Source of the DNA: a virus
Reading direction: 5' to 3' (one strand)
DNA: 64,000 nucleotides
Virus record (IMG/VR): IMGVR_UViG_3300028844_008248
Shown here one piece after another: positions 1 to 64,000 of the stretch. Numbering within the stretch: the first letter of the stretch is position 1; each line of letters opens with the position of its first letter. The notes beneath the pieces are model-generated. The model was not told where the DNA came from and searched no databases. It saw only the letters and a list, made by a program, of their open reading frames with translations. The translations under genes were made by a program, and so were the position numbers.

Positions 1-634
1 TAATAACAACTGGATTTCCATCTATGTCGGTAGCCGTAGCGGTTTCCCCGGCATCAAAGGTTCCAAACACATGTACCAACTGGAATTGTGTTTGACCTGT
101 TCCTACTTTGATGACTAAATCAATTACCGCCGTTGCGCCTGTTGTGTTACCTGTAAGTAATCTACCTTGAATCGTTCTATATACATCTTGGAAATCTGAT
201 GTTTGTATGAAGATAGGTCTTGTCCATTTACCATCAGATGTTCTTAGAATTTCTAGTGATGGATATCTGAAACTAACTTCATCATCAAATAGAATTCTAA
301 ATAGATATTGTAATGACTCTTCTGATCCTCGTGTTCTATAAAAACTTCTTATATTCTTAATAAGAAATTCTTTATCAACTAATACTGTGTCAGGAATATC
401 TATAGCAAATTGTGTATTGAAGAATCGTTGAACACCAACTATAGTTTTGTCAATATCTTTGTATTGTAATAGATTTCCAATTACTTCATAAGCTTCTCCC
501 TGTTGTTCAAGGAATTCATAATACTTTTCCATGAACACAATAAACTCTGGATGATTTGTGTTTACAAAATCTGGAAGTCTAGATGCAACTTGTAGGGATA
601 TTTTTTCAGTAAGTGGGCTATGTATTGGTGCCAT
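1..634 (-). CDS. Baseplate wedge protein, gp7/gpI-like (partial; N-terminal 211 aa in window, C-terminus beyond window start)
   Basis: Minus-strand ORF starting ATG at 632-634 immediately downstream of gp6-like gene; position after Baseplate_J gene as in T4 (6-7) and P2 (J-I); translation MAPIHSPLTEKISLQ... continuous to window edge. Confidence 0.35.
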   Translation of the reverse strand, partial: MAPIHSPLTEKISLQVASRLPDFVNTNHPEFIVFMEKYYEFLEQQGEAYEVIGNLLQYKDIDKTIVGVQRFFNTQFAIDIPDTVLVDKEFLIKNIRSFYRTRGSEESLQYLFRILFDDEVSFRYPSLEILRTSDGKWTRPIFIQTSDFQDVYRTIQGRLLTGNTTGATAVIDLVIKVGTGQTQFQLVHVFGTFDAGETATATDIDGNPVVI

Positions 635-636
635 GT

Positions 637-2415
637 TTATTTAATATCTTTAGTTAGGGTAAGTGTTAAACTATTTGCATCTGAAGAATCTATTGTGAAA
701 ATCTGTTCACGAATTGCTTCTAAATTATTATTAGCAGGAGTCACAATAATTTTCATGACACCTCCTGCCGGGACTGATTCGAATGCCACATTAGTAATAA
801 TCACTGTTCCAGTTGCGTAGTCAATAGTCCCGGCAGTTTCTGATAAAATTACTTTCGATCCACTAACAGTTCGATAACATCTTACAATACCATCTAGATC
901 ATCCATGAATACATCGGAGAACCCACCAATACCATGTTGGGAAGATATCAATGTTCCGGGTGTTATGATATTATTAAACTCTAGAGTGAATGTTCCCGCA
1001 ACGTTTAATGTTGGTTGAAATCTTTTCTCTATTGTTATTGATGTATCGTTATTTATTATTGATGTATTGGAATCGTCTATACGTTTAGTAAGAATAGTAT
1101 ATCTAAATGACTCTTCAAATATATTTAGATCGTCTGCAAAATAATCTGTTATCGCATCTGATATTTGTGTTTGTAATTCTCCTAATGTATTTGTCAATGT
1201 TACTTCGTTGTAAAACACTTCACTGATAATGTTTATATAAGTGAATTCTGGATCAACAAATATAGGTAGTATTGAAGTCACGTTTAAATTATCTAGGAAT
1301 GTAACCATAGATGCTTTATCAAAATCAGAAAATGTTATTTGTCCTAATGGCTTTGCCGCAATGAATACCCTTCCAAATTGTGGTGGAACTTCTGTTTCTC
1401 CCCCCCAAACTGTTATTGATTCTATATCTGATCTTTCATTTAGTAATAAGTTTTTATAATCAGAAGAAGTTACGGCTCTACCCTGTGTTGAAAATAATTT
1501 TGGAGCTAAGAACTTAACAGATTCATCAGATTCTATATCAGCACCACCGGATGCAGATGTATTTGTTGTAATAGTGAATGATGTTTCTCCAGCTACGCTA
1601 CCAATAGCAGTAAATATATTTGCCCCATTGGATAGTGGTCCGTCAGTAACCAGATATTCTACTTTTAAAATGTTGCCATCTCTTAATGACTTACCAACAA
1701 TATCGTTACCAAATGTTAATTCATATCTTAAATCCTCTACCTCTTGAACCCAATAGACTTTATCGGTTGCAGAAATATTTGTTGATGTAGTTGCTTTTGT
1801 CCATGCTTCTGTGAATGTATCGGTAGAAGAGTTTTGAACAGTGACTACAAAGTTTGATAGATCAACATTTGCGTTTGGTATTACAAATCTTTGTGTTGGG
1901 TCTGATAAATCTACTGTGAAATTAAAATTTAACAATGACCCCTGTTTGATTGGAACAGCAACCGCATCGTAATTGCCACCAGACTCAAGAACAGTAAATG
2001 ATTCAGTTGTTACATATTTAAAAATAGCCCCATCGATTGTTGTATTGAATACTGTGTTCTTATCTATAAGGATAGATGGAGGCAATCCAGTAACCGCCGG
2101 GAAATTTATATCAACAGTGGCGGTTGGTGCATTTATAGACGATGGAGTATAGTTAAGATGTTTAGCGATTGATACAATAGAATCACGAACTACAGCCGAA
2201 TCTATAAATGATTCGTTTGCTAATAGGTTAGCATAGAAAGCTATATAATGTGTGTTGTAGGCAAGTACGTTTAATAATACTTGCATACCAGACCCATCAA
2301 AGTCATAGTCTGTGAATTCGTCTTGTGTTTGTAAAAAAGCTTTTAGATTTTGTTTGATATTATCAAAATCTGTATCAACTATATTTAATTTATCCGATGG
2401 TGTTATGTGTGCCAT
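637..2415 (-). CDS. gp6: Baseplate wedge subunit, Baseplate_J family (T4 gp6 / P2 gpJ-like), 592 aa
   Basis: Size and N-terminal sequence pattern typical of Baseplate_J; immediately downstream of gp25/W-like gene as in W-J-I baseplate cassettes. Confidence 0.7.
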   Translation of the reverse strand: MAHITPSDKLNIVDTDFDNIKQNLKAFLQTQDEFTDYDFDGSGMQVLLNVLAYNTHYIAFYANLLANESFIDSAVVRDSIVSIAKHLNYTPSSINAPTATVDINFPAVTGLPPSILIDKNTVFNTTIDGAIFKYVTTESFTVLESGGNYDAVAVPIKQGSLLNFNFTVDLSDPTQRFVIPNANVDLSNFVVTVQNSSTDTFTEAWTKATTSTNISATDKVYWVQEVEDLRYELTFGNDIVGKSLRDGNILKVEYLVTDGPLSNGANIFTAIGSVAGETSFTITTNTSASGGADIESDESVKFLAPKLFSTQGRAVTSSDYKNLLLNERSDIESITVWGGETEVPPQFGRVFIAAKPLGQITFSDFDKASMVTFLDNLNVTSILPIFVDPEFTYINIISEVFYNEVTLTNTLGELQTQISDAITDYFADDLNIFEESFRYTILTKRIDDSNTSIINNDTSITIEKRFQPTLNVAGTFTLEFNNIITPGTLISSQHGIGGFSDVFMDDLDGIVRCYRTVSGSKVILSETAGTIDYATGTVIITNVAFESVPAGGVMKIIVTPANNNLEAIREQIFTIDSSDANSLTLTLTKDIK

Positions 2416-2694
2416 TTAGTTTACCTTGAATTTTTTTATAAACGTTTTATCAACTGATTCATATTCTACATACTCCCCCAACTCTTTGTTTATGTAATAC
2501 GATCCTTGTGGGGTATCCATTTTTATTTTGTCATACTCTGAATCTATACTAACAAACTTTAATTCGTTATTATCAAATCTTGGTAACAATCCTATCGCCA
2601 ATGATTTTACGTTGTAGTCCATATTGTCAAATAATCTAATCTTGTCTTCAACATCTTTTTTTGTGTTATTCTCATTCATATGTATAAGTAACAT
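2416..2694 (-). CDS. Small baseplate-cassette protein, 92 aa, hypothetical
   Basis: Tightly packed between gp25-like and gp6-like genes, start overlaps upstream stop. Confidence 0.45.
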   Translation of the reverse strand: MLLIHMNENNTKKDVEDKIRLFDNMDYNVKSLAIGLLPRFDNNELKFVSIDSEYDKIKMDTPQGSYYINKELGEYVEYESVDKTFIKKFKVN

Positions 2695-3092
2695 TATCGA
2701 ATCCTTTGTAAGTTAATATCCAATGTTTCTGGTTTTGGTGAATTGTTTATAGTAAATACCAAAGAGACTTCTAATGTATGTGTATCAGGAACTTCATTAA
2801 TAAACACATCGAGTATTTGTACTCTTGGTTCAAAGTTTTCTATCAGAACCCCTATCTCGTTTTGTATTGCGAATCTAACTACATCACTAAAATTCTCGAA
2901 CAATAGAGCATGTATAGTTGATCCTATTTGTGGTTCAAATGGAAATTCATAATGAGATGTAGCTATCAAATTTGAAAGACTTTGTTTGATCGCATTTACA
3001 TCGGTCTTCTTTACAACATCACCAGTAACGGGATGTGGTTGAAAATTCAAATCGATATCTTTATATGTTCTGTTTAGTTTTGATCCTGCCAT
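2694..3092 (-). CDS. gp25: Baseplate wedge protein gp25 / GPW family (lysozyme-like fold), 132 aa
   Basis: 132 aa exactly as T4 gp25; sequence pattern of GPW family (…EFPFEPQIGSTIHALLFE…); context in baseplate operon. Confidence 0.8.
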   Translation of the reverse strand: MAGSKLNRTYKDIDLNFQPHPVTGDVVKKTDVNAIKQSLSNLIATSHYEFPFEPQIGSTIHALLFENFSDVVRFAIQNEIGVLIENFEPRVQILDVFINEVPDTHTLEVSLVFTINNSPKPETLDINLQRIR

Positions 3093-3974
3093 TTATAATA
3101 ATCCAGCTAATGTTTTTAATGCTGTGGATGATACACAATTTAACAATGGTAGTTTGAATGGATTATTTATCCAACCCACTACAGCGTTTGCGTTTATACA
3201 TGCTAATAATTCTGTAGCTAATGCGGTATATGTATTTTCATCATTATCTATCAATGCTTGAACAGCCGTTATTCCAGTATCTATTGTTGTGCCGTCTAAA
3301 CATGTTAAGTTTTGTATATCCGCTATGATGCTTGCTTTGTCGGCTCCCGGCGTTCCACTGGATATTCTGTTTTGCACATCCATTGCAATTACAGACCCAA
3401 CAGGAAGTTTATCAGTTTCTACTTTTATTGCTGATAATATATCCCCACCATCATAGAGACCGCTAAACATATTTTCTGTTTCTGCCACTATTGGTTTGTT
3501 GAATTGTTTTCGTGTGATGTTTACAGCATCTTCTACACCAGACCTAGAAAATATATTTGGGGTTATGCCACTAGTAAGGTCAACTCCTGATAATACGTCA
3601 GTATGGCCTTGAAAATCTGTTCCCAATTTTACTGACAAATTTGTCTGAGAAGTCTTTCTAGCATTCGCACAAGTTTCTTTTGCTTCCATCTCGGTTTTAA
3701 TATCAGTCATATCTTGTGATGACCAAATACCCGGCGGCGCACCTTCCCATGTTGTTAATTGGGAGATATCACTTCCCAGATCAGCCAATTCAGTTGTTAT
3801 GATCGCACTAGATGTATTGATAGAAGCAATTCCATCTGAAATATCAGATGATAGGGGGTTTACAAAAGCACCACCCTGTTCTATAAGTTTACATACATCT
3901 ATGTTTAGTTCATCTAAATTTAATATCCCAGATAAATCTGGAAGTAATCCAGCAGGAAATTCACATCCAGCCAT
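3093..3974 (-). CDS. Baseplate/tail structural protein, 293 aa, hypothetical
   Basis: Long ORF in operon continuity with baseplate genes, Ser/Thr/Gly-rich like virion proteins. Confidence 0.5.
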   Translation of the reverse strand: MAGCEFPAGLLPDLSGILNLDELNIDVCKLIEQGGAFVNPLSSDISDGIASINTSSAIITTELADLGSDISQLTTWEGAPPGIWSSQDMTDIKTEMEAKETCANARKTSQTNLSVKLGTDFQGHTDVLSGVDLTSGITPNIFSRSGVEDAVNITRKQFNKPIVAETENMFSGLYDGGDILSAIKVETDKLPVGSVIAMDVQNRISSGTPGADKASIIADIQNLTCLDGTTIDTGITAVQALIDNDENTYTALATELLACINANAVVGWINNPFKLPLLNCVSSTALKTLAGLL

Positions 3975-4219
3975 TACACACCTCCAAAATATTGTATGTC
4001 ATATTGTCGCCACGAATCATAGGTTCCATCTAACACTCGATACATCCCAGCCCGTGATACAGAATTTTCTCTACAAAATTTTCTTAAATTATTAGTTACT
4101 GTCATATAACCATTGGGGAGTGTAATCATATACGATGCTTTCTTTCCCGGTATACCAGCATTCGGAGATGACTTGCTTCCCTTTGGTCTTCCTTGATTAT
4201 ATTTTCTTCTATCTACCAT
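3974..4219 (-). CDS. Small basic protein with AT-hook-like GRPKGSK motif (possible DNA-binding; possible homing-endonuclease remnant), 81 aa
   Basis: GRPKGSK motif, basic; sits between PAAR and structural genes. Confidence 0.35.
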   Translation of the reverse strand: MVDRRKYNQGRPKGSKSSPNAGIPGKKASYMITLPNGYMTVTNNLRKFCRENSVSRAGMYRVLDGTYDSWRQYDIQYFGGV

Positions 4220-4220
4220 G

Positions 4221-4505
4221 TTACCCTATAAAAACGTTTGAACTTCCGGTTACTCTTTTATGACTACACGAATCATTATCGTTTACTCTTACTGCTGGAA
4301 TACCACTAATAAAAACTGTTGATGATCCAGTTACCACCGTAGCTACACAGTGAGTTGGTGGTATTGGGCATGATACGTGTGGAGTTATTGCAGACCCAAC
4401 TACACTAGCCAATTGTCCATTTATAAGAACCGTTGATTGAAGAGTTGTTATGATCGCACCACCGCCATCATTGGTGTCTCCCATTCGAACTGCAAGCATT
4501 CCCAT
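4221..4505 (-). CDS. PAAR-repeat spike-tip protein (T4 gp5.4-like), 94 aa
   Basis: Gly/Thr/Val-rich PAAR-like sequence MGMLAVRMGDTNDGGGAIITT…; follows gp5-like spike gene. Confidence 0.75.
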   Translation of the reverse strand: MGMLAVRMGDTNDGGGAIITTLQSTVLINGQLASVVGSAITPHVSCPIPPTHCVATVVTGSSTVFISGIPAVRVNDNDSCSHKRVTGSSNVFIG

Positions 4506-4633
4506 GTTTGTTACCTTTATATTTTATTAATGCGTATTTATTGTTGATTAAATTTTCTTGGTATTCTTGATTCTGTTTGGTTATTATAAAACTGCCATAA
4601 TGTCTCTGGTATTCATTTCCAATGAATGCTAAT

Positions 4634-4864
4634 TTAATGGCTTCCTTTGGTATCTTCATTAGACTTCTCTTCATCCTTTAATCGTAATTGTTCTGATAGT
4701 TCTTCCACTGTCATTCCACTGTTAGATACATATCCATTATGTAATAGAAATATAGCATCTGCATAGTAATTGCCAGATGGCTCTTTTGATTTGTATGTTT
4801 TGCTAGATATTACATCATGATCTGTTATCATAGGATGTAAGTAATGATCGTTTTCTTCTGTCAT
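4634..4864 (-). CDS. Hypothetical small protein, 76 aa
   Basis: ORF between spike and PAAR genes, same strand. Confidence 0.3.
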   Translation of the reverse strand: MTEENDHYLHPMITDHDVISSKTYKSKEPSGNYYADAIFLLHNGYVSNSGMTVEELSEQLRLKDEEKSNEDTKGSH

Positions 4865-4877
4865 ATTATTTATATGA

Positions 4878-5834
4878 CTAATTGATAGTCACAATTTCTC
4901 CTTTTAATATTAATAATCCACCACCATCTATCGTTGCCTGTTCGGTTGCTCTTACGTTGATATTTGGTGCTGATACATCCATATCTCCTATCGAAGTTAT
5001 TGTTGTTCCCCCAAGTACTGTTATAGTTGAATTCCCTTTGACTAATACACTGGACCCACCATCTATAGTAACGTCAGAATCCCCATTGACAACTACCGAT
5101 TCGTTTCCAGTGAGAATGGTATTGAAATTTCCATCCACGTATAAATTTTTATCTGATACAATTATTTCCCAATCTGTTCCCACTATCTTTGTAATCCGTT
5201 CTCCCGATGGTCCTATCTCTTCATATGTACCCGACTTGTGATATGTATGAAGTCTTTCCGCACCTTCTGTATCATCAACTTCTATAACATGACCGCCTTC
5301 TGTTTGCCATACGTGATTGTTTGGATATGTACCTGCATATGTTGGTTTTGGTTCTTCAAACCTATTTTTTTTATCAGTAGTAGCATTTTCTAATTTATCA
5401 ACAAGTATGGTGTCAAGCTTATTTATTTCTTTTCCCGAAACTTCCTCGAATGTATCAGTATCAATAATACCCTTTGACCGGGCCAGTCTTGGTGTATCGG
5501 ATTCCCCCGTACTTGTATTTATACCACCAATAGTTCCCATGATAATAGGCTCTTGGCAAGATTCAGCACCATCAGAAAAGAAACCTACAACATTAGTTCC
5601 TATGTTAGCTCCCGTTGGTGAACGACCAACACCATCCAATGATTGAGTTGTTATAGGTTGTATGACGTGCGCCCAAGGTAAGTCTTCGGTTGGAACCAAA
5701 CTCTTTGACTCATTATGGTATCCATTTATACGAACCCGCAACCGTCCTATTTCAAGAGGATCATCCCGATCTTCGACTACACCAGTGAACCATGCCATTT
5801 GTGGGTATAATGCTTCAGTACTCATTACGTCCAA
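4878..5834 (-). CDS. gp5: Baseplate central spike protein (gp5 N-terminal OB-fold plus C-terminal beta-helix; no lysozyme domain), 318 aa
   Basis: N-terminal WFTGVVEDRDDPLEIGRLRVRI… OB-fold signature of gp5/VgrG/gpV; C-terminal repetitive V/T/G-rich beta-helix (…VTIDGGSSVLVKGNSTITVLGGTTITSIGD…). Confidence 0.6.
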   Translation of the reverse strand: MDVMSTEALYPQMAWFTGVVEDRDDPLEIGRLRVRINGYHNESKSLVPTEDLPWAHVIQPITTQSLDGVGRSPTGANIGTNVVGFFSDGAESCQEPIIMGTIGGINTSTGESDTPRLARSKGIIDTDTFEEVSGKEINKLDTILVDKLENATTDKKNRFEEPKPTYAGTYPNNHVWQTEGGHVIEVDDTEGAERLHTYHKSGTYEEIGPSGERITKIVGTDWEIIVSDKNLYVDGNFNTILTGNESVVVNGDSDVTIDGGSSVLVKGNSTITVLGGTTITSIGDMDVSAPNINVRATEQATIDGGGLLILKGEIVTIN

Positions 5835-7168
5835 TTCCTTCTAGGTGAATTTGATTTAGCACTAACAACATTATCAACAGTGACGGTAAATGGTGTTTGT
5901 GTATATGAATCTTTAATTATAGTTAATACTGTTACATAGGATGTTATCTCTACCTTATGTCTTACTGTCAATACTAAAAAGTTTCCCGACAATATTTCAT
6001 CAACTGAATCAGATACTGATGGATCAATTTGTGGTTCGTTGTTTGGTAAAGAAAATTCCACAACATCACCAACAGCTATTGTAGTATTCCCCGGTAAATG
6101 TACTTGAATTTTTATATTATTAGTTTCTTGTAATCGTGATACCCGCCTTTGTATAACATCTGGCTCTGGAGATAATATAGGGGTAGTTGTTGCATCATTA
6201 ACTTTACTCGATGCACATATAAAAAATAGTTTATGTGGGTCAACCGTTGATGGATTAAATTGTGCATTGAATAATCTACCATCTTCTAAATGTGAAAGCT
6301 TCCCATCGAATGTATAATCATATGTAAACGAATTAGTGTCAACCGTTTTCAATGTTAAATTATGTGTCAATAATTTTGAGTGTAACATCCCTCTACTAGA
6401 ATTATTTAGAGAGTTATACATGGAATCAAACTTGTATGTTGTTATTGAATTTTTACCAGATAGCTCGTTAGCATCTGTATTCAATGGTTCGTACACTAAC
6501 AAATGTTTTGGTTTTTGTGTAGCCAGTGATTCAATGGGTTTGAAATGATACCCTCTTGCATTTTCATAAAACTTATAACCAACCCCTTCATGTTGTTCGT
6601 TAGACTTCGCTCTAGATGCTAACCAATTGATACCATCAAAGGGTGTCCAGTGTGAAGGGAATATAACATTGACTCCGTTAGAACATTCCTCTGATTCAAA
6701 ACTGGTAGTTGAATCAAGGTATGTATCAAATATATTAGTTGCTATTTTATTTGGTTGTTTATCCTTGTTCGATACATACGATCTATTTATTTTTGTATGT
6801 AGGTCCGTAAATCGTTCTGGAGTTATCCCGTGTAAAACATACGCCTGTGTTTTGTCTTTGTAATTATGTCTATTCGATACATTGTATATAGTAAACACCA
6901 TATCAATATCATCGGTTGATGATGAAAATGAATCTACTAAGGGTGAGTTTATTATTACATGTATTTGAGTTTCACCACCAATGATAGGGACATTTTTAAA
7001 TAAATTCAATGAGTCTATAATAGAAACATCAAACGTCATTGAGTTTTCTACCAGCGATTCATATATATTAAATTCAAGGAATAATTTTGTTATGTCTACT
7101 GTTTCATTAGAGCCAATTATTTCTAATACTCCCAAATGATATTCGTGTGCTGATCTTCCAAAGGACAT
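5825..7168 (-). CDS. Baseplate hub protein (gp27 / gpD-like), 447 aa
   Basis: Immediately upstream of spike gene with overlapping start/stop, size class of hub proteins; assignment by synteny only. Confidence 0.4.
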   Translation of the reverse strand: MSFGRSAHEYHLGVLEIIGSNETVDITKLFLEFNIYESLVENSMTFDVSIIDSLNLFKNVPIIGGETQIHVIINSPLVDSFSSSTDDIDMVFTIYNVSNRHNYKDKTQAYVLHGITPERFTDLHTKINRSYVSNKDKQPNKIATNIFDTYLDSTTSFESEECSNGVNVIFPSHWTPFDGINWLASRAKSNEQHEGVGYKFYENARGYHFKPIESLATQKPKHLLVYEPLNTDANELSGKNSITTYKFDSMYNSLNNSSRGMLHSKLLTHNLTLKTVDTNSFTYDYTFDGKLSHLEDGRLFNAQFNPSTVDPHKLFFICASSKVNDATTTPILSPEPDVIQRRVSRLQETNNIKIQVHLPGNTTIAVGDVVEFSLPNNEPQIDPSVSDSVDEILSGNFLVLTVRHKVEITSYVTVLTIIKDSYTQTPFTVTVDNVVSAKSNSPRRNWT

Positions 7169-7170
7169 TG

Positions 7171-7674
7171 TTACCTACCTATAAGAGTTCTAAACTCTTT
7201 TACAAAATCAGTTATAAATTCAGGCTTGAGTATTTTTATAGACCTCTTAGCATCATTGAGTGTTGTTTCGTGTTCTAAATTTGTTATAGGATTCGCACCA
7301 ACTTCAGTAGAGTTTACTTGAAAGCCATCATCATTTTCATAGTGATGGATATCTGACAGACTTCCATATTTACTATTTACAAACTTTATTAACTCTTGTT
7401 GTGACATAGGAAAGCCAAAGAATGGGTTCAATGTTTTATTGATTAATATTATCACCCAATGTAATTGAGAGTCGCCATAGAATCTATGAGCAATTATATC
7501 AACCCTATCAACATCTTCCCATTCATATTTTTCATATATAACTTTATTGTCTAATGTATTAGAATGAACACGTATTCGTTTAAGAATATCTGTTACTAAT
7601 TTTTCTTCTCCGCTTCCGGTAACATCATATTGCAATGTTGGGAATTGAGCAAAAAATCTATTTGAAAATCCCAT
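7171..7674 (-). CDS. Baseplate-associated protein, 167 aa, hypothetical
   Basis: Operon position between putative tail-tube-junction and hub genes. Confidence 0.4.
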   Translation of the reverse strand: MGFSNRFFAQFPTLQYDVTGSGEEKLVTDILKRIRVHSNTLDNKVIYEKYEWEDVDRVDIIAHRFYGDSQLHWVIILINKTLNPFFGFPMSQQELIKFVNSKYGSLSDIHHYENDDGFQVNSTEVGANPITNLEHETTLNDAKRSIKILKPEFITDFVKEFRTLIGR

Positions 7675-8712
7675 TTAAAATCCCTCGTTAATTCTTGATT
7701 TAGTCATGATTTCGACCTCTGAAAATGAAACACTCAATTCTACATCCACTGGCGCACCAGAATTAAATGCAGACCACAACCCGGACGATGTATAATTGAC
7801 AGTAACATCAGTACAAACGCATTGAGATATTTTAGGTAAAAACTGATTGTCCTTTACTGTTCCGTTGCTATCGTTTTTGTGTAAAAATTGTATTTGAAAT
7901 TCAGAAGGATACACTAAGAAATTTTGTGTTGAATCTCGTGTTAAGTCTGGTGCCGCATGAAACTTAAAAAGTTTTATGATGTTGGCGATTCTAATAACTT
8001 CCGATTCGCTTCTAGGACTTATCTTCCATGCAAAGGTAAATTTTCTAAAATCTGTTCCTTGAAATCTAACTTCGGCGTGTGGGTTTAATATAAATCTATT
8101 TGAGGTTTCGTTTACAACATCACCATTAGCACCTGTAGACGATACCGCTAAGTTTGCCAATTTAGATAATAATGTTGTTCCTATGTTACCACCAACTCCA
8201 GAACCTAAATCAGTTCTTTTTAATAAGTCTGTAATCGATCCTATTGGATCGTTCACGTTAATACCTCCACGAATAGCACCACCAACAAACCCCAACTCTG
8301 CATTATCCCATCCAACAGTATTATTAATACTCAATGCACTAGGCATAGGTAATACAATATCAGTAGACACCGTAAATTGTTTATTTCGTCTGTTAATCTT
8401 AGTTGGTCTTTCTCCTTGAAGTGTCTTAGGAGCAACTTGTGATTTAAACACATTTGGATTTCGTTGTTGTATAGTCTGATTAGATTTTGTTATAGGATCA
8501 TAATCTACTTCGCTTATCGTATTTATATTTGTGTTCTCGAATTCAACTATACCAAACCGCATCCAATCTTTATATTCTTCCTTTGATATATCTTCTGGAA
8601 ATGTATATATGGGATGTTCTCGATATTTAGCTGTAGTTTTAACACCTTCCAAACTCACTGGAGTTTGTTGAGATGTAGACTGGTCTGGTTTTATATCTTT
8701 AAATTCTGGCAT
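7675..8712 (-). CDS. Baseplate/tail tube initiator-like structural protein (gp48/gp54-like?), 345 aa
   Basis: First gene after late promoter TATAAATA (minus strand, 8759-8766); structural-type composition. Confidence 0.4.
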   Translation of the reverse strand: MPEFKDIKPDQSTSQQTPVSLEGVKTTAKYREHPIYTFPEDISKEEYKDWMRFGIVEFENTNINTISEVDYDPITKSNQTIQQRNPNVFKSQVAPKTLQGERPTKINRRNKQFTVSTDIVLPMPSALSINNTVGWDNAELGFVGGAIRGGINVNDPIGSITDLLKRTDLGSGVGGNIGTTLLSKLANLAVSSTGANGDVVNETSNRFILNPHAEVRFQGTDFRKFTFAWKISPRSESEVIRIANIIKLFKFHAAPDLTRDSTQNFLVYPSEFQIQFLHKNDSNGTVKDNQFLPKISQCVCTDVTVNYTSSGLWSAFNSGAPVDVELSVSFSEVEIMTKSRINEGF

Positions 8713-8758
8713 ATGTATTCGATTCTCTGGTATATAAATAGTATTATGGCTTGTATAT

Positions 8759-8766
8759 TATTTATA
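8759..8766 (-). promoter_or_regulatory. T4-type late promoter TATAAATA (minus strand) for baseplate operon
   Basis: Plus-strand tatttata = TATAAATA on minus strand, about 47 nt upstream of ORF start at 8712. Confidence 0.5.
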
Positions 8767-8800
8767 TGCACATTTAGAACATTTCTATAATATTTGAAAT

Positions 8801-8845
8801 GAAAGTTAAGTGTTACTTAGCACCCGTAACTTTCACTTTTTAAAC
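8801..8845. terminator. Conserved hairpin GAAAGTTA-N18-TAACTTTC followed by T-run (member 1 of 3 of a recurring hairpin)
   Basis: gaaagttaagtgttacttagcacccgtaactttcactttttaaac; same arm sequence recurs at 18013-18036 and 19549-19578. Confidence 0.4.
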
Positions 8846-8865
8846 AACTGTGTTATGTGTGCTAC

Positions 8866-8985
8866 TAGTTACTACTAGTAACCACTAGTTAGTATAAATA
8901 CCACACTATATAACACTACTATTGTAGAGTTATATTAGTAGTTATTTCTAGTAGTTACTAGTAGTAACTAGTAGTTAGATGTAGG
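8866..8985. repeat. Two clusters of 10-bp ACTAGT-containing direct/inverted repeats (ctactagtta x3 ; ctagtagtta x3) flanking a TATAAATA box (8893-8900, plus strand)
   Basis: Read directly: tactagttactactagtaaccactagttagTATAAATAcc … ttctagtagttactagtagtaactagtagttag. Confidence 0.7.
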
Positions 8986-9033
8986 TTTGTATTATAAAAG
9001 TGTTATTTATTAATTATAACTTTCGTTAGGACT

Positions 9034-9534
9034 ATGAAAAAGAAAAAGAGCAAATATCATCAAGGAAAATTTACTCCAAAGAATCCAGATAAGTATATGG
9101 GAGATGTTAATAATATTATATATAGGTCTGGTTGGGAATTGCGGTATATGAGATTTTTAGACTCTTCTAGCTCTATTAAGAAATGGTGTTCGGAACCATT
9201 CTATATTCCATACATATCCGAAGTGGATGACTGTAAGCACAGATACTTCCCAGATTTCTTGGTATACACAAGAGAGGGGCATGGATATATAGTGGAAGTA
9301 AAGCCGTTGAGAGAGACTAAACCACCACGTAAGACATCAAGGAAGGATACTTACCTAGAAGAACGAAAGCGAAGGTATAGAGAAACGAAACGTTGGGTTA
9401 CATGGAGAACAAATAAATCTAAGTGGGGAGCGGCTGAAGCATTTTGTCAGAGGAATGGATTGCAGTTTAAATTGGTAACAGAGAAATCATTGGGCATCGA
9501 TGGGAAAACATATAAAAAAAAGAAAAGACTTTAA
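9034..9534 (+). CDS. PD-(D/E)xK superfamily nuclease (TnsA/Hjc-like endonuclease fold), 166 aa
   Basis: Motif …RYFPDFLVYTREGHGYIVEVKP… (PD…EVK); only plus-strand gene in a minus-strand region, preceded by late promoter box and followed by hairpin terminator. Confidence 0.5.
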   Translation: MKKKKSKYHQGKFTPKNPDKYMGDVNNIIYRSGWELRYMRFLDSSSSIKKWCSEPFYIPYISEVDDCKHRYFPDFLVYTREGHGYIVEVKPLRETKPPRKTSRKDTYLEERKRRYRETKRWVTWRTNKSKWGAAEAFCQRNGLQFKLVTEKSLGIDGKTYKKKKRL

Positions 9535-9567
9535 CCATTGGTTGCGACTCCGGTTAAAGTCTTTTCG
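9526..9567 (+). terminator. Rho-independent terminator (gactttaacc…ggttaaagtc + TTTTCG)
   Basis: 10-bp perfect inverted repeat followed by T-run directly after stop of 9034..9534. Confidence 0.6.
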
Positions 9568-9735
9568 TTGATCTTTCTATCATTTTAATTATCCATTTTT
9601 CGCCTCTTATGGTGTTCCTGTTCCGCAACATTAGATTATCTAATGAAGGTTACTGGCATCTGAGTTTACATGGCTTCCTCCAATTGATTAATAAGTTTTA
9701 AAGGTTATTAAAATTCATTGTTAAAACTAATACTA

Positions 9736-9966
9736 TCACATAAAATCGATGTTGTCAATCTTTTTTATATATTTTTCATTTGTTTTGTACATGTCAATAC
9801 AACCGTATCCAATATAAATACCAGCTAAGACATTAACTAGACAAATCCAATAATTACCTATAATTAACAGAATTATAGCCGACACAAAATTAGCGGAAGC
9901 TAAAGCAATACAAATAGTGTACTCCAATAAATATTTCATTTCATTAATTCTCTTTCTTTCAACCAA
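9736..9966 (-). CDS. Small membrane protein, 76 aa (early)
   Basis: Hydrophobic ORF, early cluster. Confidence 0.4.
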   Translation of the reverse strand: MVERKRINEMKYLLEYTICIALASANFVSAIILLIIGNYWICLVNVLAGIYIGYGCIDMYKTNEKYIKKIDNIDFM

Positions 9967-10253
9967 TCTTTTGCAAACGTTACTGGATCGCCATCATATT
10001 GTTCAGTAGCGATTTTTTGTAAAATCACAATCGCCTGTCGTCCATAAAAACTAATCATATGTTCCCTATCCTTTGTATTATAGCGTTCCATAGTTTTCTG
10101 TCTTCGTTCTTCTACAGAATCAGGATGGTGTTGTTTACAATATCCATCTTTAACATGTTTACGTTTGCATTGTGCAACTCTACCCCAATTCCCCCAAGCG
10201 ACCTCTTCTTTACATTGTTCCGGGTTTATTTTGAAAACTGATTTATTATACAT
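9936..10253 (-). CDS. Hypothetical early protein, 105 aa (Cys/His-containing)
   Basis: ORF in early cluster. Confidence 0.45.
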   Translation of the reverse strand: MYNKSVFKINPEQCKEEVAWGNWGRVAQCKRKHVKDGYCKQHHPDSVEERRQKTMERYNTKDREHMISFYGRQAIVILQKIATEQYDGDPVTFAKDWLKERELMK

Positions 10254-10440
10254 GTTTAGTATCTCCTATTGTATTGGAACACCCATCGGAGTCTTTATCA
10301 GTCTCACCAAACAAATCATAATTGTTTAGCACCTTGTCCAGATTCTTTTCAGTGATATCAACATCACACGGAGTAACTGGATTTTCGATGATCTCTTTTA
10401 GTTCGCCATTCTTTCCGAATACTTTTACTCGATGTGCCAT
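10246..10440 (-). CDS. Hypothetical early protein, 64 aa
   Basis: ORF in early cluster. Confidence 0.35.
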   Translation of the reverse strand: MAHRVKVFGKNGELKEIIENPVTPCDVDITEKNLDKVLNNYDLFGETDKDSDGCSNTIGDTKHV

Positions 10441-10647
10441 TATTCGATATCTCCAAATTGCATTTCATCATTCCAGTCATCTTCCCCGATCTCGATATCT
10501 TGGAATTCTTCATCCGAAGGTTCATCACCCATCAATTCCACTTCGATCAAGTCCGGTAAAATGTCCGATTCGTTTGCTTCGTTTAATACTTGTGCTAGAG
10601 TCTTTTCCATCAGTTGGTCTCCAATTAATGTCCGGTTAAATGTTTGG

Positions 10648-11007
10648 TTATCTCATGTAGAAGATGTGATATCCATGTCTGTCGATAGCTTCTTCTCCAT
10701 GCTGGTCGGAAAGAATATTTCCCCTTGCATGTTTCGCTGGTACTTTCCATGATGCGGCTTTGTAAACATTTCCGTTATCAAGATCAACAAACGAATGGAC
10801 CGAACCAGAAATATTAATTTTTGCATATCGTCTACCCATACTCAGATTCATTTCTTCAATTCGAATCTGATTCTCGTAACCCATTCGATTCATATATTCA
10901 AGGTATCGGCGTTTGATCATCTCGAAATAATGGTCCAGATTTTCGGCTACTTGATTTCGCAGTTCCATTTCTTGATCTCCTGAAGAATGTGAGTTGTTAT
11001 CAATCAT
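10648..11007 (-). CDS. Hypothetical early protein (likely true start at second Met, about 10968, after AGGAGA)
   Basis: Early promoter at 11014-11041 (minus); SD AGGAGA precedes internal ATG. Confidence 0.45.
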   Translation of the reverse strand: MIDNNSHSSGDQEMELRNQVAENLDHYFEMIKRRYLEYMNRMGYENQIRIEEMNLSMGRRYAKINISGSVHSFVDLDNGNVYKAASWKVPAKHARGNILSDQHGEEAIDRHGYHIFYMR

Positions 11008-11013
11008 GTAAAC

Positions 11014-11041
11014 AGTATATCAGAGTTTTATTCGATGTCAA
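11014..11041 (-). promoter_or_regulatory. Early sigma70-type promoter TTGACA-N16-TATACT (minus strand)
   Basis: plus-strand agtata…tgtcaa; member of conserved promoter family (gtataccagagttttattcgatgtcaag). Confidence 0.65.
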
Positions 11042-11379
11042 GCAGATTCGTCAATAAAATCATGTTTAATTCGTGAAAATCTACCGTATATTTTCGGGCT
11101 TGGTCTTTCAGAGTGCTTTTTCTCTTCACCAGTGACTTTATCAAGCGTTACGAACCATACATCTTTATCAAATTTTCTATTAGATTCTTGTCTGAACAGG
11201 ATATATTTATCATTGACACCAACAGCAACTCCACCCATATTTCCGGCTCGAACACCATCAACCATCTGGATTGTCCAGACTAGCTTGGGATCGCCGTATA
11301 CGAACAGTTCCGTACCTTGATAAAGAAGTTCGTATTTGTCTTTGAGTTTGATTATTTTCTTTGGTTTCGTGTCATTCAT
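11038..11379 (-). CDS. Hypothetical early protein, 113 aa (possibly leaderless)
   Basis: ATG 8 nt downstream of -10 box of promoter 11387-11413. Confidence 0.45.
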   Translation of the reverse strand: MNDTKPKKIIKLKDKYELLYQGTELFVYGDPKLVWTIQMVDGVRAGNMGGVAVGVNDKYILFRQESNRKFDKDVWFVTLDKVTGEEKKHSERPSPKIYGRFSRIKHDFIDESA

Positions 11380-11386
11380 AAGTAAA

Positions 11387-11413
11387 GTATACCAGAGTTT
11401 TATTCGATGTCAA
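11387..11413 (-). promoter_or_regulatory. Early promoter TTGACA-N15-TATACT (minus)
   Basis: agtataccagagttttattcgatgtcaa. Confidence 0.65.
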
Positions 11414-11433
11414 CATTTATTTTTTATATAGAT

Positions 11434-11838
11434 TTACACCATCTTGCAATCTGTGTGTTTGGTGATTTGATCGGCAATCCAATCTGCATGTATGGCAATC
11501 GATTCAGGAGTTGCCAATCCATAATCCTCTGTTGGGTTTCCCTTGGTATCTTTCAAATTGATTTTTCGAACGCCAGCATGACAAACTTTATTATTTTGTC
11601 TAGAGGAACTTAATGGACAATTAGCACACATGGTAGACATTGGAGAAATTTCAGTACTGGCATCACACATAAAGCAATTATAATAATCTTTTGGTGGGAA
11701 TTTACTAAACCTTGCTGTGAATGAATCATTGAAATATGCCTGTCTTGTTTTATCATCCATCTCTGCCATTCTATCCAACTGTTCGAGATGTTGTTCATAG
11801 AAATCCCGCATTGCTTTTGTTGTTTCAATCAATTTCAT
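11434..11838 (-). CDS. Cys-rich (zinc-finger-like) early protein, 134 aa
   Basis: C-x2-C … C-x2-C pattern (CFMCDAS…MCANCPLS). Confidence 0.45.
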   Translation of the reverse strand: MKLIETTKAMRDFYEQHLEQLDRMAEMDDKTRQAYFNDSFTARFSKFPPKDYYNCFMCDASTEISPMSTMCANCPLSSSRQNNKVCHAGVRKINLKDTKGNPTEDYGLATPESIAIHADWIADQITKHTDCKMV

Positions 11839-12134
11839 TTAGTTCTCCCAAATCTATTCGGAAACATAATAGAATCCATATCAGATGTTGATATTTGTTT
11901 AAATTCTAATCCCAATCTACATATAGCCTGTTCGGTCAATTTCTGTTCATTACATGGACTTGGCCTGTCGTTTGGTTTTTGTTTTTCCATCAATACATTA
12001 TGACTGTTGACAATTTCCCGTGCAACGAAATGGTCAACGTCTTTCGCAACAACAGCACCATTTGAGTCAATAATACTACACCGTCCAAATTCATTGTTTG
12101 TTACCCATGCCCAATTACCTGTTCGTATCGTCAT
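11835..12134 (-). CDS. Hypothetical early protein, 99 aa
   Basis: ORF, overlapping start/stop with neighbour. Confidence 0.4.
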   Translation of the reverse strand: MTIRTGNWAWVTNNEFGRCSIIDSNGAVVAKDVDHFVAREIVNSHNVLMEKQKPNDRPSPCNEQKLTEQAICRLGLEFKQISTSDMDSIMFPNRFGRTK

Positions 12135-12143
12135 GATATATTC

Positions 12144-12341
12144 CTATTCATCACAAGTAGAACACACTGGTTCACCATTTTCATTAAAATTACAATCTAT
12201 TTCTAACTCACCACATTCAAAACATTCCCAATATTTATCAAGACATTTCACACAAACAAATCCTGATAATTCATTATTGTATGTAATATCATCAGGATTT
12301 TGATTGCCACAATCAATACATTGGTCGTTTTCCATAATCAA
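12144..12341 (-). CDS. Zinc-ribbon protein, 65 aa
   Basis: CIDCGN…CVKCLD…CFECGE…CSTC four CxxC pairs. Confidence 0.45.
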   Translation of the reverse strand: MIMENDQCIDCGNQNPDDITYNNELSGFVCVKCLDKYWECFECGELEIDCNFNENGEPVCSTCDE

Positions 12342-12586
12342 TTCTCCTTCTTTTTTTCATATTCGTATTTTTCGATTTCTCTACCTGTTACCTTTCGACC
12401 TAATATTTCTTCGAGTAGTTCCCAAGCTTTGTTCAGTATCAGAACTTCTTTACAAATCTCTGCTGAAGTTGCTTTGTCGTCATTACATAGGCTTTCTGGA
12501 TTTAGTCGTTTCTTTACTTCGACAAATGTATCGAGTATTTCATCATCAGTAGCTGGTAAAGTGATAAACAATTTCTTCATCATCAT
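12338..12586 (-). CDS. Hypothetical early protein, 82 aa
   Basis: ORF. Confidence 0.4.
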   Translation of the reverse strand: MMMKKLFITLPATDDEILDTFVEVKKRLNPESLCNDDKATSAEICKEVLILNKAWELLEEILGRKVTGREIEKYEYEKKKEN

Positions 12587-12852
12587 TATCCTTTCAAGAA
12601 TTTGGGAGCATTCTTAACAGTCCCATCAGGATTGATACAAATTGATCCAGCACGTTTTACAAAATTAGTGTCACCAATAAACTTAGAAACGGATGCGGTA
12701 ATTCGCCCATCGTCTTTTTCATCACCAACTTCAAACAGGTATCGATTTCCCTTAACATCCTTCCAAACATTGGTGCAACCAGAGTTAGCATAACATTTGT
12801 CTTGCATTTTTCGAAGAGTATCTCCTGCTTTTGCAGTACATGACCAGCCCAT
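12586..12852 (-). CDS. Hypothetical early protein, 88 aa
   Basis: SD GGAG 8 nt upstream; promoter 12899-12926. Confidence 0.45.
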   Translation of the reverse strand: MGWSCTAKAGDTLRKMQDKCYANSGCTNVWKDVKGNRYLFEVGDEKDDGRITASVSKFIGDTNFVKRAGSICINPDGTVKNAPKFLKG

Positions 12853-12898
12853 GATTTATATCTCCTTAGTGATGGTTAACATTTAATCTTATATATAC

Positions 12899-12926
12899 AT
12901 AATACTAGAATAAAATCAAATGTCAA
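12899..12926 (-). promoter_or_regulatory. Early promoter TTGACA-N16-TATTAT (minus)
   Basis: ataatactagaataaaatcaaatgtcaa. Confidence 0.55.
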
Positions 12927-12934
12927 GAGAAAAC

Positions 12935-13312
12935 TTATGATTCGAATTTCTTTAACATCTTTAACGCTTCGGATTCACTACCAAGCATAACTTCATCCAT
13001 GATAGCTTGTTTGGCAGTTTTCATCTGCTTCATTTTTTTGTGGTATTCTGGTTCGAATCCGGCTTCCTGTTCGTATGCAGAAAAATCCCAAACATCCTCT
13101 AATGGAACAGAAAAGCAATACGAGTCATCAAATATTTTATTAATCTTTTTGTTGCTGTTCATTTTCACAGTGCCATTGCGAATCATGCGTATTTTCTGTT
13201 TTGCTGATAGTCTTTTTCTAGGGATTTGGTATTTCTTGTGCAATTCTCCTTCTTTTTTATCACAAATATAATATAGACGGTTTTTTAAATACTCCAATTG
13301 TGCTGGTTTCAT
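12935..13312 (-). CDS. Hypothetical early protein, 125 aa
   Basis: ORF. Confidence 0.45.
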   Translation of the reverse strand: MKPAQLEYLKNRLYYICDKKEGELHKKYQIPRKRLSAKQKIRMIRNGTVKMNSNKKINKIFDDSYCFSVPLEDVWDFSAYEQEAGFEPEYHKKMKQMKTAKQAIMDEVMLGSESEALKMLKKFES

Positions 13313-13326
13313 AATATAATCTCCTG

Positions 13327-13800
13327 TTAAAAGTCATAAATTAATTCATATCCAAGTGCATTTACTTCGGCAATCAAATCAAGATCAATACATACACTGG
13401 TATGATGTTTCATATCATCAAAGTCGCCATCAACAGCTTTTTTGATATCATCAAGATAAATCTTTTGTGATTCTTCATTATAAGGTGCGTACTTGTACTC
13501 GTTTGTTTTTACGTCACTGTACAGCTTATAGATCGCCATTCCATTAAGCTTCGGATATAACTTGACCTGTGGATTGGTTTCGAGAAAAGATATCAACTTG
13601 AATAAATCATGGTCGCCAGAACAGATTTCAGTGCCACGTTTCCAGATGATTAAATCACCTTTTGACCATGACATATAATTCCATGCATACAGTCGTTGAA
13701 ATTTATATCCACGTTTCTTGAGTTTGGAGAAATCACCAGTGAATTTCACGTAACCGGGTCTTTTTTTAAAAGTCATATCGTAACCTTCTTTTCTTTTCAC
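13327..13800 (-). CDS. Hypothetical early protein, 157 aa
   Basis: ORF. Confidence 0.45.
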   Translation of the reverse strand: MKRKEGYDMTFKKRPGYVKFTGDFSKLKKRGYKFQRLYAWNYMSWSKGDLIIWKRGTEICSGDHDLFKLISFLETNPQVKLYPKLNGMAIYKLYSDVKTNEYKYAPYNEESQKIYLDDIKKAVDGDFDDMKHHTSVCIDLDLIAEVNALGYELIYDF

Positions 13801-14005
13801 ACTTATTTAATAATTCTCGTGCCTCAGACTCCAAAGCAAACGCTTCCTCAATAGATGTTCGACATGCCCACGAAAGCCTCAAAGACATCCGAGCCAACTG
13901 ATCACCAAGACTATCAGGCTCAGAACAATCCATGTAAATTAGTCGGGTTTTGATTTGTGATTGAAGAACAGCTAAATCAAGTATTTTATCACGAGTAGTT
14001 TTCAT
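13766..14005 (-). CDS. Hypothetical early protein, 79 aa
   Basis: ORF. Confidence 0.35.
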   Translation of the reverse strand: MKTTRDKILDLAVLQSQIKTRLIYMDCSEPDSLGDQLARMSLRLSWACRTSIEEAFALESEARELLNKCEKKRRLRYDF

Positions 14006-14008
14006 TGT

Positions 14009-14479
14009 TTACAGTACCTCAAGAACGTTTTTAATGAATTTGCCTCTTCCCCAATACTCATTGACAGGTTTCACCCCACGCTGATCGATAACCAAAGAAC
14101 CGTTTTCAACGACTTGAACATGTCGAGTAGTAGTAACAATGTAGGTCTTGGACGGATCAGCATGTTTAGTCATCCAAGTCTTTAACGATTTACGACCAGA
14201 CATCTCTACCTTCTTAACGGCAACATCAAGAAAATCCAGCATAAGAAGTCTTTCCGAATGGTAAGTACCGCCATCCCATCGTTCGGGCATATCAAAGAGA
14301 ATCTTAAAATCAGAAGTTACTACATCAAGTGACTTTTTAGCTACATACGCCATAGCCACAACTCCACAATTTCGTTTGTTCACTACCAATCCAAGTTCGT
14401 CCAGAGTGTCGGTAATTTTGGCTGTTGTCGTTTTCATCATCATCCTCAAAAGAATTAATATCATCATCAATATGTACAT
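14009..14479 (-). CDS. Hypothetical early protein, paralog family A (with 16593..17033)
   Basis: Shares …Y(I/L)V(T/V)TT.H.QVV..G..(V/A)DQ… and N-terminal Cys-containing segment with 16593..17033. Confidence 0.5.
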   Translation of the reverse strand: MYILMMILILLRMMMKTTTAKITDTLDELGLVVNKRNCGVVAMAYVAKKSLDVVTSDFKILFDMPERWDGGTYHSERLLMLDFLDVAVKKVEMSGRKSLKTWMTKHADPSKTYIVTTTRHVQVVENGSLVIDQRGVKPVNEYWGRGKFIKNVLEVL

Positions 14480-14507
14480 AGAATACCAGAATCTATGTGG
14501 ATGTCAA
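14480..14507 (-). promoter_or_regulatory. Early promoter TTGACA-N16-TATTCT (minus)
   Basis: agaataccagaatctatgtggatgtcaa. Confidence 0.5.
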
Positions 14508-14536
14508 GAGAAATCGTATATCATAATATAAAGTTA

Positions 14537-14968
14537 TTAATCTTTAAAATCACTTGGATCAGCAGTAACACCATATCCATCTTTGTATGTCCAGATGGGG
14601 ATATAAAAGTCTTCAATAAAGGAGTCACCAAATTCATCGTTACGAAAGGCATGAACAGACTCGTATCCATCGTATCGTCCAGCGAAACCAACTTCTAGGC
14701 TCATAACATCCACATTAGGACTAGCATGTATCGCCTTCATAGCATCGTTAACCATGTCCTGAACGTCTTTCTTGGAAAACTTGCTCAATGATTGTTCTTC
14801 ATTACCAGCAAACTTGATATTGACACCAGCACGATCATATAAATTACCATCACGATCAGATGCAACCAGATCAACACCACCAACAACAAACCCATAGGTC
14901 TTCTTAGCTCGTTTGTAGTGCTTACTTACAATCTTAGCAACCGCTTGTTTGATAGGTGAGTATTTCAT
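14537..14968 (-). CDS. Hypothetical early protein, 143 aa
   Basis: ORF, promoter 15010-15037. Confidence 0.45.
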   Translation of the reverse strand: MKYSPIKQAVAKIVSKHYKRAKKTYGFVVGGVDLVASDRDGNLYDRAGVNIKFAGNEEQSLSKFSKKDVQDMVNDAMKAIHASPNVDVMSLEVGFAGRYDGYESVHAFRNDEFGDSFIEDFYIPIWTYKDGYGVTADPSDFKD

Positions 14969-15009
14969 CAGTTATAATCTCCAATTAATAGAATCATTAA
15001 CAACAAGAG

Positions 15010-15037
15010 CAGTATACCAGAATCTATGTGGATGTCA
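15010..15037 (-). promoter_or_regulatory. Early promoter TTGACA-N16-TATACT (minus)
   Basis: agtataccagaatctatgtggatgtcaa. Confidence 0.6.
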
Positions 15038-15671
15038 AGGCATTTTCTTCAAAATATCCACTTACATATCCATGACTATTAACGACCAAACGTAGAACAG
15101 CAGAGTTACTATGATCATACAAAATCTTATCAGCACTAGACAAAGATATCGGAACCCACTGTCCAAAGGCTTCGATATGAATTTTGTAATCATATTTGAT
15201 ATAACGATCAACCACATATTTCATATCAGCACGATCCTGAAACACAATAGGATTTGTCATTACAATAGGATTTCCGGGGGCAACAATCTGAAACTCAGAA
15301 CAAATAACAGTTCCGGGTGGGCATTGTCCAATTGTCCAAGACGTTTTCGATCCGTATTCAGTAAAATATAAAACAGTTTTCTTTGACTTGCGTATATCTA
15401 CTTCATAGGCAACAATATTTGATTGTTCCTTATTAGACAAAGTAGGCGCAATCAGGTTATAGAACAAACACAAATGATCAATACTCTTGAATGCTGTAAA
15501 CGGTCCACAACCATCAGCAGGTGTCACAATGTATTTCGGATCGTACACCAGTTCGTTCCAAGTTGAAATTGGTCCAAGTTTATTATTAGGTAATTTTCTA
15601 AATAATTTGTATGCTTTCATATGTATGTCTCCTTTAATTATTAATGATCGAGAACAGCATAATAACGACAT
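15024..15671 (-). CDS. Hypothetical early protein, 215 aa
   Basis: ORF. Confidence 0.45.
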   Translation of the reverse strand: MSLLCCSRSLIIKGDIHMKAYKLFRKLPNNKLGPISTWNELVYDPKYIVTPADGCGPFTAFKSIDHLCLFYNLIAPTLSNKEQSNIVAYEVDIRKSKKTVLYFTEYGSKTSWTIGQCPPGTVICSEFQIVAPGNPIVMTNPIVFQDRADMKYVVDRYIKYDYKIHIEAFGQWVPISLSSADKILYDHSNSAVLRLVVNSHGYVSGYFEENALTST

Positions 15672-15973
15672 ATATGAAAATTATGTTGTTCTTTTTTTCG
15701 GCCCTCTAGAACATCCATCGAACCACGTTCAGGAAACGAACTCCAACCACTTGCAAAATTTGACATAGCAACACTCTTGGAAACGGCAGTATCATGCCAG
15801 TCAAAATACGGGTCATCACGAAAAATATCATCCAGAAATTCTTCCAGTTCTTCGTCACCTTCGTATATGTTCATCCATTTATCAAACATGATACTCCCAA
15901 TAAGATCGATCAGACATGTTATTATCAGCAACAGCACAAGACCGATGTGCCAGTTCGATATAATCAAGATCAC
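15641..15973 (-). CDS. Hypothetical acidic early protein (probable true start ATG at 15889 after GGGAG)
   Basis: ORF-track N-terminus overlaps upstream gene; internal Met with SD. Confidence 0.4.
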   Translation of the reverse strand: MILIISNWHIGLVLLLIITCLIDLIGSIMFDKWMNIYEGDEELEEFLDDIFRDDPYFDWHDTAVSKSVAMSNFASGWSSFPERGSMDVLEGRKKEQHNFHICRYYAVLDH

Positions 15974-16064
15974 CTTCTATATCCAGTACAATATGATCAG
16001 CAACCATATCAGAGGAATACATATAATCCAGAATAGCGGAACCACAAAGCGCACAATAAGTCAT
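15882..16064 (-). CDS. Small Cys-containing early protein, 60 aa
   Basis: SD GGAG upstream of ATG; downstream of promoter 16118-16145. Confidence 0.45.
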   Translation of the reverse strand: MTYCALCGSAILDYMYSSDMVADHIVLDIEGDLDYIELAHRSCAVADNNMSDRSYWEYHV

Positions 16065-16117
16065 GAGAGTTTCTCCGTGAAAATAGGTTATCTAAACAAC
16101 ATCATCAAAACAAGATC

Positions 16118-16145
16118 AGTATACCAGAATCCAAATGGATGTCAA
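16118..16145 (-). promoter_or_regulatory. Early promoter TTGACA-N16-TATACT (minus)
   Basis: agtataccagaatccaaatggatgtcaa. Confidence 0.6.
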
Positions 16146-16417
16146 GAGAAATCGTATATATCATAATCAACAACAATTTCATAGTCGTCATTATCTTCTA
16201 GTTCAAGATTTAACTGCATCTTCAAATACTTGTCACTTAATACTCGTTCTCCACAGTGGTATGCATGACAAGAAACCTTCGAATAAAAATCATATAGTTC
16301 ATTTGTTTTAATATGGGGGGTCCAACTTGGAAGTGTGGCTCGGTCTTGGTCTCGTAACATTTTGTCGTGTGCGATTGCTGTTGTATCGTAATTATATAAC
16401 ATCATCATTGCCTCCAA
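16142..16417 (-). CDS. Hypothetical early protein, 91 aa
   Basis: ORF. Confidence 0.4.
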   Translation of the reverse strand: MEAMMMLYNYDTTAIAHDKMLRDQDRATLPSWTPHIKTNELYDFYSKVSCHAYHCGERVLSDKYLKMQLNLELEDNDDYEIVVDYDIYDFS

Positions 16418-16575
16418 ATGAGTTTGAATGATTCACACTGAAGATCACGAAAGGTATCATAACCATATTTCGCAATCAACTTTTCACGGTATTCATTGTA
16501 AGAGTTATGAGTATATTCACCAATTAACAGCGTATAAAGCGTTTCGATTTCTACTTGTCGTTTAATAAACATGTT
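16408..16575 (-). CDS. Unlisted small ORF, about 55 aa (MFIKRQVEIETLYTLLIGEY…)
   Basis: Read from sequence; GAGG SD 6 nt upstream of ATG; fills gap between annotated ORFs. Confidence 0.35.
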
Positions 16576-16592
16576 GTTCCTCTCTATATATA

Positions 16593-17033
16593 TTAGACAA
16601 TTTCAAAGATATGTACGAGTTTCTTGTTACGTCCATTATAATCAGATATTACAGAAGTATTATTTTGATCAGCAACAATTCCTGATTGAACAACCTGTGC
16701 ATGGCCCGTAGTAACAACAAGATATTTCTTGTTCGGATCAGCTTCACACATAGCCCATTTTTTAAGTGTGTTATTGCGAAAGAACCAACTACGGGATTCA
16801 TGTTTGATATTGAAGTGTTTCATCAATTCCAGTAGCAAGTTCATAGAAACCGATCCTTTCCAGTTACCACGTTTGTTTCCAAGCTTTTTACATACATTCG
16901 TTACATGATTAATAGGAGTTTTCGTAATAATGGCAACAGAAGCCAAAGCACAATTTCCTTGCCCACCAAAAACTCCAAGATTTTCTTTCAACACATGCAT
17001 ATCATCAATTGCTAATGTATTTTCAACATTCAT
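16593..17033 (-). CDS. Hypothetical early protein, paralog family A (with 14009..14479)
   Basis: see 14009..14479. Confidence 0.5.
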   Translation of the reverse strand: MNVENTLAIDDMHVLKENLGVFGGQGNCALASVAIITKTPINHVTNVCKKLGNKRGNWKGSVSMNLLLELMKHFNIKHESRSWFFRNNTLKKWAMCEADPNKKYLVVTTGHAQVVQSGIVADQNNTSVISDYNGRNKKLVHIFEIV

Positions 17034-17425
17034 TATTTTTGATCTCCTTCCATTCTGAAATTAACTTGATCAGCAACAAACTTCTCATAACCAGCAACAG
17101 AAACTTCGTATCCACCATCACGCAACCATTTTTTGATACTATCAGCAACATAACCTTTGGATTTAAGAATGCCGTGAGGAGATTCACCAGCATCATATCG
17201 CTCGAAGTATTCAGCCGGAGAAAAGTTTTTGATTAGGAAAGAAAGAAATCCGGGTTTGTTGGACCTCATGTGTTTGAACCGGGCAACAAATTTGTCACCG
17301 TACATCAGATATCCACCATGATAGTTGAAGTTTTTTCGGTCAAATTTCATCGTGTTTTGATCTCCTGTAGTTGAATCGTTATCAATCATGTTCAACAAGT
17401 ATACCAGAGTTTTATTCGATGTCAA
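17033..17425 (-). CDS. Hypothetical early protein (true start probably 17350 or 17389; ORF-track N-terminus lies inside the promoter)
   Basis: Promoter -10 at 17399-17404 lies within ORF-track N-terminus; AGGAGA SD before ATG at 17350. Confidence 0.45.
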   Translation of the reverse strand: MTSNKTLVYLLNMIDNDSTTGDQNTMKFDRKNFNYHGGYLMYGDKFVARFKHMRSNKPGFLSFLIKNFSPAEYFERYDAGESPHGILKSKGYVADSIKKWLRDGGYEVSVAGYEKFVADQVNFRMEGDQK

Positions 17426-17426
17426 G
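17399..17426 (-). promoter_or_regulatory. Early promoter TTGACA-N16-TATACT (minus)
   Basis: agtataccagagttttattcgatgtcaa. Confidence 0.65.
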
Positions 17427-17624
17427 GTCTAAATCAATGCCCTGCATAATTTCTTTTTTCGTTCCACCAGAATATTTTGATCGCATATCAGAATGCTCTC
17501 TACTGGTCCATGCATTCCAGTATTTGGGTGGAACATTGTGATGACGATATATCGTAACGCCACGATAGAGATAGATGCCTGATTCGATTTTTTTAGCACT
17601 GTTTTTGTTTTTCATCATCGTCAT
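17412..17624 (-). CDS. Hypothetical early protein, 70 aa
   Basis: ORF; promoter at 17662-17689. Confidence 0.4.
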   Translation of the reverse strand: MTMMKNKNSAKKIESGIYLYRGVTIYRHHNVPPKYWNAWTSREHSDMRSKYSGGTKKEIMQGIDLDLDIE

Positions 17625-17661
17625 CTCTCATCATCCTCATCAAAAGAATTAATATGTACAT

Positions 17662-17689
17662 AGAATACCAGAATCCTAGAAGATGTCAA
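17662..17689 (-). promoter_or_regulatory. Early promoter TTGACA-N16-TATTCT (minus)
   Basis: agaataccagaatcctagaagatgtcaa. Confidence 0.5.
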
Positions 17690-17800
17690 GCAGAATCGGA
17701 GAATAATTCGGGGTTCAAAAAGTGCTACATTTTGTAGCATATTTATTTAATGGTCCAGAATAGTCGAAGTGGGTAAATGTGCTTGTTGATAGTGCATAGA

Positions 17801-17843
17801 GGAAATGACAGGAAATGACAGGTAATGACAGGTAATGACAGGA
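17801..17843. repeat. Tandem direct repeat 4 x 10 bp (aatgacagg[a/t])
   Basis: ggaaatgacaggaaatgacaggtaatgacaggtaatgacagg. Confidence 0.85.
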
Positions 17844-17897
17844 ATAGTCGAAGTTACCTATCCTTCCTCTGCAAAACCCGACTATTCTCAGAACTAC

Positions 17898-17950
17898 GCC
17901 CAAAATAACTCATAGCCCAAAATAACTCATAGCCCAAAATAACTCATCAC
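17898..17950. repeat. Tandem direct repeat 3 x 17 bp (cccaaaataactcatag)
   Basis: cccaaaataactcatagcccaaaataactcatagcccaaaataactcatcac. Confidence 0.85.
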
Positions 17951-18037
17951 GCCTAATTTAGCATATATATACCTGCTTTATCATAGATAGTCGGGTTTGT
18001 CAAGCTTTAAATGAAAGTTACGGGTGATAACTTTCAC

Positions 18038-18066
18038 TTGACACTGAACAACTCCTGTGATATACT
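18038..18066 (+). promoter_or_regulatory. Strong sigma70-type promoter on plus strand TTGACA-N17-TATACT with no downstream ORF (candidate sRNA promoter)
   Basis: cTTGACActgaacaactcctgtgaTATACT; downstream 200 nt lacks ORF, contains 15-bp inverted repeat. Confidence 0.5.
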
Positions 18067-18208
18067 GTAGGTTTATAGTTATGCATATACCAGAAACTGT
18101 GCGCTCCATTCCCATTATATATTATATATTCGAAGTTGTCAAGTGGAAATATTCGTGTAACATTAACTGTTAATGTAAATCTATGCTACGACTTAAACCT
18201 ACAGTATA
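18062..18208 (+). ncRNA. Candidate structured small RNA bounded by perfect 15-bp inverted repeat (tatactgtaggttta / taaacctacagtata)
   Basis: Transcription start predicted about 18073 from upstream promoter; IR arms 18062-18076 and 18194-18208; no ORF. Confidence 0.3.
18114..18142 (-). promoter_or_regulatory. Convergent sigma70-type promoter on minus strand TTGACA-N17-TATAAT facing the plus-strand promoter about 50 bp away
   Basis: minus strand cacTTGACAacttcgaatatataataTATAATggg. Confidence 0.5.
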
Positions 18209-18454
18209 GCACATAAAAACCATGATGTAAAGAAAATTCCGGCCTATTCTATGTGGCTTCCCTGTATGTGGTTGACCAACTCCGTAAATAACCGCACTTT
18301 GGCTCGATCAGTTTACGTGTGCTTATCTTACACTACATAGAATAGTCGGGTTTTTGGACCGCTATCAGAGACTCGAACTCTGAATTGTAACCCGGATTTA
18401 CAGAGCGTATCGATGCAAATCGTGTTATAGCGGATATTTTCACTATATTTTTAT

Positions 18455-18483
18455 ATACTATCACACATATTCGGGTTTGTCAA
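18455..18483 (-). promoter_or_regulatory. Promoter TTGACA-N17-TAGTAT (minus) firing into ORF-free region
   Basis: minus strand tcTTGACAaacccgaatatgtgtgaTAGTAT. Confidence 0.4.
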
Positions 18484-18567
18484 GAGGGTTTTTGTAAAAA
18501 CCGAATATCGTTATTCCTGCACTCTCAGCCAATATCTCCCTAGCTGAAAGTTGGTAAAAAGTCCTTA

Positions 18568-18759
18568 TCAATCCATCAAGAATAGTACTCCAGCCAAAAC
18601 ATAACCAAGCTGTCCGGTGGCTATTCCATACACAACGAGAATCCATCCTAATATATCCAAAGTCATGATTTCCTCTCTCGGTTCACCACAGAGCAAATAA
18701 GCAACGAGAATACATCCTAATATATCCCAAATCATGGTTCGAAGCTCAGATGCCCACAA
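18568..18759 (-). CDS. Small membrane protein with internal duplication, 63 aa
   Basis: Two about 30-bp direct repeats (atcctaatatatcc[c]aaa[g]tcatg) encode repeated MIWDILG / MTLDILGWIL. Confidence 0.35.
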   Translation of the reverse strand: MWASELRTMIWDILGCILVAYLLCGEPREEIMTLDILGWILVVYGIATGQLGYVLAGVLFLMD

Positions 18760-18938
18760 TTCGGGTCAAGATCACATACTTTCAATGATGTTGGTGGACA
18801 TCGGCGCAAAATATAATGTAGAGATGTTTCTTTTATTGGTATCCAGATGTCCGTACCTTTCACCTCTACATATACTTCTCTGAGATTAATAATAACAGGT
18901 AAGATTTCATCACCAACATATATAGTCGAGTTATCCAT
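18732..18938 (-). CDS. Hypothetical protein, 68 aa
   Basis: ORF. Confidence 0.3.
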   Translation of the reverse strand: MDNSTIYVGDEILPVIINLREVYVEVKGTDIWIPIKETSLHYILRRCPPTSLKVCDLDPNCGHLSFEP

Positions 18939-19127
18939 AATGTTACCACACCTCCATAGTTACAGGTCCAGTTGGCAATTTGTTCCACTGGTGCGCTACA
19001 TCAGGCCAGAGCATCAATGGCTCACCATAGTGTAAGACGCTCTCAAACCAAAAATTAGCTAGGTTAATCTGGTGTGCCAGCAAAGTAGTCGGGTTCATCT
19101 TATTAACTCCGTTTTAAAGCTCGTTTA

Positions 19128-19289
19128 TTATAGTTCAACTACGACTATGTTTGGGGAATATCCGTTCAACATCTCGTGGGCTTCGTCTTTACCGAAGTAA
19201 CCAACTAGCTTCGTACCGGACCAATGTTCAGTAACTCCAGCTTCCAACCAAGTCACTTCGTATGTTTTTCTCGGTTTTACTTTCATCAT
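19128..19289 (-). CDS. Small early protein (start trimmed to MMKVKPRK… after GGAG; ORF-track N-terminus overlaps promoter)
   Basis: Early promoter at 19328-19355; SD GGAG 7 nt before ATG at 19289. Confidence 0.45.
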   Translation of the reverse strand: MMKVKPRKTYEVTWLEAGVTEHWSGTKLVGYFGKDEAHEMLNGYSPNIVVVEL

Positions 19290-19327
19290 TCGATTAACTC
19301 CTATAAGCAATCGTTTATCATGTAACC

Positions 19328-19355
19328 AGTATACCAGAGTTTTGTCTGGTGTCAA
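19328..19355 (-). promoter_or_regulatory. Early promoter TTGACA-N16-TATACT (minus)
   Basis: agtataccagagttttgtctggtgtcaa. Confidence 0.6.
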
Positions 19356-19908
19356 GAGAAATATGTATATAAGTTTGAGCATAGATTTACATTAACAGTG
19401 AGTGTAATAACATCAGAAGATAGCTCTTGACAGATGTATAATATATGTGCTATACTGAGAGTGGAAACTGATTCTTAGATTTACAGTGAATGTTCTGGTA
19501 TATAAACATGTCACGTAAAGTACTATAAGAGATTAGTCGGGTTTTGTTTTGAAGTGAAAGTTAAGTCGTGCTAACTTTCATTTGGAGTAGACAATTCAGG
19601 ATTGAGTCGGACCTGTCATGTTGGGCTTGACTTGGAGAGAGAGCTTGCAAAGCCTAGTCGGGCTACTAGAGCCAGCATGGACACAGAGCCTAGTCGGGCT
19701 TTGCCCAAACCGGAAAAAAAACATTGGGCGAAAGTAGTCGAAGTTAGAAGCTATTTTGTAACAACTTTTTTATTAGTGTTTTATTCTGTAGGTTTTTCGG
19801 TGGGAAACTTCGAATATCTCTCTATCTACCAAATCAAATTCAACTATTCTAAAACCGGAAAATCAAAATTTTTTTCGAGCTATATTTTTAGGTTCTGAGA
19901 ACTTTACT

Positions 19909-20460
19909 TCAGTTGTTGTCTCGTAGTAGTATATCATCTTCTATCATTAATTCTATACATCTTGGACAAGTTATCCATTGAGCCATTTGTCTATACGAGA
20001 TATATGGATATTCCTCTCCATATAGTTTTCCATCTATGGTATAACACATAGAAACCAAGTCATACTTACCATCCACAGTAGTCCATGTCTTGATTCCTTT
20101 ATGATTATATTCTGGTTCTTTCACCTCTTCGTCTGTAGTATAATGATCAAAGGCTTTATTAAAATGTTCCTGTCGCAACGAGTCCAGTCTACCAGCAATA
20201 TCATTAAGTATATCGGATATTAATAAGTCATTATTATTAAGAAATATTTCAGGTATGGTAACATCTACCAGTTCACCCGAACATTTATCATATATGAATT
20301 TGATATTATGAGTCACATGGTTTTGGATATTATATAATTCATCAAACTTATCTTTTGACATGTTTTCTAATTCTTCGTTAGTGTAGTCGTCTAAAGTTTT
20401 TTCCATGATATTATGCTCCATATTTTTCACCTGTTTCAATTGTTTCCAGTGCGAGTTCAT
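19909..20460 (-). CDS. Hypothetical protein, 183 aa
   Basis: ORF. Confidence 0.5.
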   Translation of the reverse strand: MNSHWKQLKQVKNMEHNIMEKTLDDYTNEELENMSKDKFDELYNIQNHVTHNIKFIYDKCSGELVDVTIPEIFLNNNDLLISDILNDIAGRLDSLRQEHFNKAFDHYTTDEEVKEPEYNHKGIKTWTTVDGKYDLVSMCYTIDGKLYGEEYPYISYRQMAQWITCPRCIELMIEDDILLRDNN

Positions 20461-20620
20461 TTGTTAGCATCATTACGCCTAACGCTATGATCTGTTGTTT
20501 GGTCATTTCTTTTTCCTATCTTTTAGGTATATTTGAATAACGTAATTCAATTCAACCAAAAAATTACCAATGGCAAAAACTCCAATAACCAGAAGTATTT
20601 GCAAATAATGATTATCCATC

Positions 20621-20809
20621 TCACTCCTCCATTTCTCCGGTTTGCTTCCTGACTAATTCAGTTTTGCACTCAAAATTCATATCAGCATATTTCTTTATAG
20701 CTTTGGCCTCACCTATCATTTCACCAAAAGGAATTATATAAATAAAGAGCCAGCCTATAATTAGAAGGGTAAAAAACATTTGCAATATTATTTTAGATTG
20801 TTCGCTCAT
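20621..20809 (-). CDS. Small membrane protein, 62 aa
   Basis: Hydrophobic helix FFTLLIIGWLFIYIIPF. Confidence 0.4.
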   Translation of the reverse strand: MSEQSKIILQMFFTLLIIGWLFIYIIPFGEMIGEAKAIKKYADMNFECKTELVRKQTGEMEE

Positions 20810-21203
20810 CCATTTCTCCGGTTTGTTCGACTGCCTTCCAGAAGGCTATAAATTCGTTTTTGTTAATCTCACCTTTCTGATATGGCTCTAATGCTTTATC
20901 CATTTGCGCCCAATAACCTTTCCGGCGGGAATCAGTCTTCCAAGCAAACCCCCGCTTCTCCATCTCCCGCTTTCCAAGGTGCATTAGGATGGGGGCAATT
21001 CTAGTGTCATCAAATAGGTACGATTTCCATTGGTCGATATTAATAACGCCAGTAGTCGCAGGCCAAGCTAATCCTATATTTTTATTTTTCCATGCAACAG
21101 GAAAGCTCCAGTGGTCTGCACCCATCCCATAATCAGGATCAATTTCAGCATCAAAAAACTTCGCTACCTTCTCCGCAAGTTGTTTTTGTTCTGAGGGTTT
21201 CAT
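20793..21203 (-). CDS. Hypothetical protein, 136 aa
   Basis: ORF. Confidence 0.5.
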   Translation of the reverse strand: MKPSEQKQLAEKVAKFFDAEIDPDYGMGADHWSFPVAWKNKNIGLAWPATTGVINIDQWKSYLFDDTRIAPILMHLGKREMEKRGFAWKTDSRRKGYWAQMDKALEPYQKGEINKNEFIAFWKAVEQTGEMDERTI

Positions 21204-21856
21204 TATTTACCTTTAAATTTTATCTTACTTAGGTTGCTATTAATTTCAAAGTGAGCAACTTTCACTTCCAACTCCTTACCCCGCTTCTCACTAGCTTTGA
21301 GTTTTGCTTTGTATTTCAAAAGTTGTGCATCCATTGTAAGGTTTTTATCTTCTTCCTCTACATACTGTGCATTTATAAAACTCAATTCGCCTTGAGCTTC
21401 TTCAAGTTTCTGCTTGAGGTCTTTGATTTCATAAGCGTGATTAAATTTATCATCTATTAATTCATCAAATGTTTTGCGATATTTTTCCTTCAACTCCGCA
21501 TTTTCAGCTTCGAGTTTTTTTGCCTCGTTTACTTTATAGCTGTGTATGCCAATCAGATCAACAAGCTCCCCCTTCACCTTCTCCAGTTCGGCTTGGAGTT
21601 TTTCTTTTTGCTCTACTTGGAATCTTACATTGGTATCTAGCCTTCCTGCTTCCTCATACCAGTAATCCAACTTACCCTTCACCTGCTCCAGTTCAGCTTT
21701 GAAGGAGTCGATTTCTTGGTCACGCCAAGCCAACTGAATCGCTATGTCTGATTTGCTGTGCAACTTTTCAACGGTCATTGCAGAAACATGGTTAAGGTAG
21801 TGCTGGCCTAGCTCTTGCGCATCTTTTTCGGGATAATATTGATTCGTTTCACTCAT
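21203..21856 (-). CDS. Coiled-coil protein, 217 aa
   Basis: K/E/L-rich heptad-like sequence. Confidence 0.5.
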   Translation of the reverse strand: MSETNQYYPEKDAQELGQHYLNHVSAMTVEKLHSKSDIAIQLAWRDQEIDSFKAELEQVKGKLDYWYEEAGRLDTNVRFQVEQKEKLQAELEKVKGELVDLIGIHSYKVNEAKKLEAENAELKEKYRKTFDELIDDKFNHAYEIKDLKQKLEEAQGELSFINAQYVEEEDKNLTMDAQLLKYKAKLKASEKRGKELEVKVAHFEINSNLSKIKFKGK

Positions 21857-21858
21857 AA

Positions 21859-22311
21859 TTACTTATCCTCCGTTATTATTCTTCCTTTGTTATTTGTTTG
21901 GATAAATGTATTCCTTGGTAATGATGGTTCTAAGTATAAAATTCCATCAGCACAAATGGTTCCTATTATCCAATTACTCTGTAGTCTGCTACCGTCTTGA
22001 CCTATTTGTATATTAATATCTATTTCTGAATTTGATTTTCTTGGATTCAAAGACAAATACGCTTCTCTTTCATGAATATTAGGAAGCACGTGGCCATTAT
22101 GGTTTACATATAATTCTATATAATTATCATTTCTTTGCGATTCATTATCCGGGGTATTATTCAGACCATCTTTATATACAATCTGTTCTTTGGGAATGAG
22201 CATCGATTCGCCTTTATAGAAATCGATTAGCTTGGATATGACTTCCAATTGCTCTTGATCGAACTCCGATATATTTTCTTCGTACCATTCATTCAAGTAT
22301 TGAATATTCAT
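21859..22311 (-). CDS. WYEEN-module family member A (N-terminal MNIQYLNEWYEENISEFDQEQLEVISKLIDFY + variable C-terminus)
   Basis: Shared N-terminal about 35 aa with six downstream-upstream paralogs; C-terminus similar to member E (…GQDGS…). Confidence 0.55.
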   Translation of the reverse strand: MNIQYLNEWYEENISEFDQEQLEVISKLIDFYKGESMLIPKEQIVYKDGLNNTPDNESQRNDNYIELYVNHNGHVLPNIHEREAYLSLNPRKSNSEIDINIQIGQDGSRLQSNWIIGTICADGILYLEPSLPRNTFIQTNNKGRIITEDK

Positions 22312-22799
22312 TATTTTTTTCTCTCCACTGGTTTAATATATTTATTCGATGTAATAAATTTATTATCGTGTATAGCAAGCCGATGATTGATTTTTCTATA
22401 ATATTCGTAATGTTCCCGTTTTTTAAATGCCACAGGGGAGTACTTGTTCTTGTGGGATAGTTTATATCTTCGTACCATTCTCTTTATAGGTGATAATTTT
22501 ATTCTTGAATCTTTTAGTACGCAACTATCACAAGAACATCTTGATATATATTCTTTTATTTTATGTTCTATATTAATCAGATGGCGAAATGCCAATACAT
22601 GACTTCCCGTATATTTGTTCTGCCATTTCGGTTTTAATTTTACGATATATATACCATCAGTACCATCATCATTATATTTGGCAGTATTATAATCGATGTC
22701 AAGTATAATAGTTGACATAGATTTTTTTAATTCTTGGATTCGGGATTTGTTGTTGTTGATGTTGTTCATTATTTTAACCACTCCCAGACTTTCCACCAA
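22311..22799 (-). CDS. Basic protein with C-terminal RCxC..C motif, paralog of 23176..23508
   Basis: …EYISRCSCDSCVL… vs …KYIVRCFCSKCTT…. Confidence 0.5.
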   Translation of the reverse strand: MVESLGVVKIMNNINNNKSRIQELKKSMSTIILDIDYNTAKYNDDGTDGIYIVKLKPKWQNKYTGSHVLAFRHLINIEHKIKEYISRCSCDSCVLKDSRIKLSPIKRMVRRYKLSHKNKYSPVAFKKREHYEYYRKINHRLAIHDNKFITSNKYIKPVERKK

Positions 22800-23179
22800 G
22801 GAACTTCTTTTTTAATATAGTATGGTCCGGGGTATTCTCCGGGCTTGTGGGGATTTCCAAATCCCTGCTCTCTTTCTGGTCCACAATCATGAAACAATTG
22901 CCAATATTCGGGTTTTACATAACTATAGAATGCTCCTTGGGGTCGTGAGCCTACCTTCCTTGCACAAAAAAGTTCTCCAGCCATAAACATATTAGATTGA
23001 TCGAGATCATCAAATGCTTTCTGATACGCTTCCATATCTTCGTTTGGTCGGAACACTACTCCATCAGCGCAACCCCACGAAAACAAGTCGTTGGTGATTA
23101 TTTCATATTCGTCCATCTCTGCATCATAATCAACTACATCATAGTCTACTAAGTCTTGGAATGTTAGTTTTGTATTCAT
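22769..23179 (-). CDS. Hypothetical protein, 136 aa (W-rich)
   Basis: ORF. Confidence 0.45.
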   Translation of the reverse strand: MNTKLTFQDLVDYDVVDYDAEMDEYEIITNDLFSWGCADGVVFRPNEDMEAYQKAFDDLDQSNMFMAGELFCARKVGSRPQGAFYSYVKPEYWQLFHDCGPEREQGFGNPHKPGEYPGPYYIKKEVPWWKVWEWLK

Positions 23180-23508
23180 TTTATCACCTTTTGTAGTTTT
23201 ATAAATTTATAAGTTGTGGTGCATTTAGAACAAAAACATCGTACAATATATTTTGATAACAGCCTATCTAAAGTACCCAAACACAAAGATGTTATTTCAT
23301 GTTGCTCATAGTCTTTAACAGTCCATCCCATTCTTAGTTTTATTGTATGAATTGTAGTGTCTGATGTTTTATTATAAATTTCTTGCACTTTATTTCGGTG
23401 TTTGTGTTTTATATAATCTATTGATAACACAAACTTCTTCTTATGTTCCCTGTGTATTAGTCGGAACCTTTTTTCATTATCTTCATAGTCGGTGAATTTA
23501 TTTCTCAT
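23176..23508 (-). CDS. Basic protein with C-terminal RCxC..C motif, paralog of 22311..22799
   Basis: see 22311..22799. Confidence 0.5.
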   Translation of the reverse strand: MRNKFTDYEDNEKRFRLIHREHKKKFVLSIDYIKHKHRNKVQEIYNKTSDTTIHTIKLRMGWTVKDYEQHEITSLCLGTLDRLLSKYIVRCFCSKCTTTYKFIKLQKVIK

Positions 23509-23527
23509 GTTTATAATCCATAATCAC

Positions 23528-23797
23528 TTACCCGATATCAAATATATCATAATCATCAACTTTTTGTCTGTACTTGGATGCTCTTATACATTTTACTCTG
23601 CCACGACTCATAGTGCGTATTTTAATGAATTTATAATAACGAACTCGACCATGTACCCGGCCTCGTGAATATTTATTTTTTGGACTTTTTCTCCCAGCCA
23701 TCAATTTCAATTTATTTTTTGGGATTTTTTGGGATTTTTTTCCATTTTGATCAATAGAAAATATGACAGACGGTTCAACTATTAATTCCATTGTCAT
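23528..23797 (-). CDS. Highly basic small protein, 89 aa
   Basis: R/K-rich; DNA contains tandem ttttttgggatttttt repeat. Confidence 0.4.
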   Translation of the reverse strand: MTMELIVEPSVIFSIDQNGKKSQKIPKNKLKLMAGRKSPKNKYSRGRVHGRVRYYKFIKIRTMSRGRVKCIRASKYRQKVDDYDIFDIG

Positions 23798-24303
23798 TAT
23801 ATTTCACAAAAAAATGAATGGATTAAAATAACTACAGCAACTATTCCATATATAACGAATACCCAATATATAGGAACCATAGAAGTAACAAAAATGAATA
23901 AAATACTATTGATAATAAATATAGGTATTAACCCAAACAATATTACTCCAAGCCCTTGTCCGATGTAATCTAAACGCTCTTTCTTAAAATTGCTTGGTCT
24001 AAATTGATCGATGATTTCTTTGAATGTTTTTTTAATTCCACCCATAACACTTTGGTATATAGATTCGGAGTGGTTTTCTATTCTTCTGTCATCATAAGAA
24101 ACCAACTCGTTATATTTATTAATATATTTTGCTTTTTCTTTTTCCAATTTCTTAATATATTTTTTGAGATTTTTGGTATTACATTGTTCTTTTGATAACT
24201 GAATAAGATAGTCAATTATCTCTATAGAATCAGAGTCTAATTCGAGAATAAACGAATCATACCACTCTTCTATTTCTTTATATGTTGGCTCTTTATTAAA
24301 CAT
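23797..24303 (-). CDS. WYEEN-module family member B with C-terminal double transmembrane segment
   Basis: N-terminal …YKEIEEWYDSFILELDSDSIEIIDYLIQL…; C-terminal hydrophobic helices. Confidence 0.55.
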   Translation of the reverse strand: MFNKEPTYKEIEEWYDSFILELDSDSIEIIDYLIQLSKEQCNTKNLKKYIKKLEKEKAKYINKYNELVSYDDRRIENHSESIYQSVMGGIKKTFKEIIDQFRPSNFKKERLDYIGQGLGVILFGLIPIFIINSILFIFVTSMVPIYWVFVIYGIVAVVILIHSFFCEI

Positions 24304-24366
24304 TATTATTCTCCTATTACTTTCAATACATTGTATAAAAAATTCTTTATTATGGATTCCCCCATA

Positions 24367-24954
24367 TCACAATTTATTGATTCTTTTTCTGGTATTTCTT
24401 TTGATTTTCTTTTCTTCACATTTTTTAATTCTCTCAAGTTCGGTTTCAATAGCAATAGTTTGTATCCGTTCCTCATATTCCCTTTTTTCCTGCCAGAGTT
24501 CTTTCTCAAGTTCTTCTTTGAGTAATCTATCTCTATCCCTTTCTTCTCGAATAACAATATCTTGCCAAGACTCATTACCTAGATGGGAAGAAGAATAATT
24601 AAGAAATCCTAAATGAGAAATCTGTTTACGATCATGATATTCGTTGTCTATTGAACTAACAACACCTCTATAAAAATCATCAACAACAGCTAATTTCTCG
24701 TGAATATTTTTATCCCCAATATTTTGTTTGTTATAAAACTCAAATGAAAGTTGTTGTAAGGTCTCCCCCAAACGTTTGATCATGTATTGATCTTTTTTTT
24801 GCTCAGACCTCATAGTTTTTATATCGTTTTCATCTTTAGTTGATATAAAATTTTGTTTAGCCAGTTCAAAAATTTTATCTAAGTGAGTTGTATTTTGTGC
24901 ATCTAGATCAAGAATAATATCTTCGTACCACTCTTCAATATCAGAAATATTCAT
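24367..24954 (-). CDS. WYEEN-module family member C with coiled-coil/charged C-terminus
   Basis: MNISDIEEWYEDIILDLDAQNTTHLDKIFELAKQNF…. Confidence 0.55.
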   Translation of the reverse strand: MNISDIEEWYEDIILDLDAQNTTHLDKIFELAKQNFISTKDENDIKTMRSEQKKDQYMIKRLGETLQQLSFEFYNKQNIGDKNIHEKLAVVDDFYRGVVSSIDNEYHDRKQISHLGFLNYSSSHLGNESWQDIVIREERDRDRLLKEELEKELWQEKREYEERIQTIAIETELERIKKCEEKKIKRNTRKRINKL

Positions 24955-25364
24955 TTTCGATTCTCCGTTTCTAATGCTTTCTCTACTTGTATAATTGCCC
25001 GATCCAATTTATGGTCTGGTATGATGGCAGTTCCCCCATACAATCTTTTGAAAGTTTTTATTGTTTGAGCATTACATAAATTCAATCGCTCTACTAAAAT
25101 TTTTCTCTTGTCAGATGAACTAGTTTCTTTATCTATTTTCAGATCAACAAGACGAACATTTTCTTCTTCTAGTACTTTTATAATCTTCTTTAGATTTCTG
25201 TTTTCCCCTTTAAGGTCTTCTAAATTTGGTATTTTATTGTTGGTGAATCCAATAAAGTACTCCTTAGCAGTATCCACTAAAAAATCAATGACCTCGATTT
25301 GTTCTGCATCAAACTCTGGTAAATTTTCTTCATACCAGATATCTAAATCTTCTATAGTTTTCAT
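24951..25364 (-). CDS. WYEEN-module family member D
   Basis: MKTIEDLDIWYEENLPEFDAEQIEVIDFLVDTAKEYF…; ATGA overlap with neighbours. Confidence 0.55.
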   Translation of the reverse strand: MKTIEDLDIWYEENLPEFDAEQIEVIDFLVDTAKEYFIGFTNNKIPNLEDLKGENRNLKKIIKVLEEENVRLVDLKIDKETSSSDKRKILVERLNLCNAQTIKTFKRLYGGTAIIPDHKLDRAIIQVEKALETENRK

Positions 25365-25900
25365 TCCATATTACCAATTCCAACAAACCATGATGGTTTA
25401 TCTAATCTTAGCGTTTTCTGATTTAAGTTATTTCCTGAACGACTAGAATCTCTAATCAAGATGGTGTTATTGTTACTAATGCTTATCGGAGCATGTGTGC
25501 CATTTGAATATTTAGATTGGTCTGTAAATTCAAAACTACCATCTTGATATATTCTTCCTATAGCAACTGTTACCGCCGGACTAGAAATTCCAAATTCAAT
25601 AAAAGATTTGTCTGGACATATATGATCATTACTAACATAAAATACCGGGTGAAAAATATCAGGAGCCTGTTCTGTTTTAGCTAAAGATGCAGAGATAAAT
25701 TTATCAATAGGAATTTTTTTTGCAAAGCATTCAGTATTTTCCTGAAAAAAGTTATCCGCATATTCCAATTTAGCATCAACTTCCGGTCCTATATAATTCG
25801 TCTTATAATTCTCTACAAGATGGTTTATCATGTCAACTTGGTCTACATCAAATTCTGATAAATTTTCGTTATACCATTTATTTAATTGATTAATATCCAT
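25361..25900 (-). CDS. WYEEN-module family member E
   Basis: MDINQLNKWYNENLSEFDVDQVDMINHLVENYKTNY…. Confidence 0.55.
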   Translation of the reverse strand: MDINQLNKWYNENLSEFDVDQVDMINHLVENYKTNYIGPEVDAKLEYADNFFQENTECFAKKIPIDKFISASLAKTEQAPDIFHPVFYVSNDHICPDKSFIEFGISSPAVTVAIGRIYQDGSFEFTDQSKYSNGTHAPISISNNNTILIRDSSRSGNNLNQKTLRLDKPSWFVGIGNME

Positions 25901-25987
25901 TATAATATCCTATGCACTGGTGCCTGTTTTTGGTTTTATGGCCTATATGACCGTTACAGAGCCTCATATGGTGTCTTGTTGATCCCA

Positions 25988-26422
25988 CTAGAACGGAGAA
26001 TCTTCATCGTCATCTTCATCAGCTTCCGATCTACCAGAAAATTCGAACATTCGTTCATCCAACATACACGTTGGTTTTTTTGGTTTATTCGGAGTTAGTG
26101 GAATAACATTTTCGGGTTCTCCCATCAAATCACATAATTTATTGTTAATATGGATTCTATCCGACTCAATTTCATACGACATTTTCCGTAACAAATATTG
26201 AATAGATTTTTCCATGTTAATAAATTCTTTTTTGATATTGGCTTGTTTTTCCACTACATCTTTTTTGATATAGTCGAATGTGTCTTCTCTTGATTCTGTA
26301 TTATCTTCCGATTCAATCGGAGGATTATAATTTTCTACCAATTTTTCAATTATGATAGATTGTTCTTGATCGAAATCACCAATAGCCTCTTCATACCACG
26401 CTTGAACTTGTTTTTTATTCAT
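25988..26422 (-). CDS. WYEEN-module family member F (acidic C-terminal tail)
   Basis: MNKKQVQAWYEEAIGDFDQEQSIIIEKLVENYNPP…. Confidence 0.55.
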   Translation of the reverse strand: MNKKQVQAWYEEAIGDFDQEQSIIIEKLVENYNPPIESEDNTESREDTFDYIKKDVVEKQANIKKEFINMEKSIQYLLRKMSYEIESDRIHINNKLCDLMGEPENVIPLTPNKPKKPTCMLDERMFEFSGRSEADEDDDEDSPF

Positions 26423-26431
26423 GATAAAATC

Positions 26432-26998
26432 CTATTTAGTTTTCAAGTTTTTAATTCTATAGGTTCCCGATACACATTCAAGAGATTTTTTACCGGGAAT
26501 TGCTGAGTCAGCACTATATTTGTATAAATCTAAACCAACCTCTTCTACCTCATTACCCTTGCGTACATCACACCCCAACCCCGGAACTTCGGTTGTTTCT
26601 GTAATTATAGGTTCTCTCGATCCCAAATATATAGGCACCAACGAAACAATAATTAAAATTATAATAAAAATAGTATTCAAATTAGTAAAAAACCAACCCC
26701 CCAAAGTGATTTTAAAAGTGGTTTTTCGGGGAGTACTTATAGTTTGAGTATTTAAGTTGTGCAATAATTCATGTACTTCGGTTCTTAAATCTATATTCGA
26801 TAATACCACACTCCTAAGTTCAATTTTTAATTGTTCGTTTTCTTCTTCAGCATGTTCCATTCGTATTTTAATATCACCAATGTTATTTACAAGATAATTT
26901 TCTTTTAAAACTTCAATTATTTCAGCTTGGTTCTGATCAAATTCCCCAATATTTTCTTCATACCAAGAATTTAACTCAGTGTTGTTTAGATTATTCAT
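26432..26998 (-). CDS. WYEEN-module family member G with central transmembrane helix
   Basis: …LNSWYEENIGEFDQNQAEIIEVLKENY…; TM GGWFFTNLNTIFIIILIIVSLVPIYLG. Confidence 0.55.
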   Translation of the reverse strand: MNNLNNTELNSWYEENIGEFDQNQAEIIEVLKENYLVNNIGDIKIRMEHAEEENEQLKIELRSVVLSNIDLRTEVHELLHNLNTQTISTPRKTTFKITLGGWFFTNLNTIFIIILIIVSLVPIYLGSREPIITETTEVPGLGCDVRKGNEVEEVGLDLYKYSADSAIPGKKSLECVSGTYRIKNLKTK

Positions 26999-27009
26999 AG
27001 TGATACTTT

Positions 27010-27186
27010 CTATTTAGTTTTATTTTGATAAAATTCCAAGGAACATTTTGCACTACAAAACACAATATCAATTTCTTGTGTTTTGACACCTTCTACAAAT
27101 AAGGAAGTGTGATAGAGTGGTTTGTGGTTTTCTTTTTCATGTTCCCTCATAGTTATTTTATCAGTCCCGCATATTTGACAATTCAT
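27010..27186 (-). CDS. Unlisted small CxxC protein, about 58 aa (MNCQICGTDKITMREH…CSAKCSLEFY…)
   Basis: Read from sequence; SD GGAG 8 nt upstream; first gene after early promoter 27201-27228. Confidence 0.4.
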   Translation of the reverse strand: MNCQICGTDKITMREHEKENHKPLYHTSLFVEGVKTQEIDIVFCSAKCSLEFYQNKTK

Positions 27187-27200
27187 TTATTTCTCCAGTT

Positions 27201-27228
27201 ATTATATGACATATATAGATTTTGTCAA
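27201..27228 (-). promoter_or_regulatory. Early promoter TTGACA-N16-TATAAT (minus) heading the WYEEN-family operon
   Basis: attatatgacatatatagattttgtcaa. Confidence 0.55.
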
Positions 27229-27620
27229 GTATTTTTTTCGTACTTGGCTTTTAGTCGTTCATATTCGAGAAGGTCTCGTTTCTCTTTTTTCTCTTTTCGC
27301 TTTGCATCTGATTTTTTCTTGGCAATTTTTGCAGAACGATTTCTTTTCATTCTAGTAGCCAATTCTTCGTCTGTTTCTTCTCTGTTATAAAAGACGTTGA
27401 ATGCACCTACTCCATCATCATAATTATATTCGGTAAAATAATCTAATGTAGAATCTTCCCCATATGTTTTACGGATGTCTTGTATTAATATAATAATTTC
27501 ATTAAGTGATTTTCCATCAAAGAGAGAATAACAAGTTCCTAAATATTTACTCTCTTTAATTATTTTCTTTTTCATAATCTTCACCTTTTGTTTTTGTATA
27601 TCCATGATTAAAAATATCAA
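27225..27620 (-). CDS. Hypothetical protein with basic C-terminus, 131 aa
   Basis: ORF. Confidence 0.45.
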   Translation of the reverse strand: MIFLIMDIQKQKVKIMKKKIIKESKYLGTCYSLFDGKSLNEIIILIQDIRKTYGEDSTLDYFTEYNYDDGVGAFNVFYNREETDEELATRMKRNRSAKIAKKKSDAKRKEKKEKRDLLEYERLKAKYEKNT

Positions 27621-27813
27621 AATAGTTATTAATCAATACGAACTCTTCATCATCAATATTTTTAATAATTACCCGGTTGTCTGCATAGTGTGGACTATAA
27701 TAGGTTTTACCTTCTAGCTGGATTTTTTCAAAATCCTCTTTTACTGCATCCATTCTTTCGACAGTTGGATTTTCTACAATCCACACTCCATTTTTATTTT
27801 CTGTTTTTTCCAT
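27556..27813 (-). CDS. Hypothetical protein, 85 aa
   Basis: ORF. Confidence 0.4.
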   Translation of the reverse strand: MEKTENKNGVWIVENPTVERMDAVKEDFEKIQLEGKTYYSPHYADNRVIIKNIDDEEFVLINNYFDIFNHGYTKTKGEDYEKENN

Positions 27814-27828
27814 TATAGATTCCTTTCG

Positions 27829-28398
27829 TTACCACGAAGTTTTAGAGTAAGCATTTTTATATGGGTTATATTCTTCTTCATCATCATCAGGTTCTTCTTT
27901 TTCAATTTCCACTATCGTATCAGTTTCTTCAACGATATTGAGTGATTTTTTTATATCCTCCCCAGAGATAGTGTTTACTTGTTTTGTAAATGATTCAGTA
28001 TGATTTTCGTCCGGTTCCGGCTGATGTTCATGTTTTGGGGGAGCATGTTCATCATGCATTTTTTGAATTTCATTGTGATATGATTGTGGAATCTTATCAT
28101 AAAATTCCGAAAATTCATCTTCAAATAATTCCCAAGTACAAATCTTAGCGAAATTTTTGTATGAAACTTTCTCCCAACATATATTATCAATATTCCATAA
28201 CTCAATACCATCATCATGTATTAAACTTTCTACGGAAAGTTTTCTATCTCCAAGTGGTATAAACGGGTCTTCACACAACGTAAGAATATTATTCTTTGCA
28301 TTCAACCTGAAACTGTCTAGAAAATGTTTCAGGTTATCATACAATATTTCTTTTGGTGATGGATTACTATAATTTTTTCTAACAGGAAATTTAATCAT
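27829..28398 (-). CDS. Hypothetical protein with acidic C-terminal tail, 189 aa
   Basis: ORF. Confidence 0.5.
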   Translation of the reverse strand: MIKFPVRKNYSNPSPKEILYDNLKHFLDSFRLNAKNNILTLCEDPFIPLGDRKLSVESLIHDDGIELWNIDNICWEKVSYKNFAKICTWELFEDEFSEFYDKIPQSYHNEIQKMHDEHAPPKHEHQPEPDENHTESFTKQVNTISGEDIKKSLNIVEETDTIVEIEKEEPDDDEEEYNPYKNAYSKTSW

Positions 28399-28404
28399 AA
28401 AATA

Positions 28405-28707
28405 TTAACTCCAGTATACATAGTTTGGTGTGATATCGTTAATAATAAAATCCCGAACAGAAATACGAACACTACCATCATAACCCAAAAATATATTATA
28501 CTGCATATTATTAACCAATTCAAATTCAAGATAAAACGCTTCTGCTGGATGTTCGTTTCCATTATATTTACAGTCCATCAATTCTTCGGTACAAACCTTT
28601 CTAGTGATACCAACTTTCGAAAGGTGTTTCATAATTGGTTTGAGGCTTTCCAATTGATTTTTGTTAAAATCGTTTTTATATTTTCCGTCAAAGTCTGAAG
28701 TTTTCAT
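28405..28707 (-). CDS. Hypothetical protein, 100 aa
   Basis: ORF. Confidence 0.45.
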   Translation of the reverse strand: MKTSDFDGKYKNDFNKNQLESLKPIMKHLSKVGITRKVCTEELMDCKYNGNEHPAEAFYLEFELVNNMQYNIFLGYDGSVRISVRDFIINDITPNYVYWS

Positions 28708-28709
28708 AA

Positions 28710-29459
28710 TTAGAGTTTCTCCGTTTGGGAAATGTGAAATACCGTTACCATCTTACGACCAGTCTTGATTTTTTCATCTCCATTTTCATCAAGCTTTTTG
28801 GTTTTGAAGTACGTTCCGATCTTAACACCCTTCTCACCTTTTTTAACGATGCGATCAAATTTATGTTTCCAGATATTGAAAGTAAAAACATCTTCTCTCG
28901 GAGTAGCTTCGATCCCTCGATTTTCAAAAGCGGAAATTACGATGTTATCATTTTCTTCCGACATATTCATTCTGGCTTTAACAAAAGAATCTTCTGCTTC
29001 AACTTTTTTTGCTTTGGTACTTTCAGAAACTTTTTTCGGAGCAGATTTTTTCTTTGCTTTGGCAACTGGTTTCTTTTTCTCTACCATCTTGTAAGGTTTG
29101 TTCCAATCACCAATTTTCAGGCTGTAGTAAAATGCACAATGGAAATAATCGGTCATGGAATCAGATTCATCCCAATGCTCTTTTGCAATGATATCAATCA
29201 TCTTTCTAAGTTTGTCTTGATGAGAATGGGGAAGAATATTTTCACCAGCATGATTAGTAACAACATTGTCAGTTTCAAACCAATGCTGATTTACTTCACG
29301 ATGATCTTTTCCGTTCAACTCAAAATCATACGGGCTTTCTAAAATCGTTACATGCACCCACGAATGGTTTTCGTTTCGAACTGAAAATTTGACTTCGGGG
29401 AAAGCTTTTTTCAGATTGTTTCGAATAACTCTAACTTCATCAGCACTAATATAAGCCAT
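28710..29459 (-). CDS. Hypothetical protein, 249 aa (Lys-rich central linker)
   Basis: ORF; early promoter 29513-29540. Confidence 0.5.
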   Translation of the reverse strand: MAYISADEVRVIRNNLKKAFPEVKFSVRNENHSWVHVTILESPYDFELNGKDHREVNQHWFETDNVVTNHAGENILPHSHQDKLRKMIDIIAKEHWDESDSMTDYFHCAFYYSLKIGDWNKPYKMVEKKKPVAKAKKKSAPKKVSESTKAKKVEAEDSFVKARMNMSEENDNIVISAFENRGIEATPREDVFTFNIWKHKFDRIVKKGEKGVKIGTYFKTKKLDENGDEKIKTGRKMVTVFHISQTEKL

Positions 29460-29512
29460 TTTGAAATTCCTTTGTTAAGTTGTTTTTAGATGTCTCACTC
29501 ACTTACAAAGAT

Positions 29513-29540
29513 AGTATATCATATAATATTGCATTGTCAA
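29513..29540 (-). promoter_or_regulatory. Early promoter TTGACA-N16-TATACT (minus)
   Basis: agtatatcatataatattgcattgtcaa. Confidence 0.6.
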
Positions 29541-29562
29541 GTAAAAATCCGAAAATGTGCAT

Positions 29563-29570
29563 ATAAATAC
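29563..29570 (+). promoter_or_regulatory. T4-type late promoter TATAAATA (plus) for structural operon 29611-33750
   Basis: catataaatac 41 nt upstream of ATG 29611; divergent from early promoter. Confidence 0.55.
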
Positions 29571-29610
29571 TAGGTAACTAGTAATTTATTCACCTATAAA
29601 CCACCAAAAT

Positions 29611-30204
29611 ATGTCGATTTTTACCAATATTAAAGAACTCGCTTCGAAACGGGGTATAAGCTTCCAGAAAAATGCTCGACAAGCCAAAACATGGTTTGCC
29701 AATAAAGCTAAATCTTTAGGAGGGAATATATCCGGTTCTAGGTTAATGTCTCAGACCAGAACCAGACAAGTTGGACGAAGACCGGATAGGGGAAACATGG
29801 TTCATTTTGTATATGATCCAAAGACCAAAAAACAGCTTCCGTTCTATGACAAATTTCCGTTGATATTTATTGTCGAAGTATATAAAGATGGCTTCTTAGG
29901 AATTAATCTACATTATTTACCACCCGGACTTCGATTAAAATTACTAGAAAAATTAACATCATTACAAACAAATAAAAAGTACGATGATCGAACAAAATTG
30001 CGTTTGTCATATCGTGTATTAACTGCAACAAGCAGGTTCAAAGAATTTCAACCAACTATCAAACGATATTTAACTTCACACGTAAGAAGTAGATTTTTAA
30101 AAATAGATGCTAACGAATGGCATATGGCGATTTTCTTACCCACTTCAAATTTTGCAAAAGCATCAAACCGTACCGTATGGAATGATTCAAGGAGAAAGAT
30201 ATAG
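29611..30204 (+). CDS. Late structural-module protein, 197 aa (basic), hypothetical
   Basis: First ORF after late promoter. Confidence 0.5.
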   Translation: MSIFTNIKELASKRGISFQKNARQAKTWFANKAKSLGGNISGSRLMSQTRTRQVGRRPDRGNMVHFVYDPKTKKQLPFYDKFPLIFIVEVYKDGFLGINLHYLPPGLRLKLLEKLTSLQTNKKYDDRTKLRLSYRVLTATSRFKEFQPTIKRYLTSHVRSRFLKIDANEWHMAIFLPTSNFAKASNRTVWNDSRRKI

Positions 30205-30756
30205 ATGTCATTAAAAGATTTCACTACATTAGTTACCGGAGAGCCGGGATTAAATTCGCCAACAAGATATAGAGTTGACATATTTCCACCAGAATTATTA
30301 TTAGCACAAGATTTAGAAAACGATGCTAATAACACAAATCCTCTTCGAGTAAATCAGACGATGCAAAAACAAATATCTATGTATTGTGCAGAGTTTGGGT
30401 TTCCTTCACAAAATTTAGCAACAGTGGAAAGTAGATATATCGGTAACACTAGAAAACTCCCATACCTAAAAACATACGAAGATTTGACCGCTATATTTTA
30501 TTGTTCTAAAGACCTAAGAGAATATAGATTTTTTCTGAAATGGCAAGAGTTAGCTATCGGAAAAGATCACGGAGTTAATTTTTATAATGATTATATTGGA
30601 ACAATAGAAGTATCACAATTAGATAAAGCAGATAAAGAACTTTATAAATTTCCAGCAATACAGGAAGTTTATCCTCTAACCGTTGCGGCTGTTCCAGTTG
30701 CGTATGTTAGAAATAATGAATTTTCACGTTGCGTAGTTACTTTCAACTGGCGTTAA
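30205..30756 (+). CDS. Late structural-module protein, 183 aa, hypothetical (possible tail-tube-fold baseplate protein)
   Basis: ATGA-type coupling with upstream ORF. Confidence 0.5.
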   Translation: MSLKDFTTLVTGEPGLNSPTRYRVDIFPPELLLAQDLENDANNTNPLRVNQTMQKQISMYCAEFGFPSQNLATVESRYIGNTRKLPYLKTYEDLTAIFYCSKDLREYRFFLKWQELAIGKDHGVNFYNDYIGTIEVSQLDKADKELYKFPAIQEVYPLTVAAVPVAYVRNNEFSRCVVTFNWR

Positions 30757-30783
30757 TATATTAATTAAATATGGAGAATTAAA

Positions 30784-31494
30784 ATGTTACCACAATTACA
30801 ACACCCAACTTATAAAATTAAGTTACCATCCAATAACAAAGAAATAAAATTTAGACCGTTCTTAGTTGGAGAAGAAAAAATATTACTAATGGCTATGGAA
30901 AGTAACAACCCAAATGAAGTTGTTACTGCGATAGAACAAATTATTAGAGCGTGTGTTATTACTGATATTGATGTATCAGATATGCCGATCCTCGATGCTG
31001 AATATTTTTTCCTTCACCTACGGGCTAAGAGTAAGGGCGAAGTTTTAGAATTAAAATACATGTGTACACATTGCGATAAACCGATTGAATTTGATTTGAA
31101 TATCGAAGATGTAAAAATTAAGAAGAATAAAAAACATAATAAAAAAATTCCTATTGAAGGTGATATAGGAATGGTTATGAAATATCCAACATTACAATTA
31201 GGAAATATGATCACAGAAGATAGTGATGATGTAAACAAAGTTGAACTTCAATTTAATATGATTAAATCTTGTATAGATTATGTATATGATAAAGAAGAAC
31301 TTCATTACTTTAAGGATCAAACCGCCGAAGAAATAGACCAGTTCATAAATAATCTTCCAGAGAAACCTATAGTAGAAGCTACTAATTTTCTAAATACCAT
31401 ACCAGAAGTTGTGTATAAAGATGAATTAATATGTTCTCATTGTTCTTTGAAAAACGATATAGTGATTAAAGGACTACAAAATTTTTTCGGATAA
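30784..31494 (+). CDS. Late structural-module protein with two CxxC pairs (possible baseplate hub assembly protein), 236 aa
   Basis: CTHCDKP … CSHCS. Confidence 0.5.
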   Translation: MLPQLQHPTYKIKLPSNNKEIKFRPFLVGEEKILLMAMESNNPNEVVTAIEQIIRACVITDIDVSDMPILDAEYFFLHLRAKSKGEVLELKYMCTHCDKPIEFDLNIEDVKIKKNKKHNKKIPIEGDIGMVMKYPTLQLGNMITEDSDDVNKVELQFNMIKSCIDYVYDKEELHYFKDQTAEEIDQFINNLPEKPIVEATNFLNTIPEVVYKDELICSHCSLKNDIVIKGLQNFFG

Positions 31495-31514
31495 GCCTTG
31501 GAGAAACTTCTTTA

Positions 31515-31688
31515 ATGAATATGTATATTTCAAATTTCAATATGATGCAAAATCATAATTATTCATTAACAGAATTAGAAAATATGTTACCTTGGGAAAG
31601 AGAAGTTTATATGAACTTACTTTCGGAACATATTAAAGAAGAGAATAGATTGATCAGTGAACAAAAACTGAAAATGAAATCTCACTAA
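31515..31688 (+). CDS. Unlisted small ORF, about 57 aa (MNMYISNFNMMQNHNYSLTELENMLPWEREVY…)
   Basis: Read from sequence; GGAG SD upstream. Confidence 0.35.
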   Translation: MNMYISNFNMMQNHNYSLTELENMLPWEREVYMNLLSEHIKEENRLISEQKLKMKSH

Positions 31689-31719
31689 AATCTTCAAGGC
31701 TATTACTAAAAGGAGAGTA

Positions 31720-32028
31720 ATGGAAACGATACAAGAACAACAGGTAAAAAATTCTGATCTAGAAAAAGCTAAAATAGAACTTGCTTTATTCAAGAGAAAA
31801 TCAGAAGCGGAGTTTCAAAGAGATAAAGCTAAATGGACAAACCGCCGGAGGATGGCATGGGTGTCACTTAGTCTTCTTATATTGATGACTGTATATTTAT
31901 TTCATTATATGGAATTGCCCAGAATAGAAGCACTTAAAGGAATTATAGAATGGACATATACAGTGTTCGCAACTGTTGTACTTGCTTATTTAGGATTTGC
32001 AACATGGCAGGATGTTAAAAAGGGATAA
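31720..32028 (+). CDS. Membrane/coiled-coil small protein, 102 aa
   Basis: GGAG SD; two hydrophobic segments. Confidence 0.45.
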   Translation: METIQEQQVKNSDLEKAKIELALFKRKSEAEFQRDKAKWTNRRRMAWVSLSLLILMTVYLFHYMELPRIEALKGIIEWTYTVFATVVLAYLGFATWQDVKKG

Positions 32029-32031
32029 CTA

Positions 32032-33750
32032 ATGGCAGAGCCGAAAAAAACTTTATTAGAACGTGACGTAGAAGCTACGTCTAAAACACTTAAAAAAGTT
32101 ACAGAAAAATTAAATGTTCTATTACCAAAACAACAAGTTGGTTTTGAATCCATTGCTGAATCTATCAAGGAAGCAAATAAACTAACTAAGAAATCTGGTA
32201 AGGATTTTTCTGATGCTGGAAAAGAATTTAATAGCCAGTTAGATGATATTGTTAAGACTTCCAAGAGTGCAAGCCGGGACGATTTGATTGTTCAAAGAAA
32301 ACGCCTCAACGAAATTCTTGGAACTATTAAAGATACTGTTACTGATGAATCAGAACGCCAAGCTATCCTTGATAATTTTGACTCTGTTAAAAAACAAATA
32401 CAAACTAACATATCCTTTCAATCACAAGTATTTGAACAACTTGAGAAAGGAATTTCTAGACAAGTAACAGATGGTATTGCTATTATATCTTCTATTGCTT
32501 CTGATAGTCCGTTGGTTGGGTTTGTGTTTAATAATATAATTGCCGCAACTGGTTCTTTGTTTAATACAATACGAGAAAAACGAAAAAGAGATAAAGAAAT
32601 TGCTATTGCTGATTTAAAACAAATTAAGGATAGATCAAAACAAACTCTTGCTGAAAAAAAGAAGTTACTGAAAGACGAACAAGAAAAGAAAGAAGAAAAG
32701 AAAGAAGAAAAAGAAGAACGAAAAAGAAGAAAAGAATCAGATGAAAAAAGAACTAGAATAAGAACTACCAACAAAGTTATATTAAGTGAAATAAAATTAG
32801 AAACAATAAACACAAATTCATTGTTAGAAAATATTTCTAGTATGTTTGGTATGCAACAAAAACGTGAAGAACGAGTGTTGTCTACTACACGGGCGAGAGC
32901 ATCCGAAGAGAAATTAGAATCTTCTACTGAAGAAGTTTCTTCACCAGCCACATCATCTATTATACAACAAAAAATAGCTGGTGGTGGAGATGGTATTTTA
33001 GGATTTTTTGGAATCAGTCTAGCTGGATTGATGACCGGAATAATGTCTGTTATGGGAGGTATAGGAGCATTGTTAATTAGTGGTCCTGTGTTGGTTGCTC
33101 TTGCTGGATTGGCTACGGCTGGGATTGCTACGTTATTCAAAGATGAAATTCTTGGATTTGGTAAGGGAGTAAAAGAATTTATTAACGAAACTTTTGGAGT
33201 GAACTTAACATTTATAGATGATCTTCTAGAAGGGTTCGAAAAATTTGCAGATGGAATTACTAATTTCTTTCAAGGAAATTTTCTAAAAGGAATTGGACAA
33301 GTTCTGGAGTCGGTATTTACAACGGCAGGTAATACAATGATACGTGCTATTTCTAGAATGCTTGGTAAAATCGCCGGGACATTAGGATTGGATAATAGTT
33401 TTATAATGGACATTATAGAAAAGGGTAAGAAATTTAGTATTGGTGATAGTATCAAAAATTTGTTTGGTATTACTCCAGATAATATTAGTTCTAAAACTAC
33501 CAACCCAAAAACACCAACACCTGTTAGTGCGAATCAAGAAAAATCTATCAACAAATTAATTGATGATCTAGCCAACCTTTCTGCAAAACGAGATACAGAA
33601 ATTCAATCTTTAGTTGGTAGAACTCAAGGTCAATTGGCAAATATAATCGATAGTAAAACTATCAATACAAACAACATCAGTAATAGTTCCACAATTACAT
33701 CTTCACCAATCAACACATCTAACAACGAAACAGACGTACTTAAAAACTAA
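32032..33750 (+). CDS. Tape-measure-like / baseplate hub protein (T4 gp29-like), 572 aa
   Basis: Long coiled-coil K/E-rich region, Gly-rich hydrophobic segment, size close to T4 gp29 (590 aa); assignment by architecture only. Confidence 0.4.
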   Translation: MAEPKKTLLERDVEATSKTLKKVTEKLNVLLPKQQVGFESIAESIKEANKLTKKSGKDFSDAGKEFNSQLDDIVKTSKSASRDDLIVQRKRLNEILGTIKDTVTDESERQAILDNFDSVKKQIQTNISFQSQVFEQLEKGISRQVTDGIAIISSIASDSPLVGFVFNNIIAATGSLFNTIREKRKRDKEIAIADLKQIKDRSKQTLAEKKKLLKDEQEKKEEKKEEKEERKRRKESDEKRTRIRTTNKVILSEIKLETINTNSLLENISSMFGMQQKREERVLSTTRARASEEKLESSTEEVSSPATSSIIQQKIAGGGDGILGFFGISLAGLMTGIMSVMGGIGALLISGPVLVALAGLATAGIATLFKDEILGFGKGVKEFINETFGVNLTFIDDLLEGFEKFADGITNFFQGNFLKGIGQVLESVFTTAGNTMIRAISRMLGKIAGTLGLDNSFIMDIIEKGKKFSIGDSIKNLFGITPDNISSKTTNPKTPTPVSANQEKSINKLIDDLANLSAKRDTEIQSLVGRTQGQLANIIDSKTINTNNISNSSTITSSPINTSNNETDVLKN

Positions 33751-33756
33751 AAAGAC

Positions 33757-33795
33757 GGTAGTAGGGACTTGGCCCTTGCTACCGTCTTTAGTATC
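33757..33795. terminator. Bidirectional terminator hairpin between convergent gene 32 and late operon
   Basis: gacggtagtagggacttggcccttgctaccgtc followed by TTT. Confidence 0.6.
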
Positions 33796-33815
33796 ATGTA
33801 GGATTCCCTACACGA

Positions 33816-34727
33816 TTATTTTGCTGTTCTTTGTGCTAACTCTTCAAACTCTTCCATATTAAAATCCTGTTCATCTAAATCAGAATCAGCCTCACTAACA
33901 GGTGCTGGTGTTTCTAATTGTGGTTTAGCCATAGGTACATTAGCCATAGGTACACTCATGTCTAATCCATGAGGATTTTCCCCCAACACTTTAGTCAATC
34001 TAGCTTTAAGTTCCTCGTAAGTTTTAAAATTACTAGGCTCTGTAAACTCGGTCAAACTAACTAATTGTGGTTCGATTACAGCTTGATCTTCTAAGCTAAC
34101 CGGAGTACAAGGTTGAAAGTCTGATGAATCATAGTTAACAAACTTATTAACCATTTTTGCTTCTAAGGTAAAGTTAGCTCCTGTGTCATAATCAAACGGA
34201 ATAAATGCTTTCACCCCTTTGTGTTTTTTTGCATATTCATCGGGGTTCATTACATCGTTAATCTTATTAAATATTTTCTTTCCATATTTATAAAGAAAAA
34301 CTTTTCCCTCGTTTTGGGGATTTTCTGGGTCTTCTATAACCAATATATTAGAGATAAAAACTTGTTTTCGTTTTTGCTCTCTTGCAATATTTTGATTAGA
34401 TTCCAACCCGGTATCCCATAGTCGAGAATTTAATTCTCCACAAGGATCAGCTATACCATTTCCCAAACTAGTTCTAGAGTTCTCAATATACCATTGACCA
34501 TTATTCTTATTCTTGAACGAATGGGTATAGTATTTGACAATTGGCAACGAGTCATCTTCGTGCGGAGGTAAAAATCTAATTACCGCATAACCATTTCCGG
34601 TTGCTTTGTCTCTTGTTAATGTCCAGAATCTTTCATCTGTGAAATTTTTCTTACCAGAAGAAATCTTAGTGCATTCTTCTATCATACCTTTTTTCCATGC
34701 ATCTTTGTCTTGCTTACGTGTACTCAT
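33816..34727 (-). CDS. gp32: Single-stranded DNA-binding protein (T4 gp32 family), 303 aa
   Basis: GNGYAVIRFLP… motif and ENEGKVFLYKYGKKIFNKIN match gp32 core ([31 protein letters not shown]); acidic C-terminal tail. Confidence 0.85.
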   Translation of the reverse strand: MSTRKQDKDAWKKGMIEECTKISSGKKNFTDERFWTLTRDKATGNGYAVIRFLPPHEDDSLPIVKYYTHSFKNKNNGQWYIENSRTSLGNGIADPCGELNSRLWDTGLESNQNIAREQKRKQVFISNILVIEDPENPQNEGKVFLYKYGKKIFNKINDVMNPDEYAKKHKGVKAFIPFDYDTGANFTLEAKMVNKFVNYDSSDFQPCTPVSLEDQAVIEPQLVSLTEFTEPSNFKTYEELKARLTKVLGENPHGLDMSVPMANVPMAKPQLETPAPVSEADSDLDEQDFNMEEFEELAQRTAK

Positions 34728-34802
34728 TTAATTCTCCGTTAATGTTTGTATTAGTTCGTAATTGATTGATACAGACATAACAAAGATACTGCTTTCATCA
34801 CT

Positions 34803-35108
34803 TCATAATATAGGTACTTTTTCCTTCTTTTGCTCTTGATAAAACTTGGTTGTGGTATCAGTTACTCTAACCGGAATTGGTTTATTGTAAAGTGTTCGAA
34901 TATTTTTTGGAATGGGACTTGCACCCAATCTATGACCTCGATCACGCATTACAATAAAATTAAACAATCTAAATGGATCGTCAGTTTTACGTTCCGTGTT
35001 GAATGGCTTGTTCAATTCGTCACGGGAAGCTTTTGCATCCATCTTGTTTACAAATCCAGCTTGAATAACTGTACCACTTGCAACACTCACAACTCTAAAT
35101 AAACTCAT
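34803..35108 (-). CDS. Hypothetical protein, 101 aa
   Basis: ORF. Confidence 0.4.
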   Translation of the reverse strand: MSLFRVVSVASGTVIQAGFVNKMDAKASRDELNKPFNTERKTDDPFRLFNFIVMRDRGHRLGASPIPKNIRTLYNKPIPVRVTDTTTKFYQEQKKEKVPIL

Positions 35109-35123
35109 AATATAATTCCTCTC

Positions 35124-35666
35124 TCAATTCATACATAATGTACTTACAATATTATCATTCGTCAATTGTTTTCCATAATCACTTACATCAAAATCTATAA
35201 AAGTTTCTTCAATATTTGTAATAAACATATGGGAATCAGTTTCATCTTGATCCTTTATTTCTATGATCCCTTCCCGCCGGAAAGATTCAAATTGTATTGC
35301 TATCTGGAAACTACTCATATACTTCATAACAAGGGTCGTATCTAATTCCATATCAGGCTTTTCTTTCATCATACATTTTACACCCAATGTCAAGAATATA
35401 CGAATAATATCATTAGATAAACTCTCTTCCGCTAATTCCAAAACATCTTCTTTGGCTTTACCTTGTGCGTTAACAACAGATTCCATAAATCCCAACGACC
35501 CTTCGATCAAGGCACCCAATTGGGAATCTGTTATTGTGGTCAGATATAATCCTGTTCCAATATCCCCACCAATACAATAAAATTCATCGGTAAAATAACT
35601 ATTATACAATTCGTTATTTTTTAATGGATGATTTTCATCATCTGGATTATCGTTAAAATTAAACAT
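35124..35666 (-). CDS. Hypothetical protein (start trimmed to ATG at 35666; ORF-track N-terminus overlaps gp59 gene)
   Basis: Overlap of 89 nt with gp59-like ORF resolved by internal Met. Confidence 0.45.
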   Translation of the reverse strand: MFNFNDNPDDENHPLKNNELYNSYFTDEFYCIGGDIGTGLYLTTITDSQLGALIEGSLGFMESVVNAQGKAKEDVLELAEESLSNDIIRIFLTLGVKCMMKEKPDMELDTTLVMKYMSSFQIAIQFESFRREGIIEIKDQDETDSHMFITNIEETFIDFDVSDYGKQLTNDNIVSTLCMN

Positions 35667-36210
35667 ATTTTTCCATAAATGGTCTGTATTTTTCACAGCG
35701 TAGTTTATATTTTTTCCATAAAAACGGTTCCGGCATACTGTTATCACACAACTCTGAGAATTTAAATTTGTTGTCTAGTAATATAAAACTCTCTATATTT
35801 ATTTTATTTTTCAACAATAAATCAAAAAGAAATGGATATCCTTGTTTTGTCTTCTTTTCGATTATATTTTCTTCGGTGATTTCATAATCCCGCATTGCAG
35901 TTTTCAACCTATAATCACACGCCTGTATATCAGAACACCACTTCAAATAAATATCATAATCAAATTCATATATACTGTTTTTATCGTTTATAAAATTTGC
36001 TATCATATATTTAATTATTTCTTCAACATTATAATTAAACTTTTTTCGCAAATATTCGAAACAGTTTTTATCTTTACGGGCTTCAAAATCAGAAAATGAT
36101 AAATTACTTAACTTTCCTTTATACTTAAAAAAGTCGTATGATTCTACTGTGAAGTGAGTTTTCAATGCACAATAAATCGAATATACTCCGAATGCAGAAA
36201 TTACTTTCAT
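35659..36210 (-). CDS. gp59: DNA helicase loader (T4 gp59 family), 183 aa
   Basis: N-terminal …YDFFKYKGKLSNLSF…KNCFEYLRKKFN… resembles gp59 (…IKYNW…RRDKYFFQKLSEKY…); adjacent to gene 32. Confidence 0.6.
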   Translation of the reverse strand: MKVISAFGVYSIYCALKTHFTVESYDFFKYKGKLSNLSFSDFEARKDKNCFEYLRKKFNYNVEEIIKYMIANFINDKNSIYEFDYDIYLKWCSDIQACDYRLKTAMRDYEITEENIIEKKTKQGYPFLFDLLLKNKINIESFILLDNKFKFSELCDNSMPEPFLWKKYKLRCEKYRPFMEKYV

Positions 36211-36426
36211 CTATGATCCAAATTCACTTGCAACTGCTGAATATAAATCACCCATCATCTCAAGACAATCAGACTCCGAAATTCCCTTGTCGGTCAATCT
36301 ATCATAAACACTAATAAAAGTATCTCGGCAATCTTGTTTCCACCAATCGCCTGTTGATGATAATTCTTCTACAATAACATCAACAGGATGAATATTAATA
36401 TTTTCTTCGCTCATAATAAACTCCAC
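36211..36426 (-). CDS. Hypothetical acidic protein, 71 aa
   Basis: ORF. Confidence 0.4.
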   Translation of the reverse strand: MEFIMSEENINIHPVDVIVEELSSTGDWWKQDCRDTFISVYDRLTDKGISESDCLEMMGDLYSAVASEFGS

Positions 36427-36429
36427 TTA

Positions 36430-36690
36430 TTAAATTGGCAACCTTGGAGATACATCTACTAGTAAATGTAAATCATATGCATCGTGATATAATTTTGTTT
36501 TAAGTGCATCTCCAACATATGGAACAACATCTAATATATCATAATTAGATTCTTTACAAAATTGAACTACAGCATCAATATAATTACACCCTAGTTCGAT
36601 TTTGATATCTTCAATCTTCGATAAAAATTCCATCTGTGTAATAAATAATTCTAGGGTTTCTTCTACCTCTACTTCCGTTGCAGTACTCAT
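36430..36690 (-). CDS. Hypothetical protein, 86 aa
   Basis: ORF. Confidence 0.4.
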   Translation of the reverse strand: MSTATEVEVEETLELFITQMEFLSKIEDIKIELGCNYIDAVVQFCKESNYDILDVVPYVGDALKTKLYHDAYDLHLLVDVSPRLPI

Positions 36691-36911
36691 TTAGATGTAC
36701 CGCCATTAAACAATAAATAATTAACCATTATATTAAGTACAATTGATTGGGCAATATTAATAGCTGGCAACCCGAATAAAACAGGTACTATAAAATTCCA
36801 ACAATAAAATACAATAATCCCCGAAATAGTGACTCGTATTAAGAATAAAATTATGGCATGTCCCATAACATTAAACCATTCACCCCAATTAAATTTTTCC
36901 ATGTTATTCAT
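36687..36911 (-). CDS. Small membrane protein, 74 aa
   Basis: Two hydrophobic helices. Confidence 0.4.
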   Translation of the reverse strand: MNNMEKFNWGEWFNVMGHAIILFLIRVTISGIIVFYCWNFIVPVLFGLPAINIAQSIVLNIMVNYLLFNGGTSK

Positions 36912-37482
36912 TCCAATAAAAAATATGCGTACCTATATATTTTCTTTGCGAGAAAATATTTCTCCACACGGGTTTAACATAATTAGCATGATAATTTAAT
37001 GCTCCATGTGTCGGATCATTTTCCTTCGAGTAATATTTCAAAATATAATCCGCAACACTTTTGGAAGTAGCCCATGCTAATTTATCTTTTGGATCATCCA
37101 ATTTCCCATCCATCGTCCATGAAAACATTGGAACCAGTTTCTTAGTTTTTCTGTTTCGTCTTTTTTCCCAAACAACTTTACATATTGTGGATGGATATTT
37201 GTAAGATAATAGTCTGTTAATCGTAACATATCCAATGGCAATTTGACCATCCATATTTTCATTTCTTGATTCCCAATAAATATTTAGTGCCAAACATCTT
37301 CGATCCTTTTTTGTCAAACTAGATTTGAAAGATGGTTTAACAGCAACCCTTTTCTTAAAAGCAATTTCTTTTTTTACTGCAACTTGCTTTGATACTGTTG
37401 TGTGTGCTGGTTGAATAAAAATTACCAACGCCAGAATAGTAATCACATAAGAAAAAAATAATTTCATTGGGACTCCGATCAT
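36904..37482 (-). CDS. Secreted cell-wall hydrolase, SleB/Hydrolase_2-like, 192 aa
   Basis: N-terminal signal peptide; …LALNIYWESRNENMDGQIAIGYVTINRL… SleB-type motif. Confidence 0.55.
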   Translation of the reverse strand: MIGVPMKLFFSYVITILALVIFIQPAHTTVSKQVAVKKEIAFKKRVAVKPSFKSSLTKKDRRCLALNIYWESRNENMDGQIAIGYVTINRLLSYKYPSTICKVVWEKRRNRKTKKLVPMFSWTMDGKLDDPKDKLAWATSKSVADYILKYYSKENDPTHGALNYHANYVKPVWRNIFSQRKYIGTHIFYWNE

Positions 37483-37730
37483 AGTTGTACAGTTTCTGTT
37501 TTTTGTTCGACTTCCAGAGATTCAGAATTTAATATCAACGTGTCTTCTTGTTGTTTTCTAATACCTTCCAAGATAGCTCGTTTCTGCTCCCTAGCGGTAA
37601 ACACTTGATGATTGTCCAGAGTTTCTTTCATACCATTTCTTCTAATATTTCTAGTAACTCTTTTTTTATTGAGTTTCTTCTGTTTTTTATTACTTAATTT
37701 TTTATTATTTTTGTTCATACATTCCTTCAT
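37479..37730 (-). CDS. Highly basic small protein, 83 aa
   Basis: K/R-rich N-terminus. Confidence 0.4.
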   Translation of the reverse strand: MKECMNKNNKKLSNKKQKKLNKKRVTRNIRRNGMKETLDNHQVFTAREQKRAILEGIRKQQEDTLILNSESLEVEQKTETVQL

Positions 37731-37884
37731 TTGTTATAATACAGTGTAACATAATTAAGGCCGAATGTCAACATATTATTTTATTAAAAAAGACCTCGAA
37801 CCACCCAACCAAAACAGAATATCATAGCCATCAAAAATATTCCTGTCGTTAATTGTGATTTATCATCTTCTGGATCATCCATAA

Positions 37885-39123
37885 TTAATCTCCCTTTATA
37901 TTCAATATCTGTTTTAGTGTATGTACAATATCAACCAAATCTTTTTGATTTTCCATAACAACATCAATATCTTTATATGCATCAGGAATTTCATCAATAA
38001 CGGATTGCCTCGTGTTACATACAATTCCTTCCATACGTTCTTCTAAATCTTCAAGAGTATATAAAGTTTTTGCTTTTGATCGTGAGAATCTTCTACCTGC
38101 ACCATGAGAACATGAATTAAAAGATTCTTGATTTCCCTTTCCACGTACAATAAAAGATTTCGCTCCCATAGAGCCGGGTATAATACCCATAGTTCCGGTG
38201 GAAGCATTAACAGCACCTTTGCGGGTAATCCATACATTTTTGCCATAGTGATGTTCTTTGGATACATAATTATGATGACATTGAACAACAGAATCTTTTA
38301 TAATAATATCCTTCTTATTCGAAAATAAATGATAAAACACCCCAAGAATTTGATCCATCATAACCTGTCGATTGTAATATGCATATTGTTGTGCAAGATT
38401 TAATGCTTCGACATATTCATCAAAATATACTGTACCTTCCGATAAGTAAGACAAATCTGCATCGGGAAGATTAATAAAATGTCGTTCCATATCTTTTTTT
38501 GCCAATTTTATATAGTGTTGTCCTATTCTATTTCCAAGATTTCTAGAACCAGAGTGTAGCATAATCCAAATATTATCCGATTCATCAACACACACTTCAA
38601 TAAAATGATTTCCACCACCCAGCGTACCAAGTCGGGAATATCCGTTTTCAAGAATTCGCTCTTTCATTTTTCGATCAGATATAATATGGTCAAATCCGTT
38701 TTCAAACATATTTTTCCATAATTTATCTCGGCTTCTACCCTTCGTGAACTCGTACTTGTTAGATTTAGAATCCTGAAACGATCTTTGATATCCAGATTTT
38801 CCACAAGGAACATTTTTAATTATTCTGTTGTGTAATAAATCTAACGTATTTTCTTTTAAGTCATGAGATGTCAGGTTTGTTTGTACCGCCATCATACCAC
38901 ACCCAATATCAACTCCAACAGAAGCAGGTACAATTGCGCCCGAAGTTGGAATAACCGAACCAACACATGCACCTTTGCCCAAATGAGCATCCGGCATTAC
39001 CGCAATATGTTTATGTATGAATGGAAGATTGGACATATGTTCTAATTGATCGTATGTAACCGAATCAATATCTTCAGTCCAAATCTTTACCGGGAATTTA
39101 CCCTTTGTCATTACCTGTTTCAT
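37885..39123 (-). CDS. rtcB: RNA-splicing/repair ligase RtcB (3'-phosphate/5'-OH RNA ligase), 412 aa
   Basis: Diagnostic …MPDAHLGKGACVGSV…, …HSGSRNLGN…, C-terminal …NSCSHGAGR… metal-binding motifs of RtcB. Confidence 0.85.
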   Translation of the reverse strand: MKQVMTKGKFPVKIWTEDIDSVTYDQLEHMSNLPFIHKHIAVMPDAHLGKGACVGSVIPTSGAIVPASVGVDIGCGMMAVQTNLTSHDLKENTLDLLHNRIIKNVPCGKSGYQRSFQDSKSNKYEFTKGRSRDKLWKNMFENGFDHIISDRKMKERILENGYSRLGTLGGGNHFIEVCVDESDNIWIMLHSGSRNLGNRIGQHYIKLAKKDMERHFINLPDADLSYLSEGTVYFDEYVEALNLAQQYAYYNRQVMMDQILGVFYHLFSNKKDIIIKDSVVQCHHNYVSKEHHYGKNVWITRKGAVNASTGTMGIIPGSMGAKSFIVRGKGNQESFNSCSHGAGRRFSRSKAKTLYTLEDLEERMEGIVCNTRQSVIDEIPDAYKDIDVVMENQKDLVDIVHTLKQILNIKGD

Positions 39124-39134
39124 TTATAACCTCT

Positions 39135-39323
39135 CTAATATGCAATTGCAAAATATAATACATAAAACCAACTAAAAAATCCATGCAATATTGCCCAACC
39201 AATATGATTCCAAGTCGAGTATGAAATTACAATAGCTAACACACAACCAAATCCAATTCCATCTGATACATCTATTTCAGTAGCCATATTATTTCTCTCC
39301 AACTCGATTAATACTGACCGCAA
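39135..39323 (-). CDS. Small membrane protein, 62 aa
   Basis: Hydrophobic. Confidence 0.35.
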   Translation of the reverse strand: MRSVLIELERNNMATEIDVSDGIGFGCVLAIVISYSTWNHIGWAILHGFFSWFYVLYFAIAY

Positions 39324-39489
39324 GTTTTTTATTCTTGGTTTTTCGTATGATATATTCTTCCTTCAATTTTTTATATCCATTTTTATCGGATATATCATAA
39401 CGAGTTATTTTAATTCCATTTTCTTTTCGTACTGTTTTCGTATCTTCATACGATTTGAAAACCATATTATACGCCATATAAAACTCCAT
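39289..39489 (-). CDS. Hypothetical protein, 66 aa
   Basis: ORF. Confidence 0.35.
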   Translation of the reverse strand: MEFYMAYNMVFKSYEDTKTVRKENGIKITRYDISDKNGYKKLKEEYIIRKTKNKKLAVSINRVGEK

Positions 39490-39515
39490 GTTAAAATTAA
39501 ACCAGACTCATACTA

Positions 39516-40421
39516 TCATACAACTTCTGGTTTGTCCATTATAAAATGGGCATAATCCAATAATTCTTCTTTATTTAATTCAAACTCTTCATGAAGTTCG
39601 GTAAGCTTTTTAAGAACTTTTCCAAGTCTCGATCCACTGGAATATCCAAGCTTCAATAAATCCTTACCATTAACCACTGGTGCAGGTTTTTCCTCTAATA
39701 CATCTAAGTCCGTTGCTTGGCTTTCTAACCATCCTGCAAAAGAGAAATCAACTTTTTCTACTGGCGTTCCTCGACCAGCCTGATCAGCTTTCGCTACCCA
39801 AAGTAATTCTGATAACGTTGCTGGATGAAGATTTCTTGCAAGTCGTTTGACCGCACCTTTACCAGCTTTATCTTTATACAAGGTAACAGGCTTCAGATGG
39901 TACTCTACCAACTTCAAAACTTTTGCTGTTGTGGCTTGGTCTACATTTAGTTTTTCGAGAAAGGTTTTAGTAGGAGCCAAACCAGCTTCTTCATGCCCTC
40001 GTGCGAAAGTATCCCATCCACCAACAAAAACTTTTTCCCCAGATTTAAATCCACCATCTTTTACCACTTTCAACACTGGATTATCATACCAAGTAACTTC
40101 TGGCTTTCCTAAGTCATGGCATAATACCGCAAGAAACAAGGTGAACCTTTGCCCATCTTCTAGATCAGAATCGCTTAAAAGCTCACTCAGAGCGTCTACG
40201 ACCATTTTAGTATGGGTCCATACATCACCTTCTGGATGCCAATCAGGACTTTGAAGCGTATCTGCCATATGCCTGAATTCTGGAAAAGTCTTATCAAAGA
40301 GTCCCAAATCCCATGCCAATTGAAGTCCAACAGATGGTTTTGGAGACTTCAAAAAAAGCTTCTTAAACTCTTCTGCAAACCTCTCTTTAGATACTGTATT
40401 TAATGTGTCAGTCATTTTCAT
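39516..40421 (-). CDS. tRNA nucleotidyltransferase (CCA-adding enzyme) C-terminal half: body + HD domain, 301 aa
   Basis: …ERFAEEFKKLFLKSPKPSVGLQLAWDLGLFDKTFPEF… (body) and …LAVLCHDLGKP… (HD motif); own SD GGAG and weak promoter. Confidence 0.7.
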   Translation of the reverse strand: MKMTDTLNTVSKERFAEEFKKLFLKSPKPSVGLQLAWDLGLFDKTFPEFRHMADTLQSPDWHPEGDVWTHTKMVVDALSELLSDSDLEDGQRFTLFLAVLCHDLGKPEVTWYDNPVLKVVKDGGFKSGEKVFVGGWDTFARGHEEAGLAPTKTFLEKLNVDQATTAKVLKLVEYHLKPVTLYKDKAGKGAVKRLARNLHPATLSELLWVAKADQAGRGTPVEKVDFSFAGWLESQATDLDVLEEKPAPVVNGKDLLKLGYSSGSRLGKVLKKLTELHEEFELNKEELLDYAHFIMDKPEVV

Positions 40422-40452
40422 AACTCCATTAGAACATTATTTAGGCTAATTG

Positions 40453-40830
40453 TCAAGTATTTTTTTGATCATCCATTGTTATTTTATTGTCGCCACGAAA
40501 AAAATAATTTAATCGTTTATCCCGTACTCTTTGTTTATCCCGTACTCTAGAAACACTCCATATCCCATCTTTATTTTCTTTATATACAAAAAATCTAAAT
40601 TTATTTGCAATACAAGTAGATCGTTTTACTACATTGTCTGACGCTCTTTTTTTATTATATTTTGCTATTGCCAGTAAATAGTTCCAATTATATTTTTCTA
40701 GAGTTGTTTTGGCTTCGTATAGACCACAACCAGTTTTGGTGCGAAATTTTCTTAGCTGGCTAATTTTATCTCTATTAGTCATTCGAGTCCTCACTCCAAT
40801 CATAATCATCAATACATCCACCATCTTCAC
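40453..40830 (-). CDS. Insert ORF 1 within split CCA gene, 125 aa (EF-Ts-N/UBA-like segment TKTGCGLYEAKTTLEKYNWNYLLAI)
   Basis: ORF within 1.1-kb insertion. Confidence 0.4.
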   Translation of the reverse strand: MKMVDVLMIMIGVRTRMTNRDKISQLRKFRTKTGCGLYEAKTTLEKYNWNYLLAIAKYNKKRASDNVVKRSTCIANKFRFFVYKENKDGIWSVSRVRDKQRVRDKRLNYFFRGDNKITMDDQKNT

Positions 40831-40957
40831 AATTCGGACAATAGTGAACTAGATATTCTGGATTTTCCCAACCCTCAGATACCATTTCGCTATCACATTT
40901 GTCAACTGGAAATCTACCGTTGCATTCAGAACAAATTGCAATGTCTGGAATTAACAT
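40775..40957 (-). CDS. Insert ORF 2, zinc ribbon, 60 aa
   Basis: CSECNG … CPNCEDGGC. Confidence 0.35.
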   Translation of the reverse strand: MLIPDIAICSECNGRFPVDKCDSEMVSEGWENPEYLVHYCPNCEDGGCIDDYDWSEDSND

Positions 40958-41253
40958 TGGTTATGATATCTTTGAAGATCATTATAATATTCTGAAAAAT
41001 ATTTTTCTCTTTCGATATTAAGAATAGCAATAATATCATTTAACATATCTGCTGTTTCTAGTTTTCCGTTTTTTGTAAGAGTATTTGGAAGAGTTGCGGA
41101 AAGTGCAGAAACGTCTTCTACATCTATTTTAACCTTAATATTAATATATTTAATATTTCTTTTTTCATATAAGGCATCAAATTCTTCATCTGTCAATGCA
41201 TCAATATCTTCACTGGTCATTTCATCTAATGTTTTCATATTGTTTCTATCCAT
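40951..41253 (-). CDS. Insert ORF 3, 100 aa, hypothetical
   Basis: ORF. Confidence 0.4.
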   Translation of the reverse strand: MDRNNMKTLDEMTSEDIDALTDEEFDALYEKRNIKYINIKVKIDVEDVSALSATLPNTLTKNGKLETADMLNDIIAILNIEREKYFSEYYNDLQRYHNQC

Positions 41254-41555
41254 TTTTCATCAAATTCTTGAGTCGGTAATTGATGTAATTTGAAAAAATC
41301 TTTGTTTTGTGGATAATCTCTAATATATAATCTAGCATAAAAAGGAATTACATTATTACTAATTTTAAATGAAGTTTGTGGTTTCATAGATACGGAAGAT
41401 AAAAATCGTACAACATGCATGATTCCATATGCAGAATATCTTTTTACTCCCCGCCCAATTAATTCATTTGTTTTTTCTTTAAATACTTCATATATTTCTG
41501 GTTTTTCTTTATGAATATCTTTAAATGTTTTCCAATGAGAATTTAGTTTAGTCAT
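41235..41555 (-). CDS. Insert ORF 4, 106 aa, hypothetical
   Basis: ORF. Confidence 0.4.
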   Translation of the reverse strand: MTKLNSHWKTFKDIHKEKPEIYEVFKEKTNELIGRGVKRYSAYGIMHVVRFLSSVSMKPQTSFKISNNVIPFYARLYIRDYPQNKDFFKLHQLPTQEFDEKWIETI

Positions 41556-42178
41556 AAAACAAGCTCCTTCATTTTATTAAAAGTTTCTGGTTCGACAGTC
41601 AATCCAAAACGACCAGCAAATTGAACTCCACGTAATACTCGAAGTGGATCATCACCAAACGTTTCAGGATCGACCATACGCAAAACACGATTTTTCAAAT
41701 CTTTCAATCCACCAAATGGATCGTGCCATCTACCATTAACACAAGGTCCATTTTCGTCTTCATCCCAAAACAATTCCATAGCAACGGCATTTATCGTAAA
41801 ATCTCTTCGCTTCATTGCGTTCTCCAATCCCATGAATGGATTGAGTTTAACATCAAACCCACAATGCCCAGCCTTAGTTTTAGAATCTGTTCTTGGAAGT
41901 GAAAGATCAAAGTCAAGACCATTCATTTTCATTTTATATACTCCAAAAGATTTTCCAACCTTTGAGTATTCTTCACCAGATTCTTCTAGGTAATGTTCGA
42001 ATTCATTTAAACTCATATTGTGGAATTCAACATCGAAATCATTAACATTCTCAAACATATCATCAGGACCATCTAAATCTGAAAGAGAAACCCATGAGTC
42101 ACGGACACAACCACCAACTAAATATAATTTAGCATGTTCTGGAAACATACTCATTAATGTTCTGAATTCTTTTTTCAT
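41552..42178 (-). CDS. tRNA nucleotidyltransferase (CCA-adding enzyme) N-terminal half: head + neck, 208 aa
   Basis: …LVGGCVRDSW… (GGxVRD), DFDVEF carboxylates, …RRDFTINAVAMELF…, …DPLRVLRGVQFAGRFG… class II NTase motifs; ends where body domain should begin. Confidence 0.75.
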   Translation of the reverse strand: MKKEFRTLMSMFPEHAKLYLVGGCVRDSWVSLSDLDGPDDMFENVNDFDVEFHNMSLNEFEHYLEESGEEYSKVGKSFGVYKMKMNGLDFDLSLPRTDSKTKAGHCGFDVKLNPFMGLENAMKRRDFTINAVAMELFWDEDENGPCVNGRWHDPFGGLKDLKNRVLRMVDPETFGDDPLRVLRGVQFAGRFGLTVEPETFNKMKELVL

Positions 42179-42266
42179 GACATTCCTTAAAAATTTTTAT
42201 CAAGTGGCATGGTGCTTGGTTGCCATCGGTGGCCTCTTAGACCTCACATACACACTTGATAAATAA

Positions 42267-42551
42267 TTAACCAACAATTCCATCGATAACTGATACTAGC
42301 ATATCGGCATATACCATGTCAACACTTTTCTTTACTTTGCGTTCTGCTTTCCAATATTGTACAGCTTCAACCGTGTAGAGGTCTTGACCTTCAACATATT
42401 CAATCGTAATCCAACCACGTTTGAGTTTCGTTCCATTGACTCGAAAAGCAAGAGTTGTTCCGTATGCTTTGTATTCTCTTGCGCCCCATGCTCCCAATGC
42501 CCAAAAATCAGTTGCTTTAATTTGGTCTAGAATTGTTTGCTGAACAGACAT
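42267..42551 (-). CDS. Hypothetical early protein (start at second Met after AGGAG; ORF-track start lies in promoter)
   Basis: Promoter 42589-42616; AGGAGATAAAAACATG. Confidence 0.45.
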   Translation of the reverse strand: MSVQQTILDQIKATDFWALGAWGAREYKAYGTTLAFRVNGTKLKRGWITIEYVEGQDLYTVEAVQYWKAERKVKKSVDMVYADMLVSVIDGIVG

Positions 42552-42588
42552 GTTTTTATCTCCTGAATCATTGTTTATCATGTAACCA

Positions 42589-42616
42589 GTATACCAGAGT
42601 TTTATTCGATGTCAAG
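42589..42616 (-). promoter_or_regulatory. Early promoter TTGACA-N16-TATACT (minus)
   Basis: agtataccagagttttattcgatgtcaa. Confidence 0.65.
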
Positions 42617-42863
42617 AATAAACATCAGATTCTTCAATCTTTCTCCCAAGTAATTTCTCTAGCTCTTTCAATTCACGGTTCAATTCAGCAAGTCGGGATC
42701 GAACTCGACCACCTGATAATTCACCATCACAAGTAAGATTTTCTGGAGAAAGGTCACTAAACACCTTTTCAGCCCATACCAAAATCTCTTCTTCGGTCTT
42801 TGGTAATTTTAATGATGGATCGAATATTTTATCCCATAACAAACGTTTCTTCATTTCTTTCAT
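42612..42863 (-). CDS. Hypothetical early protein, 83 aa
   Basis: GGAG SD; promoter 42907-42934. Confidence 0.45.
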   Translation of the reverse strand: MKEMKKRLLWDKIFDPSLKLPKTEEEILVWAEKVFSDLSPENLTCDGELSGGRVRSRLAELNRELKELEKLLGRKIEESDVYS

Positions 42864-42906
42864 TGTTTATCTCCGATAGGGTTAGTCAAATCTCAATTAC
42901 AAAGAT

Positions 42907-42934
42907 AGTATACCAGAGTTTCGGTAGGTGTCAA
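42907..42934 (-). promoter_or_regulatory. Early promoter TTGACA-N16-TATACT (minus)
   Basis: agtataccagagtttcggtaggtgtcaa. Confidence 0.6.
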
Positions 42935-42937
42935 GTT

Positions 42938-43171
42938 TTATTTAACATGCTGTGCAAAATATCTTTCACGTTTCGAGAGTTCATATCCTTTCGGAAGTCC
43001 TACTTTATTAAGAGTTTTGGTATCATGATATTCAGCCGGATAACCTGCTGTGCGAAGCTCTACAACCTGTTTAACGGCTTTATCTCTCGTATCTACAGGA
43101 AAGGCTTTTTTCCACTCAAAATTGGCTGTACCACCAACTCGATAATATGCAGTAAAAGTTCTTTTAGGCAT
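42938..43171 (-). CDS. Hypothetical early protein (start trimmed to MPKRTF… after GGAG)
   Basis: Promoter 43206-43234 overlaps ORF-track N-terminus. Confidence 0.45.
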   Translation of the reverse strand: MPKRTFTAYYRVGGTANFEWKKAFPVDTRDKAVKQVVELRTAGYPAEYHDTKTLNKVGLPKGYELSKRERYFAQHVK

Positions 43172-43205
43172 CTTCAATCTCCTTTGGTTCGGTTGACTAT
43201 GTAAA

Positions 43206-43234
43206 CAGTATAACAGAGTTTCGGAGTATGTCAA
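43206..43234 (-). promoter_or_regulatory. Early promoter TTGACA-N17-TATACT (minus)
   Basis: agtataacagagtttcggagtatgtcaa. Confidence 0.55.
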
Positions 43235-43530
43235 TGTTTATTTTCGGGTATGTAAAAGAAGGTGGGACGTTCTGTTTCTAGGTGTCCCAAGCCCAAGGCA
43301 ACTTTACGCCGCCAATGCTAGATCGTAATCATTTGCATTTATAATCTGATAGATTTTTTACTAGGCCAACTATCATCCTAGTGCTGTCTTAAAGATTATT
43401 ATATCCAATCGAATCCAGTTCGCCCCCATGAAAAAAGTGTATTGCACTTCTCGTTTTGATTATTATCCAATTTCGACATGTCAGAATAATAAACTAGATG
43501 GGGTTTCAACCATGAACAATACACTCTTAT

Positions 43531-43560
43531 GGTGGAGGCGGTGGGTATCGAACCCACGTC
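43531..43560 (-). other. Orphan tRNA 3' fragment (T-arm + acceptor 3' strand + CCA) with no matching 5' half
   Basis: minus strand …CGTGGGTTCGATACCCACCGCCTCCACCA; no complementary GGAGGCG within 150 nt. Confidence 0.45.
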
Positions 43561-43595
43561 TTAAATACTTTCGTCAATAAGATTATACAGCAATA

Positions 43596-43982
43596 TTATA
43601 CTATGTTGTACATACCATCCAATTTTGTAATACCATCTTGAAGATATGTTGGTATTGATTTATGTTCTTTTGTATTATCAAATACTGATAAAAATTTATT
43701 ACCATCTACTCCGGGGTTTGTACAAATCATTGTGAATTCAGGACCACGATAAACCCACTTAGGTAAAAATCGTTGTGTGTATATTCCATCTTGATACCAC
43801 TGACCCAACTCCACAACATCTTTTTTAGATTCCCAATATATTACATGATCTTTTTCAGTCGGATCAATATACCAAAAATAATTTAGTTTTGACTCCATAG
43901 GAATAACAACCCAATCTTCTTGATATCCGAAATATTCATAAATTTCATTTTGTAATTTAAAATATTCACCCAATAATTTCAT
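43596..43982 (-). CDS. Hypothetical protein, 128 aa
   Basis: ORF. Confidence 0.45.
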   Translation of the reverse strand: MKLLGEYFKLQNEIYEYFGYQEDWVVIPMESKLNYFWYIDPTEKDHVIYWESKKDVVELGQWYQDGIYTQRFLPKWVYRGPEFTMICTNPGVDGNKFLSVFDNTKEHKSIPTYLQDGITKLDGMYNIV

Positions 43983-44488
43983 ACAGTAATTCCTTTCTCA
44001 TGTAACTTCGCTTTCAAAGATTCTTCATCATCATCCGTCCAATTATCTTGCCATACTTTCAACAACGTTTTATACACCAGATAATTTGGATAATATTTTG
44101 GAGAATCCCAAATCCAATTATCACTTCGACTACCATTTCTAATAACTGATAACGCACTAGCAACTCCAGAACTACGAGATATTCCAGCATAACAATTCAC
44201 ACAAATTAAATCTATATTATCTTCATAATATTCAGTAAAATCTATAATGTCTCTTGCGTGTGATTCGTTAAATGGAATTATATCAGGATCAATATTACCT
44301 TCCCAATCTTTATTATCACTCACGTCATCAAACGTTAATTGTAATACATCCATCCTGTTTGGATCGGCTAGTAATTCTGCGAACCCATGACTACCATCAG
44401 GATGTTTCCCGGCAATTGATATTAATACATATGGTTGATCCCCGATATATTTTTCTATGTTTTGTTGGCTAAAAATTTTAAATATCAT
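43979..44488 (-). CDS. Cysteine-based phosphatase (dual-specificity/PTP-like, CX5R motif), 169 aa
   Basis: …ICVNCYAGISRSSGVA… = (V/I)xCxAGxxRS P-loop of Cys-phosphatases. Confidence 0.6.
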   Translation of the reverse strand: MIFKIFSQQNIEKYIGDQPYVLISIAGKHPDGSHGFAELLADPNRMDVLQLTFDDVSDNKDWEGNIDPDIIPFNESHARDIIDFTEYYEDNIDLICVNCYAGISRSSGVASALSVIRNGSRSDNWIWDSPKYYPNYLVYKTLLKVWQDNWTDDDEESLKAKLHEKGITV

Positions 44489-44832
44489 TTAATGTCTTCT
44501 CCATATTCAATTTTTAGATTTTCTTCACGCATGGCAACATCCACTATATCATTAATTTTTTTGTTCATTTCATCAAAAGCAGACGCTCTTTTTGCTAACT
44601 CTACTTTTATCCATTGTTTAAATTTATCGTTGTTGGTTAGTCTTTTAAATGCGTTCTTTTTATTTTGTTCAAGACTTTTTGAATCAGCACCAGTAGCCAT
44701 CACCCCACTTGCTCTATGGAATATTCTAACACAATTTTTGTGTTTGTTTCTGTGTTGTCCACCAGCACCAGACCCAGAATAAAAACTGATCTCAAAATCC
44801 TTTTTTGTCATTCCAAATATATGTTCTCTCAT
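44485..44832 (-). CDS. Peptidyl-tRNA hydrolase, ArfB/ICT1-like release-factor-family GGQ protein, 115 aa
   Basis: …SGSGAGGQHRNKHKNCVRIFH… GGQ motif + basic C-terminal tail. Confidence 0.65.
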   Translation of the reverse strand: MREHIFGMTKKDFEISFYSGSGAGGQHRNKHKNCVRIFHRASGVMATGADSKSLEQNKKNAFKRLTNNDKFKQWIKVELAKRASAFDEMNKKINDIVDVAMREENLKIEYGEDIK

Positions 44833-45239
44833 TACATTTCTATATATCTATTATCAGATATATCCAAGTCGGTATGATATTCGGGTTCGATTACTATTAT
44901 ATTTCTTTCATTACAAATACTTTTCATATTCGCTGTTCCATTTCCACCCGGAAACGCAATTGCAAAATCTGGTTTGGTATCAGCCATTTCTTTGTTACGA
45001 ATTCGACCAGCCATATATCTACCATATTTTTTCCACTTGGCATATATAATCTGATGATCTACTTTGTTATGTTCGGCCCAACATGCGGCTAACGTATCTG
45101 CTCCAGAGGCTCCACCCAAGACTAATGAAATCTCTTCATTATAATCAACGTAATATTTATTTAATATCAAATCAATAAATTCATTATCTGTAAAATCCCT
45201 ACCACCTGTTATCAAAATTTTTATTTTCATACGTTCCAT
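44832..45239 (-). CDS. SLOG/LOG-like Rossmann-fold protein (DUF2493-like), 135 aa
   Basis: …KILITGGRDF… …LVLGGASGADTLAACWA… …AFPGGNGT… Gly-rich nucleotide-binding-loop pattern. Confidence 0.4.
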   Translation of the reverse strand: MERMKIKILITGGRDFTDNEFIDLILNKYYVDYNEEISLVLGGASGADTLAACWAEHNKVDHQIIYAKWKKYGRYMAGRIRNKEMADTKPDFAIAFPGGNGTANMKSICNERNIIVIEPEYHTDLDISDNRYIEM

Positions 45240-45505
45240 TCGTTCTTGTCGTCTAGTTCAAGTTGAACTACTACTGGTGGATGTTCTTCAACATCGATTA
45301 TATGCATCTCAATATTATCTAGGATTTTTTTATTAAATTTTTTATCTTCTTCTTGTTCTTCTTCATCCCAATGGTGGTTTGATATAGACCGTAACTTACA
45401 AGTTCTCAGATGAAGTTTTAAATGCCCCGGATTAACCCAAACTTTTTTATGATAGGTTCCAGAATCTTTATATTTTATCAGATATAATTTCATAATAAAT
45501 TCCAA
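45227..45505 (-). CDS. Hypothetical protein, 92 aa
   Basis: ORF. Confidence 0.4.
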   Translation of the reverse strand: MEFIMKLYLIKYKDSGTYHKKVWVNPGHLKLHLRTCKLRSISNHHWDEEEQEEDKKFNKKILDNIEMHIIDVEEHPPVVVQLELDDKNEWNV

Positions 45506-45560
45506 AAAAAGAAAAGGTGGGTAAAGTCTCTACCCACCTTTTATATTATGCCAGATAGGA

Positions 45561-46823
45561 TTATTTGCGATTCTTGTTAGAACCCATTGTCATATCCAAA
45601 TGAAGATCATTTGCGGTCTTGATTTTAATCAAGTCCATAAAATCGGTAACTGGAGATACATTTCCAGACTTACCAGATTGACCCATGACAATATTTGGAA
45701 CAAGTTTTTGTGCATTCTTTTCTAGAGCCGTAGCGTAATTTGCATTAACATTTACCCACGCTTCAAGTTTTTGTGCTAACGCACCATCGGCACTCATTAC
45801 CAACTTCTTTCGTTCCGATTCACCTTGACCCAAAAGAATCAACTGTTGTTTAGTTTCTTTTGCGGCCTGTCTAGCGAGTTTTGCAACTTCAAGTTCTTTA
45901 TGAGCATGAAGTTCCGCAACTTCTTTATCTCGTTCCGCAACAACAACAGCTTTAACTTTTACTTCCTCTTCTAAATATTTGGCTTTCATCACGTTAGCCA
46001 AACCTTCTTGCTCTACAGTAATAGCATCTTGTTCTGCTTTTTTAGCAAGAGATTTAGCAGTAGCGATAGCCATCAAATTTTCTTGCTGTTGGGCAATCTG
46101 TTTTCGTACCCGGTCTGGATAATCGAACTGTTTTACTTCGAAATTGACAATCCGAATACCAGTATTATTCAGAGGATGATTTGCTTCCCTCAAAATAATT
46201 CCAGTTTTCTTATCAACCCTCGGACGTTTTGCGAAGATTTTAATTTTAGTAAGACCAGACGGATCGGTTGGATCGACTACTTCTTTTTCATATTCTTCGG
46301 TCAAATACATTCCATATTCAACCTGATCTCTTGCCATTGTAAAGAAGTCTGTTTTCTTTTCTGCGTAAGATTCTCTAGCAGTCATAAGATTAGCAGTATT
46401 GATCAATGCTTTTCGTACAATCGGTAAGATCAATTTAGCTTCTAGGTCTTCTGGCGACATATATGCATGGTGCGTAATTAGACCAATAGCCTGTTCTGGC
46501 GAAGTGGGTAATGCATATCGCATTGTACCCGAAATTCCAGTTTCCGAACCATCAGCAAACCGTACTTGAACACTAGTATCGCTCGAACCACCTTCTACAT
46601 TATCTTTAGTGAAATAAAATGTTTCCGATTTAGGCCAAACTTGAATATCACCAAACCATTGTCCATACATACCCGGTTGCATATGTGCGGTCATTTCACC
46701 AGAAACGGCGGCCTGTTTAATCTGATAAGTTCCCTTTCCTACCGTTTCAACAATACGTGTGCCAAATACTCCAGCGATAATTGCTGAAATAAAAACTGCA
46801 AATACTGTAATTTTAAGTTTCAT
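45561..46823 (-). CDS. SPFH/band-7 (prohibitin/flotillin/HflKC-like) membrane protein, 420 aa
   Basis: N-terminal TM, SPFH-type core, long A/K/E-rich coiled-coil C-terminal region. Confidence 0.6.
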   Translation of the reverse strand: MKLKITVFAVFISAIIAGVFGTRIVETVGKGTYQIKQAAVSGEMTAHMQPGMYGQWFGDIQVWPKSETFYFTKDNVEGGSSDTSVQVRFADGSETGISGTMRYALPTSPEQAIGLITHHAYMSPEDLEAKLILPIVRKALINTANLMTARESYAEKKTDFFTMARDQVEYGMYLTEEYEKEVVDPTDPSGLTKIKIFAKRPRVDKKTGIILREANHPLNNTGIRIVNFEVKQFDYPDRVRKQIAQQQENLMAIATAKSLAKKAEQDAITVEQEGLANVMKAKYLEEEVKVKAVVVAERDKEVAELHAHKELEVAKLARQAAKETKQQLILLGQGESERKKLVMSADGALAQKLEAWVNVNANYATALEKNAQKLVPNIVMGQSGKSGNVSPVTDFMDLIKIKTANDLHLDMTMGSNKNRK

Positions 46824-46853
46824 CTTTAATACTCCATGATTAAATTAATAATA

Positions 46854-47138
46854 TTATAACGAGTTAAGTTTTTCTTTCAGTCCAGCAAGTTTTTCGTTTG
46901 CTGAAATGATTTCTTTTTCGTACTTTATTTCATCCTTTCTCAAATCTGTTTCAATTCTTTTCTCTTCAATTTTTTGCTTCAATACTTCTAGCCTTTCAAT
47001 TTGGGTTTTTAAATTATCCTTCGCAAGTTCTTTTGCAGTTTTTGGATAAAATATTTTTAAAATAATCTTAGATAAAAACAAGACAATTCCAAATATTAAT
47101 ATAAACCCAACAATTCCCATTAAACTTTGAATCCACAT
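46854..47138 (-). CDS. Small membrane + coiled-coil protein, 94 aa
   Basis: N-terminal TM, heptad C-terminus. Confidence 0.4.
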   Translation of the reverse strand: MWIQSLMGIVGFILIFGIVLFLSKIILKIFYPKTAKELAKDNLKTQIERLEVLKQKIEEKRIETDLRKDEIKYEKEIISANEKLAGLKEKLNSL

Positions 47139-47148
47139 AAAATTACTC

Positions 47149-47463
47149 CTATAAAAATTTAGTAGATATCATTACCCGTTGGTTTCTTCCACTATTTCCG
47201 GGTTTTTTTGTCCCGGTGTATGATATCCACCCCTTGTCAGATAATGCTTTATACCTTGCAGTTACGGACGAATAAGATAGATTAGGAAATGATTCTCGAA
47301 CCTGATCAGAGATACATCCAGAACTTCCATGATATTCAATGACCGTATAAACCTCTTTCTCTAAATTATTGAGATTTTTTAAGGATTCGGCGGCTTCTTT
47401 ACTTGTCTCCGGTCCATCTATTCGATGTAGTGTATGAATTGGAGTATTATTCATTTTTAACAT
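47149..47463 (-). CDS. Winged-helix (MarR/ArsR-like) transcription regulator, 104 aa
   Basis: wHTH pattern …EKEVYTVIEYHGSSGCISDQVRESFPNLSYSSVTARYKALSDKGWI…. Confidence 0.4.
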   Translation of the reverse strand: MLKMNNTPIHTLHRIDGPETSKEAAESLKNLNNLEKEVYTVIEYHGSSGCISDQVRESFPNLSYSSVTARYKALSDKGWISYTGTKKPGNSGRNQRVMISTKFL

Positions 47464-47554
47464 TCTCCTAAAGTTAAAGCAATGCCGGAGTGATAGGTTG
47501 CAATCGAGTCAGTTATGAACCAACCTCAAAAATGCTACCACTCCGGCAAATCAA

Positions 47555-47767
47555 TTAATATTCGTCCATATAAAAATCTTGTCTCGAAATTTTCTTATTC
47601 TTAGCTCGATTGTATTCATTGATGGGAGATTTCACTTTTTCATGAAATCGTTTATTCTGCATAGCCTTTGCTACTGGATTGGCTTTCATGATTTTGATAC
47701 GTTTGACACCATCAGTTTTATCAACCTTTTGAATAGTCATTTTCTTTTTCCTTTTTTTATTCTTCAT
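47555..47767 (-). CDS. Small basic protein (start trimmed; ORF-track N-terminus is translated tRNA)
   Basis: ORF 47555..47848 overlaps tRNA 47769-47844; internal Met at 47767 or 47740. Confidence 0.3.
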   Translation of the reverse strand: MKNKKRKKKMTIQKVDKTDGVKRIKIMKANPVAKAMQNKRFHEKVKSPINEYNRAKNKKISRQDFYMDEY

Positions 47768-47768
47768 A

Positions 47769-47844
47769 ATATAATATTTGGAGATAGGGACGGGACTTGA
47801 ACCCGCATTCTTTGGGTTTGCAATCCAACGCCATACCGATTCAG
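47769..47844 (-). tRNA. tRNA-Cys (anticodon GCA) candidate
   Basis: Manual cloverleaf: acceptor GCTAGGG/CCCTATC (one mismatch), D-loop with GG, anticodon loop TTGCAAA, T-loop TTCAAGT, encoded CCA. Confidence 0.5.
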
Positions 47845-47922
47845 CCACCCTAGCTCGCTCTCAATTGTCTGATACAAATTATCATATGATACCATTTTTG
47901 TCAAGTATTATTTTCAAGTATA

Positions 47923-48138
47923 TTATAAAGGTTTTGCCCATACGATATAATCTCCCGGTTTCCAAGGTGTATATGGAGGAATATGTGGTACTGGTAATGT
48001 ATATTTGTCTCTTTCTAATCTACTAACCCGATCTTCCAATTCCTTAATTCGGGCTTTCAATTTAGAAATATAATCATTCTTCTCCATTCTCATTTTTACT
48101 TGTTTCTTTTTCTTTTCCAGATATTCTTTTTGTTTCAT
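47923..48138 (-). CDS. Hypothetical coiled-coil protein, 71 aa
   Basis: ORF. Confidence 0.35.
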   Translation of the reverse strand: MKQKEYLEKKKKQVKMRMEKNDYISKLKARIKELEDRVSRLERDKYTLPVPHIPPYTPWKPGDYIVWAKPL

Positions 48139-48499
48139 TATTCTCTTTTAGTTGTACCTCTCTTAGAGCGTTAATAGCAGACACTGTACCAGCTTTTAAG
48201 AAGTTTTTACAATGTATTGGAGTAAAGCATCGTGTGTAAATATTCCAAACTCGACTAATCCAACCAATCTCTATTCGATCATCATGTTCTTTGAATAGCA
48301 ATACAAACCCATAATAATTCATAGTAGGATATAATTGATTATAAAAATCATTATAATCCGTATGGAAATTTGGCATGTGGTCAAGTTCTTTTCCAAAAAT
48401 ATTTGTATGGCAATTTTCCCACTTAGCATACTCCGTGAATATTTTTGGTAGTTTAAATTCTCGTTCTAATTCTTTTAATTGTGCATCGGTCATAGTCAT
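48074..48499 (-). CDS. Hypothetical protein, 141 aa
   Basis: ORF. Confidence 0.45.
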   Translation of the reverse strand: MTMTDAQLKELEREFKLPKIFTEYAKWENCHTNIFGKELDHMPNFHTDYNDFYNQLYPTMNYYGFVLLFKEHDDRIEIGWISRVWNIYTRCFTPIHCKNFLKAGTVSAINALREVQLKENNETKRISGKEKETSKNENGEE

Positions 48500-48515
48500 A
48501 ATAATACCTCATATG

Positions 48516-48740
48516 TTAAGAATTATGTTGTGCATTATATTTTAATTTTCTATGTATTTGTCTATATGCTACTGTATCATGTCCTTGTCTTTTATCTAAA
48601 TGTGTTTGTACTAAATCTAATATTAAACTATATTCTGTATCATTAAAATCAATTAATGGGATTATCTTATCTCCTGAATCGTCTGGTTTTTTTTCTGTAG
48701 TGCTATCAGATAACATGACGTTCTGGTAATCCATATACAA
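48516..48740 (-). CDS. Hypothetical protein, 74 aa
   Basis: ORF. Confidence 0.35.
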   Translation of the reverse strand: MYMDYQNVMLSDSTTEKKPDDSGDKIIPLIDFNDTEYSLILDLVQTHLDKRQGHDTVAYRQIHRKLKYNAQHNS

Positions 48741-49236
48741 CTCCCCCTTTGGAAATGGTTAGTACTTGTTTTCGATTATGAATCATATTATATGAAACAT
48801 GAACCCAACCACCTTGCGGATCGGCTGGATTATAAAATTCCAATATCAATTGATCGAACTCTAAATTATCACGAATCCAATATGCCAATTCAATATTTGG
48901 AATTCCAATTATTTCTATATCTCCGGCTTCTCCTTTCGGGTGTGATTTACCTTCAAAATACTTTTCCCATGACTCTTCATTTACTTCAAGTTTTCTTTTT
49001 TCACACCACCTTATATAAGATTTATGTGTTAATATTTTTTCTAATGCTTCACATCTAAAACCAGAATTTACTGTAACAACTTGTCCATAATGATTTCTTA
49101 CTGGTTGTAGAATATTACCACACAATGCTTTTAAATTCTCAATATGTTCTGAATTTGGAATATTATCTATATCATTCCGCAATGCTGTTCTAGATTTAGT
49201 AAGTTCTTCTAACGTAAAATTTTCTGCTAGTTTCAT
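48706..49236 (-). CDS. Peptidase M15-family (VanY/DUF882-like) cell-wall peptidase candidate, 176 aa
   Basis: …VNSGFRCEALEKIL…H…GEAGDIEI… resembles SxxR…H…D metal-site spacing of M15 peptidases. Confidence 0.4.
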   Translation of the reverse strand: MKLAENFTLEELTKSRTALRNDIDNIPNSEHIENLKALCGNILQPVRNHYGQVVTVNSGFRCEALEKILTHKSYIRWCEKRKLEVNEESWEKYFEGKSHPKGEAGDIEIIGIPNIELAYWIRDNLEFDQLILEFYNPADPQGGWVHVSYNMIHNRKQVLTISKGGVVYGLPERHVI

Positions 49237-49238
49237 TG

Positions 49239-49493
49239 TTACCTTAGTTTGATGTTGTTGTCTTTATACCTTTCCTTCATTGGTTTTAATATATGGTTTG
49301 TAAAGTCGGATGGTGGCTTTAAAACACCAACTCGAACTGGATCACAAACCATTGGTGATGATATCAACTTAGAAACTTTTTTCTTTTTGCAACTTGGACA
49401 AGGTTTCGTAGTTGGTATTTCTCTATCCTCTATACTATGAACTTCTACAAATAAGTGTTCGCATTTACTACATTGATAATCGTATTGAGGCAT
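49239..49493 (-). CDS. FmdB-family zinc-ribbon protein, 84 aa
   Basis: MPQYDYQCSKCEHLFEV…CPSC pattern typical of FmdB. Confidence 0.55.
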   Translation of the reverse strand: MPQYDYQCSKCEHLFVEVHSIEDREIPTTKPCPSCKKKKVSKLISSPMVCDPVRVGVLKPPSDFTNHILKPMKERYKDNNIKLR

Positions 49494-49918
49494 TATTTTT
49501 CAACTTTTGGAAAGAGTTGTGGAAATACTTCTTTAACTAACTTTGGAGTAAGACCACTAACTTTTAATTTCTTCTTGACCATACCCAATAAGATTTTTGA
49601 TTCTTCTGCATGTAGATTTTCTAGTAAGTCTAGTAACAGCGATAATTTATTTTCTGGTTCCATAGTAGAACTTTCCAATAACCATGCTAGTCGTCTATGC
49701 TCATACGCCAATGTCGTATAAGCGAACCCATACGGAGAATCACTTTCTTTGTATTGCAATTTTTTAGGAACTTTAATAAATTCTATTCTAGGATCAAATA
49801 CACCACTCATAATAGTTAAGAATGTTTTATCTCCCGAATATTTTATTAAGATATCCTGTTTTTCCTTCTTAGTTTTTGCTTCTTCAAATTCGTTAAAAAT
49901 TTCTGATATGTATAACAT
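49493..49918 (-). CDS. Hypothetical protein, 141 aa
   Basis: ORF. Confidence 0.45.
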   Translation of the reverse strand: MLYISEIFNEFEEAKTKKEKQDILIKYSGDKTFLTIMSGVFDPRIEFIKVPKKLQYKESDSPYGFAYTTLAYEHRRLAWLLESSTMEPENKLSLLLDLLENLHAEESKILLGMVKKKLKVSGLTPKLVKEVFPQLFPKVEK

Positions 49919-50775
49919 TAAAATTCATCTACCCTTTCTAATAATTGATTTAATCCAGTACTAGTCAGATATGTCATAATTTTATATCCAGACTTTCTTT
50001 GTAATGGAAGTTGACATAATCTTTCAAATTCCGATATAATATTTTTTTGATATTCTTTCGGTATCATGCTCAAATCAATAAGATTTTTATTTCTCTCGAA
50101 ATTTTTCAATTGATCTTCATCAAAATTTGCTTCCGGGGTATGTTTCAACCATTTAGCTACATTATCTTTTTTGATAGATTTTTGTTTCGTCTTAGTTACA
50201 AAACAATCATCGGCTGAAAGAAAATTTGGAATACCATCACCACGATCACCTCTCAAAATATGTTCGTATAAGTATTTATCTGGATTAGCTTCTTTAAGAT
50301 ATGACGATTTCATTGGCGACCAAATACTAACATTGTTATTTTGCAACTGAATGAAATCTTTATCATTCGATACTATGACAATATCAGTATGAGTTCCATA
50401 CTCCATAGCCAGAGTTCCTATGATATCATCACCTTCCATATGATTAACACCTACAATTTTATATGGAAAATTATCATGAATTTCTTCCGTTACTTTGTTA
50501 AATATTTTATATATTTGATCCCATCGATCTCTATCTTTATCCCGGTCTTCCTTTCTCTTATATTTATAATACTCAAATACAGTTTTTCTCCATGAAGAAC
50601 CAGTATCCGCACATAAAACTACATGATCTTTTCCGTATTTTCTAGAAAATTTACGAACAATTTCCCGAAGAGAATTAATCAAAGAATGGCGAACTAAATC
50701 TTCTTCGATAGGCTTCTTATACGTTACCGCCATTATAGCACTAATTCCAATATTTGACCAATCTATAAGTATCAT
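49918..50775 (-). CDS. rnh: RNase H / 5'-3' flap exonuclease (T4 rnh family), 285 aa
   Basis: …VVLCADTGSSWRK…, …VSNDKDFIQL…, …LRGDRGDGIPN… align with T4 RNase H blocks (VLCIDNAKSGYWRR, SSDGDFTQL, LKGDKKDNV) and C-terminal …LNQLLERVDEF vs …LSKLTNSINEF. Confidence 0.8.
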   Translation of the reverse strand: MILIDWSNIGISAIMAVTYKKPIEEDLVRHSLINSLREIVRKFSRKYGKDHVVLCADTGSSWRKTVFEYYKYKRKEDRDKDRDRWDQIYKIFNKVTEEIHDNFPYKIVGVNHMEGDDIIGTLAMEYGTHTDIVIVSNDKDFIQLQNNNVSIWSPMKSSYLKEANPDKYLYEHILRGDRGDGIPNFLSADDCFVTKTKQKSIKKDNVAKWLKHTPEANFDEDQLKNFERNKNLIDLSMIPKEYQKNIISEFERLCQLPLQRKSGYKIMTYLTSTGLNQLLERVDEF

Positions 50776-51044
50776 TCATCGTATCCTATTCCATTAACAC
50801 TATCCACTCGAAATGATCTCCATTCTTTGCGCTCGAAATCCCAAACTTTTATGATATCTTCGTTGATGGGTTTATCGGTATCGCTGTTGGGATGATTTTC
50901 TTCTGGAATATTTTTAAAATCCAACGTGCAATACATAGCACGATCTTCGCCATTTTTCTTGGTAAAATCTACAACAACATCTTTTTTGGTTTTCAATATG
51001 TCGATCATTTCTTCTCGTGTCATTTTCTTTTCTTGTTTACTCAT
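50772..51044 (-). CDS. Hypothetical protein, 90 aa
   Basis: ORF. Confidence 0.4.
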   Translation of the reverse strand: MSKQEKKMTREEMIDILKTKKDVVVDFTKKNGEDRAMYCTLDFKNIPEENHPNSDTDKPINEDIIKVWDFERKEWRSFRVDSVNGIGYDE

Positions 51045-51055
51045 AATATAATCTC

Positions 51056-51484
51056 CTATGCTGGATATTCACGATATAATTTAATTACTTCAACTCCTGC
51101 TTTTGTTAAATATACAAGACCTTCATCAGTTCCATATTTTTGTTGATAATATAAAGTTTTGATACCACATTCGGCAATCATCTTTGCACAATTAATACAT
51201 GGTGTGTGTGTTAAAAACATAATTGCATCTTTACTAGATTCCGTAGACTTTGCTATCTTGGTTAATGCGTTATGCTCTGCATGAAGCACTTCTGGTTTAG
51301 TTTTATTGTTTTCATCTTCACAAACATTATCCCAACCTTCAGGCGTACCATTATAACCATCAGATATTGGTTTGTGGTCTTCTTCCCGCACAATATAACA
51401 TCCTACTTGAAGACGTTTTGCAGAACTCAATTGAGCATACACTTCTGCTATTTTCATGTATGCATATATATGTTTTTGTTTCAT
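51056..51484 (-). CDS. cd: dCMP deaminase (T4 cd-like), 142 aa
   Basis: HAEHNAL and PCINCAKMI zinc-binding CDA motifs. Confidence 0.75.
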   Translation of the reverse strand: MKQKHIYAYMKIAEVYAQLSSAKRLQVGCYIVREEDHKPISDGYNGTPEGWDNVCEDENNKTKPEVLHAEHNALTKIAKSTESSKDAIMFLTHTPCINCAKMIAECGIKTLYYQQKYGTDEGLVYLTKAGVEVIKLYREYPA

Positions 51485-51681
51485 ATATCGCTTTCGTATT
51501 CTACAGTTACTTTATAATGACCATTGCCATTATTAAAATTTTTAGTAATATCATCTCGCTTTTCTTCATCAACTTCTAACAAATGATTGATACTATCAAA
51601 TACATCTTCTTCTATATCACACAAATTATCCACATAATAATTACTTTCATAAATTTTCATAATACATCTCCATAATAAATT

Positions 51682-51756
51682 TGGTGGACCCGCAGGGACT
51701 CGAACCCCGATAATCTCCGTTATGAGCGGAACGCCTTACCATTAGGCTACAGGTCC
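51682..51756 (-). tRNA. tRNA-Met (anticodon CAT; could be initiator, elongator or Ile2/lysidine type)
   Basis: Clean manual cloverleaf: acceptor GGACCTG/CGGGTCC, D-stem GCCT/AGGC, anticodon loop CTCATAA, T-loop TTCGAGT, ACCA end. Confidence 0.75.
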
Positions 51757-51762
51757 GTTAGT

Positions 51763-52314
51763 TTATTTTTCTTTTTTTGTGGTATCTATAACTTCAATTT
51801 CTTTCTTAAACTCTTTTCGTTTACCTAATATATTAGCATCTCGATACCTATATTTTGAATTTATATTCTCTTCGAGTACATCATAATCATCTTCATTATC
51901 TTTATACCCACCCTCGAATGGAAGTTTAGAATGATCTACCACGATAGTTCCTTCCAAATTTTCAACAACAACTAATACATCTGGACGAAGAGATTTAGAG
52001 CCATTTTTATAAGTCCATCTACGGGGAACATTACTAGTGTGACTAGACCCAACGCCAGAATTAATCCATCCACCAACAGTTATATCATGATGGTTCCTAA
52101 CACCAACTCCGACTTGTTTTTTTGATAAATTAACTACTCGATATTTAGCAAACCCAGCAAACGAACTAGAAGACCCATGAATTACAATACAACCCGGTGT
52201 TATTTGATTTCCTAATGCATCCACATGTGTTGGTTCATTCTTTTCCATTTTTCTCTCCATGCTTTTCTGACATATTAAATATTGCTCGAAAAGTATTATT
52301 ACCACCATAACCAA
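51763..52314 (-). CDS. Hypothetical protein, 183 aa
   Basis: ORF. Confidence 0.45.
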   Translation of the reverse strand: MVMVVIILFEQYLICQKSMERKMEKNEPTHVDALGNQITPGCIVIHGSSSSFAGFAKYRVVNLSKKQVGVGVRNHHDITVGGWINSGVGSSHTSNVPRRWTYKNGSKSLRPDVLVVVENLEGTIVVDHSKLPFEGGYKDNEDDYDVLEENINSKYRYRDANILGKRKEFKKEIEVIDTTKKEK

Positions 52315-52690
52315 TTACTTGATCGAGAACTTTAATCCCATCCCAATAAAAAAATGTTGGTGTACCCTGTACGTGTGGGATACGTTTATCGTTCATTGCC
52401 GAAATCACCCATTCAGGAAATGAACGTGCTGGAGGCATATCCAAAATATATAAATTTGGAATAACAACCCCAGCTTTATTTTTATAAAACTCTTGAAAAT
52501 TTTTCCACTCCGGCATCCCTTCTTCAAGAAAAGAAATACAATAACTACAAGTTGTAGAATTCATCATAATAATTGCATGGTCTGTAATTGGTTTTTCATC
52601 AACCACCTGTTGAGAAAATGCAGTAGAGTATACTGTCATAAAAACAATAAATACAAATCCAACCATAAATTTTTTGAAAAAGTTTTTCAT
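52235..52690 (-). CDS. Secreted thioredoxin-fold thiol-disulfide oxidoreductase candidate, 151 aa
   Basis: Signal peptide; CSYC (CxxC) active-site-like motif. Confidence 0.45.
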   Translation of the reverse strand: MKNFFKKFMVGFVFIVFMTVYSTAFSQQVVDEKPITDHAIIMMNSTTCSYCISFLEEGMPEWKNFQEFYKNKAGVVIPNLYILDMPPARSFPEWVISAMNDKRIPHVQGTPTFFYWDGIKVLDQVIGYGGNNTFRAIFNMSEKHGEKNGKE

Positions 52691-52700
52691 AATAATCTCC

Positions 52701-53807
52701 TTAAAATACTTTCACGATAAGAGTGTCTTTGTTAAGTCTTCCATTTAATTTTTGCTCTTTGGCTTTTACTTCACCAAATGTTTTTTTCATAACTCGTTTG
52801 CCACCACTCATAATTTTTTCAAAATATTCTTTTGGATTTCTAATAGTTTTACTCACAGAGGTTTCATCAAAATCCTGAATGGTTGTTCCTTTGATTGTCA
52901 AACCATTGGTACTCTTGGAACGATACACTCCAAGCTTTCTCAATTTTTGATTCCAAACCCAAACTTCATCAGCCTTAACAATTTTAGATGGATGTAGACT
53001 TTCAAGTTTCAGTTTGGAATCGTGTTTTAAATATTGCACTTTTGCAATTATTTTATTAATATCAATAGATTTGTGTTTTCTCGGTTTAGCTGATCTCTTT
53101 TTGTTTTCTGATAATGTATTACAATCTTCAATCATCGAAGAAATGAATTTATCAAATAACTTAATTTGAGTTTTTGTAAACTGTGACCAACTTTCTCTTA
53201 GATCAAAAGCAATATCCCAATCAGCAATCAATTCCTGCAATTCTTTTTGTTGTGGTACAAGAGATTCGCCAATTCTTTTTGCAATCAATCCTTTGATTTC
53301 ATTTTTCTCTAAAAATTCTAACATAGAGAAATCTGATTCAAATCCATTAGCAATAAATTTATCAATTTCAAATTCAATATCGCCCACATAATTGTTTACT
53401 GAATTTGTAATATGCTCTTGAACACTTACTTTTTTAGGATTATTTTTTTTACTTTTAAGTTGATCGTGATCTACATATTCGTTCAAATTAGCTGATAATT
53501 CTAAAAAGTGTTTGTGTTGTTTATCAGAGAAATTTGCACCATTCTTTACCATTCTTGCCCAAGTACCAACAGTACAAAATCTATAATCAGGAACAGTTTT
53601 TAATTGTGTAACATCTTCCTCGCTGAGTTCTCTTTCAGCAAACTCTAAAAACCATTTCTTCTTTATAGCATCAGATTGTGTTTCTCGATACCACTTAAAA
53701 GATTCATACAGTTCTGATTCACTCGGTTCCTTATCAGTATCAAATGTCGGCTCTGGTCCATAGATAATATCTAACTCTGCTTGAGATATTGCTTTAGTCA
53801 TTATCAC
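52701..53807 (-). CDS. Hypothetical protein, 368 aa
   Basis: ORF. Confidence 0.5.
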   Translation of the reverse strand: MIMTKAISQAELDIIYGPEPTFDTDKEPSESELYESFKWYRETQSDAIKKKWFLEFAERELSEEDVTQLKTVPDYRFCTVGTWARMVKNGANFSDKQHKHFLELSANLNEYVDHDQLKSKKNNPKKVSVQEHITNSVNNYVGDIEFEIDKFIANGFESDFSMLEFLEKNEIKGLIAKRIGESLVPQQKELQELIADWDIAFDLRESWSQFTKTQIKLFDKFISSMIEDCNTLSENKKRSAKPRKHKSIDINKIIAKVQYLKHDSKLKLESLHPSKIVKADEVWVWNQKLRKLGVYRSKSTNGLTIKGTTIQDFDETSVSKTIRNPKEYFEKIMSGGKRVMKKTFGEVKAKEQKLNGRLNKDTLIVKVF

Positions 53808-53869
53808 AATCTCCTGTATTGTTTATTCACTATACCAGTATAGCAAAGATGTGATTGAATGTCAATATA

Positions 53870-54403
53870 TTATTTTTCAAATATTTTACGAATGAAATCG
53901 ACATTACCATCATCTCCAAGAAATGTATCTAGCTCATTAATGACATATGATTTATACCAAACAGAGTCTCTTTGATTGTGGTTAAATGCCCAACGATCAT
54001 CACATAATATATACGTTCCATGTCTTGAAATTTTCCATATTAAAAACCATAGATCAACTTCTCCTGCATCAAATTCAACTTCGGAAATCCATCCGTCTAA
54101 CAATGGAATAGAATGATCTCCTATTAACTTATGAAAAGGAAAATCTGCATAATGCTTACATTCAATAACCAGATTCGACATCGTATCTGGTGGGATTATA
54201 TCACCTTTAAAAAGTCGAATCTGGTTATCTGATAATTGATCTTTTCGTACTTGATTCTGTCCACCAATAAAGGCTCCAGAATTTGGAACTCTTGTAAAAG
54301 ATTCTCCAAATTTCTCTGTTAGATATTTAGATATGTCCAATTCAAACTTGTTCCCCTTTGTCTTCGATTTGTTTTTCCCCATTAGCTCTCTTATACACAT
54401 CAC
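53870..54403 (-). CDS. PD-(D/E)xK nuclease, Hjc-like Holliday-junction resolvase candidate, 177 aa
   Basis: …FELDISKYL…VPNSGAF…KGDIIP…VIECKH… matches Hjc-type E…D…ExK layout. Confidence 0.45.
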   Translation of the reverse strand: MMCIRELMGKNKSKTKGNKFELDISKYLTEKFGESFTRVPNSGAFIGGQNQVRKDQLSDNQIRLFKGDIIPPDTMSNLVIECKHYADFPFHKLIGDHSIPLLDGWISEVEFDAGEVDLWFLIWKISRHGTYILCDDRWAFNHNQRDSVWYKSYVINELDTFLGDDGNVDFIRKIFEK

Positions 54404-55466
54404 ATAAACTTAAAGTGTTTTCATCATTATGTATAATATCGCTCAATAAAATCTGTTTATTATAATGTTCGTTGTACTTGTTTATAAATGTTTCTATTTC
54501 ATCCCGTGATAGTTCTCTGGTCTTCAAAACATCATAACAACGTCCATTTCTAACTATCGCATCATCAATATTCTTCATGGTCAAATTAGTACTAATAATA
54601 ATTTTCTTGTTGGTGGGAATTAACCCATCAGCCGTAAACAATAATTTATTAAGATTGTCGTTTCCATCCTTTCGATTTGTCATAATATTGTAATCAGCAT
54701 CTTCCAAAATCATTAATCTACTAGACCCACAAAGATAACTAAAATAAAATTTATCATCATTAATAACCTCTGTACTATTTGTACAGGTCACTATCATTCT
54801 TCCCCGGTGTCCATATGTATCATCAGAAGATGGTCGTTTTGGATAATACTTTATATTCATTCTTTTGATAATTTCTCTGATGAATCTCGTTTTACCTGTA
54901 CCCGGAACTCCATATAGAATTAAAATATTTTCGTTCCCATTTATAAAATTATCAATATAAGAATCAAAATTTTCTACATATGGATAAGATTCGGGAAATA
55001 CACTATCCTTTAATACTGCTGGTAATTCATATTCTTGTATAGAACCTCGTTCAAATAAATTCCAACTAAATGTTACTTTGTGGTCTGGTTCGTGTGTGAT
55101 ATCTTCTAATATGTCATTTATTATTTTTGAAGTTCTTTTCAATTTCTCTTGGTGAATAGCAAATATTTGAAAATTTAAAGTCCAGTTTTCATAATCTAAC
55201 TTCTCTACAACAAACGAAAAAAAGCACCCATCATCAACTTCAAACAAAAATTTTGAGGGAGTAATAACGTTACATTTGAACTCTTTTTTTAACAACCCCA
55301 ATGGCACTTGAATTTCCGAAGTTGTATTTATCGACATTATATCAACACTAGAAAAACTAGAAACATCTTTATATCTGTTTTGCAGATTTTCAATAAGTTT
55401 TTCTGTCGTTAACACATTAATCAATTCACTGTCATATACTTCATACATAATTTTAGAAAAATCCAT
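54342..55466 (-). CDS. AAA+ ATPase, 374 aa
   Basis: Walker A GVPGTGKT, Walker B LMILEDAD, sensor-1 TN, Arg finger RNGR. Confidence 0.6.
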   Translation of the reverse strand: MDFSKIMYEVYDSELINVLTTEKLIENLQNRYKDVSSFSSVDIMSINTTSEIQVPLGLLKKEFKCNVITPSKFLFEVDDGCFFSFVVEKLDYENWTLNFQIFAIHQEKLKRTSKIINDILEDITHEPDHKVTFSWNLFERGSIQEYELPAVLKDSVFPESYPYVENFDSYIDNFINGNENILILYGVPGTGKTRFIREIIKRMNIKYYPKRPSSDDTYGHRGRMIVTCTNSTEVINDDKFYFSYLCGSSRLMILEDADYNIMTNRKDGNDNLNKLLFTADGLIPTNKKIIISTNLTMKNIDDAIVRNGRCYDVLKTRELSRDEIETFINKYNEHYNKQILLSDIIHNDENTLSLCDVYKRANGEKQIEDKGEQV

Positions 55467-55469
55467 AAT

Positions 55470-55760
55470 CTATTCCTCTTTTTTTAAGCGTTCAATTTCG
55501 AGTTCTATTTCTTTTAAAACTTCTGGCATTATTTCATAAAATGCTTCAATTTTAAAACATCGTCTATGTTCATCATTCGGCTCCTGAACATGCCGTTCCA
55601 TATAATCATTTGATTTGGATAAAATTAATTTTTTAAATTTATGGGATATATGAGTATACACTCTATGAGTATCATCATCCCAAAACCAATCATCTCCTAA
55701 TGTTGCAGATCGATATCTATCTCTTTTATTACCAAAAAAGCTTTTCAAAAATTCAAACAT
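55470..55760 (-). CDS. Hypothetical protein, 96 aa
   Basis: ORF. Confidence 0.4.
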   Translation of the reverse strand: MFEFLKSFFGNKRDRYRSATLGDDWFWDDDTHRVYTHISHKFKKLILSKSNDYMERHVQEPNDEHRRCFKIEAFYEIMPEVLKEIELEIERLKKEE

Positions 55761-55774
55761 AACTGACTCTCTTA

Positions 55775-56059
55775 TTAATTATCAGTAATAATATACTTAC
55801 TCTTTCCCAACATTACGTTTACTTTAAATTCTAAAACGTTTTTTTCTGGATTATCTTCTGATTTTTTCACGTACACACCAATACCGGGAAACAATAATGT
55901 TTCACTTCCTTCAGGAATTTCTGATGGATCAAAATACATAGTTGTATCGTAAGTCAATTTTCCTGATCGATATGGCTTCAAATAAACTTTTAGTTTACCG
56001 TCTTCCCCAATTTCATTCAGGACTCCTTCCCACTCCCACGTTACTTTTTTTGTCTCCAT
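55775..56059 (-). CDS. Hypothetical protein, 94 aa
   Basis: ORF. Confidence 0.4.
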   Translation of the reverse strand: METKKVTWEWEGVLNEIGEDGKLKVYLKPYRSGKLTYDTTMYFDPSEIPEGSETLLFPGIGVYVKKSEDNPEKNVLEFKVNVMLGKSKYIITDN

Positions 56060-56219
56060 ATAATTTCTCCTTTTTTCGTTGTTCTTCGTATTCGTCTAAA
56101 GACGTATAGTACGCTGGATATACTCTAGATGTAGTACCCGCAACATTCCAAAAAATAACTTTGTCTGTGGGTATATTTATCTGGTATATTTCTTCGTTAT
56201 CATCCACAATCATTACCAA
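56013..56219 (-). CDS. Hypothetical protein, 68 aa
   Basis: ORF. Confidence 0.3.
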   Translation of the reverse strand: MVMIVDDNEEIYQINIPTDKVIFWNVAGTTSRVYPAYYTSLDEYEEQRKKEKLYGDKKSNVGVGRSPE

Positions 56220-56246
56220 GTATTATATGTTTTATTGTTCATTTTG

Positions 56247-58187
56247 TCAACCAGATATTTCACCAATATCTGTAATTTCGCATGAACCACCAGAACACGC
56301 CAAAGTTTGACTTCCAGTTGTATTATCTTCTTGTTCGTACTGCGACAAATCATTCCAATCTACATCTTGGGGCATCTTAGCAAGTAATTCCTCATATTGC
56401 TCTTTCGTACATTCTTGATAAGGTGCTTGAAGATACGAATGCTCTGCGTATGGTAAAAAAGAAACTCCGTTTAAATCGTTGAAGTTTTCATATACCCATG
56501 ACCCAACACCCATCCATTCATCTTCTTTGACATTGATGGTTACTGATGGATTATGCTCACACCAACTCTTTGAATATTTTTTCCACAATTTTAATTGGTC
56601 GGTTGCACTCAAATCTTTTCGCAATCTTCCATTCGATGGTGCTTTTTGGGGAAACGAAAATACCCACATGTGATCTGGTTGATGAATTTCATCTTCACAA
56701 GGAAATCCTTTGTCAAACATAAATTTAGAAACCGGGTCTTTTTTATCCCCCCTAATCGTTCTCACATAGTATTCAGCATGTCTAGGATGAATGCCTGACG
56801 ATGCATTTACAAGCTGTGAAACGGTTCCTGATGGCTTTATACAGGTGATTGCTGTAGCAGGATTGATTCCTAATTTCTTAGCCCATTCCTTGTTGGTGTC
56901 GATAGCTACTTTCTTGAGCATAGCCACATATTCGTCTATCTTATCAACATCTCCTATTCCATTCAACATTTCATGGTCCATAATACCAGTTAGAGAAACG
57001 CCAAGCAATCTTTCTTCTTGACAATTCTTAGACCATTCGTTTGAAATATATCTAAAATCTGTTAATAACGATTGTAGGGTTCCAAGAATAGTTGCTACTT
57101 TTACTTTCGCTTTCAAAGTTTTTTCTGTATCGTCCGGTCTAACAACAATCTCTGATAGATTACAGAATTGTCGATCTCGTAAAATAATTTCTCCACACGG
57201 ATTCACACCAAATTCATATGAACTATCTCTGCGATCAACCAGTTCTGTTAAATGTTTTTTAACAGCTTCTCGATTGAATATTCCACGTTCACCAGACTTC
57301 GACTTATAAAGAGAATTCCATTCATGCATAAAAATACCCATATCAGGTTTTTCAGTATACGCAACAGAATTATTTGCCAATGATCGTTGTGGATTTATTT
57401 CCCACCATTGACCGGACTTGGCGGTTCGAAGTCTTTCGTCTGTTAAATTTGAAAGAGAAATAAGTGCTGATCTTCGAACTCCACCAACAACAACAATTTC
57501 TGCAATCTTACAAACCAAATCGTGACACTCGATAGAATTTAATTTTCTACCAGTTGCTTTCATAAAAGTGTTGACTGTAAATTTAAAAAGATTTTCTAAT
57601 GGTGCTGGTCCTGATGATCGACCACCAAAAGTTTTTAATCTAGCTCCTGCTGGTCTAAGTTTTGATAAATCCCATTTAGGAATTTGACCCGAATACAATA
57701 GAGAAATTAATTCTTTATATGCTTTAGCCCAACCAATTTTTGAATCCGCAACCATTATTGTAGTATCGGTTTGATATAACTTTTCTGAAACTTCGGGAAG
57801 GTTATTAACGAATTGTCGCTCTACAGAAAACCCAACTCCAGTACCACACATGAGGATGTACATTATTTCATCGAATGATCGTTGTCGGCTAATTGCTACA
57901 TATGCACAATTATATCCTGCAACATGATCTCTCTCTAATGCTAATCCGGCGGTCATCAATGCTCTCATGGATGGCATAGCTTCTAACTTTAAAACTGCTT
58001 TTTCTAATTGTTTTCTTTCTTTGAATTCGTAGTTATAATTATCTAGTAAATATTTTTCAAAAAAATCAAAGTATCTTGTTACTGTTTCATCCCAAGTTTC
58101 TCTTCGTTCTTCATCGTCTAACCATCTTGCATATCGTGATAAATGTATTATATTTTGGTATTCAGTTGGTAAATATTGTTCTGTCAT
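56247..58187 (-). CDS. nrdJ: Ribonucleotide reductase, class II (adenosylcobalamin-dependent NrdJ-like), 646 aa
   Basis: …VNPCGEIILRDRQFCNLSEIVV… (NPCGEI…CNL) active-site block; C-terminal CSGGSC redox pair. Confidence 0.6.
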   Translation of the reverse strand: MTEQYLPTEYQNIIHLSRYARWLDDEERRETWDETVTRYFDFFEKYLLDNYNYEFKERKQLEKAVLKLEAMPSMRALMTAGLALERDHVAGYNCAYVAISRQRSFDEIMYILMCGTGVGFSVERQFVNNLPEVSEKLYQTDTTIMVADSKIGWAKAYKELISLLYSGQIPKWDLSKLRPAGARLKTFGGRSSGPAPLENLFKFTVNTFMKATGRKLNSIECHDLVCKIAEIVVVGGVRRSALISLSNLTDERLRTAKSGQWWEINPQRSLANNSVAYTEKPDMGIFMHEWNSLYKSKSGERGIFNREAVKKHLTELVDRRDSSYEFGVNPCGEIILRDRQFCNLSEIVVRPDDTEKTLKAKVKVATILGTLQSLLTDFRYISNEWSKNCQEERLLGVSLTGIMDHEMLNGIGDVDKIDEYVAMLKKVAIDTNKEWAKKLGINPATAITCIKPSGTVSQLVNASSGIHPRHAEYYVRTIRGDKKDPVSKFMFDKGFPCEDEIHQPDHMWVFSFPQKAPSNGRLRKDLSATDQLKLWKKYSKSWCEHNPSVTINVKEDEWMGVGSWVYENFNDLNGVSFLPYAEHSYLQAPYQECTKEQYEELLAKMPQDVDWNDLSQYEQEDNTTGSQTLACSGGSCEITDIGEISG

Positions 58188-58642
58188 TCGGCCCCTTGTT
58201 GTCCCTTTAGTGTATTATCGGTCTCTGTTATAATTAATGGTGATGTATAATCTATTTCTACGTTCCTTGCTAGTGGTATTAAAAAATCTAAGTTGTGCAT
58301 CCGATCATAATGCTCTAATGTATTCACTCTAATTTTTGTAATCTCTTCCTCTTCAACCGTTCTCGCCATATCATAATAATCATTATTGAAACATCTGTAG
58401 TAGTATATTTTGTAATCTTCTTTCCAACTATACTCACAAAATAATTCCCATTCGTGCGGTCCTATCCAAACTCCACCCTCTTCTTGAAATTCACGGACCA
58501 TAGCTGTAGATGGGGATTCTCCCGGCTCGACCTTTCCACCTACACCATTAAGTTTTCCTTTTTGGTATGCAGGTTTTAATTTTTCTATGAGAACTATATT
58601 GTCTCTTGATTCATTAAATAAAAATCCAGCTACATATTTCAT
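58184..58642 (-). CDS. Nudix hydrolase (MutT-like), 152 aa
   Basis: Nudix box GGKVEPGESPSTAMVREFQEEGG. Confidence 0.75.
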   Translation of the reverse strand: MKYVAGFLFNESRDNIVLIEKLKPAYQKGKLNGVGGKVEPGESPSTAMVREFQEEGGVWIGPHEWELFCEYSWKEDYKIYYYRCFNNDYYDMARTVEEEEITKIRVNTLEHYDRMHNLDFLIPLARNVEIDYTSPLIITETDNTLKGQQGAE

Positions 58643-59187
58643 AAGTCACTCTCACTCAAATTTAAAATATCATTAACAACTTCTTCACATGATCTATTAT
58701 TATCTATTACATAGTCTGCAACAATATGAGAAATTTGTAACTCTGATTGGTGATTGTGGGTTTTAATATTTGGTACATCCCGTTCTAATCGAAATATAGT
58801 GCCTTCAAGCGATCTTGCGGCTGATGCTTCATTTAAAAATCTACAATCATCTGTTACAACATCTACTCCCGTATCTAATAATTTGATAACTTTATGTTTC
58901 CAAATATTGACCCAAAATTTTTCGTCTATTAAATTCCTAGCCCAATCAGTCCCAAGAGTTTGTAAAACATATCGGGGAGTTTGTCCCGACAATAATTCAC
59001 AAGGAACTTCTTTTAAATCTCCAGTTAAATGCTGTTCGGTTAATCCCAAAGTTCTAACCATATCACGTATGGGATCAGCAAAAGATACTATCGACATATT
59101 ATGATTTATTAATTCCTTTGCTATTGTGGATTTTCCAGAACCAGCTTTTCCTACCAATACAATTACTCTACTCATACTCTTCTCCAA
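58639..59187 (-). CDS. gp1: Deoxynucleoside monophosphate kinase (T4 gp1 family), 182 aa
   Basis: P-loop VGKAGSGKST; …LQTLGTDW… and …VVTDDCRFLNEA… blocks as in T4 gp1 (…LMQALGTDL…, …IVPDTRQDHEMDA…). Confidence 0.65.
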   Translation of the reverse strand: MEKSMSRVIVLVGKAGSGKSTIAKELINHNMSIVSFADPIRDMVRTLGLTEQHLTGDLKEVPCELLSGQTPRYVLQTLGTDWARNLIDEKFWVNIWKHKVIKLLDTGVDVVTDDCRFLNEASAARSLEGTIFRLERDVPNIKTHNHQSELQISHIVADYVIDNNRSCEEVVNDILNLSESDL

Positions 59188-60233
59188 TGTTGTAGTTTCA
59201 AAGTTGCTTCAATACCAGATTTAGAATTCTCTTTTAAATTCAAATCTTCAATAATGTTTCCATCTAATATAAATTCATTAACATCTTTTGATGAAACTTC
59301 TTCATCCCAAAAATATACTAATCTACCCATCTTTATTGCTTTCTTCATTTCATTCAATACCTCTTTACTTCTAGGTTGATTATCATAAACCAAAACTGCA
59401 TTTGTATAATCAATCTGAGTTTTTTTATGCAATGAGGATGACGTAACAGCAACGGCATTTTTTATGAACATAGAATCAAATGGACCTTCCAAAACATATA
59501 CTGTCTGTGACCAGTCAACAAGATCGAGTCCGTATGTTAATTCTTTTTCTTTATCAAATTTTGCTGTTAAATATTTTTGATCAAATGTATCCCCCGATAA
59601 ATATGATCTAGCTTGACATCCAATAATATTTTTTTCACTATCATAAAATGGTATTACTATTTTTGGAAATTCGTTATCAATTATCTTGAATTTGTCGGGC
59701 AGTATACTATTAACCCATGATCGAAAGTTATCACAATAGAAAATCCTGCTGTACGAAGTTTTGGGCAATTTTCGCCCAACAACATAATCTATTGCAAACT
59801 TTTGGTTATCTGATAAATCTTTTAGAGTATATAGAGTATTTATATCCACCATATTCCCTAAAGATATCTTCGATTTTGTGGTCTTTTTTAGTGAGTTATA
59901 AGTGGCTTCAAATTTTGATATACTCGCATGTTCTTTTTTGATTTTTTTTGGTGTGTTCGTGTGATTTGCTTCATAGCTATCGTAGCGGTATTGTTGATAT
60001 AATGAAGGATCAACTTGTTTTAAAAAGTTTCCAAATGACATAGACACATTACAATTGTGACATTTGAATGTTATAGTATTGTTATTGCGGTATAAATATC
60101 CTCTGGCTTTCAATTTATTCTTTTTAGAATCTCCACATAATGGACAAGAAAAGTTCCACAGATAAGTATCTTTCTGGGTAAAATTTCTAAATTGACTTCC
60201 CATATTATTTATATATCGTATTTCTTCAAACAT
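59172..60233 (-). CDS. gp61: DNA primase (T4 gp61 family; zinc-binding + TOPRIM), 353 aa
   Basis: N-terminal CPLCGDS…CHNCN zinc ribbon; length and position next to dNMP kinase as in T4. Confidence 0.65.
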   Translation of the reverse strand: MFEEIRYINNMGSQFRNFTQKDTYLWNFSCPLCGDSKKNKLKARGYLYRNNNTITFKCHNCNVSMSFGNFLKQVDPSLYQQYRYDSYEANHTNTPKKIKKEHASISKFEATYNSLKKTTKSKISLGNMVDINTLYTLKDLSDNQKFAIDYVVGRKLPKTSYSRIFYCDNFRSWVNSILPDKFKIIDNEFPKIVIPFYDSEKNIIGCQARSYLSGDTFDQKYLTAKFDKEKELTYGLDLVDWSQTVYVLEGPFDSMFIKNAVAVTSSSLHKKTQIDYTNAVLVYDNQPRSKEVLNEMKKAIKMGRLVYFWDEEVSSKDVNEFILDGNIIEDLNLKENSKSGIEATLKLQHWRRV

Positions 60234-60253
60234 TTTATTTGTAGCTCATTGGT

Positions 60254-60781
60254 TTATAATATCTGAACATTATGTATATCTTCTAATCGTCTTGCAATTT
60301 CTTTTGGACATTCGGCACTACCACTAACAGAATAAAAATTAATATCATTATCCATCATAAAATCTTTCACGGTTGTATCAATAATCTTTGCTTCATCTTC
60401 TGTTTGATGTCGTCCGATATTGGAATATGGTTTTTCTCTATTGATGAAAAAGTTTATGTTGTCGTATGATCTAAAAGCTTCTAAACATAGATTTGAAAAT
60501 GATGGAAAATAATTCACTGGCGCATATACCGCACTAAGTATTATTGGAGAATCAGTAATAATCCAATCGACACTATTTACTAAAATATGTTGTCTGCGAT
60601 TTTGTTTTGCAAAAATATACATCTGGTCATCAAAAATATTTCTGGATTCATATACTGCATCTTTAACATATTCTCGTACTAATTCTACTTTCAATCCCGC
60701 ACTCTTCATATAATAAAAAAGACCGGAAGCTGTGGTTGATTTACCACATCCCGGTCCACCTAAAAGATTAATTATTTTCAT
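60254..60781 (-). CDS. P-loop NTPase / nucleotide-kinase-like protein, 175 aa
   Basis: Walker A GGPGCGKST. Confidence 0.45.
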   Translation of the reverse strand: MKIINLLGGPGCGKSTTASGLFYYMKSAGLKVELVREYVKDAVYESRNIFDDQMYIFAKQNRRQHILVNSVDWIITDSPIILSAVYAPVNYFPSFSNLCLEAFRSYDNINFFINREKPYSNIGRHQTEDEAKIIDTTVKDFMMDNDINFYSVSGSAECPKEIARRLEDIHNVQIL

Positions 60782-61080
60782 TTCGGCCCCAATCCAAATG
60801 GATTTCTGATTTCTGTAGAAGATTCTTTTGTTATTTCTTTAATGTCATCTGTTGTATGATTTTCTTCGGTAAGTTTCCCACCACACCAAGGACAATATCT
60901 GAATATAATATTTTTATTATCATCCCATTTTGGTCCAGCAGATTGAAATGTGGAAAATACTATAAACGAATCGATCATTTTTATTTGAGGTTTCCAGTCC
61001 TCGCACGTACAAATATTACATACACTACAGCCTGATACTGGTCCTGATTGGCTGGAACAAAATGGTAGATGTTTTTTCAT
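60778..61080 (-). CDS. Cys-rich zinc-binding protein, 100 aa
   Basis: CSVCNICTC … CPWCGG. Confidence 0.4.
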   Translation of the reverse strand: MKKHLPFCSSQSGPVSGCSVCNICTCEDWKPQIKMIDSFIVFSTFQSAGPKWDDNKNIIFRYCPWCGGKLTEENHTTDDIKEITKESSTEIRNPFGLGPK

Positions 61081-61110
61081 AGACTATCCTTTATATTTAA
61101 CAAAGATATT

Positions 61111-61186
61111 TGGTACTCTCGGTAGGATTCGAACCTACACTGAATGCATTCTAAGTGCATTGCCTCTGCCGTTGGGCTACGAGAGC
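61111..61186 (-). tRNA. tRNA with anticodon TAG (Leu-type anticodon) but class-I (short variable arm) architecture
   Basis: Manual fold: acceptor GCTCTCG/CGAGAGT, anticodon stem ATGCA/TGCAT loop CTTAGAA, T-loop TTCGAAT, A73, CCA. Confidence 0.55.
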
Positions 61187-61211
61187 ATTTAATGTAATTC
61201 ATTTAATTTTT

Positions 61212-61329
61212 TGGTACTCCGGGCAGGAATCGAACCTACACATCACGCCATTATATCATTGAGATATAATAGTTATGGATAAGGTCTCTAATATAATCTT
61301 GTTGCCTCTTCCATTTGGGCTACCGGAGT
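61212..61329 (-). tRNA. tRNA-like gene with about 40-nt internal insertion (perfect 7-bp acceptor ACTCCGG/CCGGAGT, canonical T-arm GGTTCGATTCC, CCA) spanning 118 nt
   Basis: 3' part reads as canonical tRNA; complementary 5' acceptor strand found 118 nt upstream; internal AT-rich hairpin TTATATC…GATATAA. Confidence 0.35.
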
Positions 61330-61466
61330 GTAATTTCTCGTACAGTTTTTTCTATGATATATTATTTTTATTCTTCTTTTTTTATTTCTTGGCTTATTTT
61401 CATTTCCAACTTCAAATTTTCCTATTTTTTTATTGCAATGTGAACAAAATAAAGTATATAGGAAAC

Positions 61467-62033
61467 TCACAACACATATATTGAAATATTTATATCATGA
61501 AATATATTAAGAATTATATTTTCTATAGTTTCCCAATCACCACCACCAAGTCCTGTTCCGATTTTTGGAATTGCTAAATTGGAGAAATTATTATTTGAAA
61601 ATAATTTTAAACTTTGTATACAATCTCTAATTGCCCCATAATCTACATATTGGGTTCCATCAGAACCATAGTTTTTCTGTGTTGCACAATTAATTATGTA
61701 TTTTGTTTCATAATATGGTTTGTGGTTTGCTCTTGGTGGTCCACCAATAACAAAAGGAGGTTGTTCCACTTGGACTTTTACTGGTTGAATATCTCCAAGA
61801 AACCACCCATAAGGCGAATATATTTTTCCATCATTATATTTTTTCAAATATGCTTCTCGAACTTCTGGATACTGTTGTGCTATCTGTCCTGCAATACCAG
61901 AACCAAATCCACCAGAACAATTTACTCCATGTGCAATAGCACCTATTCGATCATCTTTAAGAGCATCTAGAATATTTCCTTTTTGGAGTATAATCATGAT
62001 AGTCCCATTAACGTTAAATAATAATATAAACAA
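61467..62033 (-). CDS. Macro-domain protein (ADP-ribose binding / de-ADP-ribosylating), 188 aa
   Basis: …GAIAHGVNCSGGFGSGIAGQI… and …AIPKIGTGLGGGDWE… Macro domain signature blocks. Confidence 0.65.
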   Translation of the reverse strand: MFILLFNVNGTIMIILQKGNILDALKDDRIGAIAHGVNCSGGFGSGIAGQIAQQYPEVREAYLKKYNDGKIYSPYGWFLGDIQPVKVQVEQPPFVIGGPPRANHKPYYETKYIINCATQKNYGSDGTQYVDYGAIRDCIQSLKLFSNNNFSNLAIPKIGTGLGGGDWETIENIILNIFHDINISIYVL

Positions 62034-62133
62034 ATTGCTATTAAACCACCAGATATTAAATAAATTGCACTAATAACACATCGGTATCTTACTTCTGTTT
62101 CAATAGTCCACTCAATAAATTTATCCCACATAT

Positions 62134-62289
62134 TAGTCTTCTTTCACAGTTGGGTATTTATTTTGTATGTAAGTTTTAATTCTTCTATCTAACATGGTAA
62201 ATGTTTCTGGAAATACCATAGTACCTATCATTACACCAACAAATACAACTAATAATATAAAAAACAATAATCCAATTATAAAATTCATG
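62134..62289 (-). CDS. Unlisted small membrane peptide, about 50 aa (MNFIIGLLFFILLVVFVGVMIGTMVFPE…)
   Basis: Read from sequence between macro gene and tRNA-Ser. Confidence 0.3.
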
Positions 62290-62310
62290 TTAATTCCCTT
62301 TCAATTATTT

Positions 62311-62400
62311 TGGCGGTAGGTAAAGGATTCGAACCTTTGGTGGTGTTACCCACGTTTCTTTAGCAAAGAAGTGTAATAAACCAAACTCTACCAACCTACC
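62311..62400 (-). tRNA. tRNA-Ser (anticodon GCT), class II with long variable arm
   Basis: Acceptor GGTAGGT/ACCTACC, anticodon loop TTGCTAA, variable stem GTGG…CCAC, T-loop TTCGAAT, GCCA end; 90 nt. Confidence 0.65.
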
Positions 62401-62439
62401 TTTTAAATTTTTCATCCAAATATTCTTTCCATCTACATT

Positions 62440-62592
62440 CAATATGTTTTACTAATGGAGGCAAAAAAACTGCACAAGAAACCACTATTAATACTGTTGC
62501 TATTAGAATTGTTATTATTACTCCAGCCGTTTCAAATCCCGTACACATAACAAACTCCTTAATTTATAATTGGTACTCCCATTATTCTCCGT
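62440..62592 (-). CDS. Unlisted small membrane peptide, about 50 aa (MCTGFETAGVIITILIATVLIVVSCAVF…)
   Basis: Read from sequence. Confidence 0.25.
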
Positions 62593-62598
62593 TTAAAT

Positions 62599-63549
62599 TT
62601 ACTCTTTTTTAAATATCCAAATTGGTTCTGAAAAAATATTACCAACAGCTTTTGAATTAGGTCGTTTTCGCATTCTATATCCAATGGCACCAATATATTT
62701 GGCATCATCGAGAGTTAAGATATGATCGACCATCGTATCGCATATTTTATTAACAGTATGATGTGAATAAACATCTGAAATATTAATTGCCATATGACCA
62801 CCAACTTCTAGCATATCCCACGAATTCTCTACCATTTTAAATAAAAACTTTTCCATCCAATCATTAAACTTTTTATACTTAGAATGGGATTGCCACATAC
62901 CTTCATATCGTTCAATGTCATAGTATGGTGGTGAAGTAAATATAAAATCAAATTTCTTTGTTGGATCATTATAAACTTCTGCACGTTCAAATACTAAATC
63001 AATATCTTTATTAGTGTTTGCTAAATTAATCTGTCGCTCGTATCCAAGAAATAAATGCGGGTTTACATCAAGACCTGTATAGGATTCAGCATCACTAGTT
63101 AAAAATGCCACTAATCTATCACCCCAACCCATACAAGGATCAAATATATTTTTAGCATTAAACATCTTATAAAGAGCAAGTGCTGATGTCGGTCTAAACT
63201 GACTAGCTATATATTTACGAAGTGCTAATGCAACTTTCATATCCCCTTTAGCCATGTCACAATTAGTTAATCCAACTTTGAATTTTGGATTATACCAACT
63301 TCTAATCGGGCTTGGGGAATTAAGAGACTCACAACACATCCTTGCATCATAATGAAAAAATCCTGAAGCCTTTAATCCTACATTACTAAAGTCTAAATAC
63401 TGATCTAGAAAGTCATGAGTGTATTCGTATCTACTAGTCCATTGACCTTGTTTTATTATCGAGGTTGCATCAAATGCTTGTAATGCTTTGTAATCTAGGT
63501 CTTGTTCTATAATAGTAGGTGGGACTATTGGAAACTGTTCAATCATAAT
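62599..63549 (-). CDS. DNA methyltransferase (N6-adenine/N4-cytosine class, SPPY motif), about 317 aa after trimming
   Basis: Motif I …DPCMGWGDRLVAF… and motif IV …FIFTSPPYYD…; ORF-track N-terminal 56 aa (62599..63717) overlaps two tRNA genes so start moved to Met at 63549. Confidence 0.65.
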   Translation of the reverse strand: MMIEQFPIVPPTIIEQDLDYKALQAFDATSIIKQGQWTSRYEYTHDFLDQYLDFSNVGLKASGFFHYDARMCCESLNSPSPIRSWYNPKFKVGLTNCDMAKGDMKVALALRKYIASQFRPTSALALYKMFNAKNIFDPCMGWGDRLVAFLTSDAESYTGLDVNPHLFLGYERQINLANTNKDIDLVFERAEVYNDPTKKFDFIFTSPPYYDIERYEGMWQSHSKYKKFNDWMEKFLFKMVENSWDMLEVGGHMAINISDVYSHHTVNKICDTMVDHILTLDDAKYIGAIGYRMRKRPNSKAVGNIFSEPIWIFKKE

Positions 63550-63580
63550 CTTTCTCCTGTAATCAGGTTTATAATATATT

Positions 63581-63657
63581 TGGTACTCCCGGTTGGACTC
63601 GAACCAACACTTTATGGATTTTAAGTCCACTGACTCTGCCAATTGGCCTACAGGAGC
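63581..63657 (-). tRNA. tRNA with anticodon TAA (Leu-type anticodon), class-I architecture, paralog of 61111..61186
   Basis: Acceptor GCTCCTG/CGGGAGT, anticodon stem GTGGA/TCCAT loop CTTAAAA, T-loop TTCGAGT, A73, CCA. Confidence 0.55.
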
Positions 63658-63662
63658 AAGTT

Positions 63663-63752
63663 TGGAGGTAGATGTAGGATTCGAACCTACGGAGGTTTGA
63701 CCCCCTCTAGTTTTCAAAACTAGTGCAATAAACCAGACTCTGCCAATCTACC
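63663..63752 (-). tRNA. tRNA-Ser (anticodon TGA), class II
   Basis: Acceptor GGTAGAT/ATCTACC, anticodon stem CTAGT/ACTAG loop TTTGAAA, long variable arm, T-loop TTCGAAT; 90 nt. Confidence 0.65.
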
Positions 63753-63754
63753 AT

Positions 63755-64000
63755 TTATTTTTTATTTATATTAGATATCTTCCCACCAAAAAACCATGAC
63801 TCATATCTATTAACACCATCATGAAATTCAAAATATCCCTCATGTGGGTATGGATACCAAGCATCACTCAATCGTTTATGAAGCTTTCCTTCTCCATCGA
63901 TTTTATATTTTTCTAATTTACCACCAAGAGATTTTGTTTGAAATTGATCTCCTGTTGATGGTTTTATATCATTATATTCTACTTGTAAATAATCAAACAT
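63755..64000 (-). CDS. Hypothetical protein, 81 aa
   Basis: ORF. Confidence 0.4.
   Translation of the reverse strand: MFDYLQVEYNDIKPSTGDQFQTKSLGGKLEKYKIDGEGKLHKRLSDAWYPYPHEGYFEFHDGVNRYESWFFGGKISNINKK

Follow-up and report, generated by a model that had tools for sequence, protein, structure and literature searches.

Overall organization of the locus

The window analysed here is the whole stretch of 64,000 nucleotides of viral DNA, and its largest non-coding gap lies in a region in which the minus strand is the sense strand for nearly all genes (Table 1). The gap extends to 18567 if a doubtful 61-aa ORF (18461..18646), which was not called by the gene callers on contigs L001 and L138, is not a gene. 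All ORFs inside the gap were scored with a codon-usage log-likelihood and ranged from -0.18 to +0.06 per codon, compared with +0.07 to +0.20 for the flanking small genes and 0.15-0.31 for the long genes. These are the scores of non-coding sequence, in agreement with a preliminary description of the region that had reported about 800 bp with no credible ORF.

Most probably, the phage is a novel myovirus with a distant resemblance to T4, and the gap lies in its early, ORFan-rich (hyperplastic) part. Homologue searches with the 183-aa, 70-aa and 68-aa neighbour proteins gave only each protein itself (n = 3), and the neighbour proteins showed no Pfam or PHROG function. An AP2-like domain was considered in the 70-aa neighbour on the basis of a YRGV...W motif and was rejected; it had no Pfam or PDB sequence match and an AlphaFold pLDDT of 45. 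A DNA search of GenBank phages with the gap region revealed no match in either near or distant mode, and Rfam revealed nothing relevant within 17500-19900 at the gathering threshold or at E<=10. Protein-anchored and pattern searches of IMG/VR, JGI metagenomes and GTDB genomes gave chance matches only, with the exception of one IMG/VR contig fragment (L144). No lysogeny genes were found in the window.

Table 1. Features in and around the gap, with positions in the window.
Feature	Position	Strand	Description
Non-coding gap	17625-18460		836 bp; largest in the 64-kb window by a crude codon-usage measure
Promoter TTGACA-N16-TGgTATTCT	17689-17662	-	followed by Shine-Dalgarno site and ATG; serves 70-aa ORF 17624..17412
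Palindromic hairpin, then CTTTTTG	17722-17740	-	-7.7 kcal/mol, z -3.4; terminator-like
10-bp tandem repeat AGGWAATGAC	17800-17844		4.5 copies, 94% matches, score 76
AAMYYCGAMTA copy	17845-17855	-	
AAMYYCGAMTA copy	17874-17884	+	
17-bp tandem repeat GCCCAAAATAACTCATA	17898-~17948		~3 copies (2.9), 100% matches, score 100
AAMYYCGAMTA copies	17988-17998, 18127-18137, 18343-18353, 18468-18478	-	looser copy at 17755-17770
Weak promoter-like site TTGACA-N17-TAAAGC	18003-17975	-	paralogue of the 18483 promoter, 88% over 26 nt (family D4)
Hairpin GTGAAAGTTA-loop-TAACTTTCA, then TTT	18012-18037	-	-18.6 kcal/mol, z -5.15
Promoter TTGACA-N17-TGaTATACT	18038-18066	+	11/12 with TG; predicted start ~18073; faces two minus-strand promoters
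Promoter TTGACA-N17-TATAAT	18142-18114	-	12/12, perfect consensus; predicted start ~18107
Promoter TTTACA-N17-TGcTATACT	18231-18203	-	10/12 with TG; absent from the preliminary description
Structured element	18244-18345	-	11-bp closing stem formed by two inverted motif copies; T-rich tail follows
tRNA-derived gene	18355-18433	-	acceptor stem, T arm and CCA intact; D and anticodon arms decayed
Promoter TTGACA-N17-TGaTAGTAT	18483-18455	-	10/12 with TG; predicted start ~15 nt before the tRNA-derived gene
Composite stem-loop	18467-18483 with 18492-18508		overlaps -35 of the 18483 promoter; z -2.6
Module B	19340-19600	+	inverted paralogue of 17995-18235; in the second-largest gap, 1.3 kb away; unit ~125 nt
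Module B, 22-mer	19378-19399		
Module B, promoter TTGACA-N18-TGcTATACT	19427-19456	+	
Module B, TTCTGGTATAT block	19493-19503		
Module B, hairpin	19554-19580		

Orphan promoters in the gap

Promoters are named here by the first position given in Table 1. The gap contained four strong promoter-like sites in 836 bp where 0.07 were expected, and four such sites were obtained in 0 of 1000 dinucleotide shuffles; the density of sigma-70 consensus promoters was approximately 10 times the local and window averages, as called with the E. coli consensus, which may not be that of the host. The gap promoters carry a TTGACA / TGnTATACT signature, as do approximately 17 gene-proximal promoters elsewhere in the window. 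The latter precede a Shine-Dalgarno site and an ATG, whereas five of the six gap promoters lack both. In particular, no Shine-Dalgarno site, ATG or positively scoring ORF was found downstream of the promoters at 18003, 18038, 18142, 18231 and 18483. The 17689 promoter is an ordinary cassette that closes the gap; over 80 nt, it shares 75% similarity with the cassette at 14434-14512. Within the window, orphan intergenic promoters are restricted to this gap and to the neighbouring, second-largest gap.

The plus-strand 18038 promoter and the minus-strand 18142 promoter, which the preliminary description had reported as facing each other, were both found as described, and the sense/antisense arrangement proposed from them is geometrically real. 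The supposedly ORF-less promoter at 18455-18483 is also a promoter, but it is not featureless, as the tRNA-derived gene begins shortly past its predicted start.

In coliphage 186, pR and pL are mutually interfering face-to-face promoters; they are flanked by genes on each side and form part of a lysis/lysogeny switch that includes a repressor. The arrangement here is similar in that two strong face-to-face promoters approximately 50-120 bp apart would give overlapping transcripts and colliding polymerases; unlike that of 186, it has no gene within the overlap on either side.

The convergent strong promoters, with their overlapping 5' ends, would also suit a type I toxin-antitoxin-like pair, in which a 30-aa peptide encoded at 18082-18173 on the plus strand would be opposed by an antisense RNA from the convergent promoter. 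We regard such a pair as extremely improbable: although the short ORF starts 9 nt past the predicted plus-strand start, it scores -0.16 per codon and has neither a good ribosome-binding site nor a hydrophobic stretch of membrane length, and neither the frame nor the peptide is kept in the inverted paralogue of this region (module B in Table 1).

A tRNA-derived gene

The gene downstream of the 18483 promoter has a 7-bp acceptor stem (CCGCTAT/ATAGCGG) with discriminator T and an encoded CCA, and a T arm with a 5-bp stem and a loop of the TTCRANY type (CAGAG-TTCGAGT-CTCTG), joined directly to the acceptor strand. The CCA is followed by AA, which is the format of the six tRNAs of the phage. A pattern describing the top half of a tRNA matched four real tRNAs and this site alone in the window and was matched in 0 of 200 simulated windows. 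This explicit test was used instead of the relaxed ARAGORN call at the same site, which is worthless as evidence because the relaxed setting made 34 extra calls per window. There was no default ARAGORN call for 18355-18433 and no Rfam tRNA match even at E<=10, and the D and anticodon arms are non-canonical, with one D-stem pair in the relaxed ARAGORN drawing. Lacking canonical D and anticodon arms and lying below these detection thresholds, the gene is therefore described as tRNA-derived and not as a tRNA. Its tRNA ancestry follows directly from the sequence and its statistics; the gene could be a dead relic.

The small stable T4 RNAs RNAC and RNAD are comparable in that they, too, are non-coding, come from a T4-type phage and are associated with tRNA genes and tRNA-processing signals (PMC3014915, PMC9697503). 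They lie within the tRNA cluster and their expression is documented, whereas the gene described here is located 29 kb from the cluster and has its own promoter, its expression being predicted. A 2010 review (PMC3014915) stated that the function of small trans-acting regulatory RNAs had not, at that date, been characterised for any such RNA of T4.

Inverted repeats and hairpins

We found that the 15-bp inverted repeat noted in the preliminary description is exact and grows to 20 nt at 95% complementarity (18056-18075 with 18194-18213). Its arms are convergent copies of one -10/start region, belonging to the 18038 and 18231 promoters. A second inverted repeat, previously placed at 18247-18256/18325-18335, is likewise present, but its arms are really at 18234-18254 and 18335-18355, so that the second arm had been misplaced by approximately 10 nt.

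The hairpin at 18012-18037 belongs to a fold of 17997-18051 (z -5.15), the arms of which hold the -35 regions of the back-to-back promoters 18003 (-) and 18038 (+). It is AT-rich, is followed by just three T residues and was not flagged by the terminator scan; we presume that it is a terminator or an insulator. Its stem is invariant and occurs in three copies in the window, where none was expected, and one of these copies closes the early region, directly before the T4-type late promoter TATAAATA. L144, the only relative found other than strains, was detected through the hairpin pattern; it has the invariant stem with a different loop, again beside an antisense TGcTATACT. Together with the 18142 promoter, the hairpin delimits a unit of approximately 100 nt with no ORF (unit A, from the promoter to 18037-18012).

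The palindromic hairpin at 17722-17740, which adjoins the 17689 promoter on its upstream side, was the sole terminator-like site revealed by the terminator scan within 16.5-20.5 kb and is a putative stop for non-coding minus-strand transcripts. Additionally, the structured element at 18244-18345 folds with -31.1 kcal/mol (z -3.0), and 1 of 200 shuffles folded equally well. Folds of whole predicted transcripts were not clearly better than those of shuffles, with z values of -1.7 for 17712-18108 on the minus strand and +0.13 for 18068-18215 on the plus strand.

An inverted paralogue and strain variation

Upon comparison of unit A and its surroundings with module B, the 22-mer ACTGTTAATGTAAATCTATGCT (18166-18187), which lies approximately 25 nt upstream of the -35 hexamer of the 18142 promoter, was found to be identical in the two, with surrounding sequence approximately 75% identical. 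The unit's promoter is conserved in module B as well, where the counterpart of the 18038 promoter has decayed. No reading frame is conserved between the two modules, and structure is kept only in the terminal hairpin. Pairing of the conserved TTCTGGTATAT block with the beginning of the tail-cap gene (8704-8735) was considered and rejected as within chance (11 against 2.75 at one mismatch); the one-mismatch matches are mostly promoter -10 regions.

The known strains are 99.75% identical and were seen to differ by 4 SNPs, by one unit of the 17-bp repeat and by contig breaks. The breaks at 19544 and 19661 lie beside motif copies (see below) and suggest a 116-nt presence/absence variant that includes the module-B hairpin. 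Target-site duplication and repeat-mediated deletion were considered as origins of this variant, and these contig ends are not where a deletion mediated by CCCGACTA would place them.

A recurrent 11-mer motif

The motif AAMYYCGAMTA occurs 13 times in the window, compared with 0.73 expected copies, and 9 of the 13 lie within 17845-19816; CCCGACTA occurs 8 times, compared with 0.45 expected. In three promoters, the -35 hexamer is immediately followed by the motif, which occupies the first 11 nt of the spacer. Some local hairpins have stems made of inverted copies (inverted repeats I9, I8 and I18), two copies are located in the hexaloops of small hairpins at 19655-19700, and others are found at the 5' ends of two small ORFs (19086-19095 and 18923-18932). 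Most simply, AAMYYCGAMTA is a spacer/stem sequence common to one cassette subfamily that was spread by local duplication and inversion; for the copies outside promoters, including the two at small-ORF 5' ends, the cassette idea alone is insufficient.

Alternatively, this motif, the helically phased 10-mers of the tandem repeat described below, or both could be candidate targets of a DNA- or RNA-binding protein of phage or host origin, which would repress or activate the orphan early promoters or bring about recombination in the region. The strong confinement of the motif to a 2-kb zone with approximately 14 mostly co-oriented copies, its position after the -35 hexamer, which would suit a repressor or an activator, the hexaloop copies and the breakpoints of the probable 116-nt variant, which adjoin motif copies, are consistent with such a platform. 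We nevertheless consider it improbable, as no identifiable DNA-binding protein is encoded nearby, the copies are at least partly explained by common descent of promoter spacers (family D4), and the motif is absent from the 7.4 kb of L144 examined.

Tandem repeats and the replication origin proposal

The 4x10-bp and 3x17-bp tandem repeats of the preliminary description were confirmed; they are the two top-scoring arrays of the window, and their units have no other occurrence in it. Helical phasing is seen in the 10-mers but not in the 17-mers, which abut with a period of 17 bp. In the near-identical strains, the 10-bp array differs by a SNP in one unit (17819 in L001 and L002), and the 17-bp array has two copies in L001 compared with three here; a Logan contig breaks within the latter. 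Since the 17-mers are perfect and head-to-tail and their number varies among strains, they look like a product of slippage and not like an array of binding sites of constant number. The simplest explanation of the tandem repeats is that they are slippage-prone filler.

In minus-strand RNA, the 10-bp array reads CUGUCAUUWC, and the tract that holds it (17766-17843; C 33%, G 8%) is the most extreme C-rich, G-poor 78-nt window of the 64 kb; this tract may be a Rho loading site. The tract of the 17-bp array is C-rich and G-poor on the plus strand. A CsrA/RsmA-type sponge acting through plus-strand ACAGGAAAUG repeats was rejected because no credible upstream plus-strand promoter was seen by eye and the GGA motifs lie outside hairpin loops. 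Retron, CRISPR mini-array and attP readings were rejected because the window has no reverse transcriptase, spacers or integrase and the repeats abut.

The preliminary description had also proposed a replication origin with iterons and an unwinding element, and this proposal found no support from AT content, duplex stability, DnaA boxes, skew or neighbours. Its AT-rich tract at 17955-17985 has an AT content of 77%, compared with 66% in the whole window, and this value is equalled or surpassed by 14% of all 31-nt windows. Within the gap, duplex stability is lowest at the 18114-18142 promoter, which ranks only within the top 3.5-10% of the window. The gap contains no DnaA boxes, and no initiator gene could be recognised near it. 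GC skew, which is of limited value as an indicator in T4-like phages, shows no large-scale or cumulative change there.

Iteron-type origins, such as those of plasmids and lambda, have at least three initiator-binding direct repeats, usually in helical phase, next to a distinctly AT-rich unwinding element. In the gap, the two direct-repeat arrays adjoin strong early promoters, the 10-bp array is in helical phase, and a sharp local strand asymmetry is present at ~17855. These features recall an origin of the T4 oriE type, in which an early promoter would give a primer or R-loop RNA, the repeats would be iterons and a nearby segment would melt. In T4 oriE (RepEA/RepEB), direct repeats likewise lie next to an early-type promoter; its 12-nt repeats are evenly spaced but have no proven role, and the origin requires an early promoter (PMC3016281). 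We consider an origin of this kind in the gap very unlikely. In contrast to T4 oriE and the iteron origins, the gap has no distinctive unwinding element, its AT tract and duplex stability being ordinary, and has no initiator homologue or DnaA boxes. Moreover, its repeats are perfect, abutting and variable in number, with the 17-mers out of helical phase and present in 2 or 3 copies by strain, and its units are found nowhere else in the window. Cumulative GC skew is steady, and transcription does not change direction at the site.

Comparison with promoter-early stem-loop cassettes

Promoter-early stem-loops (PeSLs) are cassettes of T4-type phages such as RB49, phi1, PST and nt-1, and the regions rich in them are plastic (PMC2839356, PMC4122927). 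At PeSLs, close relatives differ by indels or replacements, and mini-circles are formed. PeSLs and the gap share strong sigma-70-like early promoters joined to stem-loops that lie across or next to the -35 or -10 box, similar sequences repeated at intergenic sites of an ORFan-rich early region, and, in the case of the gap probably, an association with local duplications, inversions and indels. In the gap, such promoters are those at 18142, 18038, 18231 and 18483, and stem-loops at promoter boxes are present at 18467-18508, at 17997-18051 and, upstream of the 17689 promoter, at 17722-17740. Canonical copies of the repeated cassette are located at 11041, 11413, 17425 and 42615, among others, and cassette family D4 has three copies in the gap.

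The two are not identical. The described PeSLs lead into a gene, with its Shine-Dalgarno site and start codon at their 3' end (PMC2839356), whereas in the gap this ending is found at the 17689 promoter alone. Two of the promoters here point against the genes and one would drive a tRNA-derived RNA. Furthermore, the stems here are AT-rich or based on CCCGA/TCGGG, while the described PeSL stems are formed by G-runs and C-runs.

The sequence and its statistics show directly that the elements are present and enriched, that the two modules are paralogous and that the strains are polymorphic. Our leading interpretation, which we give about an even chance of being correct, is that the gap is a pile-up of PeSL-like early promoter/terminator cassettes of the sigma-70 type, mostly orphaned, that give small non-coding RNAs; the firing of the promoters, termination at the hairpins, the accumulation of discrete small RNAs and a function of these RNAs are what we infer. 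The small-RNA or regulatory-hub proposal of the preliminary description thus drew some support from the promoter signature, the tRNA-derived gene, the conserved hairpin and the inverted paralogue, the RNAs themselves being predicted.

A different explanation is that the region is recombination debris without a function of its own, left between cassettes by duplication, inversion and deletion, with any transcription incidental. Its contents can be read as a dead tRNA gene, dead promoters, 11-mer scars and slippage repeats, and every neighbouring gene is an orphan. The variation in repeat copy number among near-identical strains, the assembly breaks at the motif-bounded positions 19544 and 19661, which are consistent with the 116-nt variant, the decay of both the 18038 promoter copy in module B and the D and anticodon arms of the tRNA relic, and the plasticity of PeSL-rich regions (PMC2839356, PMC4122927) would all fit. 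This explanation is nonetheless unlikely in our estimation. Three promoters retain 11-12 of 12 consensus positions and the TG, the 22-mer is identical between paralogues that are otherwise approximately 75% identical, and the hairpin stem is invariant in four copies, including one in another phage. In addition, the top half of the tRNA is intact (12/12 stem pairs, T loop and CCA) while the rest has decayed, which would not be expected under neutral decay.

It is also conceivable, although we put this forward tentatively and with some doubt, that the gap is a dedicated early non-coding RNA locus comprising a tRNA top-half RNA, in which all but the acceptor stem, T arm and CCA has been replaced, and two inverted paralogous RNAs of approximately 100-125 nt, one of them opposed by an antisense promoter. 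The tRNA top half would then have its own consensus promoter, and the promoters of the paralogous RNAs would share the 22-bp upstream element. The relic retains just the half of a tRNA that processing enzymes recognise; if this reading is true, the RNAs could act on the RNA-processing or translation machinery of the host or the phage, with RNase P, the CCA-adding enzyme, defence nucleases that target tRNAs and, through a sense/antisense duplex, RNase III as candidates.

The T4-type phages are a classic model, and their small RNAs and repeated promoter/terminator cassettes are poorly understood. Here, 2.3 kb combine bidirectional orphan consensus promoters, a tRNA relic and a duplicated promoter-to-hairpin unit in a lineage with almost no sequenced relatives. 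If transcribed as predicted, the region would be a compact and easily deleted test case for early non-coding RNAs, antisense promoters and the recycling of cassettes after gene loss. If untranscribed, it would be a clear example of regulatory debris accumulating in hyperplastic regions, and also a warning that tandem repeats beside promoters do not by themselves make an origin.

Proposed transcription of the gap

Under the orphaned-cassette interpretation, the minus-strand events would be as follows. The stem-loop overlapping the 18483 promoter would end the upstream small-gene operon, and this promoter would then give a short transcript comprising the tRNA-derived RNA (18433-18355) and the structured element of approximately 100 nt (18345-18244). 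The 18231 and 18142 promoters would give ORF-less RNAs of approximately 190 and 100 nt, respectively, reaching the lineage-conserved hairpin at 18037-18012. On the plus strand, the 18038 promoter would fire into the RNAs from 18231 and 18142; therefore, sense and antisense RNAs would overlap and polymerases would collide. Read-through would cross both tandem repeats and would be halted at the C-rich, G-poor tract, through possible Rho loading, and at the hairpin at 17740-17722. The 70-aa ORF past the gap would be expressed from its own promoter at 17689.

Identification of a non-coding, promoter-dense zone

The gap, the largest non-coding stretch of the window by a crude codon-usage measure, was compared with the genes around it using a codon-usage score for which 26 long genes served as the training set. 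Every ORF within the gap scored between -0.18 and +0.06 per codon, below the range of the small genes flanking it (+0.07 to +0.20), which bears out the ORF-free region of the preliminary description. We also found the three promoters listed there (18038, plus strand; 18142 and 18483, minus strand) and a fourth that was absent from that list. Scored against the E. coli sigma-70 consensus, which may not be that of the host, the 836 bp contained four strong promoter-like sites where 0.07 were expected; 1000 shuffles all gave fewer than four, and promoter density was about 10 times the window average.

The 15-bp inverted repeat was exact and extended to 20 nt. Each arm comprises the -10 box of a promoter together with its first transcribed bases (TGnTATACTGTAGGTTTA). 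One arm belongs to the plus-strand 18038 promoter and the other to the minus-strand 18231 promoter; the two promoters lie face to face 118 bp apart, with the perfect-consensus 18142 promoter between them. Because the arms belong to two facing, convergent promoters, the proposed sense/antisense geometry is real. A minor inverted repeat exists, but about 10 nt away from where it had been placed, and the supposed AT-rich tract was ordinary (77% AT, equalled by 14% of windows); no outstanding low-stability duplex segment was found in the gap. The 18483 promoter, described as ORF-less, was correctly located, but a tRNA-derived element follows about 15 nt after its predicted start. Whole-transcript folds were at best marginally better than shuffles, against which only local hairpins stood out. 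The gap is a real, statistically unusual non-coding zone.

Coordinates of features in the window and in the related contig L144
Feature	Position	Strand	Details
Largest non-coding gap (the gap)	17625-18460		
Second largest internal non-coding gap	19383-19908		same measure
10-bp tandem array	17800-17844		4.5 copies; score 76
17-bp tandem array	17898-17947		2.9 copies; 100% identical; score 100
C-rich, G-poor tract	17766-17843	minus	RNA 33% C, 8% G
Hairpin beyond C-rich tract	17722-17740		
Fourth gap promoter	18231-18203	minus	
tRNA-derived element	18433-18355	minus	79 nt
Gap segment with inverted paralogue	17995-18235	plus	
Inverted paralogue (module B)	19600-19340	minus	about 75% identity to gap segment
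Motif-rich zone	17845-19816		
Hairpin with motif stems	18467-18508		
Element with motif stems	18244-18345		
Perfect inverted motif pair	17873-17888, 18339-18354		16 bp
Hexaloop hairpins	19640-19712	minus	AGCC-CGACUA-GGCU, 36 nt apart
Probable population variant site	19545-19660		
Third hairpin copy	8800-8836		
Intergenic region	8713-9033		between tail genes and plus-strand TnsA/endonuclease-like gene
Late promoter TATAAATA	8766-8759	minus	T4-type
10-bp tandem repeats	8862-8891, 8948-8977		palindromic set
L144 spacer	1798-2139 (L144)		340 nt
L144 orphan promoter	1991-2020 (L144)		consensus
55-aa ORF	18568-18735	minus	hydrophobic
Duplication in 55-aa ORF	18628-18670, 18697-18739		43 nt; 86% identical
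70-aa protein	17412-17624	minus	YRGV...KYWNAW stretch
Permuted tmRNA	43213-43644	minus	two-piece type; tag ANDYDLALAA
RtcB RNA ligase gene	37885-39123	minus	Pfam E 1e-130
Intron-bearing tRNA call	61212-61329	minus	25-nt intron in anticodon loop

Comparison of the gap promoters with PeSLs

Elsewhere, the window has about 17 promoters of one common format, in which TTGACA, a 16-bp spacer ending in CTCTGG and TATACT precede a conserved leader that is followed by a Shine-Dalgarno site and ATG; several of these cassettes were near-identical across 30-70 nt. They match promoter-early stem-loops (PeSLs) as described in the literature (PMC2839356, PMC4122927), in which a strong sigma-70-like promoter is joined to a stem-loop; such cassettes recur among orphan genes and serve both as promoter and terminator and as sites of recombination. 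The gap promoters kept the promoter and stem-loop parts but lacked a ribosome-binding site and a gene, and two run against the genes; we therefore regarded them as PeSL variants and not as strict members. The gap most likely consists of clustered PeSL-like early promoter/terminator cassettes whose protein genes were lost or never existed. These cassettes would now bracket short non-coding units, namely a tRNA-derived RNA, a promoter-to-hairpin unit (about 100 nt) that is duplicated and has an antisense partner, and a repeat-filled spacer ending in a terminator. Promoter strength, termination and RNA accumulation at the gap are predictions, and early small RNAs, if actually detected, would make the locus more interesting.

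Tandem repeats

Both tandem arrays first described were recovered by Tandem Repeats Finder with the top two scores in the window, and their units had no further occurrence there. The 17-mer copies are perfect and abutting, with three here and two in L001, a contig of a separate assembly with 99.75% identity; short-read contigs break within this array, which behaves as a slippage-prone repeat and not as a fixed set of binding sites. The C-rich tract, whose minus-strand RNA owes its composition to the 10-mer array, is more extreme than any other 78-nt window in the 64 kb, and the 17-mer array has the mirror pattern on the plus strand. C-rich, G-poor RNA tracts are loading sites of the Rho termination factor; since any repeat tends toward extreme composition, Rho loading at the 10-mer tract is a testable idea only. 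Together with the adjacent hairpin, the tract would halt non-coding transcription ahead of the next gene's promoter (17689).

The repeats had also been read as the iterons of a replication origin with an unwinding element, a reasonable idea because T4 oriE likewise joins evenly spaced 12-nt repeats, whose role was never shown, to an early promoter (PMC3016281). However, the gap contained no distinctive unwinding element and no DnaA boxes, cumulative skew and gene direction were unchanged here, no recognisable initiator was present among the neighbouring genes, and the repeat number varies between strains. With nothing testable in its favor, an origin at this place is very improbable.

A tRNA-derived element in the gap

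In the element after the 18483 promoter, the acceptor stem (7 bp) and the T stem (5 bp) are both perfectly paired and the T loop reads TTCGAGT; a discriminator base precedes an encoded CCA that runs into A's, a format common to all six genuine window tRNAs. Default ARAGORN and Rfam did not report it because its D and anticodon arms are not canonical. Relaxed ARAGORN did, but with 34 other sites, so this call is not evidence, and for that reason we devised an explicit "top half" pattern test (acceptor stem, T arm, loop motif, adjacency and CCA). Besides the element, only four real tRNAs matched, and 200 simulated windows gave no match. The derivation of the element from a tRNA is certain, and it may be either a relic or a working tRNA-like RNA. 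Survival of its 12 of 12 stem pairs, T loop and CCA, while the other arms are unrecognisable, argues mildly for selection.

An inverted paralogue and a lineage-wide hairpin

Part of the gap aligned with an inverted paralogue, module B. Each copy has a consensus promoter (minus-strand 18142 and plus-strand 19427, respectively), and a 22-mer that is identical in the two lies about 25 nt upstream of its -35 box; a TTCTGGTATAT block and a hairpin of the form GTGAAAGTTA-loop-TAACTTTCA are also shared. The copies have no reading frame in common, so the conservation is not protein-coding. Each forms a promoter-to-hairpin unit of about 100-125 nt in which only the terminal hairpin is structurally conserved, and the two units face outward, flanking an operon of four to five tiny genes and the tRNA-derived element.

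The third window copy of the hairpin is located where the early region ends, immediately before the late promoter for the tail genes. An IMG/VR search with the hairpin pattern yielded the only relative found in any collection searched, L144 (contig 3300028844_003505), a single 7.4-kb fragment; the phage itself was represented in these collections by near-identical contigs only. L144 has the early promoter and leader cassette of the window (94% over 68 nt) and, just after its major capsid gene, the hairpin with an identical stem and a different loop, adjoining an antisense TGcTATACT box. The hairpin is a lineage-wide element, and identical stems, free loops and sites at transcription-unit ends would fit a terminator or insulator. 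Only three T's trail its stem, and a simple terminator scan did not flag it.

The L144 spacer that follows the capsid gene holds a GC-rich terminator, this hairpin and box, the orphan promoter and then a normal gene promoter, and is a miniature of the target region at a different genomic place. The intergenic region at 8713-9033, where transcription changes direction, resembles an origin setting more than the target region does.

A zone-specific motif

The motif AAMYYCGAMTA occurred 13 times in the window (0.73 expected), nine times inside the motif-rich zone, and its core CCCGACTA eight times (0.45 expected), seven of them in this zone. It forms the first 11 nt of the spacer in the 18483, 18003 and 18142 promoters, and inverted copies form hairpin stems and a perfect inverted pair. 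Common descent of one cassette subfamily, through local duplication and inversion, is the simplest account; it does not explain why two small ORFs have copies at their 5' ends or why two hexaloops near 19655-19700 contain them, and the motif may have a protein-binding role. The two small hairpins that present the core as a hexaloop lie in a segment whose overall fold was no better than shuffles (z -0.5).

We also observed a probable population variant site that contains the module-B hairpin and has CCCGACTA copies at its borders. Contigs of two independent assemblies, L136 (ENA MEGAHIT) and L137 (Logan), end exactly at 19661, and L001 begins exactly at 19544, which fits a 116-nt presence/absence or replacement variant. 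The break points are not those expected of a simple repeat-mediated deletion.

Genomic setting

The source of the window is a large myovirus, a distant T4 relative, with gp6-, gp53-, gp48- and gp2-like proteins, ribonucleotide reductase, RtcB, six tRNAs and a permuted tmRNA. Its baseplate gp6 was at most 39% identical to that of any GenBank phage, the best matches being Pelagibacter, Methylophilales and Stenotrophomonas myoviruses, and a search of 50,697 phage records gave no DNA match to the target region. The minus strand carries nearly all genes, and the target region is embedded in a long series of small orphan genes, a region termed "hyperplastic" in T4-type phages; in homologue searches, all neighbouring proteins were orphans.

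The tmRNA exceeded the thresholds of the permuted and the betaproteobacterial tmRNA models alike. A seventh tRNA, missed by default ARAGORN, was called when introns were allowed (labelled "Tyr(ata)"; acceptor ACTCCGG/CCGGAGT, then ACCA), and is interesting because the phage also encodes RtcB. Directly downstream of the gap, the 70-aa protein contains a loosely AP2-like stretch; an AP2-type DNA-binding domain was rejected, with no Pfam, PDB or homologue support and an AlphaFold pLDDT of 45. The final gene ahead of the gap encodes 55 aa, and its internal duplication gives two similar MxxDILGxILVxY segments.

Follow-up and report, generated by a model that had tools for sequence, protein, structure and literature searches.

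The DNA analysed in this study, a 64-kb stretch from an uncultured T4-like myovirus that is referred to throughout as the window, carries between its baseplate/tail genes and gp2 a gene-poor hyperplastic region that is rich in ORFans. This tract contains at least eight sigma70-like promoters distributed over both strands, PeSL-like (promoter-early stem-loop) cassettes, variable tandem repeats, a small early operon and the gene for a conserved tRNA-like RNA, among which are scattered copies of a short box with a TAGTCG core (Table 1). The PeSL-like cassettes form a family (CTTGACATCGAATAAAACTCTGGTATACT) found at ~10 places in the window, and inverted duplications of promoter cassettes are also present in the region. 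Promoters and terminator-like hairpins delimit the units in which the boxes sit. In protein searches the 183-aa and 70-aa neighbours proved to be orphans, and a Pfam search of the small proteins of the module gave no match; one weak match was to a PHROG family of unknown function.

Our comparisons rest on two genomes, the window phage and one relative, L024, which was recovered by a protein search with the 146-aa neighbour. The neighbouring protein is 68% identical in L024, and the non-coding DNA overall is only ~50% identical. No relative was found by IMG/VR protein scans with both flanking genes or by megablast and distant blastn against GenBank phages, and DNA-pattern scans of IMG/VR, JGI contigs and GTDB genomes returned only chance or high-GC matches (L001, L009-L022 and L025-L028). 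The candidate relative P0004 was rejected as part of an unrelated 45-kb phage.

Table 1. Boxes, box variants and other features of the tract, with their positions in the window and their state in L024 or in other assemblies where recorded
Feature	Position	Strand	Remarks
Terminator-like hairpin	17722..17740	bidirectional	closes minus-strand non-coding unit with left box cluster; sequence conserved in L024, scored as terminator by scan only in window
Box type A, TAGTCGAAGTG	17761..17771	+	near-box TTTGTCCAAG in conserved context in L024
10-bp tandem repeat, 5 copies	17800..17849		adjoins conserved island; sequence not kept in L024
Box/anti-box island	17837..17885		TAGTCGAAGTT at 17845 (+); AAACCCGACTA at 17874-17884 (box on -)
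17-bp tandem repeat, 3 copies	17898..17948		2 copies in ENA strain; unrelated 16-bp unit, ~3 copies, in same place in L024
Box type G	17988..17998	+	adjoins minus-strand TTGACA 17999-18004; L024 counterpart TATTCGAATTT
Variant TATTCGAAGTT	18127..18137	+	in spacer of consensus minus-strand promoter 18142-18114
Promoter	18203..18231	-	opens left-cluster non-coding unit; conserved as L024 2087-2115
Box type G	18343..18353	+	directly after 3' CCA of minus-strand tRNA-like gene; at synteny breakpoint with L024; partner is degenerate inverted copy 18234-18254
tRNA-like RNA gene	18355..18433	-	7-bp acceptor stem, T arm, CCA; aberrant D/anticodon arms; bordered by box and box variant
Variant TATTCGGGTTT	18468..18478	+	in spacer of minus-strand promoter 18483-18455, upstream of tRNA-like gene
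Box TAGTCGAGTTA	18923..18933	+	within start of 68-aa minus-strand ORF
Box TAGTCGGGTTC	19086..19096	+	within start of conserved 51-aa minus-strand ORF; missing from L024 homologue
Promoter TTGACA-18-TATACT	19427..19456	+	upstream of right box cluster; L024 -10 weak (TAGGAA)
Box type G	19534..19544	+	in window-specific segment, none in L024; ENA contig end is 19544; inside inverted duplicate
Gap between contigs of other assemblies	19545..19660		116 bp; bounds are +11 of box 19534 and +6 of box 19655
AGCC-type box, copy 1	19651..19664	+	5' GCAA flank complementary to 3' TTGC flank of copy 2
AGCC-type box, copy 2	19687..19700	+	3 AGCC copies in L024
Box type A	19735..19745	+	TAGTGGAAGTT in 41/45 conserved island in L024; inverted variant partner 19806-19817

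A total of 20 exact copies of TAGTCGR were found in the window, compared with 7.2 +/- 2.8 expected from shuffles of its whole length. Eleven of the 20 lie within 17761-19741 (at 17761, 17845, 17878, 17988, 18343, 18923, 19086, 19534, 19655, 19691 and 19735), and all but the one at 17878 are on the plus strand. The boxes have irregular spacing, from 33 bp to ~600 bp, and a consensus with three flavours (AGAATAGTCGGGTTTT, AGCCTAGTCGGGCT, the AGCC type of Table 1, and GAATAGTCGAAGTT). The Poisson probability of at least 11 copies of TAGTCG in 2 kb at the rate outside the tract is ~1e-11, which upholds the original prediction of about 11 copies in 2 kb at a density above chance. Similarly, TAGTCGGG occurs seven times in 17700-19850 versus once in the other 62 kb of the window, a 135-fold enrichment, and the word TAGTCGGG/TAGTCGAAG is ~50x denser in the 2-kb non-coding control region than elsewhere. 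The motif is not equally dense throughout the genome, since box counts are at chance level in a second locus of the same phage (L007, 21.8 kb, of which ~9.4 kb lies left of the window), making the cluster unique within ~75 kb of this phage. Most of the positions originally listed were recovered, except that the supposed copy at 18470-18480 is a variant (TATTCGGGTTT) lacking the TAGTCG core and that the copy at 18923, which is probably incidental, had been omitted. The proposal that two copies adjoin minus-strand -35 elements also held, as the box at 17988 and the variants at 18127 and 18468 lie beside TTGACA, in the spacer.

Conservation in the related phage, where key copies are letter-perfect, indicates that the box is a real signal. 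Five boxes are retained without change at homologous positions in L024, against 0.78 matches expected, despite the low identity of the non-coding DNA around them; four other window copies are missing or degenerate. The best two non-coding islands shared with L024 are the box pair (48/49) and TGCAAAGCCTAGTCGGGCT (19/19), and the 19-nt spacer inside the pair is conserved as well. One conserved island has the sequence GACAGGAATAGTCGAAGTTACCTATCCTTCCTC. As judged from these alignments, the boxes are shown to be under purifying selection. In addition, edges of synteny or indels relative to L024 adjoin boxes at 17837, 17885 and 18354.

Most boxes in the window have an inverted partner within ~30-110 nt, and the box/anti-box or quasi-palindromic pairs could form helices of 11-14 bp; the conserved copies are all in hairpin-forming arrangements. 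For the pair at 17845/17878, whose centres are 33 bp apart, the potential hairpin is 11-13 bp, with 11 bp including two G.U pairs on the minus-strand RNA and with A.C mismatches on the plus strand. The AGCC copies are spaced by 36 nt in the window and by 34 and 32 nt in L024, and their adjacent flanks are complementary in both phages through different sequences (GCAA/TTGC in the window, TTGGGCTTG/CAAGCCCAA in L024), although this comparison involves two genomes and copies that are not strictly orthologous. The long AGCC hairpin of L024 is more stable than expected (z = -3.3 and -2.9), with predicted energies of -59 kcal/mol on the plus strand versus -43 on the minus strand, whereas the stability of the AGCC region of the window is ordinary (z about -0.4). 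The strand evidence is at odds, with the left pair favouring a minus-strand RNA and the AGCC hairpins giving more stable folds on the plus strand. The box stems do not vary between the two phages, and the predicted context of the core is non-uniform, being fully paired in the left pair and in an internal loop or hexaloop in the right array, a variation that is just as compatible with simple reading of the sequence in duplex DNA.

Several known kinds of element were rejected as accounts of the boxes. A role as a tRNA 3'-trailer signal was dismissed as no box follows the six other tRNAs, the tmRNA or the L024 tRNA-like gene. Nor are the boxes parts of tRNA genes, of which ARAGORN and Rfam detected in the tract only the degenerate tRNA-like element, 5 of whose 12 pairs are compensatory relative to L024. 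Rfam covariance models (tRNA, Y RNA, CsrB-like and others) yielded no hit at gathering score in 17300-20100, with three at chance level (E = 2.7-3.9). A coding repeat (SLVGL/PSRA) was excluded because the spacing of 36, 34 and 32 nt is not codon-phased and none of the ORFs across the array has been recorded as a gene. A CRISPR or ToxI-like array was discarded since only a 14-nt core is shared between divergent spacers, in two to three copies, with no cas or toxin gene alongside.

Two of the boxes coincide to the base with breaks in three other assemblies of this phage, at 19544|19545 and 19660|19661. Contigs start at 19661 in a MEGAHIT k141 assembly (L003) and in two Logan runs (L002 and L004), the left k141 contig (L005) ends at 19544, and the same contigs read through other boxes with an identical core. 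An intragenomic repeat was rejected as the cause as no exact repeat of >=16 nt involves 19500-19700, as was a direct terminal repeat, for the ends leave a gap and do not overlap. A simple deletion, inversion or conservative site-specific recombination between the boxes at 19534 and 19655 was likewise rejected, its predicted contig ends being 19541 and 19655, or 19666. A 31-nt repeat accounts for a Logan break at 19342, and Logan contigs also stop at ordinary strain SNPs, for example at 14081/14082; the latter makes a strain variant the simpler reading of the two breaks. A role of the boxes as places where a putative site-specific DNA enzyme makes cuts or crossovers is improbable in our estimation, though it would explain the k141 stop at 19544 and restart at 19661, together with the two Logan k31 starts, at a place with no window repeat. 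Such an enzyme would cut the top strand after position 6 and the bottom strand after position 11, leaving a 5-nt 5' stagger; the segments between boxes would then be cassettes open to exchange, or else real DNA ends would lie at two particular boxes.

Our tentative preference is for the boxes as cores of putative hairpin cis-elements in early non-coding transcripts that also serve, like PeSLs, as recombination junctions. In this view, the early non-coding units of the hyperplastic region would be punctuated by a family of short cis-elements peculiar to the lineage, with the boxes as their unchanging cores. Their main action would be at the level of the transcript, through hairpins subject to recognition or processing; they could determine where an RNA ends or how stable it is, or be bound by a factor specific for the CGACUA:UAGUCG core. 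Consistent with action in RNA, a conserved minus-strand promoter and a terminator-like hairpin enclose the left cluster. The recurrence of the same 8-16 nt many times suggests the junction role, in which modules would be swapped by recombination in the fashion of PeSL cassettes, and it agrees with the presence of a box at each end of the strain-level gap and with the boxes at synteny edges. Since the near-identical TATTCGRRGTT is the spacer of one promoter class, the boxes and those promoters probably share ancestry. Observations that count against the RNA reading are the weakness of the plus-strand promoter in L024, covariation that is thin (two genomes), the invariance of the box stems, the ordinary stability of the window AGCC region and the location of three copies or variants in promoter spacers.

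The original prediction had been of a DNA-binding site or a processing signal; a functional signal is supported by the clustering and the conservation, and each of the two options has observations in its favour. A somewhat unlikely explanation, in our judgement, is that the boxes are operator-like sites in duplex DNA, where a phage or host protein that reads TA(G/T)TCGRR would control the dense early promoters by occupying the spacers of class-B early promoters as well as auxiliary high-affinity sites at both module borders. Four promoter-like elements (P-18004, P-18142, P-18483 and P+17835, which is weak but conserved) indeed have a box or variant near -26 to -19, L024 keeps TATTCGAATTT beside TTGACA, the combination of a constant core and variable flanks is reminiscent of the site matrix of a transcription factor, the array spacing of 32-36 bp corresponds to ~3 helical turns, and a reader of duplex DNA would be indifferent to the structural context that varies among copies. 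However, operators leave unexplained both the AGCC flank complementarity (5' with 3'), achieved by different sequences in each phage, and the conservation of the 19-nt spacer of the box pair. At 17988, the only promoter position with a true TAGTCG box, the box as such is not kept in L024; strong promoters contain none of the conserved copies, and a 10:1 strand bias is unexpected for simple operators. In addition, no protein emerged as a candidate reader of the boxes: no DNA-binding domain was found in the module proteins, and the wHTH protein (47149-47463) put forward as a candidate had only weak sub-threshold matches. Nor is a host nucleoid protein indicated.

A unique genome-level cis site, either a replication origin or a pac/cos-like site, we regard as unlikely. 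An initiator or small terminase would then use the boxes in the manner of iterons or R-sites, with cleavage or nicking at fixed offsets in particular boxes. Such a site would accord with the uniqueness of the cluster in ~75 kb, with its directly repeated and strand-biased boxes, AT-rich stretches and many promoters, and with adjoining tandem repeats that change in sequence between relatives and keep their place and number, like co-evolving iterons; the contig ends at +6 and +11 of two boxes are where cuts with a 5-nt 5' stagger would leave them after fill-in, although strain variation accounts for these ends equally well. On the other hand, T4-like phages package by a headful mechanism without fixed ends. 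Circularly permuted genomes are described in PMC4122927. Moreover, the two ends face apart across a 116-bp gap and form neither cohesive ends nor a terminal repeat, the same contigs cross other boxes, Logan contigs of these runs also stop at strain SNPs, and no GC-skew turn occurs at the site. It is also very doubtful that the boxes lack a function of their own and are drifting relics of duplicated class-B promoter cassettes or of short mobile palindromes. A type-A box and a class-B promoter spacer are one base apart (AGTCGAAGTT vs ATTCGAAGTT), the region has inverted promoter-cassette duplications and four window copies are missing or degenerate in L024. Relics, though, would not retain a spacer while dropping the -35 and -10 hexamers, nor would five copies be expected to stay letter-perfect across a divergence that randomised their surroundings, and the box at 19534 remains plus-oriented inside an inverted duplicate.

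Mobile regulatory cassettes known as PeSLs were reportedly described in T4-like phages by Arbiol et al. in 2010. The boxes resemble them as short conserved regulatory repeats that are intergenic in T4-like hyperplastic regions, accompany early promoters and stem-loops, and occur at the edges of indels or replacements that distinguish close relatives. They differ in being only 8-16 nt and not themselves a promoter plus terminator, in occupying a single 2-kb tract instead of being dispersed among the ORFs, in their strong strand bias, and in that most copies have no -35/-10 hexamers beside them. The PeSL composite of an early sigma70 promoter and a stem-loop/terminator (Comeau et al. 2014, PMC4122927) was not found in the boxes, of which only that at 17988 and two coreless variants are in promoters, whereas the class-A cassettes of the window do have it. 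Likeness to other systems, judged from general knowledge, is partial. As in REP/BIME elements, the boxes are short imperfect palindromes with an invariant core, clustered in non-coding transcribed DNA, with the potential to form RNA hairpins and to act as hot spots of recombination or insertion; however, REPs are enterobacterial host-genome elements of 35-40 nt that are dispersed genome-wide and mobilised by RAYT transposases, and none of these traits is seen in the window boxes. The iterons and R-sites of phage or plasmid origins and lambda cosB likewise comprise multiple short direct repeats within a single non-coding tract, adjoined by AT-rich DNA, promoters and lineage-specific tandem repeats, but no initiator or terminase gene is near the boxes and their spacing is irregular. 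The RNase III-type early-gene hairpins of T7 and T4 are similarly conserved, with internal loops, between transcription units of early polycistronic RNAs, although predicted box stems of 11-14 bp are short for RNase III.

Hyperplastic regions are sites of adaptive gene gain and loss in T4-like phages, for which the only described mechanism, to our knowledge, is recombination at PeSL promoter-terminator cassettes. The box found here is much shorter, strand-biased, distinct from the PeSL-like cassettes of the same genome and conserved between relatives, and it is found at the borders of variable modules and of a strain-level polymorphism. Should the boxes prove to be signals in RNA hairpins, they would represent an unannotated layer of early non-coding RNA organisation, alongside a conserved tRNA-like RNA, in an environmental lineage without a cultured member; should they instead be places of DNA cleavage or crossover, a new cassette-exchange or end-forming system would be indicated.

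The box cluster is real and probably functional. It lies in the DNA of an AT-rich (~33% GC) T4-like myovirus, in which the window encodes the baseplate proteins gp6, gp25, gp5 and gp53, as well as gp2, RtcB, NrdJ, a permuted tmRNA and six tRNAs, with nearly all genes carried on the minus strand. Its closest cultured relatives are pelagimyophages and Melnitz methylophages, at a gp6 identity of only ~38%. No credible ORF of at least 90 residues was found in 17425-19909, and the tract has at least eight strong sigma70-like promoters, with both strands represented, two tandem-repeat arrays and a palindromic hairpin, of which the window has three copies in all.

The original prediction that the boxes are denser than chance was borne out: the 64 kb of the window contain 20 TAGTCGR matches versus 7.2 ± 2.8 in shuffles, and the Poisson probability of at least 11 TAGTCG in 2 kb at the outside rate is ~1e-11. 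Eleven of the 20 matches fall in 17761-19741, ten of them on the plus strand, and the 8-mer TAGTCGGG has seven copies in 17700-19850 versus one in the other 62 kb. Strong matches to a position matrix built on nine non-coding copies are confined to the tract, except for two within ORFs (13940 and 48257), and three flavours exist: AGAATAGTCGGGTTTT, AGCCTAGTCGGGCT and GAATAGTCGAAGTT. The eleven copies first listed were essentially correct, although the one at 18470 is a coreless variant (TATTCGGGTTT), a copy at 18923 had been overlooked, and two copies, at 18923 and at 19086, fall within the opening codons of small minus-strand ORFs. An exact 15-nt copy of ATTAGTCGGGTTTTG, the same as 19532-19546, is also found at 13938-13952 inside a 68-aa minus-strand ORF whose homologue is absent from L024, a related phage contig; this copy is either chance or an additional box.

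L024 (7.6 kb, JGI) was the only relative found; searching with the protein of the left neighbour (146 aa) led to it through a 68%-identical protein. L024 is syntenic over the entire tract, with non-coding identity of only ~50% (312/620 and 347/681 alignment columns). L024 has five TAGTCGR matches where 0.78 would be expected, and each of them occupies a homologous place. Among near-perfect non-coding islands, the box/anti-box pair at 17837-17885 is the longest, with an identity of 48/49, and a second island, TGCAAAGCCTAGTCGGGCT, is identical at 19/19. There are three AGCCTAGTCGGGCT copies in L024 versus two and one decayed copy in the window; their spacers have diverged, and the intervals between them, 34 and 32 nt for L024 versus 36 nt for the window, exclude a coding repeat. 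The window boxes at 17761, 17988 and 19735 correspond to near-boxes in conserved context, and those at 18343 and 19534 are in segments absent from L024. These comparisons show that the core copies are under purifying selection while copy number is still evolving.

Features of the tract and other elements of the window
Feature	Window position	Strand	L024 position	Details
Bidirectional terminator-like hairpin	17722-17740			
10-bp tandem repeat	17800-17849	minus (reading)		CTGTCAT(TAC/TTC) x5
17-bp tandem repeat	17898-17948			3 copies in window, 2 in ENA strain
Conserved tRNA-like RNA gene	18355-18433	minus	1223-1285	
Small operon	18461-19289	minus		
17-bp near-perfect palindrome	18160-18176, 19389-19405		~2050-2070, 650-670	ACATTAAC(T/A)GTTAATGT
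Hairpin, 3 copies	8797-8838, 18009-18039, 19552-19583			AA(A/G)TGAAAGTTA-loop-TAACTTTCA(C/T)TT
Early promoter cassette, 30 nt	~11003, 11386, 14434, 16118, 17394, 17654, 19310, 42570, 42907, 43192	minus		CTTGACATCGAATAAAACTCTGGTATACT, ~10 near-identical copies
Phage permuted tmRNA	43213-43644	minus		two-piece beta-type, tag ANDYDLALAA

Conserved box copies always occur in pairs able to base-pair. The left pair, the inverted repeat GAATAGTCGAAGTT ... AACCCGACTATTC, forms 11 bp including two G.U on minus-strand RNA, whereas the plus strand has A.C mismatches there. It sits in a minus-strand non-coding unit whose opening promoter is conserved (window 18231-18203, L024 2087-2115) and whose closing terminator-like hairpin is conserved in sequence, being scored as a terminator in the window only. 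In the right array of both phages, neighbouring copies have complementary flanks, 5' on the first and 3' on the second (GCAA/TTGC in the window versus TTGGGCTTG/CAAGCCCAA in L024), giving a long hairpin with two boxes opposite each other; in L024 its two strands score z = -3.3 and -2.9, and its stability is not unusual in the window (z ~ -0.4). Most window-specific boxes have an inverted partner within ~30-110 nt (repeat-scan entries I6, I8, I20 and I21). Although the promoter/hairpin module of 18000-18200 is duplicated in inverted form around box 19534, the box retains plus-strand orientation; therefore, the relevance of orientation seems to extend beyond the local transcript.

The two tract copies of the tabulated hairpin are inverted duplicates, in both of which a G.U wobble falls on the strand that is read from the neighbouring class-B promoter (18142 minus, 19427 plus). 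The palindrome, part of a conserved 28-nt island ~20-40 bp upstream of the class-B -35, looks like a putative operator or activator site. CTGTCAT in the 10-bp repeat is the Pho-box heptamer, here recurring every 10 bp; in E. coli the pho box reads CTGTCAT-N4-CTGTCAT. L024 has only CCTGTCTGATCGGCTGATC in its place, and an unrelated 16-bp unit (~3 copies) at the 17-bp repeat position; the repeats adjoining the conserved pair keep their position with unrelated sequences. The downstream tandem array has about equal copy number in both phages.

The tRNA-like gene, missed by standard ARAGORN and Rfam, combines a perfect acceptor stem of 7 bp, a T arm whose loop is TTCGAGT and an encoded CCA with aberrant D and anticodon arms; the gene measures 79 nt in the window and 63 nt in L024, and in the window it has its own promoter (18483-18455). 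In the comparison with L024, compensatory double changes affect five of 12 acceptor and T-stem pairs, with 95.8% of cells paired. Separately, the minus strand at ~61190-61260, directly upstream of tRNA-Leu(tag), terminates in GTGTAGGTTCGATTCCTGCCCGGAGTACCA, the T arm, acceptor 3' strand and CCA of a tRNA, for which ARAGORN and Rfam made no call. A link with tmRNA is also reported for the methylophage Melnitz, a distant relative (PMC9004378). Dense ACTAGT-containing repeats (8860-8985) precede the only plus-strand gene of their neighbourhood, ORF 9034-9534 (TnsA-like/endonuclease-I-like; PF08722, E = 2.7e-19), which may be a polymorphic insertion because a Logan contig stops at 8996.

In other assemblies of this phage, which share 99.75% identity with the window, contigs break at boxes. 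The left MEGAHIT k141 contig ends at 19544 (+11 of box 19534), and position 19661 (+6 of box 19655) is the starting point of the right MEGAHIT contig and of two Logan k31 contigs; within the window, no repeat accounting for these breaks was found. By comparison, the Logan break at 19342 is accounted for by a 31-nt exact repeat of the cassette family (19313-19343 = 42573-42603), which disrupts k31 assemblies, and Logan contig L006 begins directly after strain SNP 14081/14082. The samples contain at least two strains, and the simplest reading is that the segment varies between co-occurring strains with both edges within boxes. From box coverage, we roughly estimate that two edges would land in boxes by chance with a probability of ~0.002. 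A deletion between the two boxes, whether homologous or conservative, was rejected, as predicted junctions mismatch the contig ends; a pair of double-strand cuts, each with a 5' stagger of 5 nt, matches them exactly, in a geometry chosen post hoc.

None of the known families tested (Rfam, CRISPR, ToxI-like arrays, tRNA, strict PeSL) fits the boxes. That they are non-functional relics is very improbable, being contradicted by their conservation. An ori/pac-type site cleaved at the boxes would account for the uniqueness of the cluster, its strand bias and the exact contig ends, but is at odds with T4-type headful packaging and the geometry of those ends, and we regard it as unlikely. Somewhat doubtful, though less so, is a duplex-DNA operator read by a putative regulator. 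It accounts for promoter-spacer copies: a box or variant is at ~-26 to -19 in four promoter-like elements. It leaves the flank complementarity unexplained. The same promoter positions argue against a purely structural role, as does the core, which one arrangement pairs completely and the other would leave as a loop. Type-A boxes and the spacer of this promoter class differ at a single base.

The best-supported reading, offered tentatively, places the boxes in early non-coding transcripts as cores of hairpin-forming cis-elements, where they would act as processing, stability or protein-binding signals. The window's early cassette fits what has been described for the promoter-early stem-loop (PeSL) promoter-terminator cassettes of T4-like hyperplastic regions (PMC4122927; see also PMC2839356). 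Through their repetition, the boxes would in addition be module junctions, analogous to PeSLs yet distinct from them.

Follow-up and report, generated by a model that had tools for sequence, protein, structure and literature searches.

An acidic N-terminal module, predicted to form a two-helix hairpin, is common to seven small proteins of a T4-like phage

Polymorphic toxin and effector systems, including phage MuF-toxin fusions, combine a constant N-terminus with variable C-termini. In the F-box/BTB adaptor families that have expanded in large viruses, an N-terminal hub-binding module is joined to varied target-binding domains. As for genomic setting, Arbiol et al. reportedly described in 2010 mobile early-promoter cassettes of the PeSL type within the hyperplastic regions of T4-type phages. 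The internal proteins of T-even phages are a diverse set with only a conserved N-terminal capsid targeting sequence in common (PMC3012670).

The array described here was predicted to consist of seven ORFs with homologous N-termini, and all seven (members A to G) are present on the minus strand of the window, i.e., the whole 64-kb stretch of viral DNA that was analyzed. In the direction of transcription, the features of the block are as follows.

29513..29540, minus strand: promoter TTGACA-N16-TATACT, early type, ahead of the LPD29 gene and upstream of the array
27201..27228, minus strand: promoter TTGACA-16-TATAAT, 12/12 sigma70-type consensus; -35 hexamer and the stop codon of the ORF upstream overlap
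27010-27186, minus strand: Zn-finger-like ORF, 58 aa (CxxC...FCSAKCS), between promoter and G, first in the array
26432-26998, minus strand: member G, 188 aa; module 26885-26983; coiled-coil-like stretch; one transmembrane (TM) span; C-terminal domain of ~55 aa with 2 Cys
25988-26422, minus strand: member F, 144 aa; module 26318-26416; acidic linker; PNKPKKP patch; acidic tail DEDDDEDSPF
25361-25900, minus strand: member E, 179 aa; module 25796-25894; third helix; beta-rich C-terminal domain
24951-25364, minus strand: member D, 137 aa; module 25257-25355; coiled-coil/helical C-terminus; ATGA overlaps with E and C
24367-24954, minus strand: member C, 195 aa; divergent module 24850-24948; helical, highly charged C-terminus; basic tail KKIKRNTRKRINKL
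23797-24303, minus strand: member B, 168 aa; divergent module 24184-24282; coiled-coil-like stretch; hydrophobic C-terminal block 111-168
22311-22769 (or -22799), 22769-23179, 23176-23508, and 23528-23797, minus strand: four module-free ORFs between A and B
21859-22311, minus strand: member A, 150 aa; module 22207-22305; low-confidence beta-rich C-terminus; ends NNKGRIITEDK

The original prediction described seven consecutive genes; in fact, the four module-free ORFs part A from B to G. Two of these ORFs (22311-22769 and 23176-23508) are paralogs of each other (BLASTP E = 1e-7), with a common Y[IV]xRCxCxxC motif. The ATGA overlaps that had been claimed were seen at E/D (25361-25364) and D/C (24951-24954), TAATG overlaps occur at 22311 and 23797, and several members are probably translationally coupled. 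No Pfam family could be assigned to the Zn-finger-like ORF, a candidate partner or regulator of the module proteins. The block also holds a gene with an LPD29 "polyvalent protein" domain, behind the 29540 promoter, and the array lies 2.4 kb from gp2/gp3-like/gp53 genes.

All seven proteins match the pattern [LI]xxWY[ED][ED]N[ILV]x[ED][FL]Dx[ED]QxxxIxxL[IV][ED], in which W, Y, and the D of "FD" never vary and keep a fixed register (7/7 window members). The homology was gauged by using leave-one-out profiles, where a profile built from six members has to find the seventh and E values are scaled to the window's 998 six-frame ORFs. These profiles confirmed it, with E values of 2.6e-14 (A), 1.9e-7 (B), 1.5e-7 (C), 5.3e-14 (D), 2.3e-13 (E), 2.3e-11 (F), and 1.7e-11 (G), and no eighth module ORF scored below an E value of about 1 among the other 991 ORFs of the window. 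Residues E, D, N, and I abound in the module, as AT-rich genomes would give, and its similarity might accordingly be taken for a compositional artifact of acidic, AT-rich coding sequence. We give that explanation practically no credence; it is ruled out by the leave-one-out E values (1e-7 to 1e-14), by the fixed register of the invariant residues, and by an exhaustive search of 1.84 billion proteins, which returned essentially only N-terminal matches in similar small proteins. Judged by these profiles, the segment is genuinely homologous in all seven ORFs and not merely alike in low-complexity composition.

The codons indicate that this conservation acts on the protein and not on the DNA. Across paralog pairs, module codons are 61% identical at positions 1 and 2 and 37% identical at position 3 (assumed to be near random for DNA of 30% GC), and identical amino acids share a codon only 57% of the time. 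Third positions are thus saturated, which implies that the duplications are old. Tight gene packing, translational coupling, and the repeated promoter cassettes, by which repeated regulatory DNA exists in this genome, could be cited for a module conserved as nucleic acid, whether as a translation-initiation or regulatory RNA element or as a recombination substrate for gene conversion. The codon-position identities effectively refute such conservation, and upstream leaders vary between members; we consider it extremely improbable.

At the structural level, the module is confidently predicted (pLDDT 87-96) to be a two-helix hairpin of ~33 residues in two independent paralogs. AF2 models place the helices, separated by a turn, at residues 3-16 and 19-32 in member A (pLDDT 90-96) and at 3-16 and 19-35 in member E (pLDDT 87-94), the latter with strands at 84-125 (pLDDT about 75-83). 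Conserved hydrophobic positions show a/d-like spacing, the 33-residue core carries a net charge of -4 to -11, and D/E occupies at least 88% of W+3, W+7, and W+17 and most of W+2, W+11, W+14, and W+21. The hairpin would present a conserved D/E face over a hydrophobic core (W, Y, I/L, F, I, and L), with an Asp N-cap. Purifying selection at the protein level has preserved the hairpin while the rest of each paralog diverged.

The module had been put forward as unfamiliar, and this was borne out: searches of Pfam, PHROGs, NCBIfam, PADLOC, PDB, IMG/VR, GTDB genomes, and GenBank phages gave no match, nor did a fold search. It is nevertheless conserved outside this phage. The exhaustive search retrieved about a dozen more members, all on a few metagenomic contigs and often behind the same small zinc-finger gene; the family is known from this handful of contigs only. 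Clusters of two to five module genes were found on contigs L003, L004, L006, L010, L011, and L013/L014, and every member but P0021 has the module at its very N-terminus or close to it. Contig L011 carries clear T4-type genes, with module genes among gp55-like, UvsY, UvsW, and gp47-like genes. Four contigs keep the order Zn-finger ORF, F-type member, further members, and Zn-finger homologs lie directly upstream of module genes at L003 120-302, L006 1200-1397, and L013 1231-1422. On L003, a promoter at 76-103 completes the promoter-Zn finger-F order of the window. Orthologs were found for F (L003_F, L006_F, and L013_F), for D (L004; C-terminus 64% identical), for E (L003; 39%), and for B (L004, 4098-4610; same architecture), and the L004 counterparts of A and C are P0008 and P0017.

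Beyond the module, the proteins differ. The predicted architecture, in which the N-terminal module is constant and the C-termini are dissimilar, holds: BLASTP among the seven C-termini detected no similarity save for B and D, whose coiled coils match weakly (E = 1e-3); A and E are marginally similar by hhalign (E = 0.03) over an "IG.I..DG...N.G.I" region. The C-termini, reckoned across the family, comprise TM anchors, a beta domain, an acidic peptide tail, and an SH3b-like type (P0010/P0013), with lengths of 95-241 aa, and most members run on as helix or coiled coil past the module. TM segments were correctly foreseen in B, whose hydrophobic residues 111-168 leave room for two spans, and in G (one span, residues 97-132), but "Gly/Ser-rich" is inapt for A and E, which are predicted to be beta-rich. 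In both B and G, the module is on the K/R-rich side of the TM segments, so that they are predicted to be membrane anchored with a cytoplasmic module; for G, K/R before and acidic residues after the span suggest an N-in topology with the C-terminal domain outside the cytoplasm. The label "unrelated payloads" is apt insofar as the C-termini are dissimilar, but not if it implies shuffling: for B, D, E, and F, each set of orthologs retains its own C-terminus from phage to phage, which points to old, individually conserved paralogs rather than freshly shuffled cassettes. Identity between orthologs is higher in the module than in the C-terminus in every pair (0.42-0.67 versus 0.20-0.62), with C-terminal values of only 20% for A, 22% for B, and 31% for C.

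One C-terminus resembles a known peptide. The bacterial SSB-Ct motif is DDDIPF (PMC5872125), and the tails of F (DEDDDEDSPF) and its L003 ortholog (NDDEIPF) are likewise acidic with a terminal Pro-Phe; among the window's ORFs of 60 aa or more, F alone has a PF end or an acidic tail plus terminal aromatic residue. Unlike SSB, F lacks both an OB fold and an ssDNA-binding domain, and the F-type orthologs in L006 and L013 lack the acidic tail. The tail, conserved in one ortholog, shows that the C-termini include at least one with the look of a host-factor-binding peptide.

Regarding transcription, the original prediction placed the block behind a single early promoter at 27201-27228. A 12/12 consensus promoter is indeed found there, but it is not the only one, as a second of the same class lies at 29540..29513. 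The window contains 4 perfect promoter matches (0.19 expected) and 17 matches to TTGACA-N15-18-TATAMT (0.30 expected), several with identical spacers. No minus-strand terminator-like site was detected between 29000 and 20500, and the 29540 promoter can, by its sequence context, read through into the array. The late-promoter motif TATAAATA occurs before gp2 at 29562 and near gp48; it is absent from the minus strand of the block, and no consensus precedes any member. A relaxed late-like motif (AATAAATA) occurs once, 34 nt ahead of A, and counts against early expression. We infer that the array is expressed early, and most likely it would be cotranscribed by host sigma70 RNA polymerase from the 29540 and 27228 promoters.

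The seven genes are best explained as a lineage-specific multigene family of a divergent, uncultured marine myophage that is T4-like; they lie in its early region of small ORFs. For its role, we tentatively propose, at somewhat less than an even chance, early-expressed accessory proteins with a common acidic docking or oligomerization handle. The hairpin would serve as a protein-protein interaction handle that stays cytoplasmic. It may tie all members to one shared, probably basic, partner, which would be a protein of the host or the Zn-finger protein conserved along with the module; alternatively, hairpins may join members as homo- or hetero-oligomers through a four-helix bundle. The C-termini would then supply differing activities or locations (inner-membrane anchors in B and G, coiled coils in C and D, beta domains in A and E, and an SSB-tail-like acidic peptide in F), and their faster evolution fits accessory functions in host takeover or counter-defense.

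The residual B-D and A-E similarities hint, against such a handle, that the C-termini have merely diverged beyond recognition. It is conceivable, though on balance unlikely, that an ancestral small protein was repeatedly duplicated, that the hairpin is its slowest-evolving folding nucleus, and that the C-termini diverged or were replaced de novo by AT-rich sequence, with no adaptor/payload logic and no common partner. Besides those similarities, the fast C-termini even between orthologs, the helix or coiled coil after the module in most members, and the age of the duplications agree with this course of events. It accounts less well for C-termini of different class and length, for the retention of each type with its own orthologs across phages, and for a strong, specific surface-acid conservation that would be superfluous in a folding nucleus. 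Doubtful to a greater degree is a capsid-targeting leader that binds the scaffolding core and is trimmed by the prohead protease before the mature proteins are injected with the DNA. The likeness to the T-even internal proteins, the proximity to gp2/gp3-like/gp53 (T4 ipI is near genes 3 and 2), the LPD29 gene, and an [ILV]-x-E at W+5..W+7 in many members, resembling the T4 protease motif, all speak for it. Yet the would-be P1 residue is E in 15/25 members, D in 9/25, and A in 1/25, and this lack of a conserved Glu disfavors the analogy. Moreover, the invariant W, Y, and D and 20 more conserved residues flank the site on both sides, as in a folded domain; the module is not similar in sequence to MKTFKEF...ITE, the T4 IPI leader; the promoters are sigma70 type, with the late motif missing although it precedes gp2; B and G have TM segments; and the L011 module genes have the neighbors given above.

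The T4 analogy made originally is not supported, although IPI/IPII/IPIII and the polymorphic ip loci are also small dissimilar proteins with only an N-terminal segment in common, encoded in T4-type genomes near the gene 2/3/53 cluster. In T4, the leader follows Met directly, is about 10-19 residues long, and undergoes cleavage at [LI]xE, whereas the module is a predicted folded hairpin of 33 residues with no strict Glu, in an early promoter context and in a family with two membrane proteins. Polymorphic toxin and effector systems, the other analogy proposed, likewise find no support here; they share the constant N-terminal part and variable C-termini in tandem cassettes, but no toxin, immunity, or trafficking domain was detected in the array proteins, whose C-termini are small and partly membrane or coiled coil and whose paralogs are not recently recombined. 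The block resembles the PeSL setting, where T4-type phages accumulate novel ORFs, in its small-ORF region and highly repeated early promoter cassette (17 copies); that concept explains ORF movement, not a shared protein module. Finally, the F-box/BTB families have no sequence or fold relationship to the module, and the likeness is functional speculation; if hub docking is true, however, the same logic would apply, namely, a short helical N-terminal module, one hub, and multigene expansion.

All seven minus-strand ORFs of the original prediction were found as described, and their N-termini align in MAFFT without gaps over ∼33 residues, with W-Y and a D as invariant positions. This ungapped block is referred to here as the module, and the remainder of each protein as its C-terminus. 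In a leave-one-out test, a profile built from six N-termini was used to score the seventh, with E values calculated for a database size of 998, the number of six-frame ORFs in the window:

21859-22311, minus strand, member A, E = 2.6e-14
23797-24303, minus strand, member B, E = 1.9e-7
24367-24954, minus strand, member C, E = 1.5e-7
24951-25364, minus strand, member D, E = 5.3e-14
25361-25900, minus strand, member E, E = 2.3e-13
25988-26422, minus strand, member F, E = 2.3e-11
26432-26998, minus strand, member G, E = 1.7e-11

Values in this range (1e-7 to 1e-14) refute the view that the similarity stems from composition alone. No further ORF in the 64 kb scored below an E value of about 1 with either the family profile or a 25-sequence profile; the ORF at 21203-21856, which has an internal WYEE, reached only E = 1.2 and was excluded.

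Over the 25 sequences the module has the signature [LI]-x-x-W-Y-[ED]-[ED]-N-[ILV]-x-[ED]-[FL]-D-x-[ED]-Q-x-[ED]-x-[IL]-[ED]-x-L-[IV]-[ED]-x-[YA]-K, in which the hydrophobic positions show helical a/d-like spacing and seven positions are mainly D or E. The core carries a net charge of −4 to −11 and starts 2 to 14 residues past the Met, the residues before it being variable. Across its 33 codons, paralogue pairs have a mean amino acid identity of 36%, and identity is 61% at codon positions 1 and 2 compared to only 37% at position 3, a pattern that refutes conservation at the nucleic acid level. Identical residues share the same codon in only 57% of cases. Given these position 3 and codon-sharing values, synonymous sites look saturated, which points to old duplications and constraint on the protein, with no sign of recent gene conversion. 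The intergenic spacer between E and F (25901-25987) gave no evidence of an RNA element (folding z-score, 0.01).

AlphaFold2 was run on E and on A with the family alignment as input. Both models place a helix at residues 3-16, a two-residue turn at F-D, and a second helix at 19-32/35, with pLDDT values of 87 to 96. The C-terminus of E was modeled with moderate confidence (strands at 84-125; pLDDT, ∼75 to 83) and that of A with low confidence. The module had been put forward as one that is not recognized, and Pfam, PHROGs, NCBIfam, and PADLOC indeed gave no match over it; these scans took in all seven proteins and their neighbors, and the best curated-family matches to the seven were sub-threshold coiled-coil noise. 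Two candidates from a PDB profile search were set aside: a DsrC/TusE-like helix-turn-helix (2v4j_C; E = 0.1 over 26 residues only) and a CTPR match (E = 2.8e-5) that is the sum of four sub-threshold repeat matches and thus nonsignificant. The module is a small, generically folded domain that is new.

Beyond the module, the proteins were said to diverge completely. BLASTP of the post-module parts agrees, finding no mutual similarity save a coiled-coil-type match between B and D (E = 1e-3); a distant relationship between the A and E C-termini is possible, but hhalign gave only E = 0.03. By BLASTP, B, D, E, and F each have a C-terminus that matches its own orthologue in another phage (at 22%, 64%, 39%, and 27 to 56% identity, respectively), and L004, a metagenomic contig with further members, has counterparts of A and C by position and architecture. 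In all nine of the nine orthologue pairs, the module is the more conserved part (identities of 0.42 to 0.67 versus 0.20 to 0.62 for the C-terminus). Since these C-termini have their own orthologues or counterparts and the module changes more slowly in every pair, the family is, judging from these comparisons, a set of old, distinct paralogue lineages, each a slow-evolving handle with a faster remainder, and not a set of recently shuffled cassettes.

The remainders differ in character. B ends in a 58-residue hydrophobic block with space for two membrane spans, and G has one span followed by ∼55 residues (Kyte-Doolittle 19-residue means of up to 2.7); the other five members are soluble. Because K/R residues precede the first span in both proteins, the positive-inside rule predicts that their module and coiled coil should be cytoplasmic. 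C has a basic tail at its C-terminus. The last 12 codons of F encode EADEDDDEDSPF, its final residues being DEDDDEDSPF, and the F orthologue on contig L003 (417-842) ends in NDDEIPF. An acidic tail with an (I/S)-P-F end is found in F alone among the 301 window ORFs of at least 60 aa, and it is similar to the tip of bacterial SSB. The conserved SSB C-terminal tip, DDDIPF, mediates interactions of SSB with other proteins (PMC5872125). From this likeness, the F tail may bind SSB-interacting proteins of the host by mimicry. Four members from outside the window (P0010, P0013, P0015, and P0020) carry C-terminal G-W motifs like those of bacterial SH3 domains. An SH3b assignment was rejected, as SH3_6 matched P0010 only and below the Pfam gathering threshold (17 bits against a cutoff of 27; E = 0.004).

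The seven ORFs stand, but they are not strictly consecutive as proposed, since four module-less ORFs separate A from B. Two of these four, 22311-22769 and 23176-23508 (minus strand), are paralogues of each other (BLASTP E = 1e-7) with a common C-terminal Y[IV]xRCxCxxC motif, and they match no known family. The proposed ATGA overlaps are real at E/D and D/C, and TAATG overlaps occur as well. A further small ORF lies between the promoter and G:

27010-27186, minus strand, Zn-finger-like ORF of 58 aa (CxxC...FCSAKCS)

An ORF of this kind is located directly upstream of module genes in four contigs, namely the window, L003 (120-302), L006 (1200-1397), and L013 (1231-1422), and in all four the order of Zn-finger ORF, F-type member, and further members is kept; in L003, so is a consensus promoter ahead of the Zn-finger ORF. 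It matches no Pfam family, and a word-indexed protein search returned only itself. The Zn-finger ORF is a candidate partner or regulator of the module family. Farther upstream, the minus-strand block opens, divergently from the late gp2 gene, with a stand-alone LPD29 protein ("large polyvalent protein associated domain 29"; 28710-29459, minus strand; E = 1.8e-11).

A single promoter had been proposed for the block. The perfect TTGACA-16-TATAAT at 27228..27201 is present, but a second site of the same class lies at 29540..29513, and no minus-strand terminator-like site was found between 29000 and 20500. The window has 17 copies of the motif TTGACA-N15-18-TATAMT where 0.30 would be expected; 14 are on the minus strand, and two lie upstream of the array. 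Examples are as follows:

11386-11413, copy of the promoter motif
17398-17425, copy of the promoter motif
27201-27228, copy of the promoter motif
29513-29540, copy of the promoter motif
42588-42615, copy of the promoter motif

Several copies have an identical 16-nt spacer (TTGACATCGAATAAAACTCTGGTATACT), and the repeated cassette is reminiscent of the mobile PeSL promoter cassettes of T4-type phages. By sequence, the motif is evidently the sigma70-type promoter class of this phage; in T4-type phages, sigma70-type promoters are the early class. Copies of the late consensus TATAAATA lie ahead of gp2 (29562, plus strand) and around gp48, and the minus strand has none between 9.8 and 34 kb; the only relaxed late-like site in the block, AATAAATA, lies 34 nt ahead of A. 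With sigma70-type promoters upstream and the late consensus missing from the minus strand, early expression of the array is likely. Elsewhere, strong sigma70-like promoters cluster on both strands of an ORF-poor stretch at ∼17600-19900; in 16000-21500 there are 31 promoter-like sites against 22 expected, six of them at 11-12/12.

The window has a GC content of ∼33%, with the majority of genes on the minus strand, and its recognizable genes are T4-type. In addition to a gp48-like tail cap gene and six tRNAs, these features were located:

637-2415, gp6 baseplate wedge
29611-30204, gp2 DNA end protector
30784-31494, gp53
33816-34727, gp32
37885-39123, minus strand, full-length RtcB RNA ligase (E = 1e-130)
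43253-43644, minus strand, tmRNA (Rfam beta_tmRNA, 96.6 bits; tmRNA_permuted, 112.6 bits)
45561-46823, minus strand, SPFH/Band 7 protein gene
56247-58187, minus strand, class II (B12-type) ribonucleotide reductase

For the gp6 protein, identity to the best cultured relatives is only 38 to 39% (Pelagibacter phages HTVC008M and Mosig, Methylophilales phage Melnitz, and Stenotrophomonas phage DLP_6), and megablast against GenBank phages found no near-identical DNA to the block at 21000-28000; the source is thus a T4-like marine myophage that is divergent and uncultured. This phage was also found in SRR5204266 and JGI 3300004097, with 76,061 bp as the longest contig on record. In the search for a syntenic locus in cultured relatives, the LPD29 and gp2 matches were too distant to place it, and the Zn-finger ORF at 27010-27186 gave no tblastn match. 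ARAGORN reads the tmRNA tag peptide as ANDYDLALAA. A paper on phage Melnitz, among the closest cultured relatives, reportedly also discusses tmRNA, and this parallel hints at a betaproteobacterial-type host. RtcB and the scattered tRNAs, as annotated, suggest a tRNA repair capacity.

A word-indexed search of 5.8 billion proteins with the module profile gave no match, and the full-length profile returned family members only. An exhaustive HMMER search of 1.84 billion cluster representatives retrieved 21 proteins at E ≤ 0.001. These include five window proteins, two close relatives of E and F, and ∼12 further small proteins (104 to 241 aa) whose module is N-terminal or nearly so and whose C-termini again differ. 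P0018, a leucine-rich repeat (LRR) protein, and P0019, a 3001-aa protein matched in seven short stretches, are false positives; P0021 has the module near its C-terminus, for which our guess is a mis-called start. Contigs encoding the matches were retrieved and scanned with the 25-sequence profile. Wherever a contig has one member and enough flanking sequence, it holds several: five in 5.2 kb of L004, four in L006, three in L013, and two each in L003, L010, and L011. The L011 members sit between a gp55-like gene, UvsY, UvsW, dUTPase, and gp47-like/gp46-like genes, a context indicating that the contigs with members also belong to T4-type phages. On L004, a GHL15 glycoside-hydrolase-like gene (29-1144) lies directly upstream of the five-member cluster; on L013, a 98-aa ORF (2127-2423) between module genes combines a lipoprotein-like LFTGC signal with a tail that is extremely basic and rich in Tyr, Arg, and His. 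Two scans of IMG/VR for the family and one of GTDB (one genome per species) found no member, and tblastn of GenBank phages with the consensus module gave nothing better than E = 2; the family is therefore rare and so far known only from uncultured phage-like contigs of a few metagenomes. JGI metagenome contigs yielded only three fragments, all of the same phage as the window.

On the best-supported reading, the seven genes would form an accessory family expressed early, in which the acidic hairpin serves as a protein-protein interaction handle common to all members and acting in the cytoplasm. Through the hairpin, members would either all bind the same partner, probably a basic one, or associate with each other, and the C-termini would differ in the locations or ligands they provide. 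A two-helix hairpin that stands alone and has a conserved hydrophobic stripe would normally need a partner surface, and conservation of the acidic face argues that a binding surface, not folding alone, is under selection.

Both the family and its domain are real and had not been described before, and the module, the clustering of its genes, and the conserved synteny are new. T4-type phages carry many ORFans in their early "hyperplastic" regions, and what most of these do in host takeover and counter-defense is obscure. Here the family offers a rare foothold, with evident modularity, a clean searchable signature, seven likely coexpressed members, clusters in related phages, and one member bearing a recognizable SSB-tail-like candidate peptide for binding host factors. 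Two things limit its value: the family is rare (a handful of metagenomic contigs), and a cultured host-phage pair is lacking. If the hairpin has a single partner, identifying it would assign a cellular target to a whole ORFan family at once and define a new small interaction domain.

Precedents exist for this kind of architecture (a fixed N-terminus and variable C-termini, within a hyperplastic phage region), two of which had been offered as analogies. One would make the module a capsid-targeting leader as in T4 internal proteins, which would extend the internal-protein principle to distant marine phages and give a packaging tag; the comparison disfavors it. In T4, the leader directly follows the initiator Met (IPI, MKTFKEF...; IPII and IPIII alike) and ends in a prohead-protease site, [LI]-x-Glu. 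The module does not begin in this way and shows no similarity to the IPI leader (ipI translated from NC_000866). Its sole candidate site, at W+5 to W+7 counted from the invariant W, lacks a strict Glu (E in 15, D in 9, and A in 1 of 25), and strong conservation runs 20 positions past it. The array promoters are of the early type, and T4 internal proteins are small, soluble, and fit for packaging and ejection, whereas B and G, with their transmembrane segments, are strongly hydrophobic. The polymorphic-effector analogy fares no better: such systems combine an N-terminal trafficking domain, a C-terminal toxin domain, and an adjacent immunity gene, and Pfam and PADLOC recognized no toxin, immunity, or trafficking family in the array. 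An early-expressed interaction handle remains the preferred reading. A stronger form of it, which we regard as rather improbable, would have the hairpin act as a hub-docking adaptor through which members plug into one host or phage machine, with the fast-evolving C-termini recruiting, sequestering, or relocating host factors, for example, SSB-interacting replication and repair enzymes via the F tail or membrane sites via B and G. If true, this would be a previously unknown modular host-takeover or counter-defense system of marine T4-like phages, and the hairpin would be the phage counterpart of F-box/BTB logic.
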